This document shows positions 1 through 64,000 of a stretch of DNA of 64,000 nt, piece after piece. The DNA is from Terriglobia bacterium. Lineage in GTDB: Bacteria > Acidobacteriota > Terriglobia > Acidiferrales > UBA7541. The stretch's first letter is position 1. Each line of letters opens with the position of its first letter. The stretch spans positions 58,442-122,441 of the forward strand of contig JBGPTF010000001.1 of assembly GCA_041490445.1 (NCBI GenBank), in the 5' to 3' direction. The translations under genes were made by a program, and so were the position numbers. Below the pieces are notes generated by a model. It did not search any database and had not been told where the DNA came from. It saw nothing but the letters and a program-made list of their open reading frames with translations.

Positions 1-146
1 ACTCCAAGATGATCATGAATGAATACCGGCTGAATCCGCTCGATCCAAACTCGCAAAAAGTCATCGAAGAGCAAATGGAACAGTTTTTCTTCGGCGAAGG
101 CGCGCGCTTGCCCGAAGGCTACGTCCCGCCAAAATCGAAAAGCTAG
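1..146 (+). CDS. 3' end of an unidentified CDS (partial, runs off window start)
   Basis: Frame 3 is open from the window edge to TAG 144-146. The tail reads ..[42 protein letters not shown]. No family recognised. Confidence 0.3.
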
Positions 147-232
147 TCCCGCACGGCCCTCGCAGGATTCCTCGCTGCACACAATCACGAATATGTGACT
201 TGGCTCGGAAAAGTAGGCGGGCCTAACCATTG

Positions 233-1534
233 TCAGAGATTCGCGACGCGCCCTGTGACAGGGTGCTCCACCGGCAGGCGCGGCGAAAAGGAGAATCGCA
301 GTTTCGCGTGTGCAGCGCGAAGCGCCGATTCCACACCTGCAGGTGCCGCCGCCCGGGCGAAGATGAATCCCAGATAACTCGCTCCGTCGGGCCAGGCCGC
401 GATGTAGTCGTGCAGCCGCGCCGTAATCTGAATCTCCACGACGCCGGGCACGTGCTCCGCCTCATCCAGCCCTTCCAGGCGTTCGAAGATCCCGCAGCGC
501 GGCACCGGAATCATCATCACCCCGGAAGCCGATTCCTCGCGGGGCAGATCACTGCCGCCGAGCCGCAGTGCGTGACGAACGATCAGCTCTTCCAGGGGAA
601 TCCATCCCGGCCCGAATCGCAGTGCGCGTGAGCAAAGCCCGCCGATCGGTCGCGGCGCCGCTTCGATCACCCAGACGCCTTCCTTATTGATCCGGAATTC
701 AGCGTGGAGCGGCCCTTCCACGAGACCCAGCGCGCTGACGACTTGCTTCGCACAGTTCTCGATCGCGGCCTGCACGCCTGCCGAAAGCCGTGACGGCGTC
801 ACGTAGATTGTCTCTTCAAAGTACGGCCCTTCGAGGGGATCCGGCTTGTCGAAAATCGCCAGCACCCGCAGGTCGCCCGAATCGAGCAGGCCTTCGAGGG
901 CGACTTCCACGCCGGGGATGTAGCGCTCCACGATCAGCCTATCGAGCGCTTTCTCGCGCGTCACCCGAATCTCGGGCGATTCCAGGAGCGCGCGGATTCG
1001 CTTCACCGCCTCGCCAAACTCCTCGGCACTGTTTGCTCGAACGACTCCCTGGCTTGCCGCGAGGGCAAGCGGTTTTACCACGCAGGGAAACTCGACGCGT
1101 TTCAAAACTTTTGTCAAATCATCTTCGGGTGCGAATGAGAAGAAATCCGGAACGGGCAAGCCAGCGCCACGGAGGGCTTCACGCTGGCGCAGCTTGTTGC
1201 GGCAGAGTTCTGTTGCTTCAGGAGGATTGCCCGGCAATCCGAGGATTTGCGCCACGTACGCTGCCGTCGTTGTCGGCCGATCACCCAGCGCCAGCACGGC
1301 GCCGGGCGGGGTCGCGCCCAACCCGCGAACGATTTGTTGCGCCGCACCCGGCGGGTCTTCGAAATGCAACGGAAGCGCGCCATCCGCCCATGGATCGTCG
1401 AGCTGATGGCAGCGGTCCGTCCCGAACATGACTTCCACGCCCAGTTTTTCCGCAGCCTGCGCAAAGCCTCGCGTCTGATAGCCGAGCTTGCTTGCGAGGA
1501 TCAGCAGCCGTTTGTTGGGTTTCTCAGAGTTCAT
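233..1534 (-). CDS. ATP-grasp domain protein (carboxylate-amine ligase type)
   Basis: 433-aa ORF. Pre-ATP-grasp N-terminus (KRLLILASKLGYQTRGF), central ATP-grasp core (FPCVVKPLALAASQGV, LIVERYIPGVEVALEG, EFRINKEGVWVIEAAPRPIGG). Co-directional with, and downstream of, the radical SAM gene. Confidence 0.8.
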   Translation of the reverse strand: MNSEKPNKRLLILASKLGYQTRGFAQAAEKLGVEVMFGTDRCHQLDDPWADGALPLHFEDPPGAAQQIVRGLGATPPGAVLALGDRPTTTAAYVAQILGLPGNPPEATELCRNKLRQREALRGAGLPVPDFFSFAPEDDLTKVLKRVEFPCVVKPLALAASQGVVRANSAEEFGEAVKRIRALLESPEIRVTREKALDRLIVERYIPGVEVALEGLLDSGDLRVLAIFDKPDPLEGPYFEETIYVTPSRLSAGVQAAIENCAKQVVSALGLVEGPLHAEFRINKEGVWVIEAAPRPIGGLCSRALRFGPGWIPLEELIVRHALRLGGSDLPREESASGVMMIPVPRCGIFERLEGLDEAEHVPGVVEIQITARLHDYIAAWPDGASYLGFIFARAAAPAGVESALRAAHAKLRFSFSPRLPVEHPVTGRVANL

Positions 1535-1603
1535 GATGTTCTCGCGGACTCATCCAGTTTCCTGAGTGGTGAATCCCAAACTGTAAGGACCCCTCCTTGG
1601 CCG

Positions 1604-1684
1604 TTACACAAATGCTTCGGCCTGGCGAACCGATTCCCTCACCTTTTTAATGGGGGCCAACTGGTCCCCGGTCGGCTCCGCTCA
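1604..1684 (-). other. Possible selenocysteine read-through extension (UGA 1682-1684 recoded; tail U-AEPTGDQLAPIKKVRESVRQAEAFV, stop TAA 1604-1606)
   Basis: My own translation past the TGA gives C-U-A-E-P, the motif I recall from the RefSeq product name 'CUAEP/CCAEP-tail radical SAM (seleno)protein'. The frame stays open for 25 more codons. Confidence 0.5.
1627..1681 (-). promoter_or_regulatory. SECIS-like stem-loop immediately 3' of the in-frame UGA
   Basis: The mRNA reads UGA-GCG-GAGCCGA-CC-GGGGACC-AGUU-GGCCCC...UCGGUUC. The inner stem is GGGG(A)CC/GGCCCC with an AGUU loop (G in the loop), starting 12 nt after UGA. The outer 7-bp stem is GAGCCGA/UCGGUUC. Confidence 0.45.
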
Positions 1685-3046
1685 ACAGTACCAGGGCTCA
1701 TTCAAGTACGGGACCGCGGCGCGCGAGAGCAACACGGGCTGCGCGCCTTCCGCCACCTCGAACTTCCCTGCCGCGGCATGCGCCGCTTGCCAGATCCGCG
1801 AGAACATCTGCGCGCGTGAACGCTTCATCTTCTCGCCGGAGTGAACGATCTTCTGCAAGTCTTCACACAGGCGATCCAAGAGCGGGTCGGGATGCTTCCA
1901 GGGATACGCGAGCGCCGCTTCGTCGAAGGGGCCAACGATGCCGCGCATTTCCGGCAGCTCCAGCAATCGCGAGCCCGCCGGAATCAGCAGGCGGATGGCA
2001 AGCTGGATCGGCGCAACGCTTTCGACCAAATCGTTCGCGCGCAGCACCTCGAGCAAATCGCAAAAACCGTCGAGCGTAGTCCACGGCGTGAACGGCACGA
2101 AGGTGGGATGCAGCACGAGACCGATGTCGCGGAAAAGCCCCACAACTTTCAGAAAGTCAGTGCGGGTGTGATGTTTCTCGAGCTTTTCGAGCACTTCATC
2201 GTCCACGGACTCGACCGCGCTGGTCACGAACAGGCAGCCGGTGTCGCGCAAAACGGGCAAATGCCGCGCGTGCCGGAGAAGATGCTCGATCTTGATCGTC
2301 GCGTCGTAAGTGGGTCCGGGGAATTCCCGATGCATCTGTTTGACAATTGCCAGCGCGTGGGTGGGCCCGTTGAAAAAATCCGGGTCGCCAAAAGTGATGT
2401 GCCGCGCACCAGCCGCTATCTGGCGGCGAATGTCTTCGAGAACCACCTCGCGGTCCACAATCCGGAAGGCGCCGCCATAGACCGGCACGATCGGGCAGTG
2501 GCGGCAGAGATGCTTGCAGCCCCGGCTCGCTTCGGTGTAGCCGACGACGCGCTGGCTCGCGTCCGGAAAAACGAGCCGCGCATATTTCTCGAGTGGAACC
2601 ATGCCGCTGCGATCGGGTACAACAAATTGCTGCCGCGCCAGCGAGATGAGCGGTTCGCTCTGTGGCTGAATCCCACGCCCCGCTTCGAGCCGAGCGACGA
2701 GATCCGCAAGAGGCTGTTCAAATTCTCCGCCAAGAATTGTGTCTACGCCCCGTCCGCGCAAATAGCTTTCGTTCACCGGGGCGTACAAGCCATAAAAACA
2801 AAGATGGGCGCGCGGCTGAAGGGCGCGAACGGGCTCGATGAGCTGGACGGCCAGGCGCGTGGCGGTATGCATCGGCACGTAGAACGCGACGAGGCCGGCA
2901 GAGCGGACCGGCTCTTCGCGGAACGATTCGCGGGAAAGATCCAGACACGTGACGTGTGCGCCGCGCGCGCGCAGCCAAGCCGCCGGCGAGGCCAGCCCGA
3001 ATGGCTGACGCCCCAGCTCGTACGTCGAAATGAGCAAAACGTTCAT
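1682..3046 (-). CDS. B12-binding-domain radical SAM protein with CUAEP-type tail (conventional CDS up to the in-frame TGA)
   Basis: I moved the start to ATG 3044-3046 (MNVLLISTYELGRQPFG). The 174 codons upstream in the track ORF are P/L/S low-complexity and run through a repeat. Radical SAM motif CKHLCRHC (CX3CX2C) is present. The protein ends ..PYLNEPWYC followed by TGA, and the next in-frame codons are Ala-Glu-Pro. Confidence 0.85.
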   Translation of the reverse strand: MNVLLISTYELGRQPFGLASPAAWLRARGAHVTCLDLSRESFREEPVRSAGLVAFYVPMHTATRLAVQLIEPVRALQPRAHLCFYGLYAPVNESYLRGRGVDTILGGEFEQPLADLVARLEAGRGIQPQSEPLISLARQQFVVPDRSGMVPLEKYARLVFPDASQRVVGYTEASRGCKHLCRHCPIVPVYGGAFRIVDREVVLEDIRRQIAAGARHITFGDPDFFNGPTHALAIVKQMHREFPGPTYDATIKIEHLLRHARHLPVLRDTGCLFVTSAVESVDDEVLEKLEKHHTRTDFLKVVGLFRDIGLVLHPTFVPFTPWTTLDGFCDLLEVLRANDLVESVAPIQLAIRLLIPAGSRLLELPEMRGIVGPFDEAALAYPWKHPDPLLDRLCEDLQKIVHSGEKMKRSRAQMFSRIWQAAHAAAGKFEVAEGAQPVLLSRAAVPYLNEPWYC

Positions 3047-3203
3047 CGCAGGGCCCAGACAAATGGACAAGTCCATTCTAGACGAATTGCGACGCGGGCG
3101 CGCTACGGCGTGGAGCGCATGAGGCCGTGCCCGACGACAATCTTTCCGGTGAAATGCTTCGACGCTCGCACGAGGAATTCCTGATCGGAGCTTCCTGGAA
3201 TGA
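2956..3203. repeat. Direct repeat copy A (248 bp): 5' end of rSAM gene + intergenic + decayed 3' fragment of MBL gene
   Basis: Aligns base-by-base with 3870-4116. My manual alignment gives about 20 substitutions and one 1-nt indel. Confidence 0.9.
3103..3203 (-). pseudogene. Duplicated 3' fragment of the MBL-hydrolase gene (~33 codons)
   Basis: Translates to ..[32 protein letters not shown] compared with the intact gene end ..[32 protein letters not shown]. Confidence 0.6.
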
Positions 3204-3869
3204 AGGGTCTTCGAGGACGGTCTTTTCGCTTCTTCTTCAGAAAAAGTGCGAATTTGTTGCGATCTGGAAGAGGCCCGCCTGTTTGTTTTCAATGAGGTAC
3301 GGCCGATTTTGTTTGAAAAAATGTTGCGATTAGAGAAACGAGCGGATGAAGGAAGTAAAGGAGTTACAGGGGAAGTAAGAACAGGAGGCAGAAGAAGTAG
3401 AGGAAGCAGAGGAGGCAGAGAAAGCAAAGGAAGTAGAGGAAAAGCAGAGGCAGCCTTCACCCCGAAAGCACGTTCTGGGTAAATGAGGCCGGTGCGCGGC
3501 GGTGGCAGTGTGAGGCGGCCGGTTCTGGCTCGTGAAGTCATGGGATACGGTAGCGAGGATGGGGGCAAATTGCAAATCGGAGTGTGTGTGGACAGGGGGG
3601 AGATAGGCGCTAGGTGATAGGTGGTAGGAGATCAGTAAGAGTCCGGGGCGAAGAGTTGAAGGTTGCAAGTTGAGAGTTCAAAGTTGAAGGTTGAAAGTGT
3701 CAGGGCAGAGAAAAGAGAGGAACGCGCAGTGTGGCAGCTTTGGACGAAGACGCCCGTAGGTGCCGGTTCGGTGGTTAACCGGTCTGCTGCCGTGTGGAAC
3801 GCGGCACGTCGTGTCTTGCAGATCATGGCTGCGTCGCCGGCGCTATTGGTCCGGGTAGACACCAAGCCC
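3204..3869. other. 666-bp non-coding insert between the direct repeats (C-poor on + strand, low-complexity)
   Basis: No credible ORF; only P/S/L-rich artefact frames. Contains a purine tract at 3331-3453, TAGG(TG) repeats at 3601-3630 and GTTGA repeats at 3654-3700. Confidence 0.7.
3331..3453 (+). repeat. Polypurine tract (~85% A/G) with 8 GGA / AGGAGG-like motifs
   Basis: Direct reading: ..GGAUGAAGGAAGUAAAGGAGUUACAGGGGAAGUAAGAACAGGAGGCAGAAGAAGUAGAGGAAGCAGAGGAGGCAGAGAAAGCAAAGGAAGUAGAGGAAAAGCAGAGGCAG. Confidence 0.85.
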
Positions 3870-3959
3870 GTGCGCCGCGCGCGCGCAGCCAAGCCGTCGG
3901 CGAGGCCAGCCCGAATGGCTGACGCCCCAGCTCGTACATAGAGATGAGCACTACGTTCA
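3870..3959 (-). pseudogene. Duplicated 5' fragment of the radical SAM gene (~30 codons)
   Basis: ATG 3957-3959 gives MNVVLISMYELGRQPFGLASPTAWLRARGA.., compared with MNVLLISTYELGRQPFGLASPAAWLRARGA in the intact gene. It then diverges and terminates. Confidence 0.6.
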
Positions 3960-4116
3960 TCGCAGGCCCGAGCGAATGGACAAGTCCGTTCTAGACGAAT
4001 TGCGATGCGGGCGCGCTATGGCGTGAAGCGCATGAGGTCGTGCCCGACGACAATCCTTCCGGTGAAATGCTTTGACGCCCGCGCGAGAAATTCCTGGTCG
4101 GCGTTTCCTGGAATGA
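3870..4116. repeat. Direct repeat copy B (247 bp): decayed 5' fragment of rSAM gene + intergenic + genuine 3' end of MBL gene
   Basis: See copy A. Same order and orientation. Confidence 0.9.
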
Positions 4117-4924
4117 CGTGCGTGATGACCAACATCCGTACTCCGGCGGCTTGAGCAACTTCCCCAACTTCCTCCGCGGATGTGTGGTAGTGCTTCAGCC
4201 GCGCGGCAACCATCGGGGTATCGTGCTGGTCGAAATACTCTGGCAGGTAAGCCTCGTGCACGAGGATGTCCGCACCCTTCGCATAACGGATCAGGTTCTC
4301 ACTGGGACGAGTGTCACCGGAGATGACAATGCTCTTGCCGTGCCCGTCGAACCGGTAGCCGAACGCGGGCTCGACCGGACGATGGTCCACGTTGAAAGCC
4401 GTCACGCGCACATCGGCATCCTGATAGATGAAGCCCTGGGTGATGGTGTGGGAATGAATTGTCGCGCCCGCGGGAGGCTGCATCTCCGTCAGATCACGCC
4501 GGATGTGAATGTCAACGGCAAAAAAACGTTCGAGCGAGTCGGACATTTCCCGCACGCCGATGGGGCCGTACACATCGAGCGGAACTGCGCGGCCAAAAAT
4601 CCAGGTGCTGTTGAACAAGTCCGGCAGGCCGGCAATATGGTCGGAATGCAAATGAGTCAGGAAGACGGCGCGGATTTTTCCGAGCTGCAGCGGTGTGGAC
4701 GCGATCCGCAGCACGACTCCCCGCCCTGCGTCAACGACGTAGTACTTTTCGCCGACGACGATCGCGGTGGATGGTCCGAATCGCTCCGGATCGGGCCGAG
4801 GAAACCCGGTACCCAGCAGTAGCACCTCCATCGGCGCTGCCGGGGAAGAGGCAAGTTGCGGGGTTCGGCTCCAGTTCGGAGGAACGAACGCCAAGAAGAG
4901 CAACACGATCCAGATTCTCTTCAT
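4016..4924 (-). CDS. Secreted MBL-fold metallo-hydrolase
   Basis: HLHSDH (HxHxDH) motif. Start placed at ATG 4922-4924 to give the signal-peptide-like [16 protein letters not shown]. Confidence 0.8.
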
Positions 4925-5056
4925 CGCAGTCTCCACACAACGGGCAACGATTCCCGGACATCTTACGCGGGAACATCGCTGCGTCAAATGCGCCGCTTCG
5001 GCAAGACGGCCGATTGCGCTATCATGAGTGGTTCGACAGAGAGGAGTTTCCCTCGC

Positions 5057-7729
5057 ATGTCATCTTCGGCCGCAAATTCATTTGGCTCGCGGGCCACGCT
5101 GAAAGTCGGCGTCCAAAAATTCGAGATGTTCCGTCTGGACGCGCTCGAGAAGGCCGGCATCGGCCACGTTTCCCGCCTGCCGTTTTCGCTCAAGGTGTTG
5201 CTCGAGAATTTATTGCGCAACGAGGATGGCGGCTTCGTTCGCGGGGACGATATCCGCACGCTGGCGGGGTGGGACCCCGCGAAGCCTGCCGACGCGGAGG
5301 TTTCGTTCATGCCGGCGCGCGTGTTGCTGCAGGATTTTACCGGCGTGCCCGCCGTCGTGGATCTCGCAGCGATGCGGGACGCCATGACACGGCTGGGCGG
5401 CGACCCGAAGCAAATCAATCCCCTGCTCCCCGCGGAGCTGGTGATTGACCACTCGGTGCAAGTGGACCGCTTCGGCTCGCTCGGCGCATTCGCCTTCAAC
5501 GCCGAAATCGAATTCCAGCGGAACATCGAGCGCTATGCGTTCCTGCGCTGGGGCGCGAAGGCGTTTCAGAATTTCAAGGTCGTGCCGCCGGATACGGGCA
5601 TTTGCCACCAGGTCAATCTCGAATATCTGGCGCGGGTTGTTTTCTCCGCGGAGAAGGAAGGGACGCGCTTTGCCTTTCCCGACACGCTCGTGGGGACGGA
5701 TTCGCATACCACGATGGTCAACGGCCTCGGCGTATTCGGCTGGGGCGTTGGCGGGATTGAAGCGGAAGCGGCCATGCTGGGTCAGCCGTTCTCGATGCGG
5801 ATTCCCGAAGTCATCGGCTTCAAGCTGCACGGGCGCCTGCCGGCGGGAGCAACGGCGACCGATCTGGTCCTGACGATCACGCAGATTCTGCGAAAGAAGG
5901 GCGTCGTCGGAAAATTCGTCGAGTTCTACGGCACGGGGCTTTCCAATCTCACGTTGCCGGACCGCGCCACACTCAGCAACATGGCTCCGGAATACGGCGC
6001 CACCATGGGATTTTTCCCGGTGGATGCGGAGACCCTGGCATACCTGCGCTTCACCGGCAGAAGCGACGAGCAGGTCCGGCTGGTGGAGGCGTACACGAAA
6101 GAGCAAGGACTTTTCCGCACGGATGCAACACCCGATCCGCTCTTTACGGACCGGCTCGAACTCGACCTCACCAAAATCGAGCCCACGATGGCGGGGCCGA
6201 AGCGGCCTCAGGACAGTGTCCTGCTGCGACACGCGAAAATCTCCTTCGAGAGAACGCTCGAAGGGACTGCCAAGCACGTGACGGTGCAGAACAACGGCGA
6301 CCGATTCGAGCTGGGCGACGGCTCAGTGGTCATCGCAGCGATCACGAGCTGCACGAACACGTCGAATCCGTCGCTGATGATCGGCGCGGGGTTGCTGGCA
6401 AAGAAAGCTACGGAACGTGGGCTGCAATCCAAGCCCTGGGTGAAGACGAGTCTCGCGCCCGGCTCAAAGGTTGTTACCGATTATCTGAAAACGTCGGGGC
6501 TGATGACCTACCTGGAATCGCTGCGATTCCACCTGGTCGGCTATGGCTGCACGACGTGCATCGGCAACAGCGGGCCACTGCCGGAGCCAATCGGCAAGGC
6601 GATCAAGGAGAACAATTTGGTTGCCGTCTCCGTGCTGAGCGGCAACCGGAACTTCGAGGGCCGCATCAATCCCCTGTGCCGCGCGAACTATCTGGCGTCG
6701 CCGCCGCTCGTTGTCGCCTACGCGCTCGCGGGGCGGATTGATTTCGACATCGTGAACGAACCGCTCGGAAAGGACAAGGCGGGGAAGCCTGTCTTCTTGC
6801 GCGACATCTGGCCTTCTCCACAGGAAGTGGAACAGGTGATGCGCTCTTCGGTGACGAGCCAGATGTATCGCAAGGCGTACAGCGACGTTTTCACCGGCGA
6901 CGAGCGGTGGCGCCTGTTGCCTGTCCCCGATGGCGATGGCTATGCCTGGGAAGCGAAATCCACCTACATCAAGCATCCGCCGTTTTTCGAAAATATGCCG
7001 CCGATGCCGGCCGCGCTCACGGATCTTCCCGGCGCTCGCGTTCTTGCCTTGCTCGGCGACAGCGTTACGACCGACCATATCTCTCCGGCTGGCTCGATTC
7101 CGCCCGACAGCCCCGCCGGAAAATACTTGATCGCACACGGCGTGCAGCCGAAGGACTTCAACTCCTACGGCGCGCGGCGCGGCAATCACGAAGTGATGAT
7201 GCGCGGAACCTTTGGAAATATTCGCCTGCGGAACCAACTCGCGCCCGGCACCGAGGGCGGTTGGACGAAACATCTTCCCGACGGCGCGCAGATGGCCATC
7301 TACGACGCGGCGATGCGCTACAAGGAAGAGGATGTGCCGCTGATGATCATCGCGGGAAAAGAATATGGCTCCGGTTCCTCGCGGGATTGGGCCGCCAAGG
7401 GCACTGCACTCCTTGGAGTGCGCGCGGTGCTCGCCGAGAGTTATGAACGCATCCATCGCAGCAACTTGATCGGCATGGGCGTGCTCCCGCTCGAATTCCA
7501 GCCGGGCGAATCCGCGAAATCGCTCGGGATCACGGGCCAAGAACGCCTGGACGTTGAAGGCCTGGCGGAGGGCTTGACGCCGAGAAAGCGAGTCCAAATT
7601 CGGGCGCGAGCCGAAGAAGGCAAGGAAAAGACGTTCACCGTGATCGCGCGCGCGGACACGCCCGTCGAAGTGACCTATTACCAGCACGGAGGCATTTTGC
7701 AGTACGTCCTCCGCCAGATGCTTCAGTAG
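5057..7729 (+). CDS. acnA: Aconitate hydratase A
   Basis: 890 aa from [15 protein letters not shown]. Classic AcnA blocks are present: [66 protein letters not shown] and a C-terminal swivel domain. Confidence 0.95.
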
Positions 7730-7944
7730 CATGAATTCGTGTTTCCCCGATCACCCCTGCGTGAAGTAGGAGAAATGCGAAGGATATTTGCCTTCCTCTT
7801 TGTGTTCGCGGTGCCGAGGGCATACGCGCAGGGCCCCGAGCAGCGCAGTCAATCAACGTTGATCAAAGCGGGACACGGGCGAGTGAAAAGAGCGAAGGGG
7901 CGTTTGGCGTTCCGCCTCTTCACGATTGTACTTGCCGGGCTTTG

Positions 7945-8055
7945 CTACTGCACGACGAGCGTAACGGTGGTCGTATGCGTGACTGATCCTGCTTGCTCGG
8001 TGATCGTGATTGTAGACGTGCCAGCCGGGGTGCCAGCGCCGCCATCGCCATCAAG
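7945..8055 (-). pseudogene. Possible 3' stump of a truncated surface/Ig-like repeat protein gene
   Basis: The minus frame reads ..LDGDGGAGTPAGTSTITITEQAGSVTHTTTVTLVVQ* and abuts the IS630 relic. Only ~36 codons, so weak. Confidence 0.25.
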
Positions 8056-8432
8056 AGTATCTGCACTTTCTCAAAGAGATCGACGCCAACGTCCCCAAGT
8101 GACTCGCCGTCCCCCTGATCGTGGACAACTACGCCACGCACAAGCATCCGCGCGTGCAACGCTGGCTGGTCGCGCACCCCCGCGTTCAGGTGTATTTCAC
8201 CCCGACCCATGCTTCCTAGCTGAATCAAGTTGAAATCTGGTTCCACATCATCACCCAGAAGACCATTCGCCGCGGCACCTTCCGCAGCGTCAAAGAACTG
8301 GTAGCCCAGATCGAGTACTTCGTCCGAACCTACAATGCCCAAGCGAGCCCGTTTATCTGGACCGCTACGGCCGACTCAATCCTCCAGAAGATCGGACGAC
8401 TTTGTGAACATATTTCCGGGACACAACACTAG
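8050..8432 (+). mobile_element. IS630-family insertion sequence relic (C-terminal transposase fragment, pseudogene)
   Basis: The frame reads ..FLKEIDANVPK*LAVPLIVDNYATHKHPRVQRWLVAHPRVQVYFTPTHAS*LNQVEIWFHIITQKTIRRGTFRSVKELVAQIEYFVRTYNAQASPFIWTATADSILQKIGRLCEHI. This matches the DDE C-terminal consensus (DNxxxHK..FTPTxxSWLNQVE..F.WT). There are two in-frame stops (TGA 8100, TAG 8217) and no N-terminal half. Confidence 0.75.
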
Positions 8433-10552
8433 GAGCCGCTTTCTTCTCCCTGATCTTTGCCCTGCCGCGAGGAGTCCGTACCTTCGCCCTTGCCGGTCTC
8501 CAAATCATCCGAATGAGTCTCCTTCGCTGGGGCTTTACCGGAGAGCGCGTGAAGATAGGCGGACCGGGTGTGCCGGAGGTGATCGGCGGATGCCTTGCCG
8601 GTCAGCCAGGAGCGGTCGAGCGGATAAACATCGGGGTCGAAAATCGTGGAGTAGAAATGCCACAGCAAAATGGCAAGCGTGGCCAGTATGGCTTCGTAGT
8701 AATGCACGGCAGTCGCAGCGTCCGCCACCCATTTCGGAAAGTACCGCAACGTGAAATTATTGAACCAGAGCAAGAGGCCGGACAGCGACATCACCGCCAT
8801 GCCCCAGATGAATGCAAGATATTCGATCTTCTCGCCGTAACTGAATTTTCCGAACTGCGGACGTTCCCGGGTGAGCCCGAGATTGAATCGGAGCACGCCG
8901 CCAAGATCAAGCAAATCTTGCTTGCCGGGAATCATGGCGCGCATGATCGCGCGGTCCCGCCGCGAAACGATCAAATGGATGGCGTGATAGACGAGAGAAG
9001 CGATCAGCACCACGGCCGCGACGCGGTGCAGCGTGCCGCGGAAGGCGAACCGGCTTTCCCACTGCACAAGCGGCCGCGCCCACCACGACTCGGGAAATTT
9101 CAGCGCGAAGCCCGTTGCCACCAGGACCGGAAAGCTGACCACGACGAGCCAGTGCTCGATTCGGAAATGCAGATTCATCCGCGGAACTTCCTGGCCTGTT
9201 TCCACGCGTGGCTCGTGACGCAGCAGCTTCGCGATGAAATCCGCGGCATTGTGGAACACCATGAACAACACCGTCAGCGGGATCAACACCCAGTAGATGA
9301 TCCGGATCCATCTCACGACCGGATGCTCGCTGGCTGACTCCGGGCGGACGTGCACCGGCCCGATGGCGAAAGTCGAGCCTGCGCCCGGGTGGCAGGCGCC
9401 ACAGGTCTTTGCCAGGTTCGCAGAATTCACGGTAGAGCGCGGATCGTTGGAGGGAAAGATATTGTGCACGCCATGGCAGGAAGCGCAATTCGCGACTGTC
9501 TGGGAGCCGGCGCGCATGGCGAGGCCGTGGTAGCTGTCCTCGTAAGCGGGTACTTTGTCGAGCGGCAGGTTGTAACGCTTCGCCAGGCGCTCGTCGGTGT
9601 GGCAGCGGCCACAGGTCACCGTCGAGACACGCGCGGGATTCACGAGCGATTGCGGTTCACCGGGGGCGAGAATGTTGTGTTCACCGTGGCAATCGGTGCA
9701 GACCGGAGCATCGGCAACGCCTTCGCGCATCGCCTGACCGTGGATGCTTGCCAGATACGTGTCGCGGATCTGCGTGTGGCACGCGCCGCAGGTCTGCGGC
9801 ACGTTCCAGTGGTTGATCTTTGATTTTGGATCGCGGGCGGGCAAAATGCCATGAACACCATGGCAATCCGAGCACGAAGCGGCCGCGTTGTTTCCCGCTG
9901 CCACGGCGCGGCCATGCACGCTCAGCCGATAGGCTTCCACAGGCCGGGCAAAGGGGATGACGTGCTGCGAGAGATATTGAGGATTCGCATGGCACGATCC
10001 GCAGGTACTCGCCAGATTGTGCTTGGAGACGGGCGATGCTGGATCCTCCCGCGCCACGATCGCATGTGTCTTTCCGTGACAAGACTGGCAAGTCGCAATC
10101 GCGCCGGAACCGTTGGCATGTTGCCTGCCATGAACACTCGATTGGAATTCCTGCAATACATCGGAGTGGCAGGCGCTGCATTCCTGCCCGGGAGTCGTCC
10201 CGGGCGACTGATTTTCGTGGGGATCGCCGTGACAACTCGTGCACGAATCCTTGCCGAGCACCGCACCGTGAATGCTCTTTGAAACCGCGGCGGCTTCGTC
10301 CACATGGCAAGTGGCGCATTCCACCCCCGTCACGTGCTTCGGGTGCGGATACTCCTTGATGTCGGAGTGGCAATCTCTGCAGGCGAGGATCCCGTGGACA
10401 CTGGCCTTCTGCCGGGCGCCATCCACGTGCAGGCTCCGGCCAGAGTCACTCTTGAATCTTTTTTCTCCGTGGCAGGCAAGGCAATCGGCATTCTGCGGGG
10501 CCGGCGGTACCAGCGCCAGCCCGAGGGTCGCGAATAAGCCAAAAAGGGACAC
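8429..10552 (-). CDS. Multihaem c-type cytochrome (13 CXXCH) fused to a C-terminal membrane di-haem cytochrome b domain (CbcL-like quinol oxidoreductase)
   Basis: GTG start with GGAGA 7 nt upstream. I counted 13 CXXCH motifs in the N-terminal ~400 aa. The C-terminal ~250 aa carry 4-5 hydrophobic helices with conserved His (FdnI/HydC-type cytochrome b). Confidence 0.85.
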   Translation of the reverse strand: MSLFGLFATLGLALVPPAPQNADCLACHGEKRFKSDSGRSLHVDGARQKASVHGILACRDCHSDIKEYPHPKHVTGVECATCHVDEAAAVSKSIHGAVLGKDSCTSCHGDPHENQSPGTTPGQECSACHSDVLQEFQSSVHGRQHANGSGAIATCQSCHGKTHAIVAREDPASPVSKHNLASTCGSCHANPQYLSQHVIPFARPVEAYRLSVHGRAVAAGNNAAASCSDCHGVHGILPARDPKSKINHWNVPQTCGACHTQIRDTYLASIHGQAMREGVADAPVCTDCHGEHNILAPGEPQSLVNPARVSTVTCGRCHTDERLAKRYNLPLDKVPAYEDSYHGLAMRAGSQTVANCASCHGVHNIFPSNDPRSTVNSANLAKTCGACHPGAGSTFAIGPVHVRPESASEHPVVRWIRIIYWVLIPLTVLFMVFHNAADFIAKLLRHEPRVETGQEVPRMNLHFRIEHWLVVVSFPVLVATGFALKFPESWWARPLVQWESRFAFRGTLHRVAAVVLIASLVYHAIHLIVSRRDRAIMRAMIPGKQDLLDLGGVLRFNLGLTRERPQFGKFSYGEKIEYLAFIWGMAVMSLSGLLLWFNNFTLRYFPKWVADAATAVHYYEAILATLAILLWHFYSTIFDPDVYPLDRSWLTGKASADHLRHTRSAYLHALSGKAPAKETHSDDLETGKGEGTDSSRQGKDQGEESGS

Positions 10553-10579
10553 AGCAATATCTCCGACAAATGGGCGCGG

Positions 10580-12028
10580 CTACTTGATTCCCAGGTCCTT
10601 GAGAATCTTCGGGTTCGATTCCTCCATCGCGAGAATGTCGTGACAGGTCGTACAGTCGTTCGGAATTGTCTGGCCGTCGGCGCTCGTATGATTCCCATCG
10701 TGACAGCGGAAACATCCCAGGAAATCCTCGTGGCCAAGGTTGTTCGGATAGGTACCCCAGAAAATCTTCATCTCCGGGAATACGTTGCGCAGATAAATGG
10801 CCTTTACCTGATCCGCCGCTGTTTCGATCTGTGCGCGGTGCTGGGCATATACGCTGGAGTAGTTCGTGCGGTAGAACGCCGTGATCACCTCAGGAATGGC
10901 AGTGGATGCAGTCGCGCGGTCGGGGTAGTCCACGTGCAGGGCCTCGACGGCTTTCTTCTTGATGAAGGGCAAGTCCGGGCTGATCCGCCCCTGCGACATA
11001 GCCAGATCGACAGCGCGCTCGGGCATCTGGAAAGCATGGGTGGGGCGATTGTGGCAATCCATGCAGTCCATCGTGCGGTGTTCCCCCCGCGCCATCTCTT
11101 CGGTGGTAACTTTCACGTCGCTCGAATTGAAGACCACTGTCTTTCCACCGTCGCCCAGATACGTCACCTGCGGAATCACCTGGCGGTGTTCGTCCGTGGC
11201 CACATAGGTGATCGGCATGAGCGTATTGAGGTGCCGGCCGTGAATGCCGATGCCGCCCTGCCAGGTATGGCCGCCGATTTTCAGCACGAGCACGGTGGTG
11301 AGCGGCGAGTTTTTCTCGTCGTCCGAATATTTTGTGCGAACCAAGAACTTGTCACCCTCGAACCGCTGCGGCCAGTGGCATTCCTCGCAAGTCTCGCGGG
11401 CCGGCCGCAGGAACTTCACGGGTGATGGGACCGGGCGATGAAACGTGTGAAAGGTGACGGCGAAGACCTGCCGGACGCCGGAAAGCTTCGAGCGAACGAA
11501 CCAGGGCGCTCCCGAACCGATGTGACAATCCACGCAGGCCACGCGGGCATGCGGTGAATTCTGGTAGGCAGTGTATTCCGGCTCCATCACGGTGTGACAG
11601 GTCATGCCGCAGAATTGGACCGAATCCATGTACTGCACACCGCGGTAGGAAGCCATCCCCAGGATCAAGACGTTTAGAACGGTCGCGAAGGAAACGAGGA
11701 CCAAAGCGCGGCGGAGCAGCGGATCGCGGAGATCAACTTTCGGGTAGATTTCAGGCAATTCGCCGGCAAGGCGCAGTTTTCTCCGGCGCAGCAAAGCTCC
11801 GACGGGGATCACGAGCAGCCCAGCAACGAACACTCCCGGGAGGACCAAGAAGAAAACAATCCCTGCGTAGGGATGCACGGGCCCAGGTTGCAGAAGTTCA
11901 ACGGCCCAGAAAATCAGGAGGGTGGAAGCGGAGCTCGTGGTCAAAACTGCGCCGAGGAGGGAAATCGGATTCCGGCCCAGGTAAACAATGGGGCGGAACC
12001 ACGACGCCACGCGCTCATTCATTGCCAT
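10580..12028 (-). CDS. Membrane-anchored multihaem cytochrome with NapC/NirT-like region (ImcH-like)
   Basis: Three N-terminal hydrophobic helices, then FCGMTCH (CX3CH) plus 5 CXXCH motifs (CVDCH, CEECH, CMDCH, CFRCH, CTTCH). Confidence 0.75.
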   Translation of the reverse strand: MAMNERVASWFRPIVYLGRNPISLLGAVLTTSSASTLLIFWAVELLQPGPVHPYAGIVFFLVLPGVFVAGLLVIPVGALLRRRKLRLAGELPEIYPKVDLRDPLLRRALVLVSFATVLNVLILGMASYRGVQYMDSVQFCGMTCHTVMEPEYTAYQNSPHARVACVDCHIGSGAPWFVRSKLSGVRQVFAVTFHTFHRPVPSPVKFLRPARETCEECHWPQRFEGDKFLVRTKYSDDEKNSPLTTVLVLKIGGHTWQGGIGIHGRHLNTLMPITYVATDEHRQVIPQVTYLGDGGKTVVFNSSDVKVTTEEMARGEHRTMDCMDCHNRPTHAFQMPERAVDLAMSQGRISPDLPFIKKKAVEALHVDYPDRATASTAIPEVITAFYRTNYSSVYAQHRAQIETAADQVKAIYLRNVFPEMKIFWGTYPNNLGHEDFLGCFRCHDGNHTSADGQTIPNDCTTCHDILAMEESNPKILKDLGIK

Positions 12029-12262
12029 TGTTGTCCGATTCCGGCCTGTCCGAGGCCACGCGGTCTAGCGGGGCCGCGAGCGACCTCTCCCTTCCAAACA
12101 TGCAGGATTCCCAATGCAAGCGATCTCGCAGACTACTCCTTCTGCCGCCATCGAGATATACAGACCCTGCCATTCGAACGGCAAGCCCAAACAACGAGCT
12201 AAGCAGGTCACCGGACCTTCGGCGGACCTTGTGAATCGGAGGAGTCTGCGCTTCTCGCCGCC

Positions 12263-12601
12263 CTATTTTTTGGCCAGGCTGCGGACGAACGCGATCAGAT
12301 CATTCATATCCTGCGGGCTGAGATCCTTGGCCGGCTTCATCTTGCCCGTGCCTTCGGAAACGATCTTTTTCAAATCAGCGTCGCTCTTCGCCTGCACTTC
12401 TTTGGAGCCGAGCGCATGCATCTCCACTTTGAACATTTTGGCGATGGCTTCTTTTCCGGCGCCGTCCGGTCCATGACAGCTCGAGCAGCGCTTCATGAAA
12501 ACTGCTTTGCCCGCGGTCGCGTCTGCTTTGTCGGCACCGAAAAGCGGCACGGCGAGAACACCTGCTGCGATCATTGCCAAGAAAATGCGACTCTTTTTCA
12601 T
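12263..12601 (-). CDS. Class I monohaem cytochrome c (periplasmic)
   Basis: 112 aa with a signal peptide MKKSRIFLAMIAAGVLAVPLFG, a CSSCHG motif and a distal Met (GKMKPA). Confidence 0.85.
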   Translation of the reverse strand: MKKSRIFLAMIAAGVLAVPLFGADKADATAGKAVFMKRCSSCHGPDGAGKEAIAKMFKVEMHALGSKEVQAKSDADLKKIVSEGTGKMKPAKDLSPQDMNDLIAFVRSLAKK

Positions 12602-12670
12602 TCCTTCCTCCTATTGGTTCTTCGTGGAACTGAGTTCACCCAAACACTCCCCCAATTGGAATCACCGTTC

Positions 12671-14002
12671 TCAGGCGGATCCTTTCTTCGATTCGATCTC
12701 ACGGATCCAAAGCCACAGTCCGATGAGGACCACGATGATGGCAAACACTGTAATGCCCAAACCCTTCCGGCGATAATCACGCTCGGCGAGGGCCTGCATT
12801 CCGGCTTCGAGAGTCGCATGACTGACTTTCAACCCCTCCTGGACGTCCGCGGCGACTCGCGCGGGGGTGAAGCTGTGAATCGTCACGCGGGCTTTCGTCA
12901 AGGCGTCGCGCGCTTGTGATTCAGCAAGCCTTGCCTGGCTGACTTCCATGCCGGAGCGCTCGGCCTGGCCGAGCACCTCGTCCGACTTTTCCATGGCCGC
13001 CTGCAGGCGCGCGAGACCGGCATGCATGGTTTGCGCGCCCTCAAAACCGGGATCCCCGGACGAATGGCAGCGGCCGCAGAGAGAGTTCTCGTTTGTCGCC
13101 AGCAACGCATCGGTGGGATGGACGATGCGATGATTCTCATGACAAGTCACGCAGCCGGGCAATGACATTGCCGTAAAGGCATCCTTGTGGGGGCTTTGGT
13201 CAAAGAGCTGCGCCTGGAATGCGTGGCAGGTCGAGCACACAAATTCGACCGAGGCGACGCCCGGAGGAGTTGCGCCGTGATTTCCATGACAGGTGGTGCA
13301 TGTCGGCGCACTCAAATCGCCGCGAACGACGAGCGCCTCATGATGAACGCTTGCCTTGTACTTCGCATATTGATCGGTAGGAATCCCGTAGGACTTCATG
13401 TACTGGCTGTCCGCATGACAGCGGGCGCACGTCTCGGCGACGTTCAATGGATGGACGCGCGAACGGGAGTCGGAGGCGGGCCGGATGTTATGCAAGCCAT
13501 GGCAGTCCGTGCACACGGCGACACGCGCATCGCCCTGCGCCAGCCGCCTGCCGTGAACGCTCGTCCGGTACTGGCTGAGCTGGTCGGTGCGAAGCGATGG
13601 ATTGAATTGGCGCATGTATGCCACATCGGAATGGCACTTGGCGCAAACCTCGGGGACTCGATTGTGCTCGATCTTCCCGCGAAAACCGGCGGCACGCCCC
13701 ATCGCCACGTTCGGATCGTCGCTCGTCGGATCTCCGCCATGGCAGGCGGCGCACGTAAGCCCTTTCTGAGAGTGAATGTCCTGGCTGAAATCCTCCTGAG
13801 TCACCCGCAACGGCGGGTCGAGCAGAGAATGGCATTCGATGCAGGTGTTCCTGGTCTGCGCATAGCTGACCGCGGGAAACAGGCAAGAGAGCGCGAGCAG
13901 GAGAAGCAGGGGAGGAAGCCAGGCACGAGAATCTCGGAGAGCGGCGATGTCCTCGATCGTCACCGAGCAGCGTGCATGCGCGTGTTGAAAGTCACTTTGC
14001 AA
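12671..14002 (-). CDS. Nonahaem c-type cytochrome with C-terminal membrane anchor
   Basis: 9 CXXCH motifs counted. C-terminal hydrophobic helix [21 protein letters not shown] start overlaps the cytochrome b stop by 11 nt, so the exact start is uncertain. Confidence 0.8.
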
Positions 14003-15077
14003 TGTAGCCCACCACCGTCATCGAAAGGACATAGAACAACATAAAGATGCCGATGCCCGTCACCCATCGGCTAATCCGATGGCTCGGGCCTTTGTCGAAG
14101 AAGGGCAACAATAGCCAAAGCAATCCGGCGACGCCAAATCCGAGCACACCCAATAGCTCACCGTCGAAAAACCAGATCTTTGCGGGAATCCATTTGAGCG
14201 TCTGGAACATGAAGAGGAAGTACCATTCGGGTTTGATCCCCGCGGGCGCCGGGGCAAAGGGATCAGCCTTTGTCCCGAGGCCCCACGGCAACAGAGCGGC
14301 CAGCGCGCCAAGCACACCCAGGGCGATGTACCACGCCATCATTTCGCGCAGCAGGAAATTCGGGAAAAAGTGCAGTTCGCGCCTCTTCTGCGGCTGAGCT
14401 TCCCACTCCGCCTCAATTCTTGGTGGCACGCTGATGCCAAAGCGCTGGACAAGAAGAAGATGAAGCAGGAGGAAGAGAGTCGCCAGGCCGGGAAGTACGG
14501 CGACATGAAATCCGAAGAACCGCGTAAGGGTGGCGCCGGTAACCTGGTCGCCTCCGCGCAGAAACACGAGCAGCCAGTGGCCAATCGCAGGTATCTGACC
14601 CGCGATGTCCGTTCCCACGGTCGTGGCGAAGAATGCCAGTGTGTTCCACGGGAGCAGATAACCGCTGAAGCCGAATCCGAGCGCGAGCAAGAGCAACACC
14701 ATGCCGCTCACCCAGGTCAACTCCCGCGGCTTGCGGTAGGACTTCAGGAACAGCACGCTGAACATGTGCGCGAAGGCCATGCCAATCATCAGATTCGCGC
14801 CCCAGGAATGAATCGAGCGCACCAACCAGCCGAATTTCACCTGCGTCATGATGTAGCTGACGCTCTCAAAGGCGCCGCTGGAAGTTGGCCGGTAATACAA
14901 GAGGAGAAGAATTCCGGTCAGCACCTGGAGGACAAAAAGGAACAACGTCATCCCGCCAAGAAAATACCAATACGAGAAGCGATGAACGGGGACAGTCTTC
15001 TTCTTCAAAACCGCCGTGAGTTCCGCCCAGCCGAACCTTTCGTCGAGCCAGTCGTGGATCCCCCGAAAAACTCCCAT
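13992..15077 (-). CDS. Cytochrome b (fused b6 + subunit IV type) of a Rieske/cytb complex
   Basis: Start at ATG 15075-15077 ([17 protein letters not shown]). Also [31 protein letters not shown] and [10 protein letters not shown]. About 8 TM segments. Confidence 0.9.
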
Positions 15078-15078
15078 C

Positions 15079-15567
15079 TCATGCCCCCCGGCTCTGGCTG
15101 ACGATGATTTCATCGCCGCGGACGTGGACGTCGTACTGCTGGAGCGGCCGGGGCGGCGGCCCGCTGATGTTGCGGCCATTCAGATCGTAGAGGCCGTTGT
15201 GGCACGCGCACCAGACTTCCCGCAGGTCGGTGCGGTACTGTACGGTGCAATTCAAATGCGTGCAGGTGGCAGAAAGCGCGCGATATTCTCCCTCGGCAGT
15301 CAGGACCAGCAGCGCGGGACGACTGCCGAAAGCAAATATTTTCCCACTATTCGGTTTCAACTCTCCGATCTTGCCTGCCACCACCGTGTCACTCCCGAGG
15401 TCGGCAGAGGGGGGAGGAAGCAGGTAGCGGAGCAGGGGATAGAGGAAAGAAGCTGCGGAGGCGATGAGGCCACCGCCAAGAATGAATCCGATCAGACGGC
15501 GCCGTGTCGGCCCCGCGCCTGCCTCCCGTGGAGCGGGACCGTCAGACTTCTCGGTTTGCATCGCCAC
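15079..15567 (-). CDS. Rieske 2Fe-2S subunit (Tat-exported)
   Basis: CTHLNC..x17..CACHNG Rieske motifs. Twin-arginine TRRRLIGF. The stop lies 1 nt from the cytochrome b start. Confidence 0.9.
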
Positions 15568-15781
15568 CTCGCAAGGCCTTCTTCTTCGAACCTTCCGTCA
15601 CACCAACTTTCGCTGCTCGGAGAATGCGAATAATCAAGAATCTACTTTCTCTATCCGTTCGGATTCTGCGCCCAAAAACTTCCGCGCCAAAACAAAAATG
15701 CAAGTCCGTCAGGGAAACGCATACCCCACCACCGGGATGGGGGGCTCTTTCATCCTTTCGCGACCTGCGCGGTGCAGGCTT

Positions 15782-16237
15782 TCAGCGAGGCACCCCTTCC
15801 GACGCCTCGATCCAGCGTGGCTCGATGCGAACGGCAGCCCGGAGAGATTTGCTGATGAGGCAGCCCTTCTCCGCTTTTTCCATCAGCCGTTTCCCGCGCT
15901 CGATGTCTTCCGGCGCCACACCGACCTCCGGTGAAAGAACGATCTCCGTGAACTGGAGGCCTTCTCCGGCAACTTTTTCGAGACGGCCCTTGGCTTCCAG
16001 GCGAAAGGAATGCACGGGAAGTTTCGAGATTTCGGCGATGGCCAAGAACGTAGCCATCAAGCAGCTCGCCGAGGCGGCTACCAGGAGATGCTCCGGGCTC
16101 CACATTCCGCCCGGCCCGGAGAATTCGGGAGGCGGAGCAACACGAAGAGGCGGCAGGTCATCCGCCGTCAGCCGGCCTGTCCGCGCCCCAGTCCAGTTCG
16201 CTTCCAGTGAATAAAAGTATGTGTCGGCCATGGTCAC
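15782..16237 (-). CDS. OsmC/Ohr family peroxiredoxin-like protein
   Basis: 151 aa. SPEHLLVAASASCLMATF and the C-terminal KGCLISKSL match the two-Cys OsmC pattern. Confidence 0.7.
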   Translation of the reverse strand: MTMADTYFYSLEANWTGARTGRLTADDLPPLRVAPPPEFSGPGGMWSPEHLLVAASASCLMATFLAIAEISKLPVHSFRLEAKGRLEKVAGEGLQFTEIVLSPEVGVAPEDIERGKRLMEKAEKGCLISKSLRAAVRIEPRWIEASEGVPR

Positions 16238-16446
16238 GCAGCCTTTCGAGCTTGCCGGCGATTCCGCGTCTTTATGCTTCGGGCCGGGCTCTTCGCAGGG
16301 AAGTCAGGAATGCGCACGGGCCTGCTGCGCGTGCTTGCAATGCGATTCCAGCAGTGGTGGCACTGGTGGCCGGAATCGCAGGCCACCAGAATCAGATCCA
16401 CCGGCCCAAACGGCTGCCCGCAGAATGGACAGATCGTATCCATCAA
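16234..16446 (-). CDS. Small 4-Cys zinc-ribbon protein (hypothetical)
   Basis: 70 aa with CPFC..x18..CHHC. The stop overlaps the OsmC start (ATGA coupling). No family recognised. Confidence 0.35.
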   Translation of the reverse strand: MMDTICPFCGQPFGPVDLILVACDSGHQCHHCWNRIASTRSRPVRIPDFPAKSPARSIKTRNRRQARKAA

Positions 16447-16494
16447 ATCCTCCTCACAAGCGGCGAACGAACAGGGCTGAAGCCCGCCCGGAGA

Positions 16495-16899
16495 TCAGGC
16501 GATGGCAGGAAGGACCATTTCCCGCGGCGAGGCTTCAACTGCTTTAGCCGCAATTCGAGCGAGCTCGTTCCGATCGACCGGAAATGCCAAGCAGTCAAAG
16601 GCGCCGCAGCGCATCGCTTCGAGATAGAGATCCACATCCTCGGCGTCGGCAATCACCACCACCGGCGGCAACGCATGCGACCGGCCGTCCCAAGAAAAAA
16701 TATCCAGGAAGTCAGTGTTGCTCCGATTGAGGCGAAGCAAGAGGACATCGAACCGTCCTGATTGCAGCACCTCCCGGAGTTCATCAAGAGTCTGCACGTG
16801 GCGCAGACGGCAACCGAAACGATCCATCGCCTCTCGGACGCTCAGCAGATTTCCCGCCGGATCAACGCACACCACGAACTTCCCTTCAAGCGGCTTCAT
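16495..16899 (-). CDS. Atypical single-domain receiver protein (phospho-acceptor Asp replaced)
   Basis: Receiver-like beta-alpha pattern (KFVVCVDP.., PPVVVIADAEDVDLYLEAMRCGAFDCLAFP). The position normally DxxxxD-L reads FDVLLLRLNRS, with R in place of the acceptor D. Confidence 0.55.
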   Translation of the reverse strand: MKPLEGKFVVCVDPAGNLLSVREAMDRFGCRLRHVQTLDELREVLQSGRFDVLLLRLNRSNTDFLDIFSWDGRSHALPPVVVIADAEDVDLYLEAMRCGAFDCLAFPVDRNELARIAAKAVEASPREMVLPAIA

Positions 16900-17284
16900 G
16901 CCCCACCTCCAACCCCCGCTCGCCAATCAAGCAATAAATGGAACCGACGACCTCGGCAACATGCAGTGGTTTCTGCAACACCAGGTCAAATCCAGCCTGC
17001 CACGCGCGATCGGCTAATTCGGCCGTCGCTTCCGCAGAAACGAGGACTGCCAGGATGTGCGGATGTTTGTCTCGCATGTCTCGGAGCACGTCGAACCCAT
17101 CCTGTTCACCGGTGAGCTGCCAATCCGTGACCAACACATCGAACGGGAAACACGCTCCGAGCCATCCCGCTTCCTTGGCATCTGCCGCACAAACAACCGA
17201 GAAGCCCGTTTCTTGCAGGGCAGTCCGCATCCACCAGCGGAATACCCGGTTGTCTTCCACCACAAGGACTCTTGGTCGTTCCAT
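16886..17284 (-). CDS. Single-domain response regulator (CheY-like)
   Basis: Start at ATG 17282-17284 (MERPRVLVVEDN). Acceptor context FDVLVTDWQL. Conserved K region LVLQKP. Confidence 0.75.
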   Translation of the reverse strand: MERPRVLVVEDNRVFRWWMRTALQETGFSVVCAADAKEAGWLGACFPFDVLVTDWQLTGEQDGFDVLRDMRDKHPHILAVLVSAEATAELADRAWQAGFDLVLQKPLHVAEVVGSIYCLIGERGLEVGHEAA

Positions 17285-17735
17285 CGCGCACGCTCCTGGA
17301 CTGGCGCTTCGTCTCGACAGTCCGAGCTCCCCTCGTTCTTTCTGCAACCATGCGACCGAAAGGGTTCGGAGAGAGACGATGTCTACAAAGCGAATCGGCT
17401 CTTTGATTTGTGTGCCTCTCCTGCAGTTTCGCGGGCGCGAAGCTGAGGCCAAATGTGGGAAATCCATCGGTTTGCAGACATTACCTGTGTTAAATGGCAC
17501 AAAGAAAAGGGGTGCCGAAATGAGTCCGCAGTTCCCAGTTTCTTCAACGTCTTATTCTGCAAGCTGTTAGCTCATCGCACGTTTTGTGGCCTTTCTTGTG
17601 CAGAGATGCCACGCTGGTATTGGCCCCATCACAGTCGTGCGACGGGGTGCGACGACTGCGCGGAGGGAGTCGTGAACGTTTTCGAGATTCACTTGCCACT
17701 CTTGAGGCACCAAACGACTCCACTCAGACACCATA

Positions 17736-17763
17736 TTGACTTGCTAATGAACAGAGTTAGAAT
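17736..17763 (+). promoter_or_regulatory. Sigma-70-type promoter candidate for the decahaem/porin operon
   Basis: TTGACT-16 nt-TAGAAT, located 88 nt upstream of ATG 17851. Confidence 0.45.
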
Positions 17764-17850
17764 GAGTGTATCTTGGGGAGTTGCACCCCCTTCGCACCTC
17801 CCGATAGTCAAGAGTCTCAACCCCATCGCCGATCGCTCGAGGAGCTTCCA

Positions 17851-18798
17851 ATGAGCTACGCGCCGCAATTGAGGCAGCTCTGCAGGTTCATCGTTATCTT
17901 CGCGCTTCTCCCACTGGGTGCTGGCCGGTTAATGGCGGCCGATCAGGAAAAACCGTCCAAGCCTGCCGTCGCAGCGGATCAGGACCAGTCCAAGTATGTG
18001 GGGGCGGAAACCTGCAAGACCTGCCACGAGGACATCTACAATTCATTTGAGAAGACACCGCACTGGAAAACGACCTACGACTCGCGGCGCGGCGCGGCAT
18101 TCCAAGGCTGCGAAGCGTGCCACGGGCCGGGCGCCGACCACGTCAACGGCGGCGGCGACAAGACCAAGATCTTCACGTTCAAGAATGTTGATCCGGAAAA
18201 AATCAGCGAACGCTGCCTGACGTGCCACGTGTACGGCGAGGAGCACAGCAATTTCGACCGCTCCGCGCACAACACGAACAATGTCACCTGCATTGACTGC
18301 CATTCTCCGCATCACGCCAAGGAATCGCAGTATCTGCTGAAGGTGAAGCAGCCGGATCTTTGTTACGGATGCCATCTCGATGTGCGGTCGGCATTCAACA
18401 AGCCCTTCCACCATCGTGTGAACGAGGGCCTGGTGAGGTGCACCGACTGCCACAACCAGCACGGCGGATTCCTGACCAAACAGTTGCGCTCGACCGCCGC
18501 GCAGGACGCGGTTTGCTTCAAGTGCCACGTGGACAAGGCCGGTCCATTTGTATTCGAACATGCCGCAGTAGTGGCAGAAGGCTGCGTGGCCTGCCACACG
18601 CCGCACGGCTCTTCGAACCCGCGGCTGCTCAAGCGGAGCCAGGTCAACCTGCTTTGCCTGGAATGCCACACATTGACGCTGGATTCCGGAGTTCCCGGCG
18701 TGCCTTCGTTCCACAACCAGGCGCAGAAGTATCAGGCGTGCACCATGTGCCACACGCAGATTCACGGATCCAACTTCGACCGGTTCTTCTTCAAATGA
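17851..18798 (+). CDS. DmsE/MtrA/PioA-family periplasmic decahaem c-type cytochrome
   Basis: 10 CXXCH motifs counted. The family-typical C-terminus CTMCHTQIHGSNFDRFFFK is present, as is a signal peptide. Confidence 0.85.
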   Translation: MSYAPQLRQLCRFIVIFALLPLGAGRLMAADQEKPSKPAVAADQDQSKYVGAETCKTCHEDIYNSFEKTPHWKTTYDSRRGAAFQGCEACHGPGADHVNGGGDKTKIFTFKNVDPEKISERCLTCHVYGEEHSNFDRSAHNTNNVTCIDCHSPHHAKESQYLLKVKQPDLCYGCHLDVRSAFNKPFHHRVNEGLVRCTDCHNQHGGFLTKQLRSTAAQDAVCFKCHVDKAGPFVFEHAAVVAEGCVACHTPHGSSNPRLLKRSQVNLLCLECHTLTLDSGVPGVPSFHNQAQKYQACTMCHTQIHGSNFDRFFFK

Positions 18799-18898
18799 GG
18801 CGAGAGCCATGACACGTTATCGCCAGTATCCAATAGATTCTCCGGCAGGGAGCGAGCCGACCGCGCCCGGTCGTTTCCGCCGGATCGAGGAGCGGCCC

Positions 18899-21361
18899 AT
18901 GAAATTGCATCGCTGGTCCTGGATGACTGCAATCTTGGCCCTGGTTTTCGGACTTCTGTTGCCCGGCGGTTTGATGGCGCAGGATACGAAGGATTCACAA
19001 AAGCCCGCCGAACCGACGGACGGAATCAATTCAGGCGACTACAATTTCCGGCAGTCGGTTGAGTTCGGCTATCGGATGACCGACTTCACCGGCAATCGCT
19101 CGGTATACGACACGTTTGTGAATCTAAACGACGGCCCGCGCCTGCTCGATTACACGCTCGAGATGCGCTCGCTGAATCACAGTGGGTCGTTGTTCGATAA
19201 TTTCTATTTGTCGAATTTTGGTTATGGCGGCGACCCGAACAACGTGACCCGGCTGCGCGCGTACAAGAACAAGTGGTATTCGCTGACGGGACAGTTCCGT
19301 CGCGATCTGAATTTCTGGGACTATAACCTGCTGGCCAATCCTCTGAACCCAACGAACACATTCATCCAGGCGTTCAATTCGCCCCACGCGTTTCACACGG
19401 TGCGACGCATGAGCGATCTCAACCTCATCCTCATGCCACAATCGCGGGTGCGGCTGCGCCTCGGCTACGTTCGCAGCGTCGCCGAAGGCCCGTCGTTTTC
19501 TTCGCTCCATGACGGCACGGACTTTCTGCTCGCCCAGAACTGGAAGACCACGACGAATGCTTACTCGTTCGGTGTGGATTACAAGGGGCTGGAGCGGACC
19601 AACATCAGCTACGATCAGACCTTCAATTACTACAAAGGGGACACCACGTGGACCGACCCGGTCCTCACCGGAATGCCCAACTTCCTGACGCGCTTCCAGC
19701 TTTCGGACGGCAGCGCGGTGGATGCAGGGCTCCCCTATAATGTGGCAGGCTCGCAACCCTGCGGCAACACGCCCCCCATTTTTTCACCTGGGACGCCGCC
19801 CGTGTTGAAATCCGCCTGTAACGCAGTGACGAACGGGACGGCGCGGTTTGCCAGCGGTGGGTCCAGCTTCACCATTCCCGGCTACGACCGTGCGGGCCGT
19901 GTCCGTTCAAGCTTCCCGACCGAGCAGATCAGCTTCCAGTCAAATTACTTCAGGAATCTCGATTTGTCGGGCCGCGCGATCTACAGCGATTCCGACAGCC
20001 AGAGCCTGGATTTCCAGGAACTTTTCTTCGGGCTGATTACGAGGACCAACGAGCGCGCGTTCCTATCCTCGGGCCCGGCCACATCGCACGTCGTGAACGC
20101 AACCGTGGATTTCGCCGCGACGTACCGGTTCACCGAGAAGCTCCGCCTTGTGGATTCCTTCCGCTTCCGCAACTACAGGATTCCCGGAGCATGGCTCTTC
20201 AACAACGCCAGCGTATTCACGACAGCCTCCCCTGTCACTCTGTTGAGTCCGGTGGTGTCTTCTCCTCAGGCCTGTTTGACGACCGCGTGCAACCACTCGA
20301 GTTCCTCCCCGGCGGATCTCTCTTCCGGCCTGTGGAGCGAATTGTTCAAGCAAGATATCAAGATGAATACGGCGGAACTGGAATATGACCTCACACGCCG
20401 ATACGGCGTACGCATCGGCTATCGCTTCCGCCATCGCACGATCATTCACAGCCTCGCCAAATCCACGACCGAGACTTTCTATCCGGGCACCGCCAACCGC
20501 GGTGACTGCGCCCTGGTCAGCGGGAGTCTGCCGGACGGCTGCACCGCGCTAGGTGGCGGCGCATTCCAATTCGTCACACCAACTCCGCTGGTGCCCGATT
20601 CCGACACCACCGAGATCAACGAGCATTCCGGCTTGTTCGGGTTCTGGGCGCGCCCGACGGACAGATTTCGCGGCAGCTTCGATCTCGAACGCATGTCTGC
20701 CGATAACACGTTTACGCGCATCAGCCCGAGCGATCTCGAGCTCTACAAGGTACGCGTAAGATACCAGCCGCTGGAATGGCTGCACGTGGGAACGGCAATC
20801 AATCTGGTTGAGAATCGCAACGATGCATTCCAGGTGGATAATCACCAGCACGATCGGACCTACGCCTTCAACGTCGAAATGCAGAAAGGCGAACGTTTTG
20901 GATTGGACTTGGAATACGAATTCAGCAACGTCTTCTCCAGCTCGAACATCTGCTACGCATTCTCACCGCTTCCGGTGGGGACGACAGTGCCGCCCTGTCC
21001 AGTGAGCGCGAGCGGATTCGCCCCTCTTGCAGGCACGTCGCTGTATGACACCCGGACCCACTTCGGCTACTTCGACGCCATGTGGAAGCCGTTCAAGCGC
21101 ATCACGACTCATCTGGGGTACACTGTCACCACGACCAACGGCCAGACGACGTTCTTGAATCCAAACGCGCCGCCGGGTCCGCTCGCGTTCAATTATCACC
21201 GGCCGTATGCCGACCTCGACATCGAACTGGCAAAGGGACTGAGCTACAAGACTCACTGGGGCTACTACGGCTACAACGAGAGGGAGCCGTCTGACCCCAT
21301 CACGGGTTCGCGGAAATTCCGCGGCAACCTGGCAACGTTTTCCGTGCGTTACGCGTTCTAG
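18899..21361 (+). CDS. MtrB/PioB-type decahaem-associated outer-membrane beta-barrel
   Basis: 820 aa with signal peptide MKLHRWSWMTAILALVFGLLLPGGLMAQ. Alternating amphipathic strands rich in Y/F/N/T/R, and a terminal ..FSVRYAF (OMP C-terminal Phe). Lies immediately downstream of the decahaem gene. Confidence 0.7.
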   Translation: MKLHRWSWMTAILALVFGLLLPGGLMAQDTKDSQKPAEPTDGINSGDYNFRQSVEFGYRMTDFTGNRSVYDTFVNLNDGPRLLDYTLEMRSLNHSGSLFDNFYLSNFGYGGDPNNVTRLRAYKNKWYSLTGQFRRDLNFWDYNLLANPLNPTNTFIQAFNSPHAFHTVRRMSDLNLILMPQSRVRLRLGYVRSVAEGPSFSSLHDGTDFLLAQNWKTTTNAYSFGVDYKGLERTNISYDQTFNYYKGDTTWTDPVLTGMPNFLTRFQLSDGSAVDAGLPYNVAGSQPCGNTPPIFSPGTPPVLKSACNAVTNGTARFASGGSSFTIPGYDRAGRVRSSFPTEQISFQSNYFRNLDLSGRAIYSDSDSQSLDFQELFFGLITRTNERAFLSSGPATSHVVNATVDFAATYRFTEKLRLVDSFRFRNYRIPGAWLFNNASVFTTASPVTLLSPVVSSPQACLTTACNHSSSSPADLSSGLWSELFKQDIKMNTAELEYDLTRRYGVRIGYRFRHRTIIHSLAKSTTETFYPGTANRGDCALVSGSLPDGCTALGGGAFQFVTPTPLVPDSDTTEINEHSGLFGFWARPTDRFRGSFDLERMSADNTFTRISPSDLELYKVRVRYQPLEWLHVGTAINLVENRNDAFQVDNHQHDRTYAFNVEMQKGERFGLDLEYEFSNVFSSSNICYAFSPLPVGTTVPPCPVSASGFAPLAGTSLYDTRTHFGYFDAMWKPFKRITTHLGYTVTTTNGQTTFLNPNAPPGPLAFNYHRPYADLDIELAKGLSYKTHWGYYGYNEREPSDPITGSRKFRGNLATFSVRYAF

Positions 21362-21375
21362 TGCATGCCTCCACC

Positions 21376-21420
21376 GTGGTGGCGGAGAGCGATGAACCAG
21401 CCGCCACCACACCCTTTTCT
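21376..21420 (+). terminator. Intrinsic terminator after the porin gene
   Basis: Perfect 10-bp stem GTGGTGGCGG/CCGCCACCAC with a 15-nt loop, followed by ACCCTTTTCT. Confidence 0.6.
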
Positions 21421-21718
21421 GTGAGTCATCTCCCGCAGGGCTGGGGAATCCCCCGCGACTGCCAATTCTTGCGGGCTCGCAGCATCTCCAAGACTCGACT
21501 AACTCCCGCTCTTTCTGCTCGGTTTCCGGCTACAGAATTTGGGGGAGTGGAACATGGGGTGCTACCAAGAATCGTGAAGTTGTTTGTCCAGAGCTGACCG
21601 AAGTGAGGTAGTAACAATGAACAAAACGAAAGATCTGGAACTAGAACCGAGAGCGGGAATCCAGATGGCCGAAGATGCCTCTCATCTCCTCGGGCCGCGG
21701 GGAGATCTGAAGCCCGGA

Positions 21719-22771
21719 ATGATGATGGCTTTCGTGATGAAGCGAATCGGAGAAGTCGGCCTGATGGTGAAGCCGATTCCGGAACCGGGGCCTAACGACG
21801 CGGTCATCAAGACTACTGCCGCTTTGATTTGCACCTCGGACGCGCATACTGTCGGTGGCGCAATCGGCGAACGGCAGAACATCACGCTGGGCCACGAAGC
21901 CGTCGGTGTCATCTACAAACTGGGCAGCGACGTGCGTGGATTTCACGTTGGCCAGCGCGTGGCCGTCAATGCCATCACACCCTGCTTCCACTGCGAGAAC
22001 TGCCTGCGGGGTTTTCCGTCGCAGTGCACCCAAATGCTGGGCGGCTGGAAATTCGCGAATACCAAAGATGGAAATCTGGCCGAGTATTTTCACGTCAACG
22101 ATGCGATGGCAAATCTCGCGCCGATTCCGGATGTTCTGCGCGACGATCAAGCCGTCTATTGCTGCGACATGATGTCCACCGGCTTCATGGCTGCGGAGCA
22201 CGCCAACATTCCGATTGGGGGCAGCGTGGCCATTTTCGCACAAGGGCCCGTCGGTCTGATGGCGACGGCGGGAGCGCGATTGCTGGGAGCAGGGCTGATC
22301 ATTGCGGTTGAATCCGTGCCGAAGCGCAAGGAGCTCGCTCGCCGGTTCGGCGCCGACGTGGTGATCGACTTTAATGAGCAAGATCCAATCCAAGCGATTC
22401 TGGATTGGACCGGGGGCCAGGGTGTGGACGCGGCGATCGAGGCCCTCGGCGCTCCGTCGAGCTTCGAAGCTTGTATCAAAGTCACACGCCCGGGCGGGAC
22501 CATCTCGAACGTCGGTTATCACGGCCAGGGCGATTACGTTCCCTTGCCGCGCCTGGAGTGGGGAGTCGGCATGGGCGACAAGGTCATCCGAACCGGCCTG
22601 TGTCCCGGTGGCGCGGAGCGGATGAAACGGTTGATGCGGCTGCTCGTCTCCGGACGAGTGGATCCGACGCCGCTGACAACGCACCGCTTCCCGTTTGATC
22701 AGGTGGAAAAAGCCTTCCGCATGATGCAGACTAAGGAGGACGGAATCCTAAAATCGCTGATCTTGTTCTAG
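21719..22771 (+). CDS. Zn-dependent NADP(H) secondary-alcohol dehydrogenase (TbADH/CbADH-like MDR)
   Basis: From MMMAFVMKRIG, collinear with my recollection of Thermoanaerobacter brockii ADH: CTSDAHTV, ILGHEAVG, GWKFANTKDG..EYFHVNDA..NLA, GPVGLM, LPRLEWG.GM and GLCPGG. Confidence 0.85.
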   Translation: MMMAFVMKRIGEVGLMVKPIPEPGPNDAVIKTTAALICTSDAHTVGGAIGERQNITLGHEAVGVIYKLGSDVRGFHVGQRVAVNAITPCFHCENCLRGFPSQCTQMLGGWKFANTKDGNLAEYFHVNDAMANLAPIPDVLRDDQAVYCCDMMSTGFMAAEHANIPIGGSVAIFAQGPVGLMATAGARLLGAGLIIAVESVPKRKELARRFGADVVIDFNEQDPIQAILDWTGGQGVDAAIEALGAPSSFEACIKVTRPGGTISNVGYHGQGDYVPLPRLEWGVGMGDKVIRTGLCPGGAERMKRLMRLLVSGRVDPTPLTTHRFPFDQVEKAFRMMQTKEDGILKSLILF

Positions 22772-22835
22772 GCATTCAGCGGCGCGGGAAAGTTCAGCCT
22801 GCTCGCAGCGCCTGCAAAAACAAGCGCGGTGAGAT

Positions 22836-23240
22836 TCAAGCCGGCTTCAATAGCCGTTGAACTTTTTCCACTAACAAGTCGGCATCATAAACTGGCTTCT
22901 CGAGATACTCATCGGCTCCCGATGCTGCGAGAAGGCGCTCGCGGTCCCCGGCCATCGCATGGGCCGTTGCCATCAGGATGGGGAGGCGACGCGGAGCGTG
23001 TTTCTTCAGGAGTTGAGCGAGCTCGACGCCGTCAATCGGCTGGCCCTCCCATTCGGTGTCGTGCAACGAAACATCCAGAACCGCGCACACGATGCGGCCC
23101 GCCTCGACTTCCGGCAGCATCTTCCGAACATCTTCGGTCACCAGGCAGGAGAAGCCTCCCGCACGTTCGAGCGCCATACGGAAGAATTTGGCGACTAGTT
23201 TGTTATCTTCGACGATCAGGATGCGTTCCGAGTTGGTCAT
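22836..23240 (-). CDS. Single-domain response regulator
   Basis: MTNSERILIVEDNKL.., acceptor CAVLDVSL, LEKP. The start overlaps the kinase stop (ATGA). Confidence 0.8.
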   Translation of the reverse strand: MTNSERILIVEDNKLVAKFFRMALERAGGFSCLVTEDVRKMLPEVEAGRIVCAVLDVSLHDTEWEGQPIDGVELAQLLKKHAPRRLPILMATAHAMAGDRERLLAASGADEYLEKPVYDADLLVEKVQRLLKPA

Positions 23241-24502
23241 TCCTCGATACCGGCCTTCGCCTCCTGTCTGGATTGACCTCCCGCTGAATTCGAGAGGCCG
23301 GCTGACAGAGGAAGAGTAAACCAAGCCCGCGTGCCTTCGCCCCCGGCACCGCTCTCAAGGCCGATTTCTCCGCCCATCATTTCCACAAGCCTTCGGGCGA
23401 TCGCCAGACCCAGACCGGTTCCTTCCGAGCTGCGAGATTTTCCACCGCTACCCTGTACAAACTTCTGGAAAACCAGTTCCCTCTCGGCGAGCTGGATGCC
23501 GATCCCGGTATCTTCCACCTCGATCCTCAAGAAGCCTTGCGGTTTACTGGCGTGAGCTCGCACGATGATAGAACCCCGGGTAGTAAACTTCACTGCATTC
23601 GAGAGTAGATTCAGCAGCACCTGGCGGAAGCGAACCTCGTCAGCGCGGACGTGAGGCAGATTCATCTCCAAAGTTTCGTCGCGCAGTTGCACGCCCTTCT
23701 CCGCGGCTTGTACGGCAACGAGCGGCAAAGTTGAATCCAGCACATGGCGCGGATTGATGTCTTCGAGATGGAGGGTAATCTTTCCCGCTTCCAGTCGCGC
23801 AATATCGAGCAGATCGTTCACGAGGCTGAGGAGGTGTTGTCCACTGGAATAGACGTCTCGAAGAAGTTCTCTATCCTCCTCCGCATTCCGGGAGTGGCCG
23901 TCCAGAATCAGCTTTGTGAATCCGAGAATGGAGTTGAGCGGTGTCCGCAGTTCGTGGGAGACCTGCGCAAGAAATTCATCCTTCACTCGGCCCGCTTCCA
24001 GCAGACCAATGGTCGCTTGCTCGAGTTGCTGGTTGACCACGCGCAGGTTGTCCATCGTCGCGTGGAAGTACGATTCACAAATCAAGTTCAAATCAAGATC
24101 GAGGATTCTGCCGAGAGAGCGAGCGTACCTCAAGCGTTCGTGACTTGACGGGAATTCAGTGAGGAGAGAATCGATCAAGAACGCGCGCACGATTCCCATC
24201 GCGCTGATCACATATTTCTGTTCGAGCCCGAGGCGGACATGCCGGAAGCCGATCTGGAAACGCTCCTCGGCGTAGGCCCCGTCGTAAACGCCGGCGAACA
24301 ATCCCCTGCCCCAGGCCTGCAATGTGCGCTTCAAACGGGCAATCTGCGCTTCTCCGCCGGTGAATACCCGGAAAGCATTCGGATGATGAGGGATTTGCGC
24401 GTAGAATCGCTCCGACATCTCCGGGAGGTAGCGCTCCATATGCGGGCCGAGGTTCCGCAGGAGTTCACAATCCTCCGCGCCCAGCCCGAGGTATCGCTTC
24501 AT
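23237..24502 (-). CDS. Globin-coupled (protoglobin-domain) sensor histidine kinase
   Basis: The N-terminal ~150 aa resemble a globin-coupled sensor domain (LLRNLGPHMERYLPEMSERFYAQIPHHPNAFRVF..ERFQIGFRHVRLGL). Followed by HisKA (FLAQVSHELRTPLNSILG) and HATPase (N, G1 DTGIGI, G2 GTGLGLAI) boxes. Confidence 0.7.
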   Translation of the reverse strand: MKRYLGLGAEDCELLRNLGPHMERYLPEMSERFYAQIPHHPNAFRVFTGGEAQIARLKRTLQAWGRGLFAGVYDGAYAEERFQIGFRHVRLGLEQKYVISAMGIVRAFLIDSLLTEFPSSHERLRYARSLGRILDLDLNLICESYFHATMDNLRVVNQQLEQATIGLLEAGRVKDEFLAQVSHELRTPLNSILGFTKLILDGHSRNAEEDRELLRDVYSSGQHLLSLVNDLLDIARLEAGKITLHLEDINPRHVLDSTLPLVAVQAAEKGVQLRDETLEMNLPHVRADEVRFRQVLLNLLSNAVKFTTRGSIIVRAHASKPQGFLRIEVEDTGIGIQLAERELVFQKFVQGSGGKSRSSEGTGLGLAIARRLVEMMGGEIGLESGAGGEGTRAWFTLPLSAGLSNSAGGQSRQEAKAGIEE

Positions 24503-24570
24503 CTCCTGGATGAAATTTTCCAAGCCGGAGGCTCCTTGTCCCGCCGCGAGGTGAATTCTAGAATGATAGC

Positions 24571-25683
24571 ATGGAAGAAATTGCCTTGACCTCGGCACGC
24601 TTGCATCGTTTCAGCCCGACCTGGCGCCTGAAGGCGCTGCTTCCGATCGCCGGTACCTTATTCGCAGGACTCCTTCTGTTCGCCATCGTCACGCTGCAAA
24701 ACCCACAGCGCCACTGGATTCTTTTCGTTGCTGCTGCCGGCGCCATCGCCATCTGTGCTGTGCTACTGGTAGTCCTCGCGGTGCTGATTCAAAAACCGCT
24801 CCTCGAGTTGAACGAGAAGATCGACCGGCTTCGGGCCGGCGATCTGCATGTGGCTGTCGGATTCGCGCGGCGTGAGGATGAGATCGGCGAATTGGGCCGG
24901 CACTTCAACGAGATGGTCGAACAGTTGCGCACAACACGGGAAGAGGTGGAACGTCTGCATCGCACGCAGATGACTCGCGCCGAGCATTTGGCGACGCTGG
25001 GAGAGCTGGCGGCGGGTTTGGCGCATGAGATTCGCAATCCGCTGGCGGGCATCGCCGGAGTCGTCGAAATGATCGGGCGAGATTTGCCGGCCAATAGTCC
25101 GAGCCGTGAAATCGTTAAGGAAGCCCAGTCGGAAGTGCGGCACATTCAAAACCTGCTTTCCGACCTGCTGCAATACGCGCGGCCTCGCCCGCCACAGATT
25201 CTTGCGGCTGACTTGAACGAGACCGCTGAACATGCGGTCACGCTGGCGCGCCGGCAACTCTCGAATCGTCCCATCGAGTTGGCATTCGCGCCAGATCCTC
25301 AATTACCGACGGTCGAGCATGACCCTGCCCAGATGCAGCAGGTGTTGGTCAATCTCCTGTTGAACGCGATTCAAGCCATCGAGGGGGCAGGCCGCGTTCA
25401 GGTAGTCATCTCGCACCAAGAGAACTACGCGGTGGTTCGCGTTGCCGACACCGGCCATGGGATTTCTCCCAAAAACCTCCCAAAGATCTTCCGGCCATTC
25501 TTCACCACGAAGGGACAGGGGACGGGATTGGGGCTGTCGCTGGCGCGCAACATTGTGGAAGAACATGGCGGGCGGATCGAAGTCACGAGTACCGCGGATC
25601 TTGGAACGGAATTTACGCTCCGCTTTCCTCTCCGGAACCATGCGAGAACAGGGATGAAGCGCGCATCCGAAGTGGTAGAGTAA
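24571..25683 (+). CDS. Intramembrane-type HAMP sensor histidine kinase (NtrB/AtoS-like)
   Basis: Two TM helices with a very short loop, HAMP domain, H-box LAAGLAHEIRNPL, N-box LLLNAIQA, DTGHGI and GTGLGLS. Confidence 0.85.
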   Translation: MEEIALTSARLHRFSPTWRLKALLPIAGTLFAGLLLFAIVTLQNPQRHWILFVAAAGAIAICAVLLVVLAVLIQKPLLELNEKIDRLRAGDLHVAVGFARREDEIGELGRHFNEMVEQLRTTREEVERLHRTQMTRAEHLATLGELAAGLAHEIRNPLAGIAGVVEMIGRDLPANSPSREIVKEAQSEVRHIQNLLSDLLQYARPRPPQILAADLNETAEHAVTLARRQLSNRPIELAFAPDPQLPTVEHDPAQMQQVLVNLLLNAIQAIEGAGRVQVVISHQENYAVVRVADTGHGISPKNLPKIFRPFFTTKGQGTGLGLSLARNIVEEHGGRIEVTSTADLGTEFTLRFPLRNHARTGMKRASEVVE

Positions 25684-25687
25684 GCTC

Positions 25688-27148
25688 ATGGCCAGTGAAA
25701 AGATCCTGATCGTCGACGACGAAAAGCTCGTCCGCTGGTCGCTCCGCCAGAAGTGCGAGGAGTGGAGTTATAAGGCTCTCGAAGCCGCGACTGGCGCAGA
25801 AGCGCTGCGCCTGGCGGAATCCGAGGCCCCCGATGCGGTCCTGCTCGACGTCCATTTGCCGGACCTCAGCGGGCTCGAAGTGCTCGACCGGTTGAAACAG
25901 TCCGGCGATCTGCGTGTCGCGATCATGATGACCGCTGATCCGCAACTCGACGATGTCAAGGCGGCGCTCAAACTGGGCGCTTACGATTTTGTGGGCAAAC
26001 CGCTGGATTTCGATGAGCTCGGCGTAACGATTCAAAATGCGCTGGAAGCCACGCGCCTGCGGAACGAAGTGGAATCGCTTCGCGGCGAAGTGCGCCGCCG
26101 CACCGGTTATCACGACGTCGTCGGCGTCTCCCGCAAGATGACCGAGCTGATGGCATTTGTTCGCAAAGTCGCGGCCAGCGAAGCAACCACGATTCTGATG
26201 CAGGGAGAGAGCGGCACCGGCAAGGATCTCATCGCCAAAGCGATCCATTATCAGAGCACGCGGCAGAACAGGCCATTCGTAGCGATCAATTGTTCAGCGA
26301 TTCCTGAAACGCTGATGGAAGCGGAGCTCTTCGGCCATGAGAAAGGCGCTTTTACAGACGCGAAAGCGATGAAAAAGGGCCTGTTTGAAATCGCCGAGGG
26401 CGGCACGCTCTTCCTCGACGAAATCGGAGAAATCTCGCCGTTTCTCCAGGCGAAACTGCTGCGCGTCCTCGAGGATCAGGTGATTCGCCGTGTCGGTGGC
26501 GTGCACGACATTCAAGCCAATGTGCGCGTGGTGGCCTCCTCGAACCGCGATCTCGAGCGCGCGGTGCGCGAAGGTCATTTTCGCCAGGATCTTTATTATC
26601 GCCTGGCGATCATTTCCATTTTCATCCCGCCGCTGCGCGAGCGGAAGGATGACATCCTTCCGCTCGTGGATTTCTTCATCGAGCACTACAACCGGAAGTT
26701 CCGCAAATCCATCGGCGGAATCAGTGAAGAAACGCGGCGACTCATGCTCAGTTACGATTGGCCCGGGAATGTCCGGGAGCTGAAGAACGCCATCGAGCGC
26801 GCGATGATCCTCGGAGAGGAAGAGGTCTTGCGCCCCGAGTACCTTCCGTTCTCCGTTGCCGAGCCAAATGTAGGGATGACGGCCTTTGAACACACGTCTT
26901 CGCCTCCGACATCCGGCCCCACGCTGCCAAGCGGCCGCCGGCTTCCGGCGCTGTCCATTCCGGAAGGCGGCACGTCTCTCGAGGAGGTCGAACGCGCGCT
27001 CGTCGAGCTTGCACTGCGACAAGCGAATCACAATCAGACGCAGGCGGCGCGCTTGCTCGACATCAGCCGAGATGCGCTGCGTTATAAGATGAAGAAGTTT
27101 GGATTGATGCACGCGGAAGAAGAGCCGTCCGCTTCCTCGGACTCATGA
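25688..27148 (+). CDS. Sigma-54-dependent response regulator (NtrC family)
   Basis: Receiver (ILIVDDE, LLDVHLPD), AAA+ domain (GESGTGKD, GAFTDA GAFTGA-type loop, ESELFGH-like EAELFGHEKG) and a C-terminal Fis-type HTH (NQTQAARLLDISRDALRYKMKKF). Confidence 0.9.
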   Translation: MASEKILIVDDEKLVRWSLRQKCEEWSYKALEAATGAEALRLAESEAPDAVLLDVHLPDLSGLEVLDRLKQSGDLRVAIMMTADPQLDDVKAALKLGAYDFVGKPLDFDELGVTIQNALEATRLRNEVESLRGEVRRRTGYHDVVGVSRKMTELMAFVRKVAASEATTILMQGESGTGKDLIAKAIHYQSTRQNRPFVAINCSAIPETLMEAELFGHEKGAFTDAKAMKKGLFEIAEGGTLFLDEIGEISPFLQAKLLRVLEDQVIRRVGGVHDIQANVRVVASSNRDLERAVREGHFRQDLYYRLAIISIFIPPLRERKDDILPLVDFFIEHYNRKFRKSIGGISEETRRLMLSYDWPGNVRELKNAIERAMILGEEEVLRPEYLPFSVAEPNVGMTAFEHTSSPPTSGPTLPSGRRLPALSIPEGGTSLEEVERALVELALRQANHNQTQAARLLDISRDALRYKMKKFGLMHAEEEPSASSDS

Positions 27149-27211
27149 AGATTGGCGCAAGTCCTGCTTCGTGCGTGTTCGTTGTCTTTCTGGAGCAGAG
27201 TCTTGGCAGAT

Positions 27212-27589
27212 TCAGTCATTTGCAGCTTGTTCTTCCTGCGCAACTCCTTTTTCAAGTTCAGCCAGCCTCTTGTAGAGCCAGCCGAGGAGCGCCGCTTGCA
27301 GGCGCACGGGGTCATGTTCGAGGCTGACGACAGTATCGCCTTTGGAATTGAGTGGGATGTAGTGGCAGGGTTCTGAGTTGTTCCAGTGCTCGGGCGGAAC
27401 ATACTGGATCAGGAAACAATGGATGCACGGCTCCTTCTTTACCTCGAGACCGTAATTCAAACAGGTTATTGAATCGCGAAAAATTTGCGGCAGCTTGCGT
27501 GGCTCACGCACAGAGGGGTTATAGCCACCGCGCTCCACCATCGCGATTTCCAGTTTCAGTTTCTCGATCACTTCTTTCTTATCGAACAT
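27212..27589 (-). CDS. Hypothetical Cys-containing protein
   Basis: 125 aa from MFDKKEVIEKLKLEIAMVERGGYNP. Coding-like composition. No family recognised. Confidence 0.45.
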   Translation of the reverse strand: MFDKKEVIEKLKLEIAMVERGGYNPSVREPRKLPQIFRDSITCLNYGLEVKKEPCIHCFLIQYVPPEHWNNSEPCHYIPLNSKGDTVVSLEHDPVRLQAALLGWLYKRLAELEKGVAQEEQAAND

Positions 27590-27890
27590 CGCCGGACCTC
27601 CCTCCCCGGATAGGTGGCCGCGGGGCAACTGGGACACATCTATTCTATGGCAATAAACGCATTCTGAATGCCAATCTTTGGATTGCCGCGTAGCGGGCCA
27701 CTAGAGTACCAGCATACAGATTCTCAAGAAGATAGCTGGCTTATTTGGATGCAAACTGTCCTGGATGCCGTAGCCCACTGCGGCAAATGCCTCGTTTCAA
27801 AGCGGGTTTTGCCTCGCTAAAGCGAGATCTGCTCCGGTGCACTTCCAATCTAACTACTTACAATACTTATGCTTCGTAGCCGCCGCTCGG

Positions 27891-27905
27891 TGGCATTCGG
27901 CATGC
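27891..27905 (+). promoter_or_regulatory. Sigma-54 (-24/-12) promoter candidate
   Basis: TGGCATTCGGCATGC has GG and GC exactly 12 nt apart (consensus TGGCAC-N5-TTGC). It lies 55 nt upstream of ATG 27960, which has a GGGAGG ribosome-binding site. Confidence 0.4.
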
Positions 27906-27959
27906 CTACTCGTTACGAGAACGGAGTGAAAGCTTGGTTCGTCCAGTTGGGAGGTTCGC

Positions 27960-28175
27960 ATGGAAAGAACACTAAGATTTGTCCTTCTCTTGGTCGCCAG
28001 CTTTGTTCTTGCGGTGGCCGCCGCGAGCGTGGTGAATGGCAAACCCGAGTATACAAAGAAAGAAAAGACGCCCTGCACAACCTGCCATGTGAAAGCCGGT
28101 TCAAAAGATCTCAACGACGTTGGCAAGTGTTACGCGGAGAAACACACGCTGGATGGGTGTCGCACGCCGAAGTAA
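27960..28175 (+). CDS. Small secreted monohaem protein (single CXXCH)
   Basis: 71 aa with signal peptide MERTLRFVLLLVASFVLAVAAAS, a CTTCH motif and a strong RBS. Confidence 0.6.
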   Translation: MERTLRFVLLLVASFVLAVAAASVVNGKPEYTKKEKTPCTTCHVKAGSKDLNDVGKCYAEKHTLDGCRTPK

Positions 28176-28397
28176 GAGATAGCCCGCATCGCGCGCCTCA
28201 TGCCTAAGTCAGCTACAGAAGAGTTGCGCCACGAGCGCGACGGAATCCCACAGATGTACGGTATTGCCGAGGACGCCGCAAATGGTTTGTAAGATCGCTC
28301 ATGAGCAACGAATGCGGGCCCTCACGCCGAGGACTGGTTCGTTCAAGCATCAGACGTGAAGGCCCGCGCGGTAAGCTTCCAAGTTTCATTCGCGGGG

Positions 28398-28541
28398 TTA
28401 TGCCGCAACTCTCCTGTAGGATGCCCCTTTCTGACCCGGGCGGTTCGTCGCGCGTTTTTCCCCCTTGGCCTGTTGCTCGATCCTCTTTCCCCATTTTTTC
28501 GCGGAGTGACCCACAGGTTTCCACGTTGGTTTCGCTTTCAT
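28398..28541 (-). CDS. Small highly basic protein (47 aa), hypothetical
   Basis: ATG 28539-28541 is preceded by GAGGGAGGACCG (GGAGG 5 nt upstream). Sequence MKAKPTWKPVGHSAKKWGKRIEQQAKGEKRATNRPGQKGASYRRVAA. Lies downstream of hsp20 on the same strand. Confidence 0.35.
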   Translation of the reverse strand: MKAKPTWKPVGHSAKKWGKRIEQQAKGEKRATNRPGQKGASYRRVAA

Positions 28542-28634
28542 CGGTCCTCCCTCAAGACTGCGACAGGCATCGCCCGGCCCGTAATCCAATCGTGCGAGCC
28601 AGCAAGGGATTGATTGTCCCCGGTCGAGGCCAGG

Positions 28635-29159
28635 TCAGGCGGCTTTGGCCTGGATCCGGATCTTCCTGGCAGTCTCGGCTTTTGGCATCTCGAGTTCGAG
28701 CACGCCGTTCTTGAGAGTGGCAGTGACCTTCTCTGCATCCACTTCCGCAGGAAGGTCGAGGACACGGAAGATCCGGTCCGAACACAGCTCGAAGAAGATC
28801 TTCTTCCCCTCTTTCTTCTCTTCCCTGGTCTCCCTCTTCCCCGAGATCGTCAAACGATTCGCTTCCACGCTGATTTCCAGGTCCTGTTCTGTGAAGCCCG
28901 GCACCTCGGCACGAACCCTCAACTGCCCGCCGGCCTCGGTTACGTCCATGTGGACGGGGTGCAGGATTTCGGATTCTGCCCGCAGCCAGTCCTCGAGGTC
29001 GTGGCCGAGTTGCTGCCCATTGCTTTCAAAGATCTTGAACGCGCGGCAGGCGACCGCGTCGTAGACCTCGTTCATCCGGTTGAACAGCTCACCTACTGTC
29101 AAAAGCTTCAGTGGAACGGTCTTCTTTGCTATCTGCTCGGCAATCGCTTCTTGGATCAT
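28635..29159 (-). CDS. Hsp20/alpha-crystallin small heat-shock protein
   Basis: Alpha-crystallin domain: VHMDVTEAGGQLRVRAEVPGF.., RLTISGKRE, FRVLDLPAEVDAEKVTATLKNGVLELEMPK. Confidence 0.85.
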   Translation of the reverse strand: MIQEAIAEQIAKKTVPLKLLTVGELFNRMNEVYDAVACRAFKIFESNGQQLGHDLEDWLRAESEILHPVHMDVTEAGGQLRVRAEVPGFTEQDLEISVEANRLTISGKRETREEKKEGKKIFFELCSDRIFRVLDLPAEVDAEKVTATLKNGVLELEMPKAETARKIRIQAKAA

Positions 29160-29488
29160 CTTTTTGCTCCGTAAATCAATTCTCACTAGGATCGGAAGAT
29201 CCTCGTGCTAGGGTTTCTGTCGCATCAATCCCCCCATCACGGAATCGCCTTAGAATGCTCGCGCACGTGGAATTCCAATTCGACAACAACCGGACCGCGG
29301 AGCAGGCCATTGAAACTGGAGGTATTGCGCGAGCGGCTAGACTATTGAAGCATTCGACTCGGGCAAAACGCACACTAACCGCGCCAAAAACCTCACATAC
29401 TGATTTGGAGCCGATCCTCCGGACGGGACTGGATCTGGCATCTTCCAGGAAAGACAAAGCTTAGGGCTAGCCTCGAAGTTGCTGGGTT

Positions 29489-29503
29489 TGGCACAAAGTG
29501 TGC
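29489..29503 (+). promoter_or_regulatory. Sigma-54 (-24/-12) promoter candidate
   Basis: TGGCACAAAGTGTGC has a perfect TGGCAC -24 box and a GTGC -12 box at the canonical spacing. It sits inside the ORF-free stretch. Confidence 0.45.
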
Positions 29504-29514
29504 CGTACCAGAAT

Positions 29515-30110
29515 TGACCCATGAGTTCGATGGAGGTCGGGTGGCCGTGCGAACTGTCGAAGGGACACTGAACGGAATGAGGGCCCCGAACAAGGGTCGT
29601 AGTCCCGCAAGTGTTCTGCGCAACGGAGCTACCCCCGAGGCCGCTCGCGTGAGACCGACAGGAGCCACCCGACCCCTCCAAGTTAGGCAGTGGTCGAGCA
29701 CGGCATTCGTGAGAGACATCCGAACCTCTGGATGTACCGGCCTCACAGGCCGGAGCGACCGTGCCTCCGGCCGCTGCCTTTTGTTCACCGGCAGGCAGAT
29801 GGTCTCGACCGCAGCATCGAGATCGAGCGCCGTTGCTCAGGAGCCATCCCACGAACCGACCAAAGCAAAGCCCAGACCCCTGAAAGCAACGAAAGACAAC
29901 CACAGCGAACGTTCCCAAGAGCAGCCTGATAAACGGCGCTGCCTGCCGCTCACATCACTTGGAGGCACTTACAAGTTTGCGCTTCGCGAATTGGGCGTGC
30001 TAGAAGCAGCTCAAGAAACCAATTACGCGAATCGCAAGAAGGGCTCCCCGGGGCAATCAGACTGGAATCTAAGCTGGGCGCGGCGATCCAGAGACTGATA
30101 GCCCCGGGGA
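29515..30110 (+). ncRNA. Candidate structured non-coding RNA or long leader (unclassified)
   Basis: No protein-like frame on either strand. Bounded by the sigma-54-like promoter and a 64-nt GC-rich hairpin. Contains several strong local helices and one long-range helix (listed in findings). Confidence 0.25.
30046..30109. repeat. Long imperfect inverted repeat / hairpin
   Basis: CCCCGGGGCAATCAG (30046-30060) pairs with CTGATAGCCCCGGGG (30095-30109), 14 of 15 bp. An inner stem CTGGA(A)TC/GATCCAG follows. Confidence 0.8.
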
Positions 30111-30204
30111 CACCATCATCAGACTCCTTCCTGCTCATTGCTCCCGAAACTTTTCTCCGTATTGCCACCAGTTTGACTAGAATCGAATTGCACGAGGGGG
30201 ATGG

Positions 30205-31035
30205 GTGCCGGTGACGACAAATTCCGTCCAGAAAAAGGGATGGGTCCTCGAGTTGCCCGCCGAGCATGGCGCTTGGGGAATCCTGGTTGCTCCGCTTGTC
30301 AGTGCTGCGGGAGTTGCCGACAGATGGAATGGGCCACTGGCGCTGGCTGCCGTCTGCGTGCTCAGCCTGTTTCTACTTCGAGGATCGATAGAAACCCAGG
30401 GTGGCCTTCGCGCGCTGTTCCGCCCCGTTCACCTGACGCTGTTTTCGATCGCGGTGGTGAGCGGCGCGCTCCTGCTCCTCCGCTATCACCGGGCTGAGCT
30501 TTACCGCGTGGCGCTCCTCGCGGCTGCGCTTTACTTCGTACAAGTGTGGCTGGTGGAGCGACACAAAGAACACTCCGAGGAAAAGCGCAGCCTGGCGGCC
30601 GAATTGGTCGGCGTTGGGCTACTCACTCTCTCAGCGCCGGTCGGATGGATCGCGGCGCGCGGGCACCTCGCCCGGATCGGCTGTCAGATCTGGTTGTTGA
30701 ATCTCTTGTTTTTTCTGGGAGGCGTGCTGTATGTGAAATATCGTGTGCGCGGCATGCTGGCGCACCGATCCTTTCCAAAAAGGGGAAAGCGTGTGTGGTT
30801 CGCCTGGCCCGTATTCTTGTATCACTCTCTGCTTATCGTCATTCTTCTCGTACTCGTTCCCCTGCACATTGTCCTCACTGGCGCCGTGCTCGCCTTTCTT
30901 CCGGGAATTCTTCGCGCCTGGAGCCTGCTCTTCACCCTTGGGCGGCGTTTTTCGATCCGCCGATTGGGCTGGAGCGAAATCGTGCATTCGGCAGTATTCG
31001 CCTTCCTTCTCATCGCGGTCTATCGCTGGTTTTGA
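30205..31035 (+). CDS. YwiC-like polytopic membrane protein
   Basis: GTG start after GAGGGGGA. About 8 hydrophobic helices. The N-terminal LPAEHGAWGILVAPL resembles my recollection of the YwiC-like family. Confidence 0.5.
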   Translation: MPVTTNSVQKKGWVLELPAEHGAWGILVAPLVSAAGVADRWNGPLALAAVCVLSLFLLRGSIETQGGLRALFRPVHLTLFSIAVVSGALLLLRYHRAELYRVALLAAALYFVQVWLVERHKEHSEEKRSLAAELVGVGLLTLSAPVGWIAARGHLARIGCQIWLLNLLFFLGGVLYVKYRVRGMLAHRSFPKRGKRVWFAWPVFLYHSLLIVILLVLVPLHIVLTGAVLAFLPGILRAWSLLFTLGRRFSIRRLGWSEIVHSAVFAFLLIAVYRWF

Positions 31036-31063
31036 TTCCCCGAGGAACTCGAAAGTCTAAACA

Positions 31064-33031
31064 TCATCCTTCGAGCGCAGAGGATCGCCAGAATAACAAA
31101 CGCAGGCCATTGAGCACGACCAGGACGGTGCTTCCTTCATGGCCGATGACGGCCACCGGGAGTTCCAGATGAGCGGAAAGCGTCAGCGTTACGAGGGTAA
31201 GAATGGCGACGAGGCCGATGGTCAGATTCTGAAGCGTAATCCGGCGGGTTGCGCGCGCCAACCCGACGGCCCAGGGCAATCGGCTCAGATTGTCAGACAT
31301 CAGCACGACGTCGGATGCTTCGAGCGCCACATCGTTGCCCGCGCCACCCATGGCGACGCCTACGTCCGCGGCCGCCAGCACGGGAGCGTCGTTGAGGCCG
31401 TCACCGACCATCGCCAGGCGTCCATGGCGCCGCCGCAACTCTCTAATCAAGGCGACCTTGTCTTCAGGCAATAGCTGCGCGTGGAATTCATCGAGACCCA
31501 ACTCCTCGGAAATCGCGCGCGCGACGCGGGCATTGTCACCCGTGAGCATTTGGATATTCTTCAGGCCGAGCACGCGAAGCCTCTGCACGGCGACCTTGCT
31601 TTCTGGCCGTAGCGTGTCCGCGACCCCAAGAATGCCCAAAATGCCCTGGTTTCCAAGGATGATCGTTGTACAGCCCTGCTCTTCGAACCTCGCAAGCGCA
31701 GCCCGCGCGTCGCTCGAGATGATCGCCTTCGACCGTCTGGCAAGGCGTAGATTCCCTGCCCAATAAGATTCGTTTCCGATTTCGCCCTGAATCCCTTCGC
31801 CTGGAATTGCCTTCACGGCGCTCGCCTGAGTTGTGACTGCTCCCTTTTGTTCCGCAAATGCGACGATGGCCCGGGCGATGGGGTGCTCGGAGGGCCGCTC
31901 GAGCGCCGCGGCAAGCGAAAGAAGCTCCTGTTCATCGCAGCGCAACGCGGCAAGGTTTGTCAGCCGGGGCTTGCCCTGTGTAAGCGTGCCCGTCTTGTCG
32001 AGTGCCATCGCCTCCACGCGCGCGAGGGCTTCGATGGCAGCACCGCTCTTGAAAAGAACTCCGCCTCGCGCGCCTCGTGCCATGGCGGAGAGCACCGCCG
32101 CCGGCGTGCTAATCACGAGCGCGCAAGGGCTCGCAGCCACCAACAGGACTGTTGCGCGATGGAAGGCAGTGCCAAAGGAATGCCCGAGAGCCAGGAATGT
32201 CATCAATGCAAACGCGGCACCGACAAGTACCAATACGGTGTAGCGCTGCTTGATCCACTGCGTGAATTCTTCCGCGTGTGACTTTTCCGTCTGCGCGCGT
32301 TCAACGAGGTTGATCAGTCTCGCAAGGGTGGATTGCGAGTTGGGGCGCGTGACTTCCATGAGAAGCGCGCCGTTTCCATTCAGCGTGCAGGAAAACACGG
32401 AATTCCCTGGAGCCTTGTCTACCGGGAGGGACTCGCCTGTCAAAGCAGACTCATCGACCGCGCTTTCTCCCTCCACAATAATTCCGTCCGCAGGCAGCCG
32501 CTCTCCCGGGCCGACGCGGATGCGATCTCCAGGCGCAAGCTCCTCCACGGGGACCCACACTTCGAGATCGCCTCGGAGAACCAGGGCGCGTTCTGGCCGA
32601 AGCTTTTCGAGGGCGCGGATGGCCTGGCGCGTCCGGCCGAGCGCGTATTCCTCGAGCGTATTCGCCAGGCTGAAGAGAAAGAGCAGAACTGCGCCGTCAA
32701 CCGCCTTGCCGACTGCGATGGCACCGAGCGCGGCGATGAGCATGAGCAGGTCGATGTCGAGCCGGAACCGCTTCAACTCCTGCCAGGCTTTTTTCGAGGC
32801 AGACCATCCGCCCGCAATACACGCGAGCAAATAGGCGACGAAGCCAACGGCTTGGCCTCCGGAGAATCGACTGGCCAGGAAGCCGCCGATCAGGCAGAAG
32901 AACGTAATGCCAGTGAGGTAGGCCGAGAAGCGAATCCTGCGGTTCTCACTCCGCTGCGACTGGGTGAGCCGTTCCGACGTGGTCACCATCGGTTGTTCTC
33001 GAGGGGCAAATCCATTAACGCGGAGAGACAC
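31064..33031 (-). CDS. P1B-type heavy-metal ATPase, P1B-4 subgroup signature (Co/Fe/Zn-type efflux)
   Basis: DKTGTLT, TGES, MVGDGLNDAP, TM motif SPC (AASPCALVIS) and HEGSTVLVVLNGLRL. No N-terminal HMA/CxxC domain. Alternative start at 32989. Confidence 0.8.
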   Translation of the reverse strand: MSLRVNGFAPREQPMVTTSERLTQSQRSENRRIRFSAYLTGITFFCLIGGFLASRFSGGQAVGFVAYLLACIAGGWSASKKAWQELKRFRLDIDLLMLIAALGAIAVGKAVDGAVLLFLFSLANTLEEYALGRTRQAIRALEKLRPERALVLRGDLEVWVPVEELAPGDRIRVGPGERLPADGIIVEGESAVDESALTGESLPVDKAPGNSVFSCTLNGNGALLMEVTRPNSQSTLARLINLVERAQTEKSHAEEFTQWIKQRYTVLVLVGAAFALMTFLALGHSFGTAFHRATVLLVAASPCALVISTPAAVLSAMARGARGGVLFKSGAAIEALARVEAMALDKTGTLTQGKPRLTNLAALRCDEQELLSLAAALERPSEHPIARAIVAFAEQKGAVTTQASAVKAIPGEGIQGEIGNESYWAGNLRLARRSKAIISSDARAALARFEEQGCTTIILGNQGILGILGVADTLRPESKVAVQRLRVLGLKNIQMLTGDNARVARAISEELGLDEFHAQLLPEDKVALIRELRRRHGRLAMVGDGLNDAPVLAAADVGVAMGGAGNDVALEASDVVLMSDNLSRLPWAVGLARATRRITLQNLTIGLVAILTLVTLTLSAHLELPVAVIGHEGSTVLVVLNGLRLLFWRSSALEG

Positions 33032-33536
33032 AAGGCCGGGAGACTTCGGAGCTCATGGCAGTGTCGGGATCGTGCGGTCCTGCATTCAGGTCGAGCGTGA
33101 ACAGAGCGGGGTCGCTGCCGCGGACAAAGCCGAGCGAGACGGCAAGCCGAAGCATGGGGAGATTGTCCGGCTCGGTCATTCCCCACACACGGCGCAATCC
33201 CTTTTGCCGGGCTTCCGCAAGCAGCTCAGCCAGTAATCGCTTTCCCAAATGAATGCCGCGGAAATTCTGATAGACAAAAACGGCAAGCTCGGCCGAATCG
33301 CCATTGACGCAGAGGACAGCATGGCCGACAACCCGGTCTCCCGCTGTGGCCACGAAACTGGTGTCGTTGGCCAAACTCTCCAGCCACGGCCTCGAATCGC
33401 CGCGTGGGGGAAGTCCCAGTGGACCCCCTCGTGGTTCGAAAGATGCGTACATGGCAACAAGCGCGTCAATGTCTTCCGCGGTCGCGCGCCGCACCACCGT
33501 GCAAAGCTCTCCGACGGTGTCTGTCGCCGCACTCAT
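33015..33536 (-). CDS. GNAT family N-acetyltransferase
   Basis: Acetyl-CoA motif A region VFVYQNFRGIHLGKRLLAELLAEA. Confidence 0.7.
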   Translation of the reverse strand: MSAATDTVGELCTVVRRATAEDIDALVAMYASFEPRGGPLGLPPRGDSRPWLESLANDTSFVATAGDRVVGHAVLCVNGDSAELAVFVYQNFRGIHLGKRLLAELLAEARQKGLRRVWGMTEPDNLPMLRLAVSLGFVRGSDPALFTLDLNAGPHDPDTAMSSEVSRPCVSPR

Positions 33537-33991
33537 AGGAATCCTGCCAGTTCGCGCTCTTCCAGCGCAACATGACGGCTGATCTGCTGTGCCAGGTTCT
33601 TACCCATTTCTTTCACCTGCCAGATGGCATCGTACAGATCGTCGGATGATTCCAGCTCCTTCACTGCCAAAGAGAATGCCGACAGTTCCAGCCGAAGCGT
33701 TTCGTGCTCCTTGCGGAGCTCGTTCACAAGCTGGGCCAGCTCCGGGCTGATCTGCGCCACCGGCGAAAGAACTGTGTTCTCTTCGCGATCAAAGTGCTCA
33801 GGAAGGGCTGCAATCAATCGGCGGCTGAATACGCTGACCCTGTCAATGCCGGAGAGATCCGCAAGGACCTCCGAATTGCAATCCAGCGTATCGAGGGCTC
33901 GGATAAACGCCGCAAGATCCACGATCAAAGCCTGGTGCTCACCATGGATCTTCAAGGTGTCCGCGGAGAAGTTCGGCGAAAGTGTGCCCAT
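33533..33991 (-). CDS. Hemerythrin HHE cation-binding domain protein
   Basis: Four-helix pattern with H/E ligand pairs: IHGEH, EHFDREE, RKEHE and HVALEE. Confidence 0.6.
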   Translation of the reverse strand: MGTLSPNFSADTLKIHGEHQALIVDLAAFIRALDTLDCNSEVLADLSGIDRVSVFSRRLIAALPEHFDREENTVLSPVAQISPELAQLVNELRKEHETLRLELSAFSLAVKELESSDDLYDAIWQVKEMGKNLAQQISRHVALEERELAGFL

Positions 33992-34255
33992 GACTCACCT
34001 CGCAGAAGCAAAGTCAGCACTAAATATAGCACTCGCGTGGCCAACAGCAGACGCTTCCGCGGCTTCACTAATTCACTCTGTTGAAAAGACTTAGTGAGGC
34101 GCCCGCCCATCCACCCGCCTCGCTCCAGACCGCTTTCTGTGGGCGCTCGCGCAGATTCCTGCGCCATGTGGCGCAAACTGCAAAGATTGCAGCCTAATGG
34201 ACGTCACAATACATTGAAATCAAAAGGCTTAGATTCTTGCGTCCTGGCAGCTTGC

Positions 34256-37200
34256 ATGCAACCTATCCCCGTGGAGGAAACTACAGTGACACTCTCGCCA
34301 GTCGTGGATTCGCACACCGACTCAAGAGGCGAAGCGGCCCAGGTCCGATTCCCAGGCACACCCGCGACAACCGATGGCTCCGGTGCAGTCGTCTGGGTCG
34401 AATCTCACATTTCTCAAGCCGCCTGCGCTTACCCCATCACGCCGTCGACCCCCATGGGCGATGGCTATGCGGTCGAGTATTCGAACGGGAGACGAAATCT
34501 GTGGGGAGAACGGCTCCGCTTTCTCGAGGCGGAATCCGAGCACAGCTCCGCCACCGCCTGCGAAGGATTCGCGCTCGCGGGAGGCCGCGTGACGAACTTC
34601 ACCGCGGGTCAGGGGCTGATCCTGATGAAGGAAGTCCTCTACGTCATCGCGGGGAAGCGTTTGCCCGTTGTATTTCACATCGGTGCCCGCGCGCTGACCT
34701 CGCAGTCGCTGAACATTCATTGCGGCCATGATGACGTGATGGGTGTCGCCGATTGCGGCTGGGGCATTCTCTTCGCTCGCAACGCGCAGGAGGCGGCTGA
34801 CCTGGCGATGATTGCGCGGCGCGCCGCCGAGGAATCCGAAACGCCGTTTTTGAATGTGCAGGATGGGTTCGTCACCACGCACACGCTTGAATCCATTCGC
34901 CTGCCGGAGCCGGAGTTCCTGCGGGAATTTGTGGGCGCGCCGGCAGAACGGTTACGCAAGCTCTTCGATCCGACGCACCCCTTGCAGAGCGGCGTTGTCC
35001 AAAATCAGGACAGCTACATGAAAGGCAAGGTGGCACAACGGTTCTTTTACGACCGCGTGGGGCCCACCCTCGCGCGAGCGATGCTGGAATTCACGGAATT
35101 GACGGGACGGCATCACGATTTCGTGCGCGCCTACCGCATGGACGATGCGGATTATGCGCTGGTTGGCCTCGGCTCGATGATGGAGACGGCTGAAGCGACA
35201 GCCGACGTGCTCCGCAAACGCGGCATCCGCGTCGGTGTCGTCAGCCTGACCAGCTTCCGCCCGTTCCCCGCTCACGCGCTTGTGGAAGCGTTGAAGAACT
35301 GTCGCGCCTTCACGGTGCTAGAGCGCGCCGATGTTCCCCTGGCGGAATCGAATCCAGTCACAACGGAAGTCAAAGCTGCGTTCGCCGATGCCATCTCCGG
35401 ACTGCGCGGCCTGATCATCGAGAAAATGCCTGCCATTTGTTCCGGTGTGGCGGGACTTGGCGGCCGGGCTGTCCGCCCGGGCGACCTCATTGCGGCAGTT
35501 GAAAACATGCTCTCGCCGGCGCCGCGCCGTTTCTTCGTGCTCGGCATCAACCATGAGGACGCCCTCCCCGCCGCGGAAGACCCGGACGTCCGGCCGGTGG
35601 GCGCCTTCTCTCTCCGCGGTCATTCCGTGGGCGGCTTCGGCTCCGTGACAACGAATAAGGTGATCGCTTCCGTCGCGGCGGAGCTGTTCGGACTCTACGC
35701 TCAGGCATTTCCAAAGTACGGCTCGGAGAAGCGGGGGCTGCCGACGAATTACTACCTGACGCTTGCTCCCGAACGTATCCGTACTCATGCCGAAATCAAC
35801 GTGGTGGATTTTGTCGCCATCCAGGACGGGAACGCGTTTCGCGCGGGCGACCCATTAGAAGGCTTGCGAACGGAAGGAATCGTGTATTTGCAATCCGAGG
35901 TTCTACCGGATGCGGTCTGGGCAAGCCTGCCCGATGCGGCGCAACAGACAATTCGGGAACGCAAACTGAAGCTTTTCACGCTCAATGCTTTGCAAATCGC
36001 CCGCGACACCGCCAGCCGTCCCGAGCTGGAAATCCGCATGCAAGGCATCGCATTGCTTGGAGCATTTTTGCGGCTTACGCCGTTCGCTTCGAACGCCAGT
36101 CTCGACGAAGAAGCGCTCTTTTCGGGACTCGAAAAGACGCTGAAGAGGTATTTTGGCAAGCGCGGCGCCCAAGTGGTGGAAGACAATTTGAAGGCCGCGC
36201 GGCGCGGGTTCGAGGAGGTTCACGAAATCGCACCGCGTCCAAAGGAACCTGGAAAGGACGCACGCCCGGAACAACACTGGACGCTTCCCTGTCTTCCGAA
36301 CGATGATCTGGTCGAGTCCGACTTCTGCGAGAAAGTGGTCGGTAGCTACCTGCGTGGGCGCGAGGCTGAACTCGATGCCGATGAATACGTCGCGCGCAGT
36401 CTGATGCCTCCCGGCAGCGCTGCACTGCGCAGCTTCCGATTCCTCGGAGCTGAAATCCCGGAGTTCATCGCTTCCGCCTGCGTCGGGTGCATGGATTGCG
36501 TGAATGAATGCCCCGATACCGCCATCCTCGCAAGAGTGGTGGATCCTGGCACGCTTGACGCTTCTCTCGAGCGCATCGAGCGCGCTGACTTGCGCGAAGG
36601 GCTCCGCGGACATTTCTCGGTCACCAATAAATACAACGATCTTTTCGAGAAGCGCGGTAAGAGAGGTGGCCTGTTCGGCATTTTCGTGGACCCGGACAAA
36701 TGTAAGGGATGCGGCGAATGCGTAGCCGCTTGCGGGACGCACAACGCGCTGCGGATGGTTTCAAAATCGCAGACGGATCTCTCGCACTACGACCTGGCGA
36801 TGGACTTGTTCCATCACCTGCCGGAAACGCCCGCGCGCTTCCTGAACGAGAAGTCCCTGGGCGACATGATGCTGGCCGGACGGTCGCTCCTGTACCGAGG
36901 CGGCGCCGGATCCTGCATGGGCTGCGGCGAAGCCACGGCGATCCGCTTGATGCTAGCTGCGACCGGTTTTGTATACGGGGCCGATCAGATCGGCATCGTT
37001 GCCGCCACCGGCTGCAACACTGTGTTTGGATCAACATATCCGTTCAACCCGTACTCTGTGCCGTGGACGAACTCGCTCTTTGAGAATGCCCCTGCGGATG
37101 CGATGGGCATTCGGTTGCGCTGGGACCAGGAAGGGTATCCCAAGCGCCGCCTGTGGGTGATCGGCGGCGACGGCGCGCTCTATGACATCGGGTTCCAATC

Positions 37201-37840
37201 GCTCTCGCGGATGCTGATTTCCGGAATGGACATCAAAGTCCTTGTTCTGGACACGCAGGTGTATTCGAACACCGGCGGCCAGGCTTCCACGGCGACGTTC
37301 ACCGGGCAGGACGCGAAGATGGGCGCCGTGGGCTCAGCGGAACCGGGCAAACGGGAGCACCGCAAGGAACTTGCGCAGATCGCCATGATGCACCCGGGCG
37401 TGTTTGTCGCGCAAACCACGCCGGCCCACCTCAACCATTTCTACAAGTCCATCATGGCCGCCAACGAATTCCCCGGACCCGCGATCGTGATTTGTTACGC
37501 GAGCTGCATGCCCGAGCACGGCGTGGCGGACGATCGGGCGCTGGCGCAAGCGCGCCTCGCGGTGGATTCACGCACGTTTCCATTGTTGGTGTGTGACCCG
37601 CGCAAGGGCGGCCTCCTGCGCGAGCGGCTCAGCTTGCAAGGCAATCCGGCGATGAAAGAAGACTGGTTTACCGACTCCAAGTCAGGCCAGCCGGTTAATT
37701 TCGCCACGTTTGCGAAGACGGAAGCCAGATTTGCGCGCCACTTTGACGCTGCAGGCCAGCCCGACGAATCCTTGCTCCAGGCCCAGCAGGACCGGCTGGA
37801 AAACTGGCGGCTTTTGCAAGAACTCGCCGGCCTGCGATGA
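34256..37840 (+). CDS. Pyruvate:ferredoxin (flavodoxin) oxidoreductase, single-polypeptide type
   Basis: 1194 aa from MQPIPVEE. AYPITPSTPMG, two ferredoxin CxxCxxCxxxCP clusters (CVGCMDCVNECP, CKGCGECVAAC) and a TPP motif GGDGALYDIGFQSL. Confidence 0.9.
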   Translation: MQPIPVEETTVTLSPVVDSHTDSRGEAAQVRFPGTPATTDGSGAVVWVESHISQAACAYPITPSTPMGDGYAVEYSNGRRNLWGERLRFLEAESEHSSATACEGFALAGGRVTNFTAGQGLILMKEVLYVIAGKRLPVVFHIGARALTSQSLNIHCGHDDVMGVADCGWGILFARNAQEAADLAMIARRAAEESETPFLNVQDGFVTTHTLESIRLPEPEFLREFVGAPAERLRKLFDPTHPLQSGVVQNQDSYMKGKVAQRFFYDRVGPTLARAMLEFTELTGRHHDFVRAYRMDDADYALVGLGSMMETAEATADVLRKRGIRVGVVSLTSFRPFPAHALVEALKNCRAFTVLERADVPLAESNPVTTEVKAAFADAISGLRGLIIEKMPAICSGVAGLGGRAVRPGDLIAAVENMLSPAPRRFFVLGINHEDALPAAEDPDVRPVGAFSLRGHSVGGFGSVTTNKVIASVAAELFGLYAQAFPKYGSEKRGLPTNYYLTLAPERIRTHAEINVVDFVAIQDGNAFRAGDPLEGLRTEGIVYLQSEVLPDAVWASLPDAAQQTIRERKLKLFTLNALQIARDTASRPELEIRMQGIALLGAFLRLTPFASNASLDEEALFSGLEKTLKRYFGKRGAQVVEDNLKAARRGFEEVHEIAPRPKEPGKDARPEQHWTLPCLPNDDLVESDFCEKVVGSYLRGREAELDADEYVARSLMPPGSAALRSFRFLGAEIPEFIASACVGCMDCVNECPDTAILARVVDPGTLDASLERIERADLREGLRGHFSVTNKYNDLFEKRGKRGGLFGIFVDPDKCKGCGECVAACGTHNALRMVSKSQTDLSHYDLAMDLFHHLPETPARFLNEKSLGDMMLAGRSLLYRGGAGSCMGCGEATAIRLMLAATGFVYGADQIGIVAATGCNTVFGSTYPFNPYSVPWTNSLFENAPADAMGIRLRWDQEGYPKRRLWVIGGDGALYDIGFQSLSRMLISGMDIKVLVLDTQVYSNTGGQASTATFTGQDAKMGAVGSAEPGKREHRKELAQIAMMHPGVFVAQTTPAHLNHFYKSIMAANEFPGPAIVICYASCMPEHGVADDRALAQARLAVDSRTFPLLVCDPRKGGLLRERLSLQGNPAMKEDWFTDSKSGQPVNFATFAKTEARFARHFDAAGQPDESLLQAQQDRLENWRLLQELAGLR

Positions 37841-37868
37841 AAAACGTCTGCTCTGAGGGGGAGATTCC

Positions 37869-38783
37869 ATGGAGAACAAGCAAAAGGGGACAACGATGGT
37901 CGTGAACGGCAAGGCGCCGATCCAACTGCAGAAGATACTCTTCGCAACGGATTTCTCTACGGCCTCCGAAACAGCGTTCGGGTACGCCCTGGCAGTCGCG
38001 CGTCATTACGATTCACAGCTATTCGTCGCCCATGTGATTCGTCCCGACGCGTACCAGATGCTGCCGCCCGAAAACTTGCCTGGCGTGCTGGGGCAGATCC
38101 GCCACTACGCGGAACAAGAGATGACCAATCTGCTCGTCTCCGGCCGCTTGCGGGACATCCCGCACGAAATCCTGTTGGAACAAGGCCAATTGTGGCCTGT
38201 CCTTTCCAGCATGATTGAGAAGCACTCGATCGATCTCATCGTGGCCGGTACGCGTGGCCGCACCGGGGCACAGAAAATGTTGTTGGGTTCTGCAGCGGAG
38301 GAGATTTTCCGCCTCGCGCAATGTCCGGTGATGACGGTGGGGCCGGGGATTGCCGGACGCGCACCCCAGGAGGAAGAGTTCCACCGGATTATCTACCCTA
38401 CCGACTTTACGCCTGCGTCGGAGCGCGCCGCGGCTTATGCCCTCTCGCTGGCACAGGAACATCAGGCGCATCTCACGTTGCTGCATGTGGTGAGGGACGC
38501 GGACGATGTCTCCCCCGCAAACCTCTCGCGCATTCGAGAGTTTTTCGTGAAACGCCTCGAGAAGATGATCCCCGAGGAAACCAGCCTCTGGTGCGAGCCG
38601 GAATTCGCCGTCGGCTTCGGCGTTCCGGCCGATGTCGTCCTCGAGATCGCGAAGTCCCAGCAAGCAGATCTAATCGTCCTTGGCGTTCGGGGTGTTGCGG
38701 CTTTCCCCGGCCACTTGCCGCCAGCGACTGCGTACAAGATCGCTTGCCAGTCCCCATGTCCGGTGCTCACGGTGCGCGCCTGA
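37869..38783 (+). CDS. Tandem-domain universal stress protein
   Basis: Two UspA repeats, each with ..ATDFS/PTDFT.. and ..G(T/V)RG..GS.. motifs. Confidence 0.85.
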   Translation: MENKQKGTTMVVNGKAPIQLQKILFATDFSTASETAFGYALAVARHYDSQLFVAHVIRPDAYQMLPPENLPGVLGQIRHYAEQEMTNLLVSGRLRDIPHEILLEQGQLWPVLSSMIEKHSIDLIVAGTRGRTGAQKMLLGSAAEEIFRLAQCPVMTVGPGIAGRAPQEEEFHRIIYPTDFTPASERAAAYALSLAQEHQAHLTLLHVVRDADDVSPANLSRIREFFVKRLEKMIPEETSLWCEPEFAVGFGVPADVVLEIAKSQQADLIVLGVRGVAAFPGHLPPATAYKIACQSPCPVLTVRA

Positions 38784-38982
38784 ACGCGAGCCATCTGAGA
38801 TCACAAAGGGCCCGCACGCGTGAGCGTGTGCACATCGCTTAGAAACATTTCCCGACACAAAGGTCGCCAATCGCAGCGAATTTCGTCGTCCGAGTTGGCG
38901 AACTGACGGCCCTCGCTCCCGACTGTTAGTGGAATAATTGAAACCTGACTGCATTCGAATCCGTACTAACATCGGGAACCTC

Positions 38983-39690
38983 ATGCATCCAGCAAACGAC
39001 GGCCCAGCTATTCGCACCGAACAAGTTTCCCGGCATTACCAGATGGGTGAAGCACTCGTTCGCGCTGTGGACGACGTGACACTCGAAGTCCCCGCCGGGG
39101 AGCTCTTGGCGCTGCTCGGGAGTTCCGGCTCCGGAAAATCCACACTTCTGAACTTGATAGCGGGGCTGGATCGCCCCACCGCGGGCACGATTTTTGCCCA
39201 TGGCCGGAGTCTGGCGGAAATGGATTCGCAAGAGCTGGCGCAACATCGCAGCCACACTGTGGGGATGGTTTTTCAGGCGTTCAACTTGCTTCCGAGGATG
39301 ACGCTCGAAGAAAATATCGAGCTGCCACTGCGGCTGGCTGAGGTGAATCGCAACGAACGCGGGGCGCGTGTGCGCGATGCGCTCGATCGCGTGCGCTTGG
39401 GAAAACGCCTGACCCACCGCCCGGGCGAACTCTCCGGCGGCGAACAGCAGAGGGCAGCGCTCGCGCGCGCGTTGGTGAACCGGCCGACGATTCTTCTCGC
39501 GGATGAACCGACCGGCAATCTCGACAGTGCAACCGGCGAAGAGATCATGTTCTTGCTGCAGGAGATCAATCAATCGCTCGGGATGACGATCGTCATGGTC
39601 ACGCACGAGCGCCCACTGGCGGAACGCTTTGCCCATCGCATCGTCTTGATGGCCGATGGAAAGATGGTGAGCGACGGGGTGAAGCCATGA
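38983..39690 (+). CDS. ABC transporter ATP-binding protein (MacB/LolD/FtsE type)
   Basis: Walker [10 protein letters not shown], signature LSGGEQQR and Walker B ILLADEPT. Confidence 0.9.
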
Positions 39691-41054
39691 AGATCGGCGA
39701 CTTGGCCGAACTTGCGGGACGGAACCTCCGTGAAGCCATCCTGCGGAATTCGCTGACGACGCTGGGAATCGGGGTTGGTGTCGCTTCGCTCGTGGCAATG
39801 CTGTCGCTCGGCGTGGGCCTGCAACAGCTCGCCTCCAGGCGACTCACACGCTCGGGCTTGTTCGACGCTGTCTTTGTCGCCCCGAAAACGAACTTCCGCG
39901 GGTTCGGACGCGCGCCGCGTCCTGCCCCCTCGACGCCGGAGGAAACCCGCCCGCTCGACGAAGCAGCCCGGCAGGAAATCGCGCGCCTCCCCAAAGTCCT
40001 CGAAGTTTATCCGCAGATTCGCTTTCTCACGGACGTGCACTACGCAGACAAGCCTTACGCGACGATCGTCGCGGGATTGCCTGACTCCGCGCGCAGCAAT
40101 GGCTCGTTCGACGGGATGCAAGGCACGTTTTTTTCCGGCCCCAACGCCGACGAGGCCATTCTTCAGATCGAGTTTGCGAAGGAGCTGTCGGATCAGCCAT
40201 CTGCGCTGATCGGGAAAGAAATTGTCCTTCGTTACGCCGAACGGCAAGCACTGGAGGCAAGCACCGGCGCCGCCAGTTCCTCGAACGGAAAAAGCAAGGA
40301 CAATTCTGCCAGCCCCGGCTTCTCGATCATCCCGCGAGAAAGAAAACTGAAGATCATCGGGATCGTCGAAACGGAGCCGGCGGCGGGCTTTGGCGGGTTC
40401 GGCGGCGGCCGCGTGTTCATCCCGCTCGCCGTGGCCGAGACGCTGCGTGTCGCCCAGGTGAACGATCTGCGCGATGCGTTGCGCGAGGCAAGCTCCAAGC
40501 CAAGTTATGGGAACCTGACCGTCCGCGTCGAGAAACCGGCTGACGTGGAGGCCGTCGAAGCCACGATCAAGAAAATGGGCTTCAGCGCTTTCTCGCTGCT
40601 CGACGCCACGCGTAATCTCCGGCTTGTCTTCATGGTCTTCGATCTACTGCTTGGGATTTTCGGCAGCCTGGCGCTGGCGGTGGCTTCTCTCGGCATCATC
40701 AATACACTTGTCATGGCCATCCTCGAGCGCCGCCGTGAAATTGGAATCCTCAAGGCCCTTGGCGCGACCGACGGGGCTGTCAAGCAACTTTTCTTTGCGG
40801 AAGCTGGCGTGATGGGCGTGGTAGGTGGGATGCTTGGCGTGGCCCTCGGGTGGCTGATCGGACGAGCGCTCACTTTCGGAACGAACTTCTACCTGCACCG
40901 CCAGAACCTGCCTTCGGTCGACATCTCTTCCGTGCCGTGGTGGCTCATGGTGGGAGCAATCGCGTTCGCCATCGTCGTGAGTTTGGCCGCGGGACTTTAT
41001 CCTGCTTCGAGGGCTGCCCGGCTCAATCCGGTGGAAGCACTACGGTATGAATAA
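39687..41054 (+). CDS. ABC transporter permease, FtsX/MacB-like
   Basis: N-terminal TM helix, a large periplasmic domain, and a C-terminal FtsX 3-TM bundle (ILKALGAT motif). ATGA overlap with the ATPase gene. Confidence 0.85.
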   Translation: MKIGDLAELAGRNLREAILRNSLTTLGIGVGVASLVAMLSLGVGLQQLASRRLTRSGLFDAVFVAPKTNFRGFGRAPRPAPSTPEETRPLDEAARQEIARLPKVLEVYPQIRFLTDVHYADKPYATIVAGLPDSARSNGSFDGMQGTFFSGPNADEAILQIEFAKELSDQPSALIGKEIVLRYAERQALEASTGAASSSNGKSKDNSASPGFSIIPRERKLKIIGIVETEPAAGFGGFGGGRVFIPLAVAETLRVAQVNDLRDALREASSKPSYGNLTVRVEKPADVEAVEATIKKMGFSAFSLLDATRNLRLVFMVFDLLLGIFGSLALAVASLGIINTLVMAILERRREIGILKALGATDGAVKQLFFAEAGVMGVVGGMLGVALGWLIGRALTFGTNFYLHRQNLPSVDISSVPWWLMVGAIAFAIVVSLAAGLYPASRAARLNPVEALRYE

Positions 41055-41934
41055 GGTCCGCCGCTTCGCGTTCGCGGCGACTTTGGTTTTTCTCTGTCTC
41101 TCCTTCGCGCGACCCCTGTTCGCAGCGGGCCGCGCCGAATGCCTTTCGATGCGCAGCAGGATTCTGAGACGCGCGGTCGCGTTCTGCGTGCTGTTTCCCC
41201 CAAGCTACGATACGGAGAAGGCGCGCCGCTATCCGGTACTCTACTTTCTTCACGGCCTCGGGGATAACGAACAAATGCTCGTCCACCCGGGTGGATTCAG
41301 TCTGCTGGAAGACCAGGGTCACCTGGGCGAATTTCTTGTGGTCACGCCGAATGCCGGAACAAGTTTCTACATCAACTCGCGTGACGGCCGCGTGCGTTAT
41401 GAAGACTTTCTCATCCGGGAGTTCCTGCCCTTTATCGAACACCGGTATCGCACGCAGGCGGGCCGCAAGTATCGCGGCATCGCGGGAATCTCGATGGGTG
41501 GCTATGGCGCACTGCGCTTTGCGTTCCGTTACCCGGAATTGTTCGGGTCGGTGAGTGCCCACAGCGCTGCCCTGATCGAACACTTTCCCGCCATCACCAT
41601 CACCCATCCCGAGCAGTCCCCGCTCTTGCGAATGCTTGGCACCGCCTTCGGTTCTCCGCCCGACCGCCGGTTCTGGGAACGCAACAGTCCGTTCGCGCTG
41701 GCAAGAACAGTTCGTCCAACGGGGCTCAAGATCTACTTCGATTGCGGTTCGGAAGATGAGTACGGCTTTAATGCAGGCGCTCGGGCATTTCACAACTTGC
41801 TGGTGTCGCGCGGCATTCCTCACGACTTTCACCTTTATCCTGGTGGCCATAACTGGCTCTATTTCGCAGAGCACTTGCCAGCCTCACTCCAATTTCATTC
41901 CCATTCGTTTGGCCTCTCCCCTTCCGGCAAATGA
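41047..41934 (+). CDS. Secreted esterase-family alpha/beta hydrolase
   Basis: YPVLYFLHGLGDNEQ and the nucleophile elbow GISMGGYGA. Signal peptide present. 8-nt overlap with the permease gene. Confidence 0.75.
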   Translation: MNKVRRFAFAATLVFLCLSFARPLFAAGRAECLSMRSRILRRAVAFCVLFPPSYDTEKARRYPVLYFLHGLGDNEQMLVHPGGFSLLEDQGHLGEFLVVTPNAGTSFYINSRDGRVRYEDFLIREFLPFIEHRYRTQAGRKYRGIAGISMGGYGALRFAFRYPELFGSVSAHSAALIEHFPAITITHPEQSPLLRMLGTAFGSPPDRRFWERNSPFALARTVRPTGLKIYFDCGSEDEYGFNAGARAFHNLLVSRGIPHDFHLYPGGHNWLYFAEHLPASLQFHSHSFGLSPSGK

Positions 41935-42145
41935 GTCTGCGCCTGGTCCAGACGGGCATGCGCAAGGGTTCGCACCAGCCACTTTTCGAAAAATGAGAAG
42001 GAAAAACAGATTGACCTGGCTTGCCGCGTGGGATTAGATGACAGGGATCGGTGCGCATGAAAAGTGGCCGCGTGAAGCTTCTCAAACCCCGTGATGCTGC
42101 CCAAATCCTGGGCGAGAATTGAATTCAAATGCTGTGGAGGATTGC

Positions 42146-43783
42146 ATGCAACGCCTTTGGGCAGGACTGATTATGCCAGCGCTTATGCTGGCGATTCCAA
42201 CTGTGGCTGGCAATCGGCCATCGAAAGCCGACGAATCGGAAAAAGCGGCAAACGGCCCCGCTCGTCCAGCCACCGCCAGCTCCGCAATCGAAACGGAGCT
42301 CCGGCAATTGCGCGAAGAGATGGAAGCGCAGCGCTCGATGCTGGACAAACAGCAGGCGCGAATCGAGGCGCTCGAGGCTGAGCTTCGCCTCACGCGCCGC
42401 GGCGCAGACTCTCCGGCAGCCGGAGCCAAGGAGGGCTTGGGGACCGCGGCGCCGCAGGCAAGTCAGGATCAGATCGTCCAGCGAGTCGCCAATGTGGAGA
42501 AAGAAATCGAAGGAACAAAGAAATCATTCGAGGAGCGATTGAAGAAAATCGGGCCTTTCTCCTTCAGCGGGGAATTCAGGCTGCGCAACGAACCCTTTTT
42601 CGGCGGGCCGACCGACCAATCGCAGGCGCGCAATCGCTTCCGATTCAAGCTCCGGGTGGATGGGGATGCAAGGCTGAACGATGAAATCAGCGGCGGATTT
42701 TCACTGACTACGGGAGATCTCAACAATCCAATCTCCACCAATCAAACGGCGAATCAGTTTTATACCCGCAAGCCGTTCGATTTGGATCGGGCGTTTATCA
42801 ACTACACCCCGCATTTCCTTGAACCGCTGACTCTGACCGGCGGGAAATTCGCGTACCCCTGGTATCGCACTGAGTTGGCCTGGGACAACGACCTGAACCC
42901 GGAAGGGCTGGCGCAAACGCTTGCGTGGAATCGCGAATCCGCTCGCGGCCTGAAGCGCTTTGCCCTTGTCGGCTTTGAGTTGCCATTTGCCGAAGTCGCC
43001 GGCGTCGCACTCCAGAAAAAGAGCATCGTCCAGAGCGTCGTATACGGAGGCCAACTCCAAACGGAATGGCATTGGACTGACTGGCTGAAGTTCAGCGCGT
43101 ATGCCGGCTTTTACAATTGGCACAATCCGGACCCTGTAGCCCTGGCCGTTGAGACGGCGAATGCCGCGAGCCCAGAACTTGGGCTGCTTAAGCTGAATAG
43201 CAACGGCACCGAGAACTCAACCATCACGACTACGGGCAGTTTTACAGCCACCGGCCAGACCGTGATCACGGATGCCCAGTTCGCGTCGAAATTTGGGATC
43301 TTCGACACGATCGCGCGATTGGACATCAAGACCAGAGCCGAGCGATGGCCGCTCATGATTCTCGGCAACTATGCGCAAAACACTCGCGCCTGTGCAAACG
43401 TGGGGAACATCCGCCCCGCTCCGGCGAACACGCCGACGGAGACATTCTCCCAGTCCACCAATGCGCCCTGCGATCCTCGCCAGCGCCGGGGATACTGGCT
43501 GGAAGCGCGCCTCGGACGCACGCAGGAAAAAGGAGATTGGGACTTCTCTTATACGCGCATCTTCGTGGAGCGGGAGGCGGTGTTGGGCGTCTTCAACTAT
43601 AGCGAAATGCGCCAGGGAACCAATGTGACGCAGCATCGCGTCGAGATGTTCTACCAGGCGTATCGGAACATCCAACTAGGTTTCACGGGCTTGTTCGGGC
43701 GCCCGCTCGTCACCGCGAGCAGCCCGGCACCGGCGGAAAACATTCTGAAGCGCCTGCAATTCGATGTGACCTACAAATTCTAG
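42146..43783 (+). CDS. Outer-membrane porin with N-terminal coiled coil
   Basis: Signal peptide, heptad-like ELRQLREEMEAQRSMLDKQQARIEALEAEL, then beta-strand-rich sequence ending ..FDVTYKF. Confidence 0.55.
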   Translation: MQRLWAGLIMPALMLAIPTVAGNRPSKADESEKAANGPARPATASSAIETELRQLREEMEAQRSMLDKQQARIEALEAELRLTRRGADSPAAGAKEGLGTAAPQASQDQIVQRVANVEKEIEGTKKSFEERLKKIGPFSFSGEFRLRNEPFFGGPTDQSQARNRFRFKLRVDGDARLNDEISGGFSLTTGDLNNPISTNQTANQFYTRKPFDLDRAFINYTPHFLEPLTLTGGKFAYPWYRTELAWDNDLNPEGLAQTLAWNRESARGLKRFALVGFELPFAEVAGVALQKKSIVQSVVYGGQLQTEWHWTDWLKFSAYAGFYNWHNPDPVALAVETANAASPELGLLKLNSNGTENSTITTTGSFTATGQTVITDAQFASKFGIFDTIARLDIKTRAERWPLMILGNYAQNTRACANVGNIRPAPANTPTETFSQSTNAPCDPRQRRGYWLEARLGRTQEKGDWDFSYTRIFVEREAVLGVFNYSEMRQGTNVTQHRVEMFYQAYRNIQLGFTGLFGRPLVTASSPAPAENILKRLQFDVTYKF

Positions 43784-43859
43784 CGTAGGGGGAGGCTGCG
43801 AGTGGGTCGCGCGATTTTGGATTTGGCCAACGAGAACGGAAGCCCTTAGGGAGGTAGGC

Positions 43860-44627
43860 TTGGGATTCTTGCGCGCGCCGATTCTTCTGCTGCTCGCTTC
43901 CCTCTTGCCAGGCACCGCGGCTGCTCAGAGGATCACCATTGCTGCGGCATCGGACCTCCAATTTGCGCTTCCAGAGATCACGGCCCAGTTTCAAAAGGAG
44001 ACGGGGTACACCGTGAGGCTTACGTTCGGATCTTCTGGCAATTTCTTCTCACAGATTCAGAACGGCGCTCCGTTTGATCTTTTTTTGTCGGCGGACCTTG
44101 CGTATCCGAAAAAGCTCGAAGCCGCTGGATTGGCCGAGCCGGGCACACTCTACCGATACGCCGCCGGCAGGATCGTTCTCTGGGTGCCCAAGGAATCGCC
44201 AATTGATACCGACCGAGGATTGCTTGTCCTGACAGAGGCCGGAATTCACCGGATCGCCATCGCGAACCCCCAACACGCTCCCTACGGGCGCGCCGCTGTC
44301 GCCGCCTTGCGACATGCGGGAATCTACGAATGCGTGCGTGGCAAGCTCGTGCTCGGCGAAAATATTTCGCAGGCAGCTCAGTTTGTTGAATCGGCCAACG
44401 CCGATATCGGGATCCTGGCCCTATCGCTCGCGCAGGCGCCTGCTTTGAAAACGAAAGGCCGGTATTTCGAAATTCCAGAGTCTTTCCATCCCCCGATCGA
44501 ACAGGGCGTGATCCTTCTGAAATCGTCACACGAAAAGAAAGCTGCTCAGCAGTTCCTCGATTTTCTGAGGAAGCCTGAAATTGTGAAACTCATGCGGAGC
44601 TACGGATTCTCTGTTGCGGACCGTTAG
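43860..44627 (+). CDS. modA: Molybdate ABC transporter substrate-binding protein
   Basis: TTG start after GGAGGTAGG. ITIAAASDLQFAL, FGSSGNFFSQIQNGAPFDLFLSAD and ANPQHAPYG. Confidence 0.85.
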   Translation: MGFLRAPILLLLASLLPGTAAAQRITIAAASDLQFALPEITAQFQKETGYTVRLTFGSSGNFFSQIQNGAPFDLFLSADLAYPKKLEAAGLAEPGTLYRYAAGRIVLWVPKESPIDTDRGLLVLTEAGIHRIAIANPQHAPYGRAAVAALRHAGIYECVRGKLVLGENISQAAQFVESANADIGILALSLAQAPALKTKGRYFEIPESFHPPIEQGVILLKSSHEKKAAQQFLDFLRKPEIVKLMRSYGFSVADR

Positions 44628-45305
44628 ATGAACTGGCCAGCCATTCTCCTCAGCCTGAAGCTCGCATCGCTGGTGTGCGCAATTCTTCTCACCCTTGGCA
44701 TGCCAATCGCGTATTGGGTGGCGTTTTCCCGATGGCGCTGGAAATTCCTGATTGAGTCCATCGTGGCCTTGCCGCTTGTGCTGCCGCCGACGGTTCTGGG
44801 GTTCTACATTCTCGTCGCCATCGGCACGCGCGGCCCCGTCGGAAGAATCTGGGAATTTCTGTTCGGCCACGGGCTGGCATTTACGTTTGGGGCGCTTGTT
44901 TTTGCCTCGGTGATTTACAGTCTGCCCTTTGCGGTACAGCCGATGGTGTCTGCCTTCTCCCTGGTGGATCGGCAATTGATCGAGGCTTCCTCAGTGTTGG
45001 GAGCGTTCCGGCTTCGGACATTCTTCAAGGTGATCCTCCCTCTGTCCATTACCGGTGTGATCACCGGGGTGGTTCTCAGCTTCGCCCACACCCTTGGCGA
45101 ATTCGGCGTTGTTCTGATGGTTGGCGGCAACATTCCCGGTGTGACGAGAACAGTTTCCATCGCGATTTACGATGAGGTGCAGGCGTTTGACTACGCTGCG
45201 GCAAATCGAACTGCGTTGGCACTTCTTCTGTTTGCGTTTGTTGTGCTGACGATCGTGTACGCGCTGAATCGGAGGATCTGGGCTGTATGGCCGGCAAAAC
45301 GCTGA
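44628..45305 (+). CDS. modB: Molybdate ABC transporter permease
   Basis: Starts 1 nt after modA. EAA-loop region IEASSVLGAFRLRTFFKVILPL. 5-6 TM helices. Confidence 0.85.
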   Translation: MNWPAILLSLKLASLVCAILLTLGMPIAYWVAFSRWRWKFLIESIVALPLVLPPTVLGFYILVAIGTRGPVGRIWEFLFGHGLAFTFGALVFASVIYSLPFAVQPMVSAFSLVDRQLIEASSVLGAFRLRTFFKVILPLSITGVITGVVLSFAHTLGEFGVVLMVGGNIPGVTRTVSIAIYDEVQAFDYAAANRTALALLLFAFVVLTIVYALNRRIWAVWPAKR

Positions 45306-45369
45306 AGGCTCGGCGTCACCACCTGGTGGCGGCATACAGCAAATCCCTGATGACGACCGTCTCGACAAA

Positions 45370-46455
45370 ATGAATCTCACTGCTCGCATCCGCAAACGGC
45401 TCTCGGAAAGTTTCACGCTTGACGTGAACCTTTCCGTTCCTGTGGGAATTACCATTCTCTTTGGCGCGTCCGGTGCCGGAAAGACAACGCTGCTCCGATG
45501 TCTCGCCGGGCTTTTGCGTCCGGAGGCGGGCTCGGTCAGCATCGGCTCCCGAATGCTGTTCGATTCGGAGCAATCTCTCGACCTGCCCGTCCCCCGACGA
45601 AATGTTGGCTACGTATTCCAAAACCTTGCCCTTTTTCCGCACATGACGGTGGAAGAAAACGTGCAGTTTGGACTTGGCAACATGGATCAAGCAGCTCGAC
45701 ACGAACACACTCAGAAGATTCTGGATTCGTTTCGGATATCGCACTTGGTGAAGCGGAAGCCCAGCGAGATTTCCGGCGGCGAGCGCCAACGCGTGGCTCT
45801 GGCGCGCTCGCTGGTCACCAATCCGTGCTTGTTACTGCTGGATGAGCCGCTTTCCGCGCTCGACTACGCAACACAGTCGCGCATCATCGAGGACCTGCGC
45901 GCATGGAACGCAGCGCGTAGCATCCCGATTCTCTATGTCACGCACACCCACCGCGAAGCCTTTGCTCTGGGTGAGCGCCTCATTGTCCTGGAGAAAGGGC
46001 AGATTCTGGCCGAGGGCACGCCACAAGAAGTGCTCACTTCGCCCGGCTACGAGCCTGTTGCCCAGCTTGCGGGATTCGAGAATTTCTTCGATGCGACCGT
46101 CACTTCGATTCGCGCCGACTCAGGAACCATGCAGTGCCGCATTCACAATACGGACATGGACCTCGAAGTGCCCCTGGCCCGCGTCGCGCCCGGATCGAAG
46201 ATCCGAATCGCTATTCGCGCCGGAGACATCATGGTCGCTACCGAGAAGCCCCGAGGGCTGAGCGCTAGAAACTTGATCCCCGGCAAGATCATTTCTCTCG
46301 TGCAGCAGGGAACATTAGTCATTGCGGAAGTCGATGCTGGTCAGAAATTCGAAGTCCATGTAACACCACATGCCCGCGAAGCGCTCCAATTGCGCGCGGA
46401 TTCGCAGATTTGGCTCGTCATTAAGACCTATTCCTGCCACATCGTGAATTCTTGA
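45370..46455 (+). CDS. modC: Molybdenum import ATP-binding protein with C-terminal TOBE/Mop domain
   Basis: Walker A GASGAGKTT, ISGGERQR and LLLDEPLS. The C-terminal ~120 aa form a TOBE-like beta domain. Confidence 0.85.
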   Translation: MNLTARIRKRLSESFTLDVNLSVPVGITILFGASGAGKTTLLRCLAGLLRPEAGSVSIGSRMLFDSEQSLDLPVPRRNVGYVFQNLALFPHMTVEENVQFGLGNMDQAARHEHTQKILDSFRISHLVKRKPSEISGGERQRVALARSLVTNPCLLLLDEPLSALDYATQSRIIEDLRAWNAARSIPILYVTHTHREAFALGERLIVLEKGQILAEGTPQEVLTSPGYEPVAQLAGFENFFDATVTSIRADSGTMQCRIHNTDMDLEVPLARVAPGSKIRIAIRAGDIMVATEKPRGLSARNLIPGKIISLVQQGTLVIAEVDAGQKFEVHVTPHAREALQLRADSQIWLVIKTYSCHIVNS

Positions 46456-46548
46456 CTTTATGCCAACCCCCAGATGCTCTTAGACACTGATATATTTTGT
46501 CCACATGCTCGCAATAACTCCGGAAAACAGCAACTCGGCTCTTCTGCG

Positions 46549-47610
46549 CTACGGCGCCTTCGCAGCGACGACGCCGATGAACGCGATCGTGTCTCCTTTC
46601 TTCATCGAAGGGACCGCGCAGATGTAAAGGACAACGCCGGCCGAAGGGGAATGGACTTCTTCGACTGTCGCACCAAAATAGTCGGTGACGTAGCCCACTT
46701 TCATCCCCGCCGCAACGTAAGTTCCCCGCCGCACCAGCGGATAGAAGATTCCCGCGTGATCGCTCGAGATCGTGTCGATCTTTTCGATCCAGACGGGATG
46801 CTCAATGATCGTGGCAGCGCCCGGCAGCATTTGCAGATACCGCATCACATTGATGCAGCCGTCCACCAGCGCTGCGACGTCCTCCGGCTCGGTGGTGCCG
46901 GCATAGCCCGCCTCGGCGGCGATGGCCGGCTTGCCTCGCGTTGAAGCAGTGTTGTCCAGGTAACGCGACGTGTTCGCATCCTTCGGCCTGTCCTCGGTAA
47001 TGATGATGGTGTCGAGGCCGAATGCCAGCACCATCTGGTGCGTGATGGCGTCCTGCTTCTCGTTACCGGTTTTGACCCAGTAGCTGTAAGGACGCAGGCT
47101 CTCATCCAGATCGCCGCCGTGGAGATCAATCAAGTAATCGCACTGATTGACGACTTGCTGGGTGATGAGGAACGATGCGCGTTCCGTCTGCGTTCCGTCC
47201 ATCTTCCCGGGATAAAAGCGGTTCATGCTCTTCCCGTCCACGGGATTGACGTGTGGCACCTTCTGTTCGAAGGATGCGAGGTTGACCAGCGGAACGATGA
47301 TCACCGTGCCGGAAACCTCCGCGGGGTCGAGCCGCGCAATCACGCGCTCGAGCGCGATGATCGAGGCATATTCTGTTCCGTGCGCACCCGAAACAAGCGC
47401 AAGGACAGGTCCGGGTTTGGCGCCACGGACGACCACGACGGGAATTCTTGTCGCAGAGTCCACCCCCGCGGGGACTTCGATAAATCCGGTCACCTTTTGC
47501 CCGGGCGCGGCCACTGCCATCCCCACGGTGAAACTCTTCTGCTGGGCGGCTGCTGGCAGCGCGAACAAGAACAGCGGAAACAGCAGAGCAATCTGAGATA
47601 GGCGGCGCAT
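46549..47610 (-). CDS. Secreted succinylglutamate desuccinylase/aspartoacylase-family (M14-like) Zn hydrolase
   Basis: Signal peptide MRRLSQIALLFPLFLFALPAAAQ. SGAHGTEYAS, NR.YPG and DLHGGD motifs. Confidence 0.7.
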   Translation of the reverse strand: MRRLSQIALLFPLFLFALPAAAQQKSFTVGMAVAAPGQKVTGFIEVPAGVDSATRIPVVVVRGAKPGPVLALVSGAHGTEYASIIALERVIARLDPAEVSGTVIIVPLVNLASFEQKVPHVNPVDGKSMNRFYPGKMDGTQTERASFLITQQVVNQCDYLIDLHGGDLDESLRPYSYWVKTGNEKQDAITHQMVLAFGLDTIIITEDRPKDANTSRYLDNTASTRGKPAIAAEAGYAGTTEPEDVAALVDGCINVMRYLQMLPGAATIIEHPVWIEKIDTISSDHAGIFYPLVRRGTYVAAGMKVGYVTDYFGATVEEVHSPSAGVVLYICAVPSMKKGDTIAFIGVVAAKAP

Positions 47611-47807
47611 ACTTCCTCCTTGCATTCGACCAAGCGATAGCGACAGAGTATACCTCGTGCGAGCGCTTCCAATTGAAGGACAAAATGGGTAACGGCCCTG
47701 CTGCTGCCTTCGTCAAATGAATTAAAAGAGTGGTCGCTTGTTGGGGGTAGCGATGAATTTGCCGGTTATTTTCCTGTTTTGTAGTTTTGCAGTCGTGAGG
47801 GTATCCC

Positions 47808-48287
47808 ATGGTTAGGGTTACGAAACTGAATGTGAATGGAAGCGTCGTCTCGGTTGATGCGGACGCGGATGTCAACCTGCTCAGCGTCTTGCGCGAGCAA
47901 CTCGATTTGACAGGCAGCAAGTATGGTTGCGGCGAAGGGCAATGCGGCGCCTGCACGGTCCTGATCAACGGGAATCCCCGCCGGTCCTGTATCACGCCGG
48001 TCGGCGCGGCGGCGGGAAAGCAAATCACGACCATCGAAGGCCTGGCCGCAAATGGACGGCTGCATCCGGTCCAGGAAGCGTTCCTCGAAGAGGGCGCGAT
48101 GCAATGCGCCTTTTGCACGTCGGGAATGATCATGACCGCTTCCGCGCTTCTGCAAGTCAATCCGAATCCCTCCGACAAGGACATTTCGCAATTCATGCAG
48201 GGCAATATCTGCCGCTGCGGAACCTATCCGCGCGTCTTGGTTGCCATACGGCGCGCCGCCAAGGCCCTGAAGGAGTCGGCCCGATGA
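47808..48287 (+). CDS. (2Fe-2S)-binding small subunit of a xanthine-dehydrogenase-family Mo-hydroxylase (IorA-like)
   Basis: CGEGQCGACTV and CAFCTSG..C.CG cluster motifs. Confidence 0.9.
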   Translation: MVRVTKLNVNGSVVSVDADADVNLLSVLREQLDLTGSKYGCGEGQCGACTVLINGNPRRSCITPVGAAAGKQITTIEGLAANGRLHPVQEAFLEEGAMQCAFCTSGMIMTASALLQVNPNPSDKDISQFMQGNICRCGTYPRVLVAIRRAAKALKESAR

Positions 48288-50458
48288 GCGACAAACTGAC
48301 GTTTTACAATTCGGCGGAGCCGGAACGTTACGAGCTTACGGCGCCACGCACCTACCACTTCGACGTGGATCGCCGCGACTTCTTCAAGTTTCTCGGCGCG
48401 GGCGCTTTGGTCGTCTGCGTCTTGAAAGATGCGTCGGCGTTTCAGGAATCCGGCGCGGCACGGCGGCAGTTCGGCGAAGCGCTTCCCAAGGAAATCGGAG
48501 CCTGGCTGCACATCGGTGAAAGTGGCGTGGTAACTGTTTACACCGGCAAGGTGGAGGTGGGACAGAATATCCGCACGTCACTCAGCCAGGCCGTTGCCGA
48601 AGAGCTGCATTTTCCGATCGGACAAATCGAACTGGTCATGGGCGACACAAAGCTCACCCCGTTCGATATGGGCACCTTCGGTAGCCGGACCACTCCAACG
48701 ATGAACCTGCAACTCCGCAAGGTCGCCTCCGCCGCTCGCGAACTGCTCATCGATCTGGCAGCGGAGAAATGGCAGGTCGATCGCAAGCGCCTCAGCGCCG
48801 CGGACGGACGAATCACCGATGCCACCACAAAGCACTCGATCGCGTATGCCGAACTTGTGAAGGGCCGCGAGCTGACACAAGACATCTCTGCCGATGATCC
48901 ACTCGCTCCCGCCGCCGCATGGACAGTCGCGGGCAAATCAACGCCCAAGATTGGCGGTCGAGATTTCGTCACGGGCAAGCACCGGTATCCGTCCGACCAG
49001 AAATTACCGGACATGCTGTACGGCAAGGTTTTGCGTCCTGCATCGTTTGGTGCTGCGCTGATTTCGGTCGATACTCATGTAGCGGAGCAGATTCCCGGCG
49101 TCAAGGTCGTCCACGACGGCAATTTCGTTGGCGTCGCGGCACCCAGCGAGGAAACCGCGTCCCGGGCGCTTTCTGCCATCCAGGCTGAATGGAAATCTGA
49201 ACCACAGCCTTCGAGCAGTGAAATCTTCGACTATCTAAAGCAGAATCCCATCGAAGAAAGCGGCCGAGACGACTCCGGCAAACACGAAACGGGCTCCGTG
49301 GAACAGGCTTTGGCTGCTGCCGATCATCGCCTCGAACAAACGTACACCGTGGCCTACATTGCCCACACACCACTTGAGCCTCGCGCCGCCCTGGCGCAAT
49401 GGACGGGCGACATCTTGACAGTCTGGACGGGCACGCAGCGGCCATTCGGCGTGCGCAGCGAGCTTGCAGAGACGTTTCACATTCCCGAAGATCACGTTCG
49501 GGTCCTGATGCCGGATACAGGCTCGGGATACGGCGGCAAGCACACGGGAGAAACCGCCGTGGAAGCGGCGCGACTTGCGCGCACAGCCGGGCGGCCGGTC
49601 AAAGTGGTGTGGACTCGCGAAGAGGAGTTTACGTGGGCTTATTTCCGCCCCGCCGGCGTGATCGAAGTGCGCAGCGGAGTGCGCAGCGACGGGACAATCA
49701 CAGCTTGGGAATTCCACAATTACAATTCAGGCGCCGCCGCCATCCGGACCTACTATGACATTCCCAATCAGAAAATCGAGTTTCACCCGACCAAGTATCC
49801 ACTCCGGCAAGGTTCGTACCGCGGACTGGCGGCGACCGCCAACCATTTTGCGCGCGAATCGCACATGGACGATCTGGCGCATCTCGTCAAGATGGATCCA
49901 CTCGAATTCCGCCTCAAGAACTTGAAAGACGAGCAGCTGCGCGCCGTCTTTGAGGCCGCCGCCAAACGGTTTGGCTGGGGTCGCGCGAAAACCGCGCAAG
50001 GCCAGGGCTTCGGTATCGGCGGCGGATTTGAGAAGGGCGGCAACGTCGCGACGTGCGCCGAAGTCTCCATCAATCGCGCGAGCGGTGAAGTGAAAGTCGT
50101 CCGCGTCGTCACGGCGTTCGAGTGCGGGGCTATCGTCAACCCCGACGGCCTGCACAATCAAGTCGAAGGCGCCATTCTCATGGGACTCGGCGGAGCGCTC
50201 TTTGAGTCCATCAAATTCGAAAATGGCCGGATCCTCAACCCTCGCTTCTCCGATTATCGAGTTCCACGCTTCAGTGAAGTTCCTGCGCTCGAGACGATCC
50301 TGCTTGACCGCAAGGACATTCCTTCGGCCGGCGCGGGTGAAACTCCCATCGTTGGACTGGCACCTGCCATCGGCAACGCAATCTTCGACGCCACGGGCAT
50401 CCGGCTGCGTTCTTTGCCGATGGTTCCCGATGGATTGAAGCCGCCGGGCAAGAGTTGA
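48284..50458 (+). CDS. Molybdopterin-binding large subunit (IorB/aldehyde oxidoreductase-like), Tat-signal
   Basis: ATGA overlap with the small subunit. RRDFFKFLGAG twin-arginine motif. 724 aa with MoCo-domain blocks (GQNIRTSL, GSRTT, GSGYGGK, NPRFSDYRVPR). Confidence 0.85.
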   Translation: MSDKLTFYNSAEPERYELTAPRTYHFDVDRRDFFKFLGAGALVVCVLKDASAFQESGAARRQFGEALPKEIGAWLHIGESGVVTVYTGKVEVGQNIRTSLSQAVAEELHFPIGQIELVMGDTKLTPFDMGTFGSRTTPTMNLQLRKVASAARELLIDLAAEKWQVDRKRLSAADGRITDATTKHSIAYAELVKGRELTQDISADDPLAPAAAWTVAGKSTPKIGGRDFVTGKHRYPSDQKLPDMLYGKVLRPASFGAALISVDTHVAEQIPGVKVVHDGNFVGVAAPSEETASRALSAIQAEWKSEPQPSSSEIFDYLKQNPIEESGRDDSGKHETGSVEQALAAADHRLEQTYTVAYIAHTPLEPRAALAQWTGDILTVWTGTQRPFGVRSELAETFHIPEDHVRVLMPDTGSGYGGKHTGETAVEAARLARTAGRPVKVVWTREEEFTWAYFRPAGVIEVRSGVRSDGTITAWEFHNYNSGAAAIRTYYDIPNQKIEFHPTKYPLRQGSYRGLAATANHFARESHMDDLAHLVKMDPLEFRLKNLKDEQLRAVFEAAAKRFGWGRAKTAQGQGFGIGGGFEKGGNVATCAEVSINRASGEVKVVRVVTAFECGAIVNPDGLHNQVEGAILMGLGGALFESIKFENGRILNPRFSDYRVPRFSEVPALETILLDRKDIPSAGAGETPIVGLAPAIGNAIFDATGIRLRSLPMVPDGLKPPGKS

Positions 50459-50605
50459 TCTACATCGGTCCGACAGCAGCGCCAGATGGAGAGAGTTCGC
50501 TCTCCCGATGCTTCAACATCGATGATTTAGTCGTGTGTGGACACGGACACGGCGAACGCAGCGCTGGGAGAGACTTCTCAAGGCTTCCCTGTGGATGGCT
50601 AGAGA

Positions 50606-50634
50606 GAGCGAGCCGGCGCAGGCCCGGCCCGCTC
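50606..50634 (-). terminator. Terminator-like hairpin 3' of the cold-shock gene
   Basis: 11-bp stem GAGCGGGCCGG/CCGGCUCGCUC (one G-U), 7-nt loop, then UCUCU. Begins 8 nt after the stop. Confidence 0.5.
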
Positions 50635-50641
50635 GACAAGT

Positions 50642-50845
50642 TTAGAGGCTGGTGACGTTCGCGGCCTGCAGGCCCTTGGGGCCGGTGGTGACCTCGAATT
50701 CAACCGCCTGACCTTCGTTCAGCGACTTGTACCCTTCCCCTTGAATCGCGGAGAAGTGGACGAAAACGTCCTCGCCGGACTGGCGCTGGATGAACCCGTA
50801 GCCCTTGCTTGCGTTGAACCACTTTACTGTGCCTTGTTCTTTCAC
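50642..50845 (-). CDS. Cold-shock protein (CspA family)
   Basis: GTG start at 50843-50845 after [26 protein letters not shown] (RNP1) and VFVHFSAI (RNP2). 67 aa. Confidence 0.9.
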
Positions 50846-50906
50846 TGTTGTTTCTTCCTTTTTCTTAAGCTGTTTGATGCCCGTCGAACGCCTCCAGCCG
50901 TAAAGC

Positions 50907-50941
50907 AAAAGGGGCTGCAAGTTTGGACTTGCAGCCCCTTT
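50907..50941 (-). promoter_or_regulatory. Terminator-like hairpin in the presumed csp 5' leader
   Basis: 11-bp perfect stem GGGGCUGCAAG/CUUGCAGCCCC with a 6-nt loop, followed on the minus strand by UUUUGCUUU. Ends 66 nt upstream of the csp start. Confidence 0.5.
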
Positions 50942-51219
50942 AAACGAATCTAAAGGTCTTACAAGAGCAGCAAACGCAAGAGGACAGTACCACGGTCTTC
51001 CCGCCGACCAAAGTCAAATATTTTTCAGGGGCGACCCGGGGGGCGAAAGAAAATCTCGAAGCAAGAGATCGCGTCGCCGGATCCCCCCTGTCGCGCTGTG
51101 TTGACTTCGCGCGCAAGGAGTCGTGAGGAGGCGAATGCACTCCGGAAGGTGCTGCTTGCACGTTCTGGCTCCAAGCGACAGAATGAAGCCTTTGAATCCC
51201 AATCGGGCCGAGGCTGCGC

Positions 51220-51717
51220 ATGACAACCGAATCACCATCACGAGACGAGAGCCGCCAACTGCTTCGCCATACCGTCGCCACGCTGGCTTACCGAGGCGGG
51301 AAAGCCCTGCGCGGCGCACCGGGGAACTTCGGCGAATTTAGCATTGCGCAGACGACGCGGACACCTCTGCAAATCCTCGCCCATCTCGGCGACCTGTTCG
51401 ACTGGGCCCTTTCCCTGGCAAAAGGGAAAGAGACGTGGAATAACTCGACGCCACTGCCCTGGGACAAGGAAGTGAAAAGATTCTTCGGCACGCTTCAGGC
51501 GTTTGAGGACTATCTGGTTTCCAACCTCACCTTGCATACCCCGCCCGAAAAGCTATTTCAGGGCCCGGTAGCGGACGCGCTGTCGCATGTCGGACAAATC
51601 GCGATGCTCCGCCGCGTGGCTGCCTCCCCTATTCGGGGCGAGAATTATTTGCGCGCTGAAATCGTTGCCGGTCGCGTCGGCCCTGAGCAGACAGCCCCTC
51701 GGCGCGAATTCGATTAG
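51220..51717 (+). CDS. DinB-like four-helix-bundle protein
   Basis: 165 aa. Spaced His residues in predicted helices (LRHTVATLAYR, ILAHLGDLFDW, ALSHVGQIAMLRR). The family call is tentative. Confidence 0.45.
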   Translation: MTTESPSRDESRQLLRHTVATLAYRGGKALRGAPGNFGEFSIAQTTRTPLQILAHLGDLFDWALSLAKGKETWNNSTPLPWDKEVKRFFGTLQAFEDYLVSNLTLHTPPEKLFQGPVADALSHVGQIAMLRRVAASPIRGENYLRAEIVAGRVGPEQTAPRREFD

Positions 51718-51787
51718 CGTTTCTCAAAGGGCCCCATTCTCCGATGACGTGGCAGCGCGGCCGTGATACGCTCTCCGCCTAATCTCC

Positions 51788-52387
51788 ATGTTCTTGAGAG
51801 TTTCCACCGCCATACTGCTGCTCATCGCGATCTTCCCCGCCTTCGCGGACGACGAATTCACTCTTTACGAACTTCTGCCGCCGGACACACATCAGTTCGC
51901 CATCACCTATGACGTGACCACAAGCCGCGAGGGCGCCCGCTTCTTTCTGAATCCCATCCGGCCCGGATCGGTCGCCTCGAAAGAACGTATGGTCGAACGC
52001 AGCACCGGGCAGGAGCTCCAATTCGAGACCATCGATGGGAAAAAGGCCAAGGCGGAGGGACTCGCATCCCCGAAGACGCCAGACGCTGACCTTTTCCTGA
52101 AGGTTCATTTGCCGGGCCCCGTGCCGAAGGGCGGCGAAACGCGCATCCGCATTTTCAAGACCTATACGGACGCGGCGTCTTATTACGTGAAAGACGGACA
52201 GCTCGTCTTCGAGCGGCCGCTCGGCATCAAACGCAATGTCGTCGTCTTGCCGCCCGGCTGGGAGTTGATGGGTTGCGCTTCGCCGGCCATTGTCTCCACC
52301 GATCCGGAGGGCCGCATCCGCGTCAGCTTCTTGAATGATCGGGACGACCAGTTGCCGGTCACGATCGTCGCCCGGAGGCTGCCGTGA
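51788..52387 (+). CDS. Secreted protein of unknown function, paralogue 1
   Basis: Has a signal peptide. Shares THQF.I..D.T.SR.G, RIR..(K/E)TYTD, LP.GW.L and GRI...F.N.R.D.L...I.ARR with the next gene. Confidence 0.6.
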   Translation: MFLRVSTAILLLIAIFPAFADDEFTLYELLPPDTHQFAITYDVTTSREGARFFLNPIRPGSVASKERMVERSTGQELQFETIDGKKAKAEGLASPKTPDADLFLKVHLPGPVPKGGETRIRIFKTYTDAASYYVKDGQLVFERPLGIKRNVVVLPPGWELMGCASPAIVSTDPEGRIRVSFLNDRDDQLPVTIVARRLP

Positions 52388-53052
52388 AAAAGGCGCTGCT
52401 GATGTTGTTCCTGCTGGCGCCGCTCACGGTCGCCGCCCAGTTTCATCGCGCCGAGCAGGACCGCGAAATCAGCTATTGGCTGCTTGACCCGGCGACCCAT
52501 CAATTCTTCATCTCGCACGATTTCACTGTTTCCCGACCGGGGCAAAAATACGTTCACAGTTTCGTGCGCAAAGGCAGCGTCGTCGCTTCTGATTCAAGAA
52601 TGATGGATCTCGATACAGGCCAGCCACTGAAGACCTACACGGTTACAGGGAAGGAAGTGAATGCCCTCGGCTATTATCCCCAGCCAACCGATCCGGAATC
52701 CGGGGTTGTGCAGGGCGAACTCGCGCATCCTCTGGGAAATGGCCAATCCGCGAGAATCCGCGTGCAGGAGACGTACACCGATCCGGTCGGTTATACCGTG
52801 GGAAACGGCAAGTTGGCCTGGAAGCGCACGCTGGGCCGCTCGTTGAACCGCGTCACGCTTCCCGCGGGATGGATGCTGACCTCGGTGAACACGCCCGCGT
52901 TGATTTCGCAGGACGATTCGGGGCGCATCGTCCTGCGATTCACGAATCCTCGCAACGACGAACTCTCGATCGAAATCAAGGCACGCCGTCGCAACGCCCC
53001 AGCTTCCAGGGGCGATCTTTCTCGCTCTCAGCCACACAAACTGGGATTTTAG
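52384..53052 (+). CDS. Secreted protein of unknown function, paralogue 2
   Basis: ATGA/GTGA-type 4-nt overlap with paralogue 1. Signal peptide MKKALLMLFLLAPLTVAAQ. Same motif set as paralogue 1. Confidence 0.6.
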   Translation: MKKALLMLFLLAPLTVAAQFHRAEQDREISYWLLDPATHQFFISHDFTVSRPGQKYVHSFVRKGSVVASDSRMMDLDTGQPLKTYTVTGKEVNALGYYPQPTDPESGVVQGELAHPLGNGQSARIRVQETYTDPVGYTVGNGKLAWKRTLGRSLNRVTLPAGWMLTSVNTPALISQDDSGRIVLRFTNPRNDELSIEIKARRRNAPASRGDLSRSQPHKLGF

Positions 53053-53414
53053 GACTTTTTTGGCGGAGGAATCTCCGTAGTCCGCAGCTCGTCTTCGATG
53101 GCGAGCCGAGCTTCCGAGGGAATCTGGATAAACTCCACGCCGATGCCGACGCCCGGAAGACAGTAGCGGACCTCGGCACGGGCGTTCACCTCGTAGCGCG
53201 AGCGGGCAAGTCGAAAGCGGACTTTGAGCACCGCCCCTTCGGGGAAATGACGAGGCGTTTGGATGAACATCCCGCGCGAGCTCAGGTCGGGAGGTCGCAG
53301 GGGAACTTCTTCACTGTAACCTTCGTAGGTGATCCACAACTCGCGGAAATGCGCATAATAACGCCTGTCCTGGCGCTCTGTGATGCCGGACTTGATTCCG
53401 GATGAAGAACTCAT
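53049..53414 (-). CDS. PilZ domain protein
   Basis: RQDRR (RxxxR) and DLSSRG (DxSxxG) at the canonical spacing. The start overlaps the ATPase stop (ATGA). Confidence 0.75.
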   Translation of the reverse strand: MSSSSGIKSGITERQDRRYYAHFRELWITYEGYSEEVPLRPPDLSSRGMFIQTPRHFPEGAVLKVRFRLARSRYEVNARAEVRYCLPGVGIGVEFIQIPSEARLAIEDELRTTEIPPPKKS

Positions 53415-55282
53415 GCTGAATTGCCTCCGTGGCCGACCAGTGCGGGAGCGTTTGGAAGATTCACACTTCTTTTCTTGCCGCAATAGGGACAAAACAAGAA
53501 AGTCTGCGCCTGTTCGCGCCCGCACTCGAGGCAGCGAAGACCTGTGAATTGTTCGAAAGGCACGACGCGCATAAGCTCCGCCAGGGTCGTTAGACCCAGC
53601 CGCGCCTTCTCCAGCGCGTCTTCCTGCATGGTTTTCATACCGTTGTTCCGTGCCAACGTCCGGATTTCGTCGGGGCGGCCACCGGAACGAATCGAATCTC
53701 GGATTTGTTCGTCGAAGACCAGCATCTCAAAGATGCCGACCCGGCCCTTGTAGCCGGTATTGTCACAGACATCGCAGCCAACCGGGGAATTCATCGGCCC
53801 GCCCGGATCTTCGATCCCCGCAGCGAGCAACTGCGCGACATATTCCGGTGTCGGTGCAACCTGTTCGTGGCAGGAGCAAAGCTTCCGGACCAGGCGCTGA
53901 GACATGATCGCGGTCACCGAAGAGGCGATCAGAAACGGGGCAATCTGCAAGTCGAGCAAGCGAATGATGGCAGCGATGCTGTCATTCGTATGAACGGTGG
54001 TCAGGACAAGGTGGCCGGTCTGCGCGGCCTTCAACGCAATCTCCGCAGTCTCTCCGTCGCGGATTTCCCCCACCATGATGATATTCGGATCCTGCCGGAG
54101 GATCGAACGAAGGCACTTGGAAAAGGTCAAGCCGGCTTTCGTGTTCACCTGGACCTGGTTGACACCTTCCAGCATGTATTCAACCGGATCCTCCACCGTG
54201 ATGATATTCACGCTGGGTGAGCGGAGTTGATGGAGTGCCGCGTAGAGGGTGGTGGTCTTCCCCGAACCAGTCGGCCCGGTGACGAGAAGCATACCTTGCG
54301 GCCTCTCCAAGATACGACTCAGTGAATCACACGATTCTGGAGACATGCCCAGGTCGGGAAACTGGAGCCGGGGAGCGCTCGGGTCGAGCAGCCGAATGAC
54401 CACTTTCTCCCCGTGGTGCGTTGGCAAAGTGGAGATCCGGAGATCCAACTGTTTTGGCCCCACCCGAACCACGATGCGACCATCTTGTGGCTTCCGCCGC
54501 TCCGCGATGTCCATATCTGCCAGGATTTTCACGCGCGACGTGACGAGAGTTTGTAATTCATTAGGAACTTGCATGACTTCGCGTAAGACTCCGTCGACCC
54601 GCATACGCACGACCATGCCCTGCGCCTGCGGCTCGATGTGAATGTCACTGGCATCTTTTGCGACCGCCGCGGCGATGATTGCCGAAACCATCCGCACAGC
54701 AGGAGAGGGCTGTGTGCGCAGTTCGCTTTGAATCTCCTGCAGCGCCTCCTGGTTGCTCTGGCGGGAGGCCGTACTGACGAATTCCACATTTACGGAGTCG
54801 GTTTCTCCGACCGGCTTTCTTGGCTCTGCTTCCTCTGCTTCGGGGGCACTCGCGGACCCTCCATAATGTTTCTCGATCGCGCCCAGAATCTCGCTCCGAA
54901 AGCCGAGCCGGGGAGAAATTACTTTCCCAGCGATGAAACTGAGTTCGTCAATCGTATGAAGGTTTTGAGGCTCCGCCATCACCATGACGATCTTCTGGCC
55001 TTCGATTCTGAGCGGAAGGGCGCAATGCTTGACGGCCATGTTGCGCGGGATGACTTTCAGAGCTTCGGGATCGATCGCGACGGTTCGGCAATCCACATGA
55101 TGGAGCTTGGTGATTTCTTGGAGCGCGGCGACAAGATTCTCTCTGCCGACAAGTCCGCGCTGGAGCAGCACTTCACCCAGAAGGCTGACCTTCCGGTGCT
55201 GCTCGTCCAGCGCCTTCGAGAGGTCTTCCGGGGAAATATGTCCGCGCTCGCGGAGCAGTTCGCCTAGTTTCTTCTTTCCCAT
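53411..55282 (-). CDS. GspE/PilB/MshE-family secretion ATPase with N-terminal MshEN-like domain and extra C-terminal zinc ribbon
   Basis: Walker A GPTGSGKTTT, Asp/His boxes and the tetracysteine CDVCDNTGYKGR. The N-terminus KLGELLRERGHISPEDLSKALDEQ-HRKVS-LLGEVLLQRGLVGRENLVAALQEI resembles the tandem 24-residue MshEN motif. The C-terminus contains CLECG..x10..CPYCG. Confidence 0.85.
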   Translation of the reverse strand: MGKKKLGELLRERGHISPEDLSKALDEQHRKVSLLGEVLLQRGLVGRENLVAALQEITKLHHVDCRTVAIDPEALKVIPRNMAVKHCALPLRIEGQKIVMVMAEPQNLHTIDELSFIAGKVISPRLGFRSEILGAIEKHYGGSASAPEAEEAEPRKPVGETDSVNVEFVSTASRQSNQEALQEIQSELRTQPSPAVRMVSAIIAAAVAKDASDIHIEPQAQGMVVRMRVDGVLREVMQVPNELQTLVTSRVKILADMDIAERRKPQDGRIVVRVGPKQLDLRISTLPTHHGEKVVIRLLDPSAPRLQFPDLGMSPESCDSLSRILERPQGMLLVTGPTGSGKTTTLYAALHQLRSPSVNIITVEDPVEYMLEGVNQVQVNTKAGLTFSKCLRSILRQDPNIIMVGEIRDGETAEIALKAAQTGHLVLTTVHTNDSIAAIIRLLDLQIAPFLIASSVTAIMSQRLVRKLCSCHEQVAPTPEYVAQLLAAGIEDPGGPMNSPVGCDVCDNTGYKGRVGIFEMLVFDEQIRDSIRSGGRPDEIRTLARNNGMKTMQEDALEKARLGLTTLAELMRVVPFEQFTGLRCLECGREQAQTFLFCPYCGKKRSVNLPNAPALVGHGGNSA

Positions 55283-55488
55283 TTTGCGATATTCAACTGT
55301 TGAGCGCCGACGCGTCCCGAGTCAATAGAACCAACCCCTTTAGTTCCGATGAGTTACACCTCCAGCATGCTATCCTCCACGTAGTGTGCCACTCTGATAC
55401 GGCACCAACAGAACGGGATATGGTAAGTTTAGGCAGTCGAGTTTAGGCAGTCGAGTTCCGGCGACCGCGTGCGGAGTGCGTGGACACA

Positions 55489-56343
55489 ATGAATCGCCGT
55501 CGGAGTGACCGCGTCTTCCTCTCAGTTCCCATCGCTATCTCCTGGACAACCAGCACCGGTCAGAAGTTCTCAGAGTCAGCGAGAACGATCGCCGTCAGCC
55601 GCCATGGAGCAACTGTTGTGCTACGCCAGAAATTGGATGGAGTGACGCAGATGATGATCCGTTCCGCAAATGCCGACAAAGAGGAAGCCGCCCAAGTTGT
55701 TGGGCTTGTCGGGCATCAGGCCGATGGGTACGTTTATGGAATCGCTTTCCACAACCCAGGCGCGAACCCATGGAACATCGAGTTCCCCTCCTTGGCCGAA
55801 GCGGAGAAGGCAGTGTCTCGGCTGCTTCTCGAATGCTCTGTTTGTCTGAGCCGCGAACTGGTCTACCTGGATGAGCTCCAAGCTGAGGTGTTTGAAGCAA
55901 GTCGCAGCCTCGCTATACATTGCAAGCAATGCGATACCTGGACGGTCTGGAAGCTGGCGCTCCACGGGACCGCGAACGCGCAAAGCTTGCGAGCCGCTCA
56001 GCCCGACCGAAAGACAGTTTCTTCTCCAGGCCCGGCGCCACGCGTACGCAATGAGCGCAAACACGTCCGCATCAGATTGAAGATGACGGCGTGCATACGC
56101 CAAATCGGTTTCGGAGAGGAGGTCGTCCGCATCGAAAACACTTCTCGCGGCGGCTTCTGCTTCTTCAGCTCCAACACTTATCTTGTGGGCTCTAACGTGG
56201 AAGTGGCTGTCCCCTACACGCCGGCGGCAGCGAACATTTTCGTTTCTGCCCGCATCATCCGCTCTCGAGATCTGCCCCGCAAGACGAAGAAGGAGTACGG
56301 CGTCGTTTATGTCGGATCCCGAGAGGAGTTTCCCCGGCGTTAG
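55489..56343 (+). CDS. Double PilZ-like protein with central Cys4 element
   Basis: The N-terminal domain has RRSDR plus a degenerate AVSRHG. The centre has CSVC..x26..CKQC. The C-terminal domain has canonical RKHVR plus NTSRGG. Alternative GTG start at 55480. Confidence 0.65.
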   Translation: MNRRRSDRVFLSVPIAISWTTSTGQKFSESARTIAVSRHGATVVLRQKLDGVTQMMIRSANADKEEAAQVVGLVGHQADGYVYGIAFHNPGANPWNIEFPSLAEAEKAVSRLLLECSVCLSRELVYLDELQAEVFEASRSLAIHCKQCDTWTVWKLALHGTANAQSLRAAQPDRKTVSSPGPAPRVRNERKHVRIRLKMTACIRQIGFGEEVVRIENTSRGGFCFFSSNTYLVGSNVEVAVPYTPAAANIFVSARIIRSRDLPRKTKKEYGVVYVGSREEFPRR

Positions 56344-56567
56344 ATTCCCTGCGGGGCGGAGGCGACTGCTCCATCGTTGAATTCGTCGGACTGTCCCTTG
56401 GCCGATCATAGCCCGCCTTTCCAGGCTTTCTATTTCAGCCGGGGACGCAACCGGCTCGCACGGAGTGGGTAGCGAAGTTGCAGGAGCCATTTAGGAATTT
56501 GTGATTGTCTGAATGCCAGCAGTGCGTTTACTTTTTCAATCGAAGGACCAACGGACTGCCTCGTCTC

Positions 56568-59500
56568 CTACCATTTCAGCTTGGTGGCGGGATCACCGAA
56601 CAGAATCCACGTATGGCGAATATCCGGGTCGGTCACAGCTTTCTTGGCCACGATCGTAGCCTGGCCGATTGTCAGCGTGTTTCCGGAGAGATTGCCGACC
56701 AGCGCTGTATCCAATGCAGCTTGGCCCGCCGGATCGGTCAACCCCGAAGATGCCCAGACGGCAACCGCACCTCCCTTTCGAGCAAGCAGCAAAGCTTCGC
56801 CTAAGCTCTCCGTGTACAGATCCTGGAAATAGCCGTTCAAGCATGTCATTGTGACCACGAATGACAAGTGCGAGCCGTTCGTGAGGGTGCCTGCCTCCTC
56901 CGAGGTCAGTAAATTCCCTTGCCACAACTCAACCGAGCCATGGCCGACGTAATTCACCAGCGTTTGCCCTTCGTTCAGTTTCGCGAGTAGCGTGCGATTG
57001 GCTGTAGCATCGTCCATTTGCCCCCGCAGGATCTCGGTCACCTGCGCATTGCTGGGAAGCAAGGACTTGATTTGAGAGCTAACGGCCTCGAAGTTGAGGT
57101 TATTATCGTGGTCGGTCACAAGCAGCACATTCATCGCTCCGATTCCCGTCCCATTCCCCTGCTCATATCCTACGATCTTCGACACCACGGCCTGCGCATC
57201 CGCCACGCTGCGAACTGGCAGCCGCCCGATGGGAATCTCCGGCACCCCGTCACCGTCGGCGTCGACATACCAATCGTCCGACGCCGTCTTCAGAAACGAG
57301 GTCTCCACCAGCTTCGTCGGTTGGAAATCGAAGTCGCCGAGCCCGAGATAGTTTCGTGGATCAAAGCTCGCATCCCCGACCAGCAATACAAATCGAGGAG
57401 GGTTCACCCAGTTTGTGCTGGCCGCGGCGAGAAAATTTTTGATTGCAGCCGGATCTTTGGCGCCGAAGGTAAACTCGTCGTAAATGTCTTGGGCATCCAC
57501 GATTGCCGCCGACAACCCTTGTTGTTCCCGCAAGGCCTGCAGTGGCTTCAGGCTGTCGAGGAAGGCCGCGTTGCTAAGGATGACTTCGTCGAATCCGCGC
57601 CCAGTCTCGTGCCAGTTCGAGGGATGGTTCGGTATAACCGTGAATGGCGTCTGGATGCTGGCTTCGGAAAACGCCAACAGAGTGCGGTTCCCTGCGCCCT
57701 GGACAGAGATCGCGATCCGGTAGCCCGCTCCTTCGCGGCGAATCACTCCCGGCAGCGCCTCGATGTTCTCCTGGTCAGTGATGTCCATCACGCGAATCCG
57801 TGGATCACTGAAGCCATGAAGCGTCAATGCCTGTCCGCCCGGCGCGGTACATTCCAATGCATCGCCATCGGCAGTGAATGAATGCCAGTAGGTCAGTCGG
57901 ACGTGATCCACCAGGCTCACATCTGTATCCCCACCTCCGCCGGTCAACATGACCTGGTTCGGGCCTTCGTGCAGCCAGGCTTGCGGAATCTGTGTCGTGG
58001 TGATTCCCCGTTCTTGCCCCGAGAAGACTGGCGACTGGATCGTGAACCCATTGAGCTGTATCGAAACCTGATGCGGTCCGTCCGTAGCCCCCTGCAGGGC
58101 AACCTCCAGTTGAGCCTCACCCGGTGCTGACCCGGCCAGATGCTGAACATTGAGGATTTGCTGTATCGGATTGGCCGAGATTACCGGGCCGAAGAAGCTC
58201 TCCGCGTCGCCGTTCTTCAACGCAGCGAAATAGACACTCCGATCCTTTCGCTCCACCGCAAAGGAGAAGCTCGATGAGATCTGGCCGAACTGGAAGGCTC
58301 CGCCGAGATCAGCTTCCGGAAGTTTCGGTGGCAACTGTCCGCCGAGATCTAGCTGTCCGCCGAGCCTGAAAGGAAGCGGCCCAGTGCGGGGAACGATAGG
58401 CCCCTGAACACCCGGCTGGGATTCTCCCCCCGTCACCCGCTTCCCGGGTTGCGTTCCCGCAATGAGCCAGTAAGTGTGAGTGTCGGTCCAAGGCGTGTCG
58501 AGTCCGAGACCGTAAAACTCGATGGCATCCTGCGGCCCAAGCAATCCATTTGTTCCGCCGCGAACGATGATCGGTATCTCTTGGCCGTCCATGAAGAGCT
58601 GAAGGTTGCGTGGATTCACATTTGGATTCAGCCCCGCAGCAACCAGCGCTGGCTGCGTGACGCGATACCAGCCCTCGTTGCGGACCCCGATCTTTACGGC
58701 TGGGCCCGCTGCCAGCGCCCACTGCGTCTGAAGCTGGGCTGCGGTCGTCCGCAGGTTCACTGGCAGGCGTGCCGGCCCACCCGGCAGCGTCTGGCCCTGG
58801 TCTGGGTTCACCTGCGAAGGCGCTGCTGTCCCGGTCGCTGGAAACACCGCAGCGCCCGGCTGAGGCCGCATTCCCAGCCCTCTCAAGAGCGGCGCTGGAG
58901 ACAACGCGGGCGGCGCTGAACCAATCTCGGCACCGACCGGAGTCACAGGGCCATGCAAAGTGTGCTGGCCGTTCAGATCCACATCCTCGAGCCAATACTG
59001 GGGGGGTGGGCTGTTGGGCGACAAAACATCTCGCCATGCATAACTGCGGCCCGCCCTCAACGTCGTTGTTGCGCCGGCAAACAGTGCGGATCCAGCAACC
59101 AGAGACGGTGTCACCTCCACCCGCTGACTGCCCGACTCGCGGTAGAGGTAGAATCCCAGGTTGTGCGACTCAAACCCAGTCCGCCACCGCACGAGGACTT
59201 GTCCGCCCTGGTACTCGGTGGCCGTGAAAGAGGAAAGCTTTACTTCCGTGGGCGTTGCAGATTTTAGCGCGAGGATCTGTCCGACTCCGACGTCGGCATT
59301 ACTCGCTGCCGTCGCCGTTTTCGTCCCGGTGGCTCCGACGGCCCCCTGTAGGGCGTAGTTCATACACATTGATTCCCCGGTTGCGGCTTGAGGAGGTTCG
59401 GAGGCTACGTCCACAGCCTTTGTCATGCCTGCCGGCGCGGCCCAGGTCGCGGAAGACGAAAAACTGTGCGCGGTGACGATCATGTCGTTTTGGACCGTAG

Positions 59501-59960
59501 TGTTGATGCTGGGCGTGGCAAAAGTCACTCCGCTGGGATCCGCCTGGCCGTTGTTGGCATCGATGGGACTCGCAGTATTCACGCCGGAAAAACTAAGGAT
59601 GCCGCCGACCGAACCGGTCGAGGTGTTGAAAGTCCAGGAGTAATTCGCCGGCTCGCCTGCCCCAGCGACACGGGAATAGATGGCTTGCGCGTTCGAGTTC
59701 GTCAGAGCTTGATTCACTCGCAGGACCAGCGTCCAGCCAGCCGGGGCAGTGATGGTCGCCGTCGAGGGCCTGACGGCGATGGCCGCGATCATGACATCGT
59801 TCAGAACCGTGCCCGCAGGCCGAGCGACGGTAAGGGTCAAAGTCCCCGACGGCGCGCTCCCCGAGGATGCCGCGCGAAACGTGATCACCTGGGCGCGAGC
59901 GGACGGCGCCATCAATAGGCTCGCCGCACACAGGCTGGCCAGCGGAAGAAGTGGGACCAT
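56568..59960 (-). CDS. Large secreted C25-family (gingipain-like) cysteine peptidase
   Basis: Start at ATG 59958-59960 gives the signal peptide MVPLLPLASLCAASLLMAPSARAQ. The C-terminal ~400 aa carry the C25 pattern: FVLLVGDASFD, IGRLPV, NYVGHGS (catalytic His) and VVTMTCLNGYF (catalytic Cys). Confidence 0.75.
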   Translation of the reverse strand: MVPLLPLASLCAASLLMAPSARAQVITFRAASSGSAPSGTLTLTVARPAGTVLNDVMIAAIAVRPSTATITAPAGWTLVLRVNQALTNSNAQAIYSRVAGAGEPANYSWTFNTSTGSVGGILSFSGVNTASPIDANNGQADPSGVTFATPSINTTVQNDMIVTAHSFSSSATWAAPAGMTKAVDVASEPPQAATGESMCMNYALQGAVGATGTKTATAASNADVGVGQILALKSATPTEVKLSSFTATEYQGGQVLVRWRTGFESHNLGFYLYRESGSQRVEVTPSLVAGSALFAGATTTLRAGRSYAWRDVLSPNSPPPQYWLEDVDLNGQHTLHGPVTPVGAEIGSAPPALSPAPLLRGLGMRPQPGAAVFPATGTAAPSQVNPDQGQTLPGGPARLPVNLRTTAAQLQTQWALAAGPAVKIGVRNEGWYRVTQPALVAAGLNPNVNPRNLQLFMDGQEIPIIVRGGTNGLLGPQDAIEFYGLGLDTPWTDTHTYWLIAGTQPGKRVTGGESQPGVQGPIVPRTGPLPFRLGGQLDLGGQLPPKLPEADLGGAFQFGQISSSFSFAVERKDRSVYFAALKNGDAESFFGPVISANPIQQILNVQHLAGSAPGEAQLEVALQGATDGPHQVSIQLNGFTIQSPVFSGQERGITTTQIPQAWLHEGPNQVMLTGGGGDTDVSLVDHVRLTYWHSFTADGDALECTAPGGQALTLHGFSDPRIRVMDITDQENIEALPGVIRREGAGYRIAISVQGAGNRTLLAFSEASIQTPFTVIPNHPSNWHETGRGFDEVILSNAAFLDSLKPLQALREQQGLSAAIVDAQDIYDEFTFGAKDPAAIKNFLAAASTNWVNPPRFVLLVGDASFDPRNYLGLGDFDFQPTKLVETSFLKTASDDWYVDADGDGVPEIPIGRLPVRSVADAQAVVSKIVGYEQGNGTGIGAMNVLLVTDHDNNLNFEAVSSQIKSLLPSNAQVTEILRGQMDDATANRTLLAKLNEGQTLVNYVGHGSVELWQGNLLTSEEAGTLTNGSHLSFVVTMTCLNGYFQDLYTESLGEALLLARKGGAVAVWASSGLTDPAGQAALDTALVGNLSGNTLTIGQATIVAKKAVTDPDIRHTWILFGDPATKLKW

Positions 59961-60363
59961 CCTCACGGCGAGATGGCCAAGGTGGGTGAGAATCCTCCAC
60001 GCGCCACCATCGCCACGGGCGCGGAGACTCATCTCAGGTTCAATCCTCGCACAGTCGGAACGTTTGCCGCGCATGGGAGGGCTTCTCCTGCGGGAGTCCG
60101 CAACGCATCGCCGGCGACAGAAGGAGACCGCTGTTTTCTTCCGATGTAGTTGGCCTCTTCAAACTAAGGGACGACCCGGAAATCACTCTAGCGCATGTTC
60201 TCCGTGACACGAGCGCGGAATCCCCCTAGGTGTTTCGGCTGAGTCAACGCCTTGTTCCACACCTTGAACAATGTGCACACCCACAACTCAGAGTCCAAGT
60301 TCCCCCACCGAGGGAACCACTGAACCCGGCAAGGAACTGTGTCAGTCGGGGACGGCGTCAGAA

Positions 60364-60846
60364 TCAGCTCCTTGAACTCATCCGCCTCTTCAGCCGGGAA
60401 GCAAAGGCGTGCAGGCCTCCCCGTATCTTCGCTTCCACGCCAGCCAAGTCAATTTGCTGGCCCGCCCGCTCGACGGATTGGACCTTGCCCAATACCTGTT
60501 CGGGCTGCACAGGCCGGTCGCACGAATCGGATGCGTCGCCACGCAAGCGTAAGCAAAAGATGCGGCCGGATTTCCGCCGGACACCTTCGACGCGATGGGC
60601 GATTACTCCTCTTTCCGAGCGGTACAGAACAATATCTCCGCGTTTGATCTCAGCCGGCGCCACTGGGACGACGGTGACCATTTCTCCGTGCCGGATGGTG
60701 GGATACATGCTTCTTCCGGAGGCTCGAAAACGAAGGCTGCAACCCGTGGACAGTAGGCCTGCGCTCACCTCTGCGAAGGAACGCGGACTAGGGATTCGAG
60801 GCGGGGGCGTGTTTCCCAAGCTCACGACTAGCACTCCGTTACTCAA
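60364..60846 (-). CDS. S26B (SipW/ER-type, Ser-His) signal-peptidase-like protein without obvious membrane anchor
   Basis: SGRSMYPTI (compare SipW SGSMEP), GDIVLY, VIAHRV (His where bacterial SPase I has Lys) and RGDAS. No hydrophobic helix is visible. 8-nt overlap with the kinase-like gene. Confidence 0.6.
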   Translation of the reverse strand: MSNGVLVVSLGNTPPPRIPSPRSFAEVSAGLLSTGCSLRFRASGRSMYPTIRHGEMVTVVPVAPAEIKRGDIVLYRSERGVIAHRVEGVRRKSGRIFCLRLRGDASDSCDRPVQPEQVLGKVQSVERAGQQIDLAGVEAKIRGGLHAFASRLKRRMSSRS

Positions 60847-61765
60847 CCTCTCTCTTTTTGAGCATCGCTACGACGCTCTGATCCGGCAAGAAGCTGAGTT
60901 CGTAGCATGGAATCGAGCTCACGACTTCTTCAAAGAAGGCGAGCGTGAAATCAATCCCCTCCGAATTGAAGAAAGGAAGAAAGCTGCAGGCACACAATCG
61001 CGCCACCGCTTCAGCCGCCCGCTGCGGAATTACTCGATTGTGCGAACCATGGCGCAGGAAATAGATTCGCTTTAAAGGCGCGCAGGCCGGTGATGCCAGC
61101 CGTCCTTCGCCGTGCCAGGGTGTGCCGTAGATCCTAACGGATTGTCCTTGATTCCTCAAAATGACCCGGTCGTCGCTGAGAATCTGTACGCCTTCTTCGT
61201 TTTGCCACAACCGGGCCATCGTGGTCTTGCCTGCGCCGGACTGGCCGAGGAATAAGTGGCCATTCCCCCCGCGATCGATGATCCCCGCGGCATGAACTTC
61301 CGCACCTCGCCCCCGCGCCAGGAGATTGATCATCAGCAGTTCGTCGAGCGGGTATTCCAGAGGATAGGCCGGCTGGCCGCGTGGAGAACATCGCGGGTGG
61401 AGATAGACGTCTCCAGACGTGAAATCGGAAGCGAATCGCGCAATCTTATAGGGGACAGGGCCGAACACCGGAGAGACGAACCGAAAGACGCAGCGTTCCT
61501 CCTGCCGATAGAGTTGCCATAGGGCGCCGGAGTCGAAGACCCTGTCACCGCTGGCTGTTTCGGTGAGATCCGCAAATGCTACCCGCACTTCTACATCGGG
61601 GTCGGTCGCGTTGACCAGAAACTTGGCAGTCGCCTCGGAGACTTCCCATTTCATTCCGGGGTCTTGGCAGACGATCGCTGTGGAGATCCCCGCAATTCTG
61701 ATGCACTCCCTGACCGCGCGTCCGTCGAAGCTTTCTAACTCACTGATCGCAAGGCGCTCAGCCAC
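60839..61765 (-). CDS. HPr-kinase-related P-loop protein (HprK-like kinase)
   Basis: GTG start after AAGGTGA. P-loop LFLGQSGAGKTT in the C-terminal half, followed by ILSDD, resembling the HprK/P C-terminal domain. Confidence 0.6.
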   Translation of the reverse strand: MAERLAISELESFDGRAVRECIRIAGISTAIVCQDPGMKWEVSEATAKFLVNATDPDVEVRVAFADLTETASGDRVFDSGALWQLYRQEERCVFRFVSPVFGPVPYKIARFASDFTSGDVYLHPRCSPRGQPAYPLEYPLDELLMINLLARGRGAEVHAAGIIDRGGNGHLFLGQSGAGKTTMARLWQNEEGVQILSDDRVILRNQGQSVRIYGTPWHGEGRLASPACAPLKRIYFLRHGSHNRVIPQRAAEAVARLCACSFLPFFNSEGIDFTLAFFEEVVSSIPCYELSFLPDQSVVAMLKKREVE

Positions 61766-61776
61766 GAATCATCACC

Positions 61777-61962
61777 TTAGCTGCCCTGCGTGAAGCAGGG
61801 ACCTGCCGGGCTGCAGTTTCCGCCGGAGCTCGGGCCGGACACACCCGACATTTTGCAGTTTCCCAGGACCGCTTCCTCAGGCCGCAAGTCAACCCGAGTC
61901 AAGTCTGGCTTCAGATATGGCTTTCGCTGATCTAGACTCTCCTGTTCTGGCCCCTTATACAT
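61777..61962 (-). CDS. Candidate RiPP precursor peptide (61 aa)
   Basis: ATG with GGAGA 6 nt upstream, 27 nt after the rSAM stop. Sequence MYKGPEQESLDQRKPYLKPDLTRVDLRPEEAVLGNCKMSGVSGPSSGGNCSPAGPCFTQGS: a charged leader-like N-terminus and a G/S/P/C-rich C-terminus. Confidence 0.55.
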   Translation of the reverse strand: MYKGPEQESLDQRKPYLKPDLTRVDLRPEEAVLGNCKMSGVSGPSSGGNCSPAGPCFTQGS

Positions 61963-61989
61963 CAGCGATCTCCATTCTCAATTGACACC

Positions 61990-63303
61990 TTACTCCGCAT
62001 GTATTTCTTCGATTCTCTCGTGCGCACTGGACATGCCGCACGAAGAACAGCCACCAGTGGAGCAGCCGATAGACTCGCTCCTCGATTGAAGAATAGGAAG
62101 AACTTCGTTCGGGAGATCGGAGTCCGCCTGCTTCCAGGAGCCGTCCCGAAGCGACGCCGCGGAACGCATCAAACTTGAGTAACCCCTGCCGCCTTCACAG
62201 TATTCGCAATTCCCGTGAGGCGGCACAGGAAAACCAATCACGTGGGCTCGCAAATGGGCCACCTGGCAGAGAAAATCCACGGGTTTCTCGGGCTGCCCGT
62301 TCTCTAATTCCCCGTTCGCGGGGCACATTCCGCAAACCGCCTTGATTTGACAGGCAGAGCACTTTGTGAGCATGGTGATTTTCTTGCGCCGGACACTCAA
62401 GAGAAATCCTTCCCACCCGTCCCGGAATGATCCTTTGCGCAGATCGTAAGAATCAAAATGCGAAAGCACGCAGATGCTCATTCTCCCCTGCGGATCAATC
62501 GCAAACGAATCGATCCCTCCGCCACAGTGGTACACCTCGGGATTCTGTTCAGGCGCATGCAACGGACCCTGGAAACGCTTCGCGAATCCCTTCCACTCGG
62601 ACACGCGCTTCGGATCCTGCAAATCAAGCGCGACGACCTCCTCCGGGGTGAGCCGCACCGCCAGTGGACTCTGCGAGCAGTCGATCCGCGGACTCATCAT
62701 GGCGTCAAACTTGAATTCCAATCCGAGCTCTTCTTCTGCGAATTGCTTCATTTCCTGAATCTCGTGCTGGTTGATCGTTACCGCAACGGTCTTTAACTTC
62801 AGCGGAAGGCCCCGCTCCATCAGAAGCCTGATCCCTCGCATGCACCGCTCATAGGAGCCGGGAATGCCGGTGAGCTGCTCGTAGGTTCTCTTCGTGCGGC
62901 CGTAGAGCGTGATTTCAATCGAGAATGGACGCCACTGGACGAGATAGTCCGCCACTTTCGGCGTGATCAACGTTCCGTTGGTGAAGAGCGTGATCAGCAA
63001 TCCCTTTTTCTTCGCATAGGTATAAATGTCGAGGAAATCTCTCCGTGCGAAAATCTCGCCGCCGGTGTACAGGAGCCACAAACAACCCGCCTCGGCTATT
63101 TCATCAAGGATGCGGCAATGCTCTTCATAGGTGAGCTCGCTGCGCCGCGCGTCCTGGTCGCCCATGGGGAGATTGTTGTAGCAGTGCGCGCAGGTCAGCG
63201 GACACCGTCTGGTTACCTCAATTGTCCCGTGGAGAGGAACGCGCTTGGCGCGTACTTGCTGCTGAAGTCGCGCGCTGAATTCTGCGTAGGACAGCGTTCC
63301 CAA
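61990..63303 (-). CDS. Radical SAM / SPASM-domain peptide-modifying enzyme
   Basis: CPLTCAHCYN (CX3CX2C). The C-terminal half has CGGG..x14..C, CSACQIKAVCGMCPANG and CEYCEGG auxiliary-cluster cysteines. TTG start 3 nt after the PqqD-like stop. Confidence 0.85.
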   Translation of the reverse strand: MGTLSYAEFSARLQQQVRAKRVPLHGTIEVTRRCPLTCAHCYNNLPMGDQDARRSELTYEEHCRILDEIAEAGCLWLLYTGGEIFARRDFLDIYTYAKKKGLLITLFTNGTLITPKVADYLVQWRPFSIEITLYGRTKRTYEQLTGIPGSYERCMRGIRLLMERGLPLKLKTVAVTINQHEIQEMKQFAEEELGLEFKFDAMMSPRIDCSQSPLAVRLTPEEVVALDLQDPKRVSEWKGFAKRFQGPLHAPEQNPEVYHCGGGIDSFAIDPQGRMSICVLSHFDSYDLRKGSFRDGWEGFLLSVRRKKITMLTKCSACQIKAVCGMCPANGELENGQPEKPVDFLCQVAHLRAHVIGFPVPPHGNCEYCEGGRGYSSLMRSAASLRDGSWKQADSDLPNEVLPILQSRSESIGCSTGGCSSCGMSSAHERIEEIHAE

Positions 63304-63306
63304 GGA

Positions 63307-63603
63307 CTAGTCCCCTGCTTCCGAGGAGCGGCCAATCAACCCTGCGCCCTCCAACGAGCCGAGAAACTGGAGAGCGTCTTTCTCCGCCTCTTCCGCCGAA
63401 ACGTGAAATTCCGCCGCGATTGCCTGCGTGATCCGATCCAGCGGAGTCTGGCCGTCCAGCAGTCCCCAGATCAGTGTCCCTGTTTCGTTCAAAGTGAATA
63501 CGGAATCCAGTTGAGCGACGTTGGAGGTGACGGGAACAAGAATGGTCTCGCCTGCGATGCAGCGGCCGACGAAGGAGGGATTCTTCCGATAGCACTGGCT
63601 CAT
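63307..63603 (-). CDS. PqqD-family peptide chaperone (RRE)
   Basis: 98 aa from ATG 63601-63603. ..FTLNETGTLIWGLLDGQTPLDRITQAIAAEFHVSAEEAEKDALQFLGSLEGAGLI is the typical PqqD pattern. Confidence 0.75.
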   Translation of the reverse strand: MSQCYRKNPSFVGRCIAGETILVPVTSNVAQLDSVFTLNETGTLIWGLLDGQTPLDRITQAIAAEFHVSAEEAEKDALQFLGSLEGAGLIGRSSEAGD

Positions 63604-63770
63604 GTCCCAACTCCAATAGAAACCAGTGCTATGAGCCTTCGGGGCGCCATACGGACGAAGCAATTTACACACCTGGTCGCGCAGGCGTCAAGGTAAGAAT
63701 CCCGGCGCCCAAGCCCTCTTGATTGATCAAGCGGTGCCACGGTCGTGCATAGCCGAGAGGTGCCACCAGC

Positions 63771-64000
63771 TATGGCCCGTGGTAAAATTCGCCCCGTGAA
63801 AACAAAGCTCCACATAGCGGAAGCAGCCTATCAAAGACTTATCTCTCACGTGAATCGAAAGCAGTGGTGGCACGTGCCGCCAGTGGACCCGGACGCCTAT
63901 AAGAAACGTGGGAAGTTTTTGGCGTCCAGCTTCGCGGAAGCCGAGTTTTGGGGTCGGCCTCTCGATGAGCCTCAGAAAGTCACGATCGGAAGGCCGCTCG
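63771..64000 (+). CDS. 5' part of an unidentified CDS (partial, runs off window end)
   Basis: From ATG 63771 the frame is open to the window edge: MARGKIRPVKTKLHIAEAAYQRLISHVNRKQWWHVPPVDPDAYKKRGKFLASSFAEAEFWGRPLDEP... No family recognised. Confidence 0.3.

Follow-up and report, generated by a model that had tools for sequence, protein, structure and literature searches.

A probable selenocysteine codon in a CUAEP-tail radical SAM gene of a Terriglobia bacterium

Introduction

The question raised by this locus is whether an in-frame UGA codon at positions 1682-1684 of the minus strand ends a radical SAM gene or is read as selenocysteine (Sec). The codon lies in a 64,000-nt stretch of contig JBGPTF010000001.1, referred to here as the window, from the assembly GCA_041490445.1 of a Terriglobia bacterium. 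An earlier note, made from the sequence alone, had translated past the UGA, read Ala-Glu-Pro and 22 more codons up to a TAA at 1604-1606, and proposed a Sec-containing B12/radical SAM enzyme that ordinary gene calling had truncated. The frame is present on the minus strand exactly as described. A 25-codon open extension in G+C-rich DNA has no significance when taken alone, and the case for recoding rests on comparison with related sequences, which is decisive. On that comparison, it is very probable that the UGA is recoded as Sec and that the gene belongs to the NF040546 family, the two claims being taken jointly. The gene is an ordinary member of this known and curated selenoprotein family and not a new kind of element. 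The main yield of the finding is the mending of a truncated gene call, with a corrected annotation at 1604-3046 of the minus strand that includes Sec at residue 455. The question of wider interest is the chemistry of the family rather than anything particular to this locus.

Gene Model and Family Membership

The coding sequence begins at an ATG at 3046, ends with the TAA at 1604-1606, and encodes a protein of 480 amino acids when TGA is translated as U. Its N-terminus, M-N-V-L-L-I-S-T-Y-E, follows the start M-x-V-(V/L)-L-I-S-T-Y-E that all relatives share in the alignment. A longer ORF of 628 amino acids, starting at a TTG at 3568, was rejected, since ATG 3046 is where the family profile and every relative start. 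The 174 extra residues of the longer ORF cross a dispersed repeat and a duplicated gene fragment. At the other end of the gene, the frame runs through N-E-P-W-Y-C454 into the TGA and continues with A-E-P, 22 further codons and the stop. Cys454 (TGT, 1685-1687, minus strand) is invariant in the relatives and forms a C-U dyad with Sec455. The 25-codon tail AEPTGDQLAPIKKVRESVRQAEAFV occupies 1604-1681 of the minus strand together with the TAA and encodes A-E-P-T-G-D-Q-L-A-P-I-K-K-V-R-E-S-V-R-Q-A-E-A-F-V. Ordinary ORF finders miss it and deliver a protein that is 26 codons short and lacks the Sec residue, which is probably the residue that defines the chemistry of the enzyme.

The 480-residue protein, with Sec entered as Cys for the profile programs, scores 649.7 bits against the hidden Markov model NF040546, "CUAEP/CCAEP-tail radical SAM (seleno)protein", for which the equivalog cut-off is 500 bits. 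A family of this name had been put forward in the earlier note; it exists, and the protein lies well inside it. Profile positions 1-467 of 468 are aligned with residues 3-464, and the curated model therefore spans the UGA. A genome-level search with the same model scored the window gene at 643 bits and reported one TGA inside it. The signature C-(U/C)-A-E-P occurs as W-Y-C454-U455-A-E-P, and C454, position 455, A456, E457 and P458 are invariant among 30 relatives. The radical SAM cluster motif C177-x3-C181-x2-C184 (CKHLCRHC; 2495-2518, minus strand) is readable in the sequence and is also invariant in the alignment, and the Pfam radical SAM domain PF04055 is matched at residues 174-311 (3.6e-11). 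The CUAEP/CCAEP family has been named as an uncharacterised selenoprotein with a rare CU motif (Haft, bioRxiv 10.1101/2022.07.06.499078). The window protein shares with this family the W-Y-C-U-A-E-P tail, the CxxxCxxC motif, the alternation of Sec and Cys and a full-length match, and nothing essential sets it apart. It has 25 residues past Sec and the Phe-Val/Leu end seen in most Acidobacteriota relatives, whereas some distant members of the family stop 10-13 residues after Sec.

Selenocysteine and Cysteine Forms

A scan of the genome collection identified 80 related loci, nearly all of them in metagenome-assembled genomes of Acidobacteriota, and the site W-(Y/F)-C-x-A-E-P could be read in 79. 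The codon at the Sec position is TGA in 63 of these loci, TGC in 13 and TGT in three. The Sec/Cys pair test proposed in the earlier note thus has a positive outcome, with a cysteine codon at exactly the UGA column in 16 of the 79 orthologues. A maximum-likelihood tree of the region upstream of the site requires five changes of the Sec/Cys label, at least four of them forced by well-supported branches, and places single Cys forms within clades of Sec forms. The family was also found in 51 of 301 genomes sampled evenly from the phylum (48 of the 51 above the cut-off), and 44 of the 52 matches in these carrier genomes contain exactly one in-frame TGA.

The sequence past the UGA varies in the manner of a protein-coding region. 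Column entropies were taken for codons 11-25 past the UGA, beyond the hairpin described below, in the 53 Sec forms that have 25-residue tails; they are 0.92, 0.45 and 1.49 at the first, second and third codon positions, respectively. This pattern is a coding signature and indicates that the downstream frame is translated. In the same set, AEP, DQL and the penultimate Phe are invariant, and the last residue is hydrophobic (Val in 38 of 53). A Phe-hydrophobic end is also found in most tails of other lengths, Cys forms included. The Cys-form orthologues run on into a homologous tail, so that the conserved downstream frame on which the earlier proposal depended is seen in both forms of the gene.

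The two forms also differ at residue -8 from the Sec/Cys site. It is Tyr in all Sec forms, within the motif P-Y-(L/M)-x-E-P-W-(Y/F)-C-U, and it is His or Phe in most Cys forms (loci L054-L093, with P-H-M, P-F-L or P-H-F). This difference may be a correlated change near the dyad.

The SECIS Hairpin

A hairpin, GGGGACC-AGUU-GGCCCCC, is located at 1652-1669 of the minus strand, separated from the UGA by a 12-nt spacer, GCGGAGCCGACC (1670-1681). It is 18 nt long, with seven pairs including one A·C mismatch, and the second and third nucleotides of its 4-nt loop are G and U. Folded by itself, it reaches -10.1 kcal/mol. Single-sequence folding of 1600-1700 and of 1625-1684 gave results no better than shuffled sequence (z = -0.04 and -1.15, respectively). 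An Rfam scan of 1400-4200 at E <= 1 returned no SECIS or other RNA family, the one sRNA match being a chance one (E 0.46).

Alignment of the relatives is more informative. Across 63 distinct Sec-form rows, the window included, the seven pairs are standard in 86.2% of cells, compared with 35-60% in slid registers. Three pairs show compensatory change on both sides, amounting to 19 doubly changed cells, and none of 500 shuffles of the Sec forms reached the observed pairing or the observed covariation. One such change, from G-C to A-U, combines a synonymous Gly change with a Pro-to-Ser change. In the 16 Cys forms, the same columns are paired in 53.6% of cells, which is background and does not exceed the shuffled or slid controls. 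The hairpin is interpreted as a SECIS because its pairing is kept in the UGA forms and lost in the Cys forms. Within the codons GAC-CAG-TTG, the third positions are invariant in Sec forms and variable in Cys forms, which shows a constraint on the RNA beyond that on the protein. Four distant Sec forms carry a hairpin of different sequence, AAGAGC-AGGUC-GCUCUU, in the same place.

The SECIS-like structure proposed earlier was larger than the one retained here. It had the hairpin enclosed by a 7-bp helix with the arms GAGCCGA (1672-1678) and UCGGUUC (1627-1633), both of which exist on the minus strand of the window. Conservation does not extend to this outer helix: measured over 53 equally long tails, its pairing is 51%, with slid controls at 14-41%, all seven of its pairs occur in the window sequence only, and RNAalifold retains the inner hairpin alone. 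The outer helix was thus rejected as a part of the SECIS, while the inner hairpin stands. The bulged A of the original drawing is better described as the A·C mismatch in a 7-pair helix, the position being an A-U pair in 40 of the 63 distinct Sec-form rows (window included).

The hairpin resembles the SelB-dependent SECIS of the E. coli fdhF type in being placed within the coding sequence, 11-12 nt after the UGA, and in having a small apical loop with a conserved G (and U). In fdhF the spacing between UGA and hairpin is 11 nt. Judged from the Sec and Cys forms, the hairpin here appears to be required only where the codon is UGA. It differs from the fdhF type in its short 7-pair stem, in the A·C mismatch of the window genome and in having no Rfam match.

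In two sister genomes (L028:6188-7574 and L040:7407-8838), the sequence of the radical SAM gene diverges precisely where the SECIS hairpin ends on its 3' side (...GGTTCCC|). What follows is A+T-rich foreign DNA with a tyrosine integrase gene. These two copies have a short tail unrelated to the Sec tail, and they have lost their adjacency to the ATP-grasp gene. Integration in these genomes appears to target either the 3' end of the gene or the hairpin as such.

Selenocysteine Machinery and the Reading of the UGA

The assembly comprises 27 contigs and 3.53 Mb, with a completeness of 97.6% and an estimated contamination of 1.58%. The genes for Sec synthesis and insertion, which the earlier note had named as a check on its proposal, are all there: selA (570 bits), a full-length selB (370 bits) and selD (367 bits) score above their cut-offs, as does a tRNA-Sec (66 bits), identified by ARAGORN as tRNA-SeC with anticodon tca. 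The machinery is found on contigs of this assembly other than that of the window, a placement to be read with the number of contigs and the contamination estimate.

The selD gene appears to be a selenoprotein gene too. It contains one in-frame TGA (contig C21:25932-26879, locus L010) within the motif A-A-G-U-A-A-K-L-S-P, in which the G-U-A-A-K position is equivalent to the catalytic Cys. Its UGA is followed by an 11-nt spacer and a hairpin, GAGUCCCAG-UCUG-CUGGACUC, and CCAGU lies at the same distance from the UGA in selD and in the radical SAM gene. This arrangement fits recognition of both hairpins by one SelB.

Two explanations dispense with Sec altogether. The UGA could be a true stop, so that the enzyme ends at Cys454 and the conservation downstream belongs to an untranslated RNA element, perhaps a terminator or one that regulates the ATP-grasp gene. 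Standard ORF calling does end at the UGA and a hairpin does lie 3' of it. A true stop nevertheless accords poorly with a downstream frame that varies as coding sequence and encodes a conserved peptide, with Cys-codon orthologues that continue into the same tail, and with a curated family profile that reaches past the UGA. No U-run follows the hairpin, and its loss exactly in the Cys forms is expected of a SECIS and not of a terminator. Since the genome also holds a complete Sec machinery, which speaks against it too, termination at this codon is very unlikely. Less probable still, to the point of being negligible, is that the TGA arose by faulty sequencing or assembly, marks a Cys codon damaged in a pseudogene or stands for another amino acid in a variant code. 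The draft state of the assembly leaves room for error, but the TGA recurs at the same column in 63 independent assemblies and in most matches of the phylum sample. The remainder of the gene is intact and of full length, against a pseudogene. TGA must be a stop codon in the genomes of the relatives because many of them end the same gene with it, which argues against a variant code.

With Sec as the preferred reading of the codon, SelB and Sec-tRNA(Sec) would be recruited by the AGUU-loop hairpin at 1652-1669, which begins 12 nt past the UGA. SelB would insert Sec at residue 455, and the 25 further codons would be translated up to the TAA.

Protein Architecture

The predicted enzyme would consist of a B12-binding-like N-terminal domain, a single CxxxCxxC site for the [4Fe-4S] cluster and SAM, and a C-terminal arm carrying Cys454 and Sec455. 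An AlphaFold model made with 30 relatives has a mean pLDDT of 87 and a pTM of 0.88. Its layout is a Rossmann-type N-terminal domain, a radical SAM barrel and a helical C-terminal region with a final helix at residues 460-479. A linker at residues 431-442 is of low confidence (pLDDT < 50) and is followed by the CU segment at moderate confidence. In the model, such a linker ahead of the CU segment would fit a mobile arm.

The description "B12/radical SAM" given earlier holds for the architecture as seen in the predicted fold, and the B12 part of it is weak by sequence. The N-terminal Rossmann-type, B12-binding-like domain (residues 13-116; 2699-3010, minus strand) is seen in the predicted fold and in a match to PF02310 that is below threshold in the window protein (E 0.01, 16.1 bits against a cut-off of 32.1 bits). 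Weak PF02310 matches are also found in 29 of 30 relatives, the best at 7e-8. The best fold matches in the PDB are AprD4 at the top, followed by TsrM, OxsB, MgmA, CysS and TokK (Foldseek E 1e-15 to 1e-10, TM about 0.6). The predicted protein has in common with these structures the Rossmann-type N-terminal domain and the partial TIM-barrel radical SAM core. It differs from them in its sequence, with an identity of 13-19%, and in the sub-threshold PF02310 match. All six are radical SAM enzymes with a B12-binding domain. Cobalamin-dependent enzymes and AprD4 are both among the matches, and AprD4 is not known to bind cobalamin. A sequence search of the PDB at E <= 0.01 found no relative, and no structure of ArsL or of a CUAEP protein is deposited there.

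The invariant cysteines of the alignment are C177, C181 and C184 of the SAM cluster, C271 and C454, in addition to position 455. Cys271 (2234-2236, minus strand) is the only invariant cysteine outside the cluster motif and the dyad. By inference, it is a possible third soft ligand beside Cys454 and Sec455.

The ATP-grasp Partner and Other Neighbors

The gene directly downstream, at 233-1534 of the minus strand, encodes an ATP-grasp enzyme of the L-amino-acid-ligase type with 433 amino acids (PF13535 ATP-grasp_4, 1.3e-34; PF18603 LAL_C2, 5.4e-14). It is co-directional with the radical SAM gene and starts 69 nt after its TAA. An ATP-grasp gene occupies this position in about 74 of the 80 loci. 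Part of the linkage could be inherited gene order, belonging to the housekeeping synteny of aconitase and yggX, and not a sign of coupling. Functional coupling is suggested because the adjacency persists in distant loci in which the aconitase and yggX flanks are absent.

Five distant loci have an extra DUF169 gene. In a Pyrinomonadaceae locus (L100:6001-11915), the CUAEP radical SAM gene stands first in a row with four others, which encode a DUF169 protein, CpaM (a corrinoid protein-associated methyltransferase, 245 bits), an HgcAB-like fusion (332 bits) and a second B12-binding radical SAM protein. The family is placed there beside proteins of corrinoid and organometallic type. A search of the window's own genome found no DUF169, CpaM or HgcAB-like gene, and the link seen in the Pyrinomonadaceae locus is for this reason not transferable to the window organism.

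Kinship to ArsL and Proposed Chemistry

The second-best family of the protein, after NF040546, is ArsL (NF040542), with 282.8 bits and an E-value of 5e-84 over residues 3-405. This score lies below the NF040542 cut-off of 450 bits, and the alignment stops at position 415 of the 423 in the profile, leaving the RCCLKC tail of ArsL unmatched. ArsL, which acts in arsinothricin biosynthesis, is the best-scoring characterized relative; the two proteins have the same domain layout, and ArsL has a Cys-rich C-terminal motif. It cleaves SAM in a non-canonical manner to give a 3-amino-3-carboxypropyl (ACP) species that is joined to As(III), and its C-terminal Cys motif both binds As(III) and is required to form the C-As bond (bioRxiv 10.1101/2024.02.01.577332; 10.64898/2026.04.29.721666). 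Neither of these two papers reports the use of cobalamin by ArsL. The window protein differs from ArsL in its tail, which is C-U-A-E-P followed by 22 residues instead of RCCLKC and is located about 50 residues further on. The gene settings differ as well: no arsM-like or arsenic-resistance gene and no ars operon lies next to the radical SAM gene, which has the genes for the ATP-grasp enzyme and for an MBL-fold hydrolase as its neighbors. The partner is a ligase and not a methyltransferase.

These comparisons suggest a mechanism by analogy. The Cys-Sec dyad, possibly together with Cys271, would hold a soft substrate atom, which may come from among the metalloids, chalcogens or heavy metals, and would offer it to an alkyl species that the cluster generates from SAM. 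An unusual amino acid would result and would then be ligated by the downstream ATP-grasp enzyme. Capture of a soft atom by the Cys-Sec arm is favored because ArsL, the closest characterized relative, binds As(III) with its tail. The functional step as a whole, from capture of the atom by the dyad to ligation of the amino acid, is offered tentatively, as a possibility based on analogy to ArsL.

The main rival, which takes up the redox-active pair suggested in the earlier note, accepts the same recoding and assigns the dyad a different chemistry. The Cys-Sec pair may be a redox center, forming a selenenylsulfide on a mobile arm and supplying the radical SAM site with electrons or a hydrogen atom, or resolving a covalent intermediate. 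The adjacent Cys and Sec stand behind a linker of low model confidence, and Cys replaces Sec in a fifth or so of the orthologues (16 of 79), as it does in thiol/selenol redox enzymes. Such an arm would be comparable to the Gly-Cys-Sec-Gly tail that mammalian thioredoxin reductase uses. Against a redox center, the nearest characterized relative employs its Cys-rich tail for binding As(III) and not for redox, and no thioredoxin-like or reductase partner is conserved beside the gene. The literature also ties bacterial CU motifs to heavy-metal and organometallic proteins, having grouped them with HgcA, MerT and the SAO locus (bioRxiv 10.1101/2022.07.06.499078). A part in holding a soft substrate atom, like that of the ArsL tail, would suit the kinship of the family at least as well as a redox role, which we regard as somewhat unlikely but as a serious alternative.

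A more specific version of soft-atom capture makes the radical SAM enzyme and the ligase a two-step pathway. An ArsL-like transfer of the ACP group to As, Sb, Se, Te or Hg held by the dyad would yield a heteroatom amino acid, which the ligase would convert to a dipeptide. This pathway is speculative and, in such detail, improbable. It may be spread among Acidobacteriota and other soil phyla. If it exists, the dipeptide could be an arsinothricin-like antimetabolite or a carrier of selenium or a metalloid, and Sec would serve as a ligand for substrate capture and not as a redox catalyst. The family is a tractable target in the search for new carbon-heteroatom chemistry, given its kinship to ArsL, its rare Cys-Sec dyad, its conserved ligase partner and its presence in about one-sixth of the sampled Acidobacteriota genomes.

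The Upstream Region

The gene upstream of the radical SAM gene, at 4016-4987 of the minus strand, encodes an MBL-fold hydrolase similar to RNase Z and GntH, with an apparent signal-like N-terminus. It has this position in only five of 80 relatives, and in most of them aconitase is the direct divergent neighbor. In the window, the aconitase ORF lies at 4856-7729 of the plus strand, and its listed start overlaps the start of the MBL ORF by about 130 nt. At least one of the two starts probably lies further in.

A repeat insert of 653 nt at 3204-3856 separates the MBL-fold gene from the radical SAM gene. It belongs to a dispersed repeat family, of which other contigs of the genome carry at least eight sizeable copies (75-82% identity). 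Within the insert, at about 3349-3453, is a 9-nt tandem array. The flanks of the insert, 2943-3203 and 3857-4116, are a direct duplication of about 260 nt with about 91% identity, the whole region extending over 2943-4116. These flanks are much longer than any target-site duplication would be. The duplicated flank consists of the last codons of the MBL-fold gene, the intergenic spacer and the first 35-45 or so codons of the radical SAM gene, and a dead N-terminal fragment of the radical SAM gene is left at 3823-3960 of the minus strand.

Follow-up and report, generated by a model that had tools for sequence, protein, structure and literature searches.

The window analysed here is a stretch of 64,000 nucleotides from a Terriglobia bacterium, a soil acidobacterium. 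Between positions 8429 and 21361, every protein listed in the initial annotation was present as an intact open reading frame, and the identities proposed for these genes were borne out by the reading frames themselves, by the haem motif counts and by matches to family models. The cluster contains 39 haem-binding motifs, 38 CxxCH and one CX3CH, in agreement with the earlier estimate of about 39. The features of the region are, in order of position:

~8020–8432, plus strand: remnant of an IS630-family transposase, C-terminal DDE part (six-frame translation, in-frame stops)
8429–10552, minus strand: CbcL/MtoC/MtrH-type fusion, 707 aa (13 CxxCH and an FdnI/HydC-like dihaem b domain)
10580–12028, minus strand: ImcH-type inner-membrane cytochrome, 482 aa (three transmembrane helices, CX3CH plus five CxxCH)
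12263–12601, minus strand: periplasmic monohaem class I cytochrome c, 112 aa, with signal peptide (PF00034 and PF13442, one CSSCH)
12671–14002, minus strand: nonahaem cytochrome c, 443 aa, with signal peptide and C-terminal transmembrane anchor (nine CxxCH)
13992–15077 (open reading frame to 15179), minus strand: cytochrome b, b6 and subunit IV fused, 361 aa (PF00033, 181.9 bits; PF00032)
15079–15567, minus strand: Rieske [2Fe-2S] subunit with twin-arginine leader (PF00355, E 2.3e-11; CTHLNC...CACH, TRRRLIGF)
15782–16237, minus strand: OsmC-like peroxiredoxin (PF02566, E 2.7e-17)
16495–17284, minus strand: two overlapping single-domain receiver genes, 16495–16926 and 16886–17284 (response-regulator matches)
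17736–17763, plus strand: best sigma-70-like promoter match of the region, TTGACT-16-TAGAAT, 5' of the decahaem gene (10 of 12 matches)
17851–18798 (open reading frame from 17773), plus strand: DmsE/MtrA-family decahaem cytochrome, 315 aa from the likely start (TIGR03508, ten CxxCH)
18809–21361, plus strand: large outer-membrane beta-barrel, a diverged MtrB homologue, open reading frame of 850 aa (AF2/Foldseek, hhalign)

The transposase remnant abuts the cluster, ending where the 707-aa gene has its stop codon, and has no part in the cluster's function. Its frame +1 is interrupted by stop codons and reads LIVDNYATHKHPRVQRWLVAHPRVQVYFTPTHAS, a stop, and then LNQVEIWF. The relic had been taken as compatible with horizontal acquisition of the cluster. 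It is real, but the hint of transfer is weak: the GC content of the cluster (0.591; genome mean, 0.610) lies at the 12th percentile and its tetranucleotide distance at the 92nd, and GC is flat along the window. With a composition that is only mildly atypical, and an insertion sequence relic that by itself proves nothing, we rejected the case for recent horizontal transfer. The OsmC-like neighbour was conserved in close relatives only (six of 80 related loci, each from a different species). The receiver genes, which are divergent from the conduit genes, were kept in the near relatives L095 and L096, yet occurred at just one of the 80 wider loci. A promoter and terminator scan of the region gave site counts no higher than those of shuffled sequence, with one well-placed promoter-like site.

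The decahaem cytochrome scored 275.3 bits against TIGR03508, above the curated whole-protein cut-off of 192.2, and is the sole gene of this family in the genome. It has a signal peptide, with a hydrophobic leader at residues 10–31, and carries its ten CxxCH motifs within about 300 residues. In a PDB sequence search, residues 76–335 matched Shewanella MtrA (6r2q_A) with an E of 5.6e-37. Acidobacterial MtrA homologues have been read in the literature as Fe(III)-reduction genes, and members of the DmsE family also serve extracellular DMSO reduction.

The barrel protein has 820 residues when counted from its likely start, Met31 at position 18899, carries a signal peptide and ends in RYAF. It had been described as MtrB/PioB-like, a description that holds by predicted fold but not by sequence. 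The protein matched nothing in the Pfam, NCBIfam or PDB sequence models, a phmmer search of the PDB included, and a profile of its family found nothing among the PDB sequences. The MtrB_PioB models (PF11854/TIGR03509) had no match at E ≤ 1 in the whole genome, and when 41 members of the barrel family were scanned with Pfam, MtrB_PioB was again absent, with generic OMP_b-brl matches in only 12. Members of the family are annotated only as hypothetical proteins. Because the MtrB/PioB models miss this barrel, marker-based surveys that require a barrel match (TIGR03509, and probably FeGenie-type rules) will under-count conduits of this type.

Structure prediction, the check suggested for the barrel in the initial annotation, came out in favour of MtrB. 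An AF2 single-chain model (mean pLDDT 75.5), in which DSSP assigned about 26–29 strand elements (a count of elements, not a coordinate-based strand number), was compared with known structures by Foldseek. Shewanella MtrB (6r2q_B) was the top match, with an E of 3.7e-14 and TM scores of 0.53/0.67, while 22-strand TonB-dependent transporters reached about 0.3–0.4, clearly under MtrB. By hhalign, the family also aligned over its whole length with barrels from the mtrC-mtrA-barrel clusters of Acidobacteriota, in which the first gene is of the OmcA/MtrC family (TIGR03507, 430–538 bits) and the next of the MtrA family; the alignment had 100% probability, an E of 5.7e-49 and 612 columns. Most of the shorter acidobacterial barrels in the MtrB position likewise fail PF11854, and with a profile of these, too, PDB MtrB was out of reach by sequence. 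Four insertions specific to the present family hold six invariant cysteines in total, which the shorter barrels do not have among their invariant columns. The barrel is a diverged, enlarged and insertion-bearing MtrB homologue.

The labels ImcH-like and CbcL-like were compared with published haem-site and architecture tables, and both fit. ImcH has no NCBIfam or Pfam model, and in the 482-aa protein the NapC/NirT segment (PF03264, residues 109–197) was the only part detected. By definition (PMC6295460), ImcH has three N-terminal transmembrane helices, a CX3CH motif beside the third helix and then 5–9 CX2CH sites. The 482-aa protein has helices at residues 22–43, 50–81 and 104–128, CGMTCH at 140 and five CxxCH sites at 165, 214, 322, 439 and 459, in accordance with this definition. 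The spacing of these sites (24–25/49/108/117/20) matches that in the published Geobacter, Geothrix and Koribacter homologues; the Geothrix sites are at 134, 158, 207, 316, 433 and 453, and those of the Geobacter bremensis homologue at 132, 156, 205, 311, 428, 448 and 486. All ImcH homologues reported to date come from Fe(III) reducers.

Members of the CbcL/MtoC/MtrH group, which occur also in Fe(II) oxidisers, were described in a survey as having an N-terminal multihaem c domain (3–23 sites) and a HydC/FdnI-like dihaem b domain. In the 707-aa protein, the b domain is C-terminal and matched Ni_hydr_CYTB (PF01292, E 4.7e-15, residues 459–638), as well as TIGR01583 with an E of 9e-17, under the equivalog cut-off. 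Six transmembrane helices are expected of this group and about five were found, four of them strong and one a weaker, His-bearing hydrophobic segment, with a hydrophilic C-terminus; the survey lists exceptions with five or four helices.

A homologue of the monohaem cytochrome gene lies directly 3' of the barrel gene in 24 of the 80 related loci. The possibility that this protein is an MtoD homologue was considered and rejected, as a PDB search at E ≤ 0.01 returned only CcoP, c6, c552 and c4 domains; the likeness to MtoD is one of gene position only.

In related loci, the Rieske and cytochrome b genes always have the nonahaem gene after them. The likely start of the 361-aa cytochrome b is backed by the gene calls of relatives. 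No canonical cytochrome c1 or f subunit was found with these two genes; the third gene encodes a C-terminally anchored nonahaem cytochrome of the c3/c7 type, with hydrophobic segments at residues 27–50 and 411–438, which is presumably the c subunit of the complex. After b6, the nearest NCBIfam relative of the cytochrome b was ExtP of Geobacter (210 bits, cut-off 290), and an ExtM match had an E of only 3e-4. The genome carries three cytochrome b loci, that of the cluster included, and we therefore rejected the idea that this bc complex is the cell's sole complex III.

The co-localisation of all these parts had been considered unusual, and this view did not hold. Relatives of the barrel were found in 528 species genomes, and the barrel is present in about 15% of the sampled Acidobacteriota (61 genomes with it, 340 without). 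The decahaem gene was directly 5' of the barrel gene in 78 of the 80 loci and preceded it in all 14 distant loci inspected. Within 10 kb of this pair, the 80 loci had the monohaem gene in 34 cases, the nonahaem gene in 26, the ImcH-like gene in 21, the Rieske gene in 20, the cytochrome b gene in 19 and the CbcL-like gene in 17, so that any given module was not within 10 kb in 46–63 of the loci. All modules follow the pair in one same-strand array at six loci (L001, L012, L015, L040, L064 and L068), and near relatives keep a layout identical to the one described here. The modules thus recur beside the conduit across Terriglobia, and published precedents exist in the Geobacter extHIJKLMNOPQS, mtoAB-mtoD-mtoC/cymA and Rhodoferax mtr clusters. 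Many independent genomes have these gene families next to the decahaem/barrel pair, which is more clustering than chance would give.

The genes for the ImcH-like and CbcL-like proteins lie side by side here, as they do in many Acidobacteriota; homologues were found in 189 and 202, respectively, of 401 Acidobacteriota genomes. The ImcH-like gene was found in 46 of the 61 barrel-positive genomes and 143 of the 340 others (odds ratio 4.2, p 1.5e-6), whereas the CbcL-like gene was not enriched with the barrel (35 of 61 and 167 of 340, p 0.27). Both are far commoner, at about 50% of Acidobacteriota, than the conduit, and must therefore serve other acceptors too.

From the gene content, family assignments, predicted fold and conserved gene linkage, we infer the following complexes, electron partners, direction and substrate. 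The locus is probably a lineage-typical extracellular-electron-transfer cluster of Terriglobia, with outward flow to Fe(III), Mn(IV) or humic substances as its most likely role; the earlier idea of a route from the quinone pool to the surface stands along with the gene identities. The decahaem MtrA homologue would be threaded through the barrel, making an MtrAB-type wire across the outer membrane. Neither MtrC nor OmcA was found in the genome, and the wire would work without such a partner, like MtoAB and PioAB. Three alternative quinol:cytochrome c oxidoreductase modules would link the menaquinone pool to the periplasm: the ImcH-type cytochrome, the CbcL/MtoC-type 13-haem/dihaem-b fusion, and the Rieske/cytochrome b pair with its membrane-anchored nonahaem c subunit. 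The monohaem class I cytochrome, and possibly also cytochromes with 23 and 28 haems whose genes lie elsewhere in the genome, would then bring the electrons to the decahaem protein. The setting expected for outward flow is acid soil or peat that is anoxic or micro-oxic. The genome also encodes a haem-copper oxidase, and the organism may be mainly aerobic. No RuBisCO was found in the genome, and classical CBB-based lithoautotrophy is therefore absent.

Fe(II)-oxidiser chains, too, typically lack MtrC/OmcA and have a class I monohaem cytochrome together with a Rieske/cytochrome b complex of their own, so both directions of flow are compatible with the cluster. For inward flow, extracellular Fe(II) or reduced humics would be oxidised at the MtrAB-like conduit, as by MtoAB and PioAB, and the electrons would be split, running downhill via the monohaem cytochrome to the haem-copper oxidase and uphill via the Rieske/cytochrome b complex or the CbcL/MtoC-type fusion to the quinones, a logic that can be likened to the Acidithiobacillus rus/petI system. 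The necessary oxidase is present, and the cluster has its own Rieske/cytochrome b complex despite two others in the genome. The missing MtrC/OmcA, as in the Mto and Pio systems, the monohaem gene placed in the order of mtoA-mtoB-mtoD, and the known CbcL/MtoC/MtrH homologues of Fe(II) oxidisers point the same way, as does a protoglobin-type (haem/O2) sensor kinase that stays adjacent in relatives. However, the module most enriched with the barrel is the ImcH-like one, whose reported homologues come from Fe(III) reducers, and the literature assigns the acidobacterial homologues to Fe(III) reduction; the absence of RuBisCO and the failure of the monohaem protein to match MtoD in the PDB also argue against inward flow, which we consider rather unlikely.

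A non-metal acceptor, extracellular or periplasmic, appears very improbable; in place of mineral respiration, the conduit would then belong to a DmsEF-type system that feeds an extracellular reductase, for example, or would reduce selenite/tellurite or organic radicals, a role proposed for the Geobacter ext cluster. The role of the DmsE family in DMSO reduction, the resemblance of the cytochrome b to ExtP from the selenite/tellurite operon, and the joining of a Rieske/cytochrome b complex with an outer-membrane porin in that operon would all fit, but the ExtP score falls under its cut-off, the ExtM match is slight, and no molybdoenzyme or terminal reductase gene lies beside the pair, either in the window or in near relatives. 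That the inner-membrane modules are general respiratory parts that happen to lie near the conduit, without a dedicated supercluster, would suit the occurrence of ImcH-like and CbcL-like genes mostly in genomes without the barrel, the lack of CbcL-like enrichment and the majority of loci in which a given module is not within 10 kb, but is highly unlikely given that six gene families recur by the pair in many species, in varied orders and orientations including same-strand arrays, that barrel-positive genomes are enriched in the ImcH-like gene and that two other cytochrome b complexes serve general respiration.

Terriglobia, among the most abundant bacteria of soil and peat, have a poorly known anaerobic physiology. 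The set described here varies the systems already known from metal respiration and does not amount to a new kind; its gene linkage gives a concrete candidate for a full route by which electrons of quinol would reach the cell surface in a phylum other than the Proteobacteria. A bolder proposal, which we regard as unlikely, is that the barrel insertions form a disulfide-braced surface domain replacing MtrC and that the cluster works as a reversible bifurcated chain, built with the dedicated Rieske/cytochrome b/nonahaem complex and a high-potential monohaem cytochrome. If this were true, abundant heterotrophic soil Acidobacteria would be able, in acid soils, to oxidise Fe(II) as well as to reduce Fe(III) or humics, a capacity not currently credited to them.

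Like Shewanella MtrCAB (6R2Q), the Terriglobia cluster has a decahaem cytochrome of the same curated family directly 5' of a very large barrel. It differs in that the genome has no MtrC/OmcA and in the barrel itself, which is about 170 residues longer than MtrB, has 11% identity to it in the structural alignment, escapes PF11854/TIGR03509, and has its own insertions and six invariant cysteines. A decahaem/barrel pair without MtrC is shared with MtoAB (Gallionella, Sideroxydans, Dechloromonas) and PioAB (Rhodopseudomonas). The mtoAB-mtoD-mtoC/cymA clusters similarly have a monohaem cytochrome c and a CbcL/MtoC-type inner-membrane cytochrome in one neighbourhood, and the 24 of 80 relatives with the monohaem gene after the barrel gene resemble mtoA-mtoB-mtoD. 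In contrast to the Mto and Pio systems, the cluster belongs to another phylum, its barrel is invisible to the family models, RuBisCO is lacking, there is in addition an ImcH-type cytochrome as well as a Rieske/cytochrome b/nonahaem complex, and the monohaem protein has no detectable match to the solved MtoD.

The Geobacter extHIJKLMNOPQS (Cbc6) cluster likewise places a porin-cytochrome system beside Rieske, cytochrome b and multihaem c-type cytochrome genes. There, however, the conduit consists of the ExtI porin and ExtKL, where the Terriglobia cluster has an MtrAB-type pair, and the cytochrome b is split and short (23 kDa); the Terriglobia scores fall under the equivalog cut-offs. ImcH of Geobacter sulfurreducens (GSU3259) shares the three helices, the CX3CH first site and the NapC/NirT-like segment with the 482-aa protein, but has seven haem sites instead of six, the last being missing here as in the Geothrix homologue. 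CbcL (GSU0274) joins a multihaem c domain and an FdnI/HydC-like b domain in one chain, as does the 707-aa protein, but it has 9 haems rather than 13 and six helices rather than about five. The genes for these two cytochromes are apart in Geobacter and adjacent here. Finally, a 2018 survey found no mtrAB beside any imcH, and the recurrent linkage of ImcH-type and MtrAB-type genes contradicts it: an imcH-like gene and the conduit are neighbours in this genome as well as in at least 23 of those sampled, with the ImcH-like gene within about 12 kb of the barrel.

Every gene named in the initial annotation was recovered by open reading frame listing and motif counts, and its figure of 39 haem motifs was reproduced as 38 CxxCH motifs plus one CX3CH. 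The genes of the cluster are:

Minus strand: CbcL-like protein, 707 aa, 13 CxxCH, C-terminal Ni_hydr_CYTB/FdnI-like domain
Minus strand: ImcH-like protein, 482 aa, three N-terminal helices, CGMTCH (CX3CH), five CxxCH, NapC/NirT N-terminal match
Minus strand: monohaem cytochrome c, class I, 112 aa
Minus strand: nonahaem cytochrome, 443 aa, signal peptide, C-terminal membrane anchor
Minus strand: cytochrome b, b6/subunit-IV fusion
Minus strand: Rieske protein, twin-arginine leader
After the minus-strand cytochrome/Rieske genes: OsmC gene and two receiver genes
17851–18798, plus strand: decahaem cytochrome gene
18809–21361, plus strand: barrel gene, ORF of 850 aa, likely start giving 820 aa

The downstream receiver (16495–16926, minus strand) gave weak response-regulator scores (best E about 1e-5), consistent with an atypical or degenerate domain; the receiver upstream of it scored at E about 1e-12. 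The source genome is 3.53 Mb in 27 contigs and 97.6% complete, and the named relatives of the window's proteins are Terriglobia/Acidobacteriota MAGs.

The decahaem cytochrome matched TIGR03508 (DmsE family) with 275 bits (cut-off 192) and aligned with MtrA (PDB 6R2Q chain A) at E = 5.6e-37. The barrel had no sequence match in Pfam, NCBIfam or the PDB, including with a 41-sequence profile, and a search for PF11854 across the whole source genome found nothing. The initial annotation had called the barrel MtrB-like and named structure prediction as the means of refuting this. The AlphaFold2 model (mean pLDDT 75.5, pTM 0.66) is a very large barrel of roughly 26–29 strand elements, and its top PDB match by Foldseek was MtrB (6r2q_B; E = 3.7e-14, TM 0.53/0.67); the remaining matches were all 22-strand TonB-dependent transporters, with TM about 0.3–0.4. 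The MtrB-like assignment therefore withstood this test. Searching Acidobacteriota with a profile of the barrel family brought up shorter barrels (640–790 aa) in 61 of the 401 genomes sampled. A ten-haem gene directly preceded the barrel in all 14 distant loci inspected, and in four of these the decahaem gene was itself preceded by an OmcA/MtrC-family decahaem (430–538 bits), the gene order in those acidobacterial loci being mtrC-mtrA-barrel. Profile–profile alignment joined the window-type and shorter barrels end to end over 612 columns (probability 100%, E = 5.7e-49). From the Foldseek match to MtrB and this sequence bridge through acidobacterial mtrC-mtrA-barrel loci, we infer that the barrel is homologous to MtrB but has diverged from it and become longer through insertions. 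The window-type family has six invariant cysteines (C318, C337, C489, C567, C715 and C730), for which no invariant counterparts were found in the shorter set. No OmcA/MtrC was found in the source genome, and the pair therefore resembles MtoAB and PioAB in composition.

NCBIfam NF041027 ("GSU2204 family CXXCH-containing (seleno)protein") matched the C-terminal parts of acidobacterial barrels in the MtrB position, at the related loci L089:1676-3616 and L085:3905-5941 (E = 5.7e-11 and 2.5e-4), and the window decahaem scored 230 bits against the neighbouring GSU2203 family, under that family's cut-off. The Geobacter proteins GSU2203/2204 may form a related pair of decahaem and barrel.

Relatives of the barrel were confirmed in 528 species-representative genomes, and neighbourhoods were counted in the best 80, essentially all of them Terriglobia/Acidobacteriota MAGs. 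At 78 of these 80 loci, the decahaem gene immediately preceded the barrel gene. Homologues of the other modules within 10 kb of the pair were counted at the same 80 loci: monohaem cytochrome in 34 (24 directly after the barrel), nonahaem cytochrome in 26, ImcH-like in 21, Rieske in 20, cytochrome b in 19 and CbcL-like in 17. At six loci (L001, L012, L015, L040, L064 and L068), every module followed the pair in a single array on the same strand, and the divergent layout of the window was common to two (L011 and L018). Two metagenome contigs with barrels 83% and 94% identical to that of the window (L095 and L096, respectively) reproduced its gene order exactly, with the protoglobin kinase downstream as well. 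The initial view that finding all the parts together is unusual was not upheld, since the modules recur near the pair within the best 80 of 528 loci; based on these counts and the distribution in the 401-genome sample, the supercluster recurs in the lineage in modular form and is not a one-off assembly.

The protoglobin-domain histidine kinase gene (22836–24598, minus strand), with a translationally coupled receiver, keeps its place near the barrel gene in close relatives; kinase and receiver are candidates for O2/redox regulation of the cluster. Between the barrel and kinase genes is a Zn-dependent alcohol dehydrogenase gene (21584–22771, plus strand), present in L095 and absent from L096, a recent indel.

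Horizontal acquisition had also been suggested. The IS630-type remnant, at about 8020–8432, is real, but nothing was found to link it with the cluster's arrival, and composition is only mildly atypical: GC varies little along the window, the cluster (GC 0.591) ranks at the 12th percentile among 13-kb windows of the genome, and for tetranucleotide distance it ranks at the 92nd. This mild oddity may simply be cytochrome composition. Gain and loss of the cluster over long times is likely, because the barrel is patchily distributed within the class and a genome of the same family lacks it.

The 482-aa protein agrees with the published definition of ImcH, namely three helices, CX3CH by the third helix and 5–9 CX2CH sites (PMC6295460). 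Its haem sites (140, 165, 214, 322, 439 and 459) reproduce the spacing tabulated for recognised homologues from Geothrix (134, 158, 207, 316, 433 and 453) and Geobacter bremensis (132, 156, 205, 311, 428, 448 and 486), the seventh site of the latter being the only one absent. The 707-aa protein has the architecture of CbcL/MtoC/MtrH, with 13 haems (published range 3–23) and about five helices, whereas the definition has six; variation in helix number is also on record in the 2018 survey (PMC6295460). ImcH-like and CbcL-like genes occurred in 189 and 202 of the 401 sampled genomes, respectively. The former were enriched with the barrel (46/61 barrel-positive genomes versus 143/340 others; odds ratio 4.2, p = 1.5e-6); the latter were not enriched in the 61 (p = 0.27). 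In at least 23 genomes of the sample, about 12 kb or less separated the barrel from an ImcH-like gene. The 2018 survey found no imcH adjoining mtrAB (PMC6295460), and this adjacency is a feature absent from the earlier literature.

Many Acidobacteriota genomes have adjoining ImcH-like and CbcL-like genes, whether or not they carry the conduit (for example, G359:C2:266639-270258, G158:C12:164265-168643 and G229:C41:8500-12017), whereas imcH and cbcL are far apart in Geobacter. In several other Acidobacteriota genomes, CbcL-like homologues are read through one in-frame TGA, which may mark selenocysteine sites or pseudogenes:

G232:C118:67313-69178
G302:C96:5520-7166
G194:C9:6279-7877
G114:C91:1103-2818

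In the window, the anchored nonahaem gene comes after those for the Rieske protein and cytochrome b, as it does at most related loci that have them (16 of the 19 with cytochrome b, among the best 80 of 528). Because of this recurrence, the nonahaem cytochrome is predicted to stand in for cytochrome c1 or f. The source genome (G000) has two further cytochrome b loci outside the window, each adjoining a large class-I-type multi-domain cytochrome c:

G000:C2:67359-72354
G000:C11:96127-99506

These are probably general respiratory bc complexes. Given these two loci and the single haem-copper oxidase of the genome, the cluster's Rieske/cytochrome b complex is an extra, specialised one. The cytochromes beside the two loci (1082 and 734 aa) have 8 widely spaced CxxCH motifs in class-I-like domains. 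Also outside the window are two tandem multihaem ORFs:

G000:C12:6435-10960, minus strand: 719 aa and 670 aa

They contain 28 and 23 CxxCH motifs in highly repetitive c7/c3-like units, with signal-like N-termini, and could serve the conduit as wire partners in the periplasm or outside the cell.

In the best-supported model, the pair would form an MtrAB-type wire across the outer membrane, with up to three alternative quinol-oxidising modules supplying it by way of periplasmic cytochromes. Judging from gene content, the direction is rather more probably outward, as extracellular electron transfer: the ImcH-type gene is enriched with the conduit, no RuBisCO was found in the source genome, and published work interprets the acidobacterial homologues as serving Fe(III) reduction. 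ImcH homologues are on record from Fe(III) reducers only (PMC6295460), and Geobacter requires ImcH to use acceptors of higher potential. These points also argue against inward or reversible use, which we consider unlikely even though the source genome lacks MtrC and has an oxidase, related loci in which a monohaem gene follows the barrel have an Mto-like order, and the cluster includes an MtoC-type protein and a dedicated Rieske/cytochrome b complex. That the conduit serves another acceptor seems quite improbable, and there is little likelihood that modules and conduit are mere neighbours.

Candidate mtrA/mtrB genes and MtrA-like decahaems were already on record for Acidobacteria, as was canonical MtrCAB in some Acidobacteriia; cultured strains reported with mtrA/mtrB candidates include members of Terriglobus, Granulicella, Edaphobacter and Koribacter (PMC5900883). 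The practical value here is a barrel family so far missed and a complete candidate pathway in abundant soil bacteria. Precedents for a conduit lying beside cytochrome modules are known from mtoAB-mtoD-mtoC/cymA clusters, from Rhodoferax (mtr clusters) and from Geobacter extHIJKLMNOPQS, where a porin-cytochrome system is encoded together with a Rieske protein, a cytochrome b and multihaem c-type cytochromes. The cluster, now more accurately annotated, is genuine and conserved; it represents a variant, specific to this lineage, of porin-cytochrome and quinol-oxidase systems already known.
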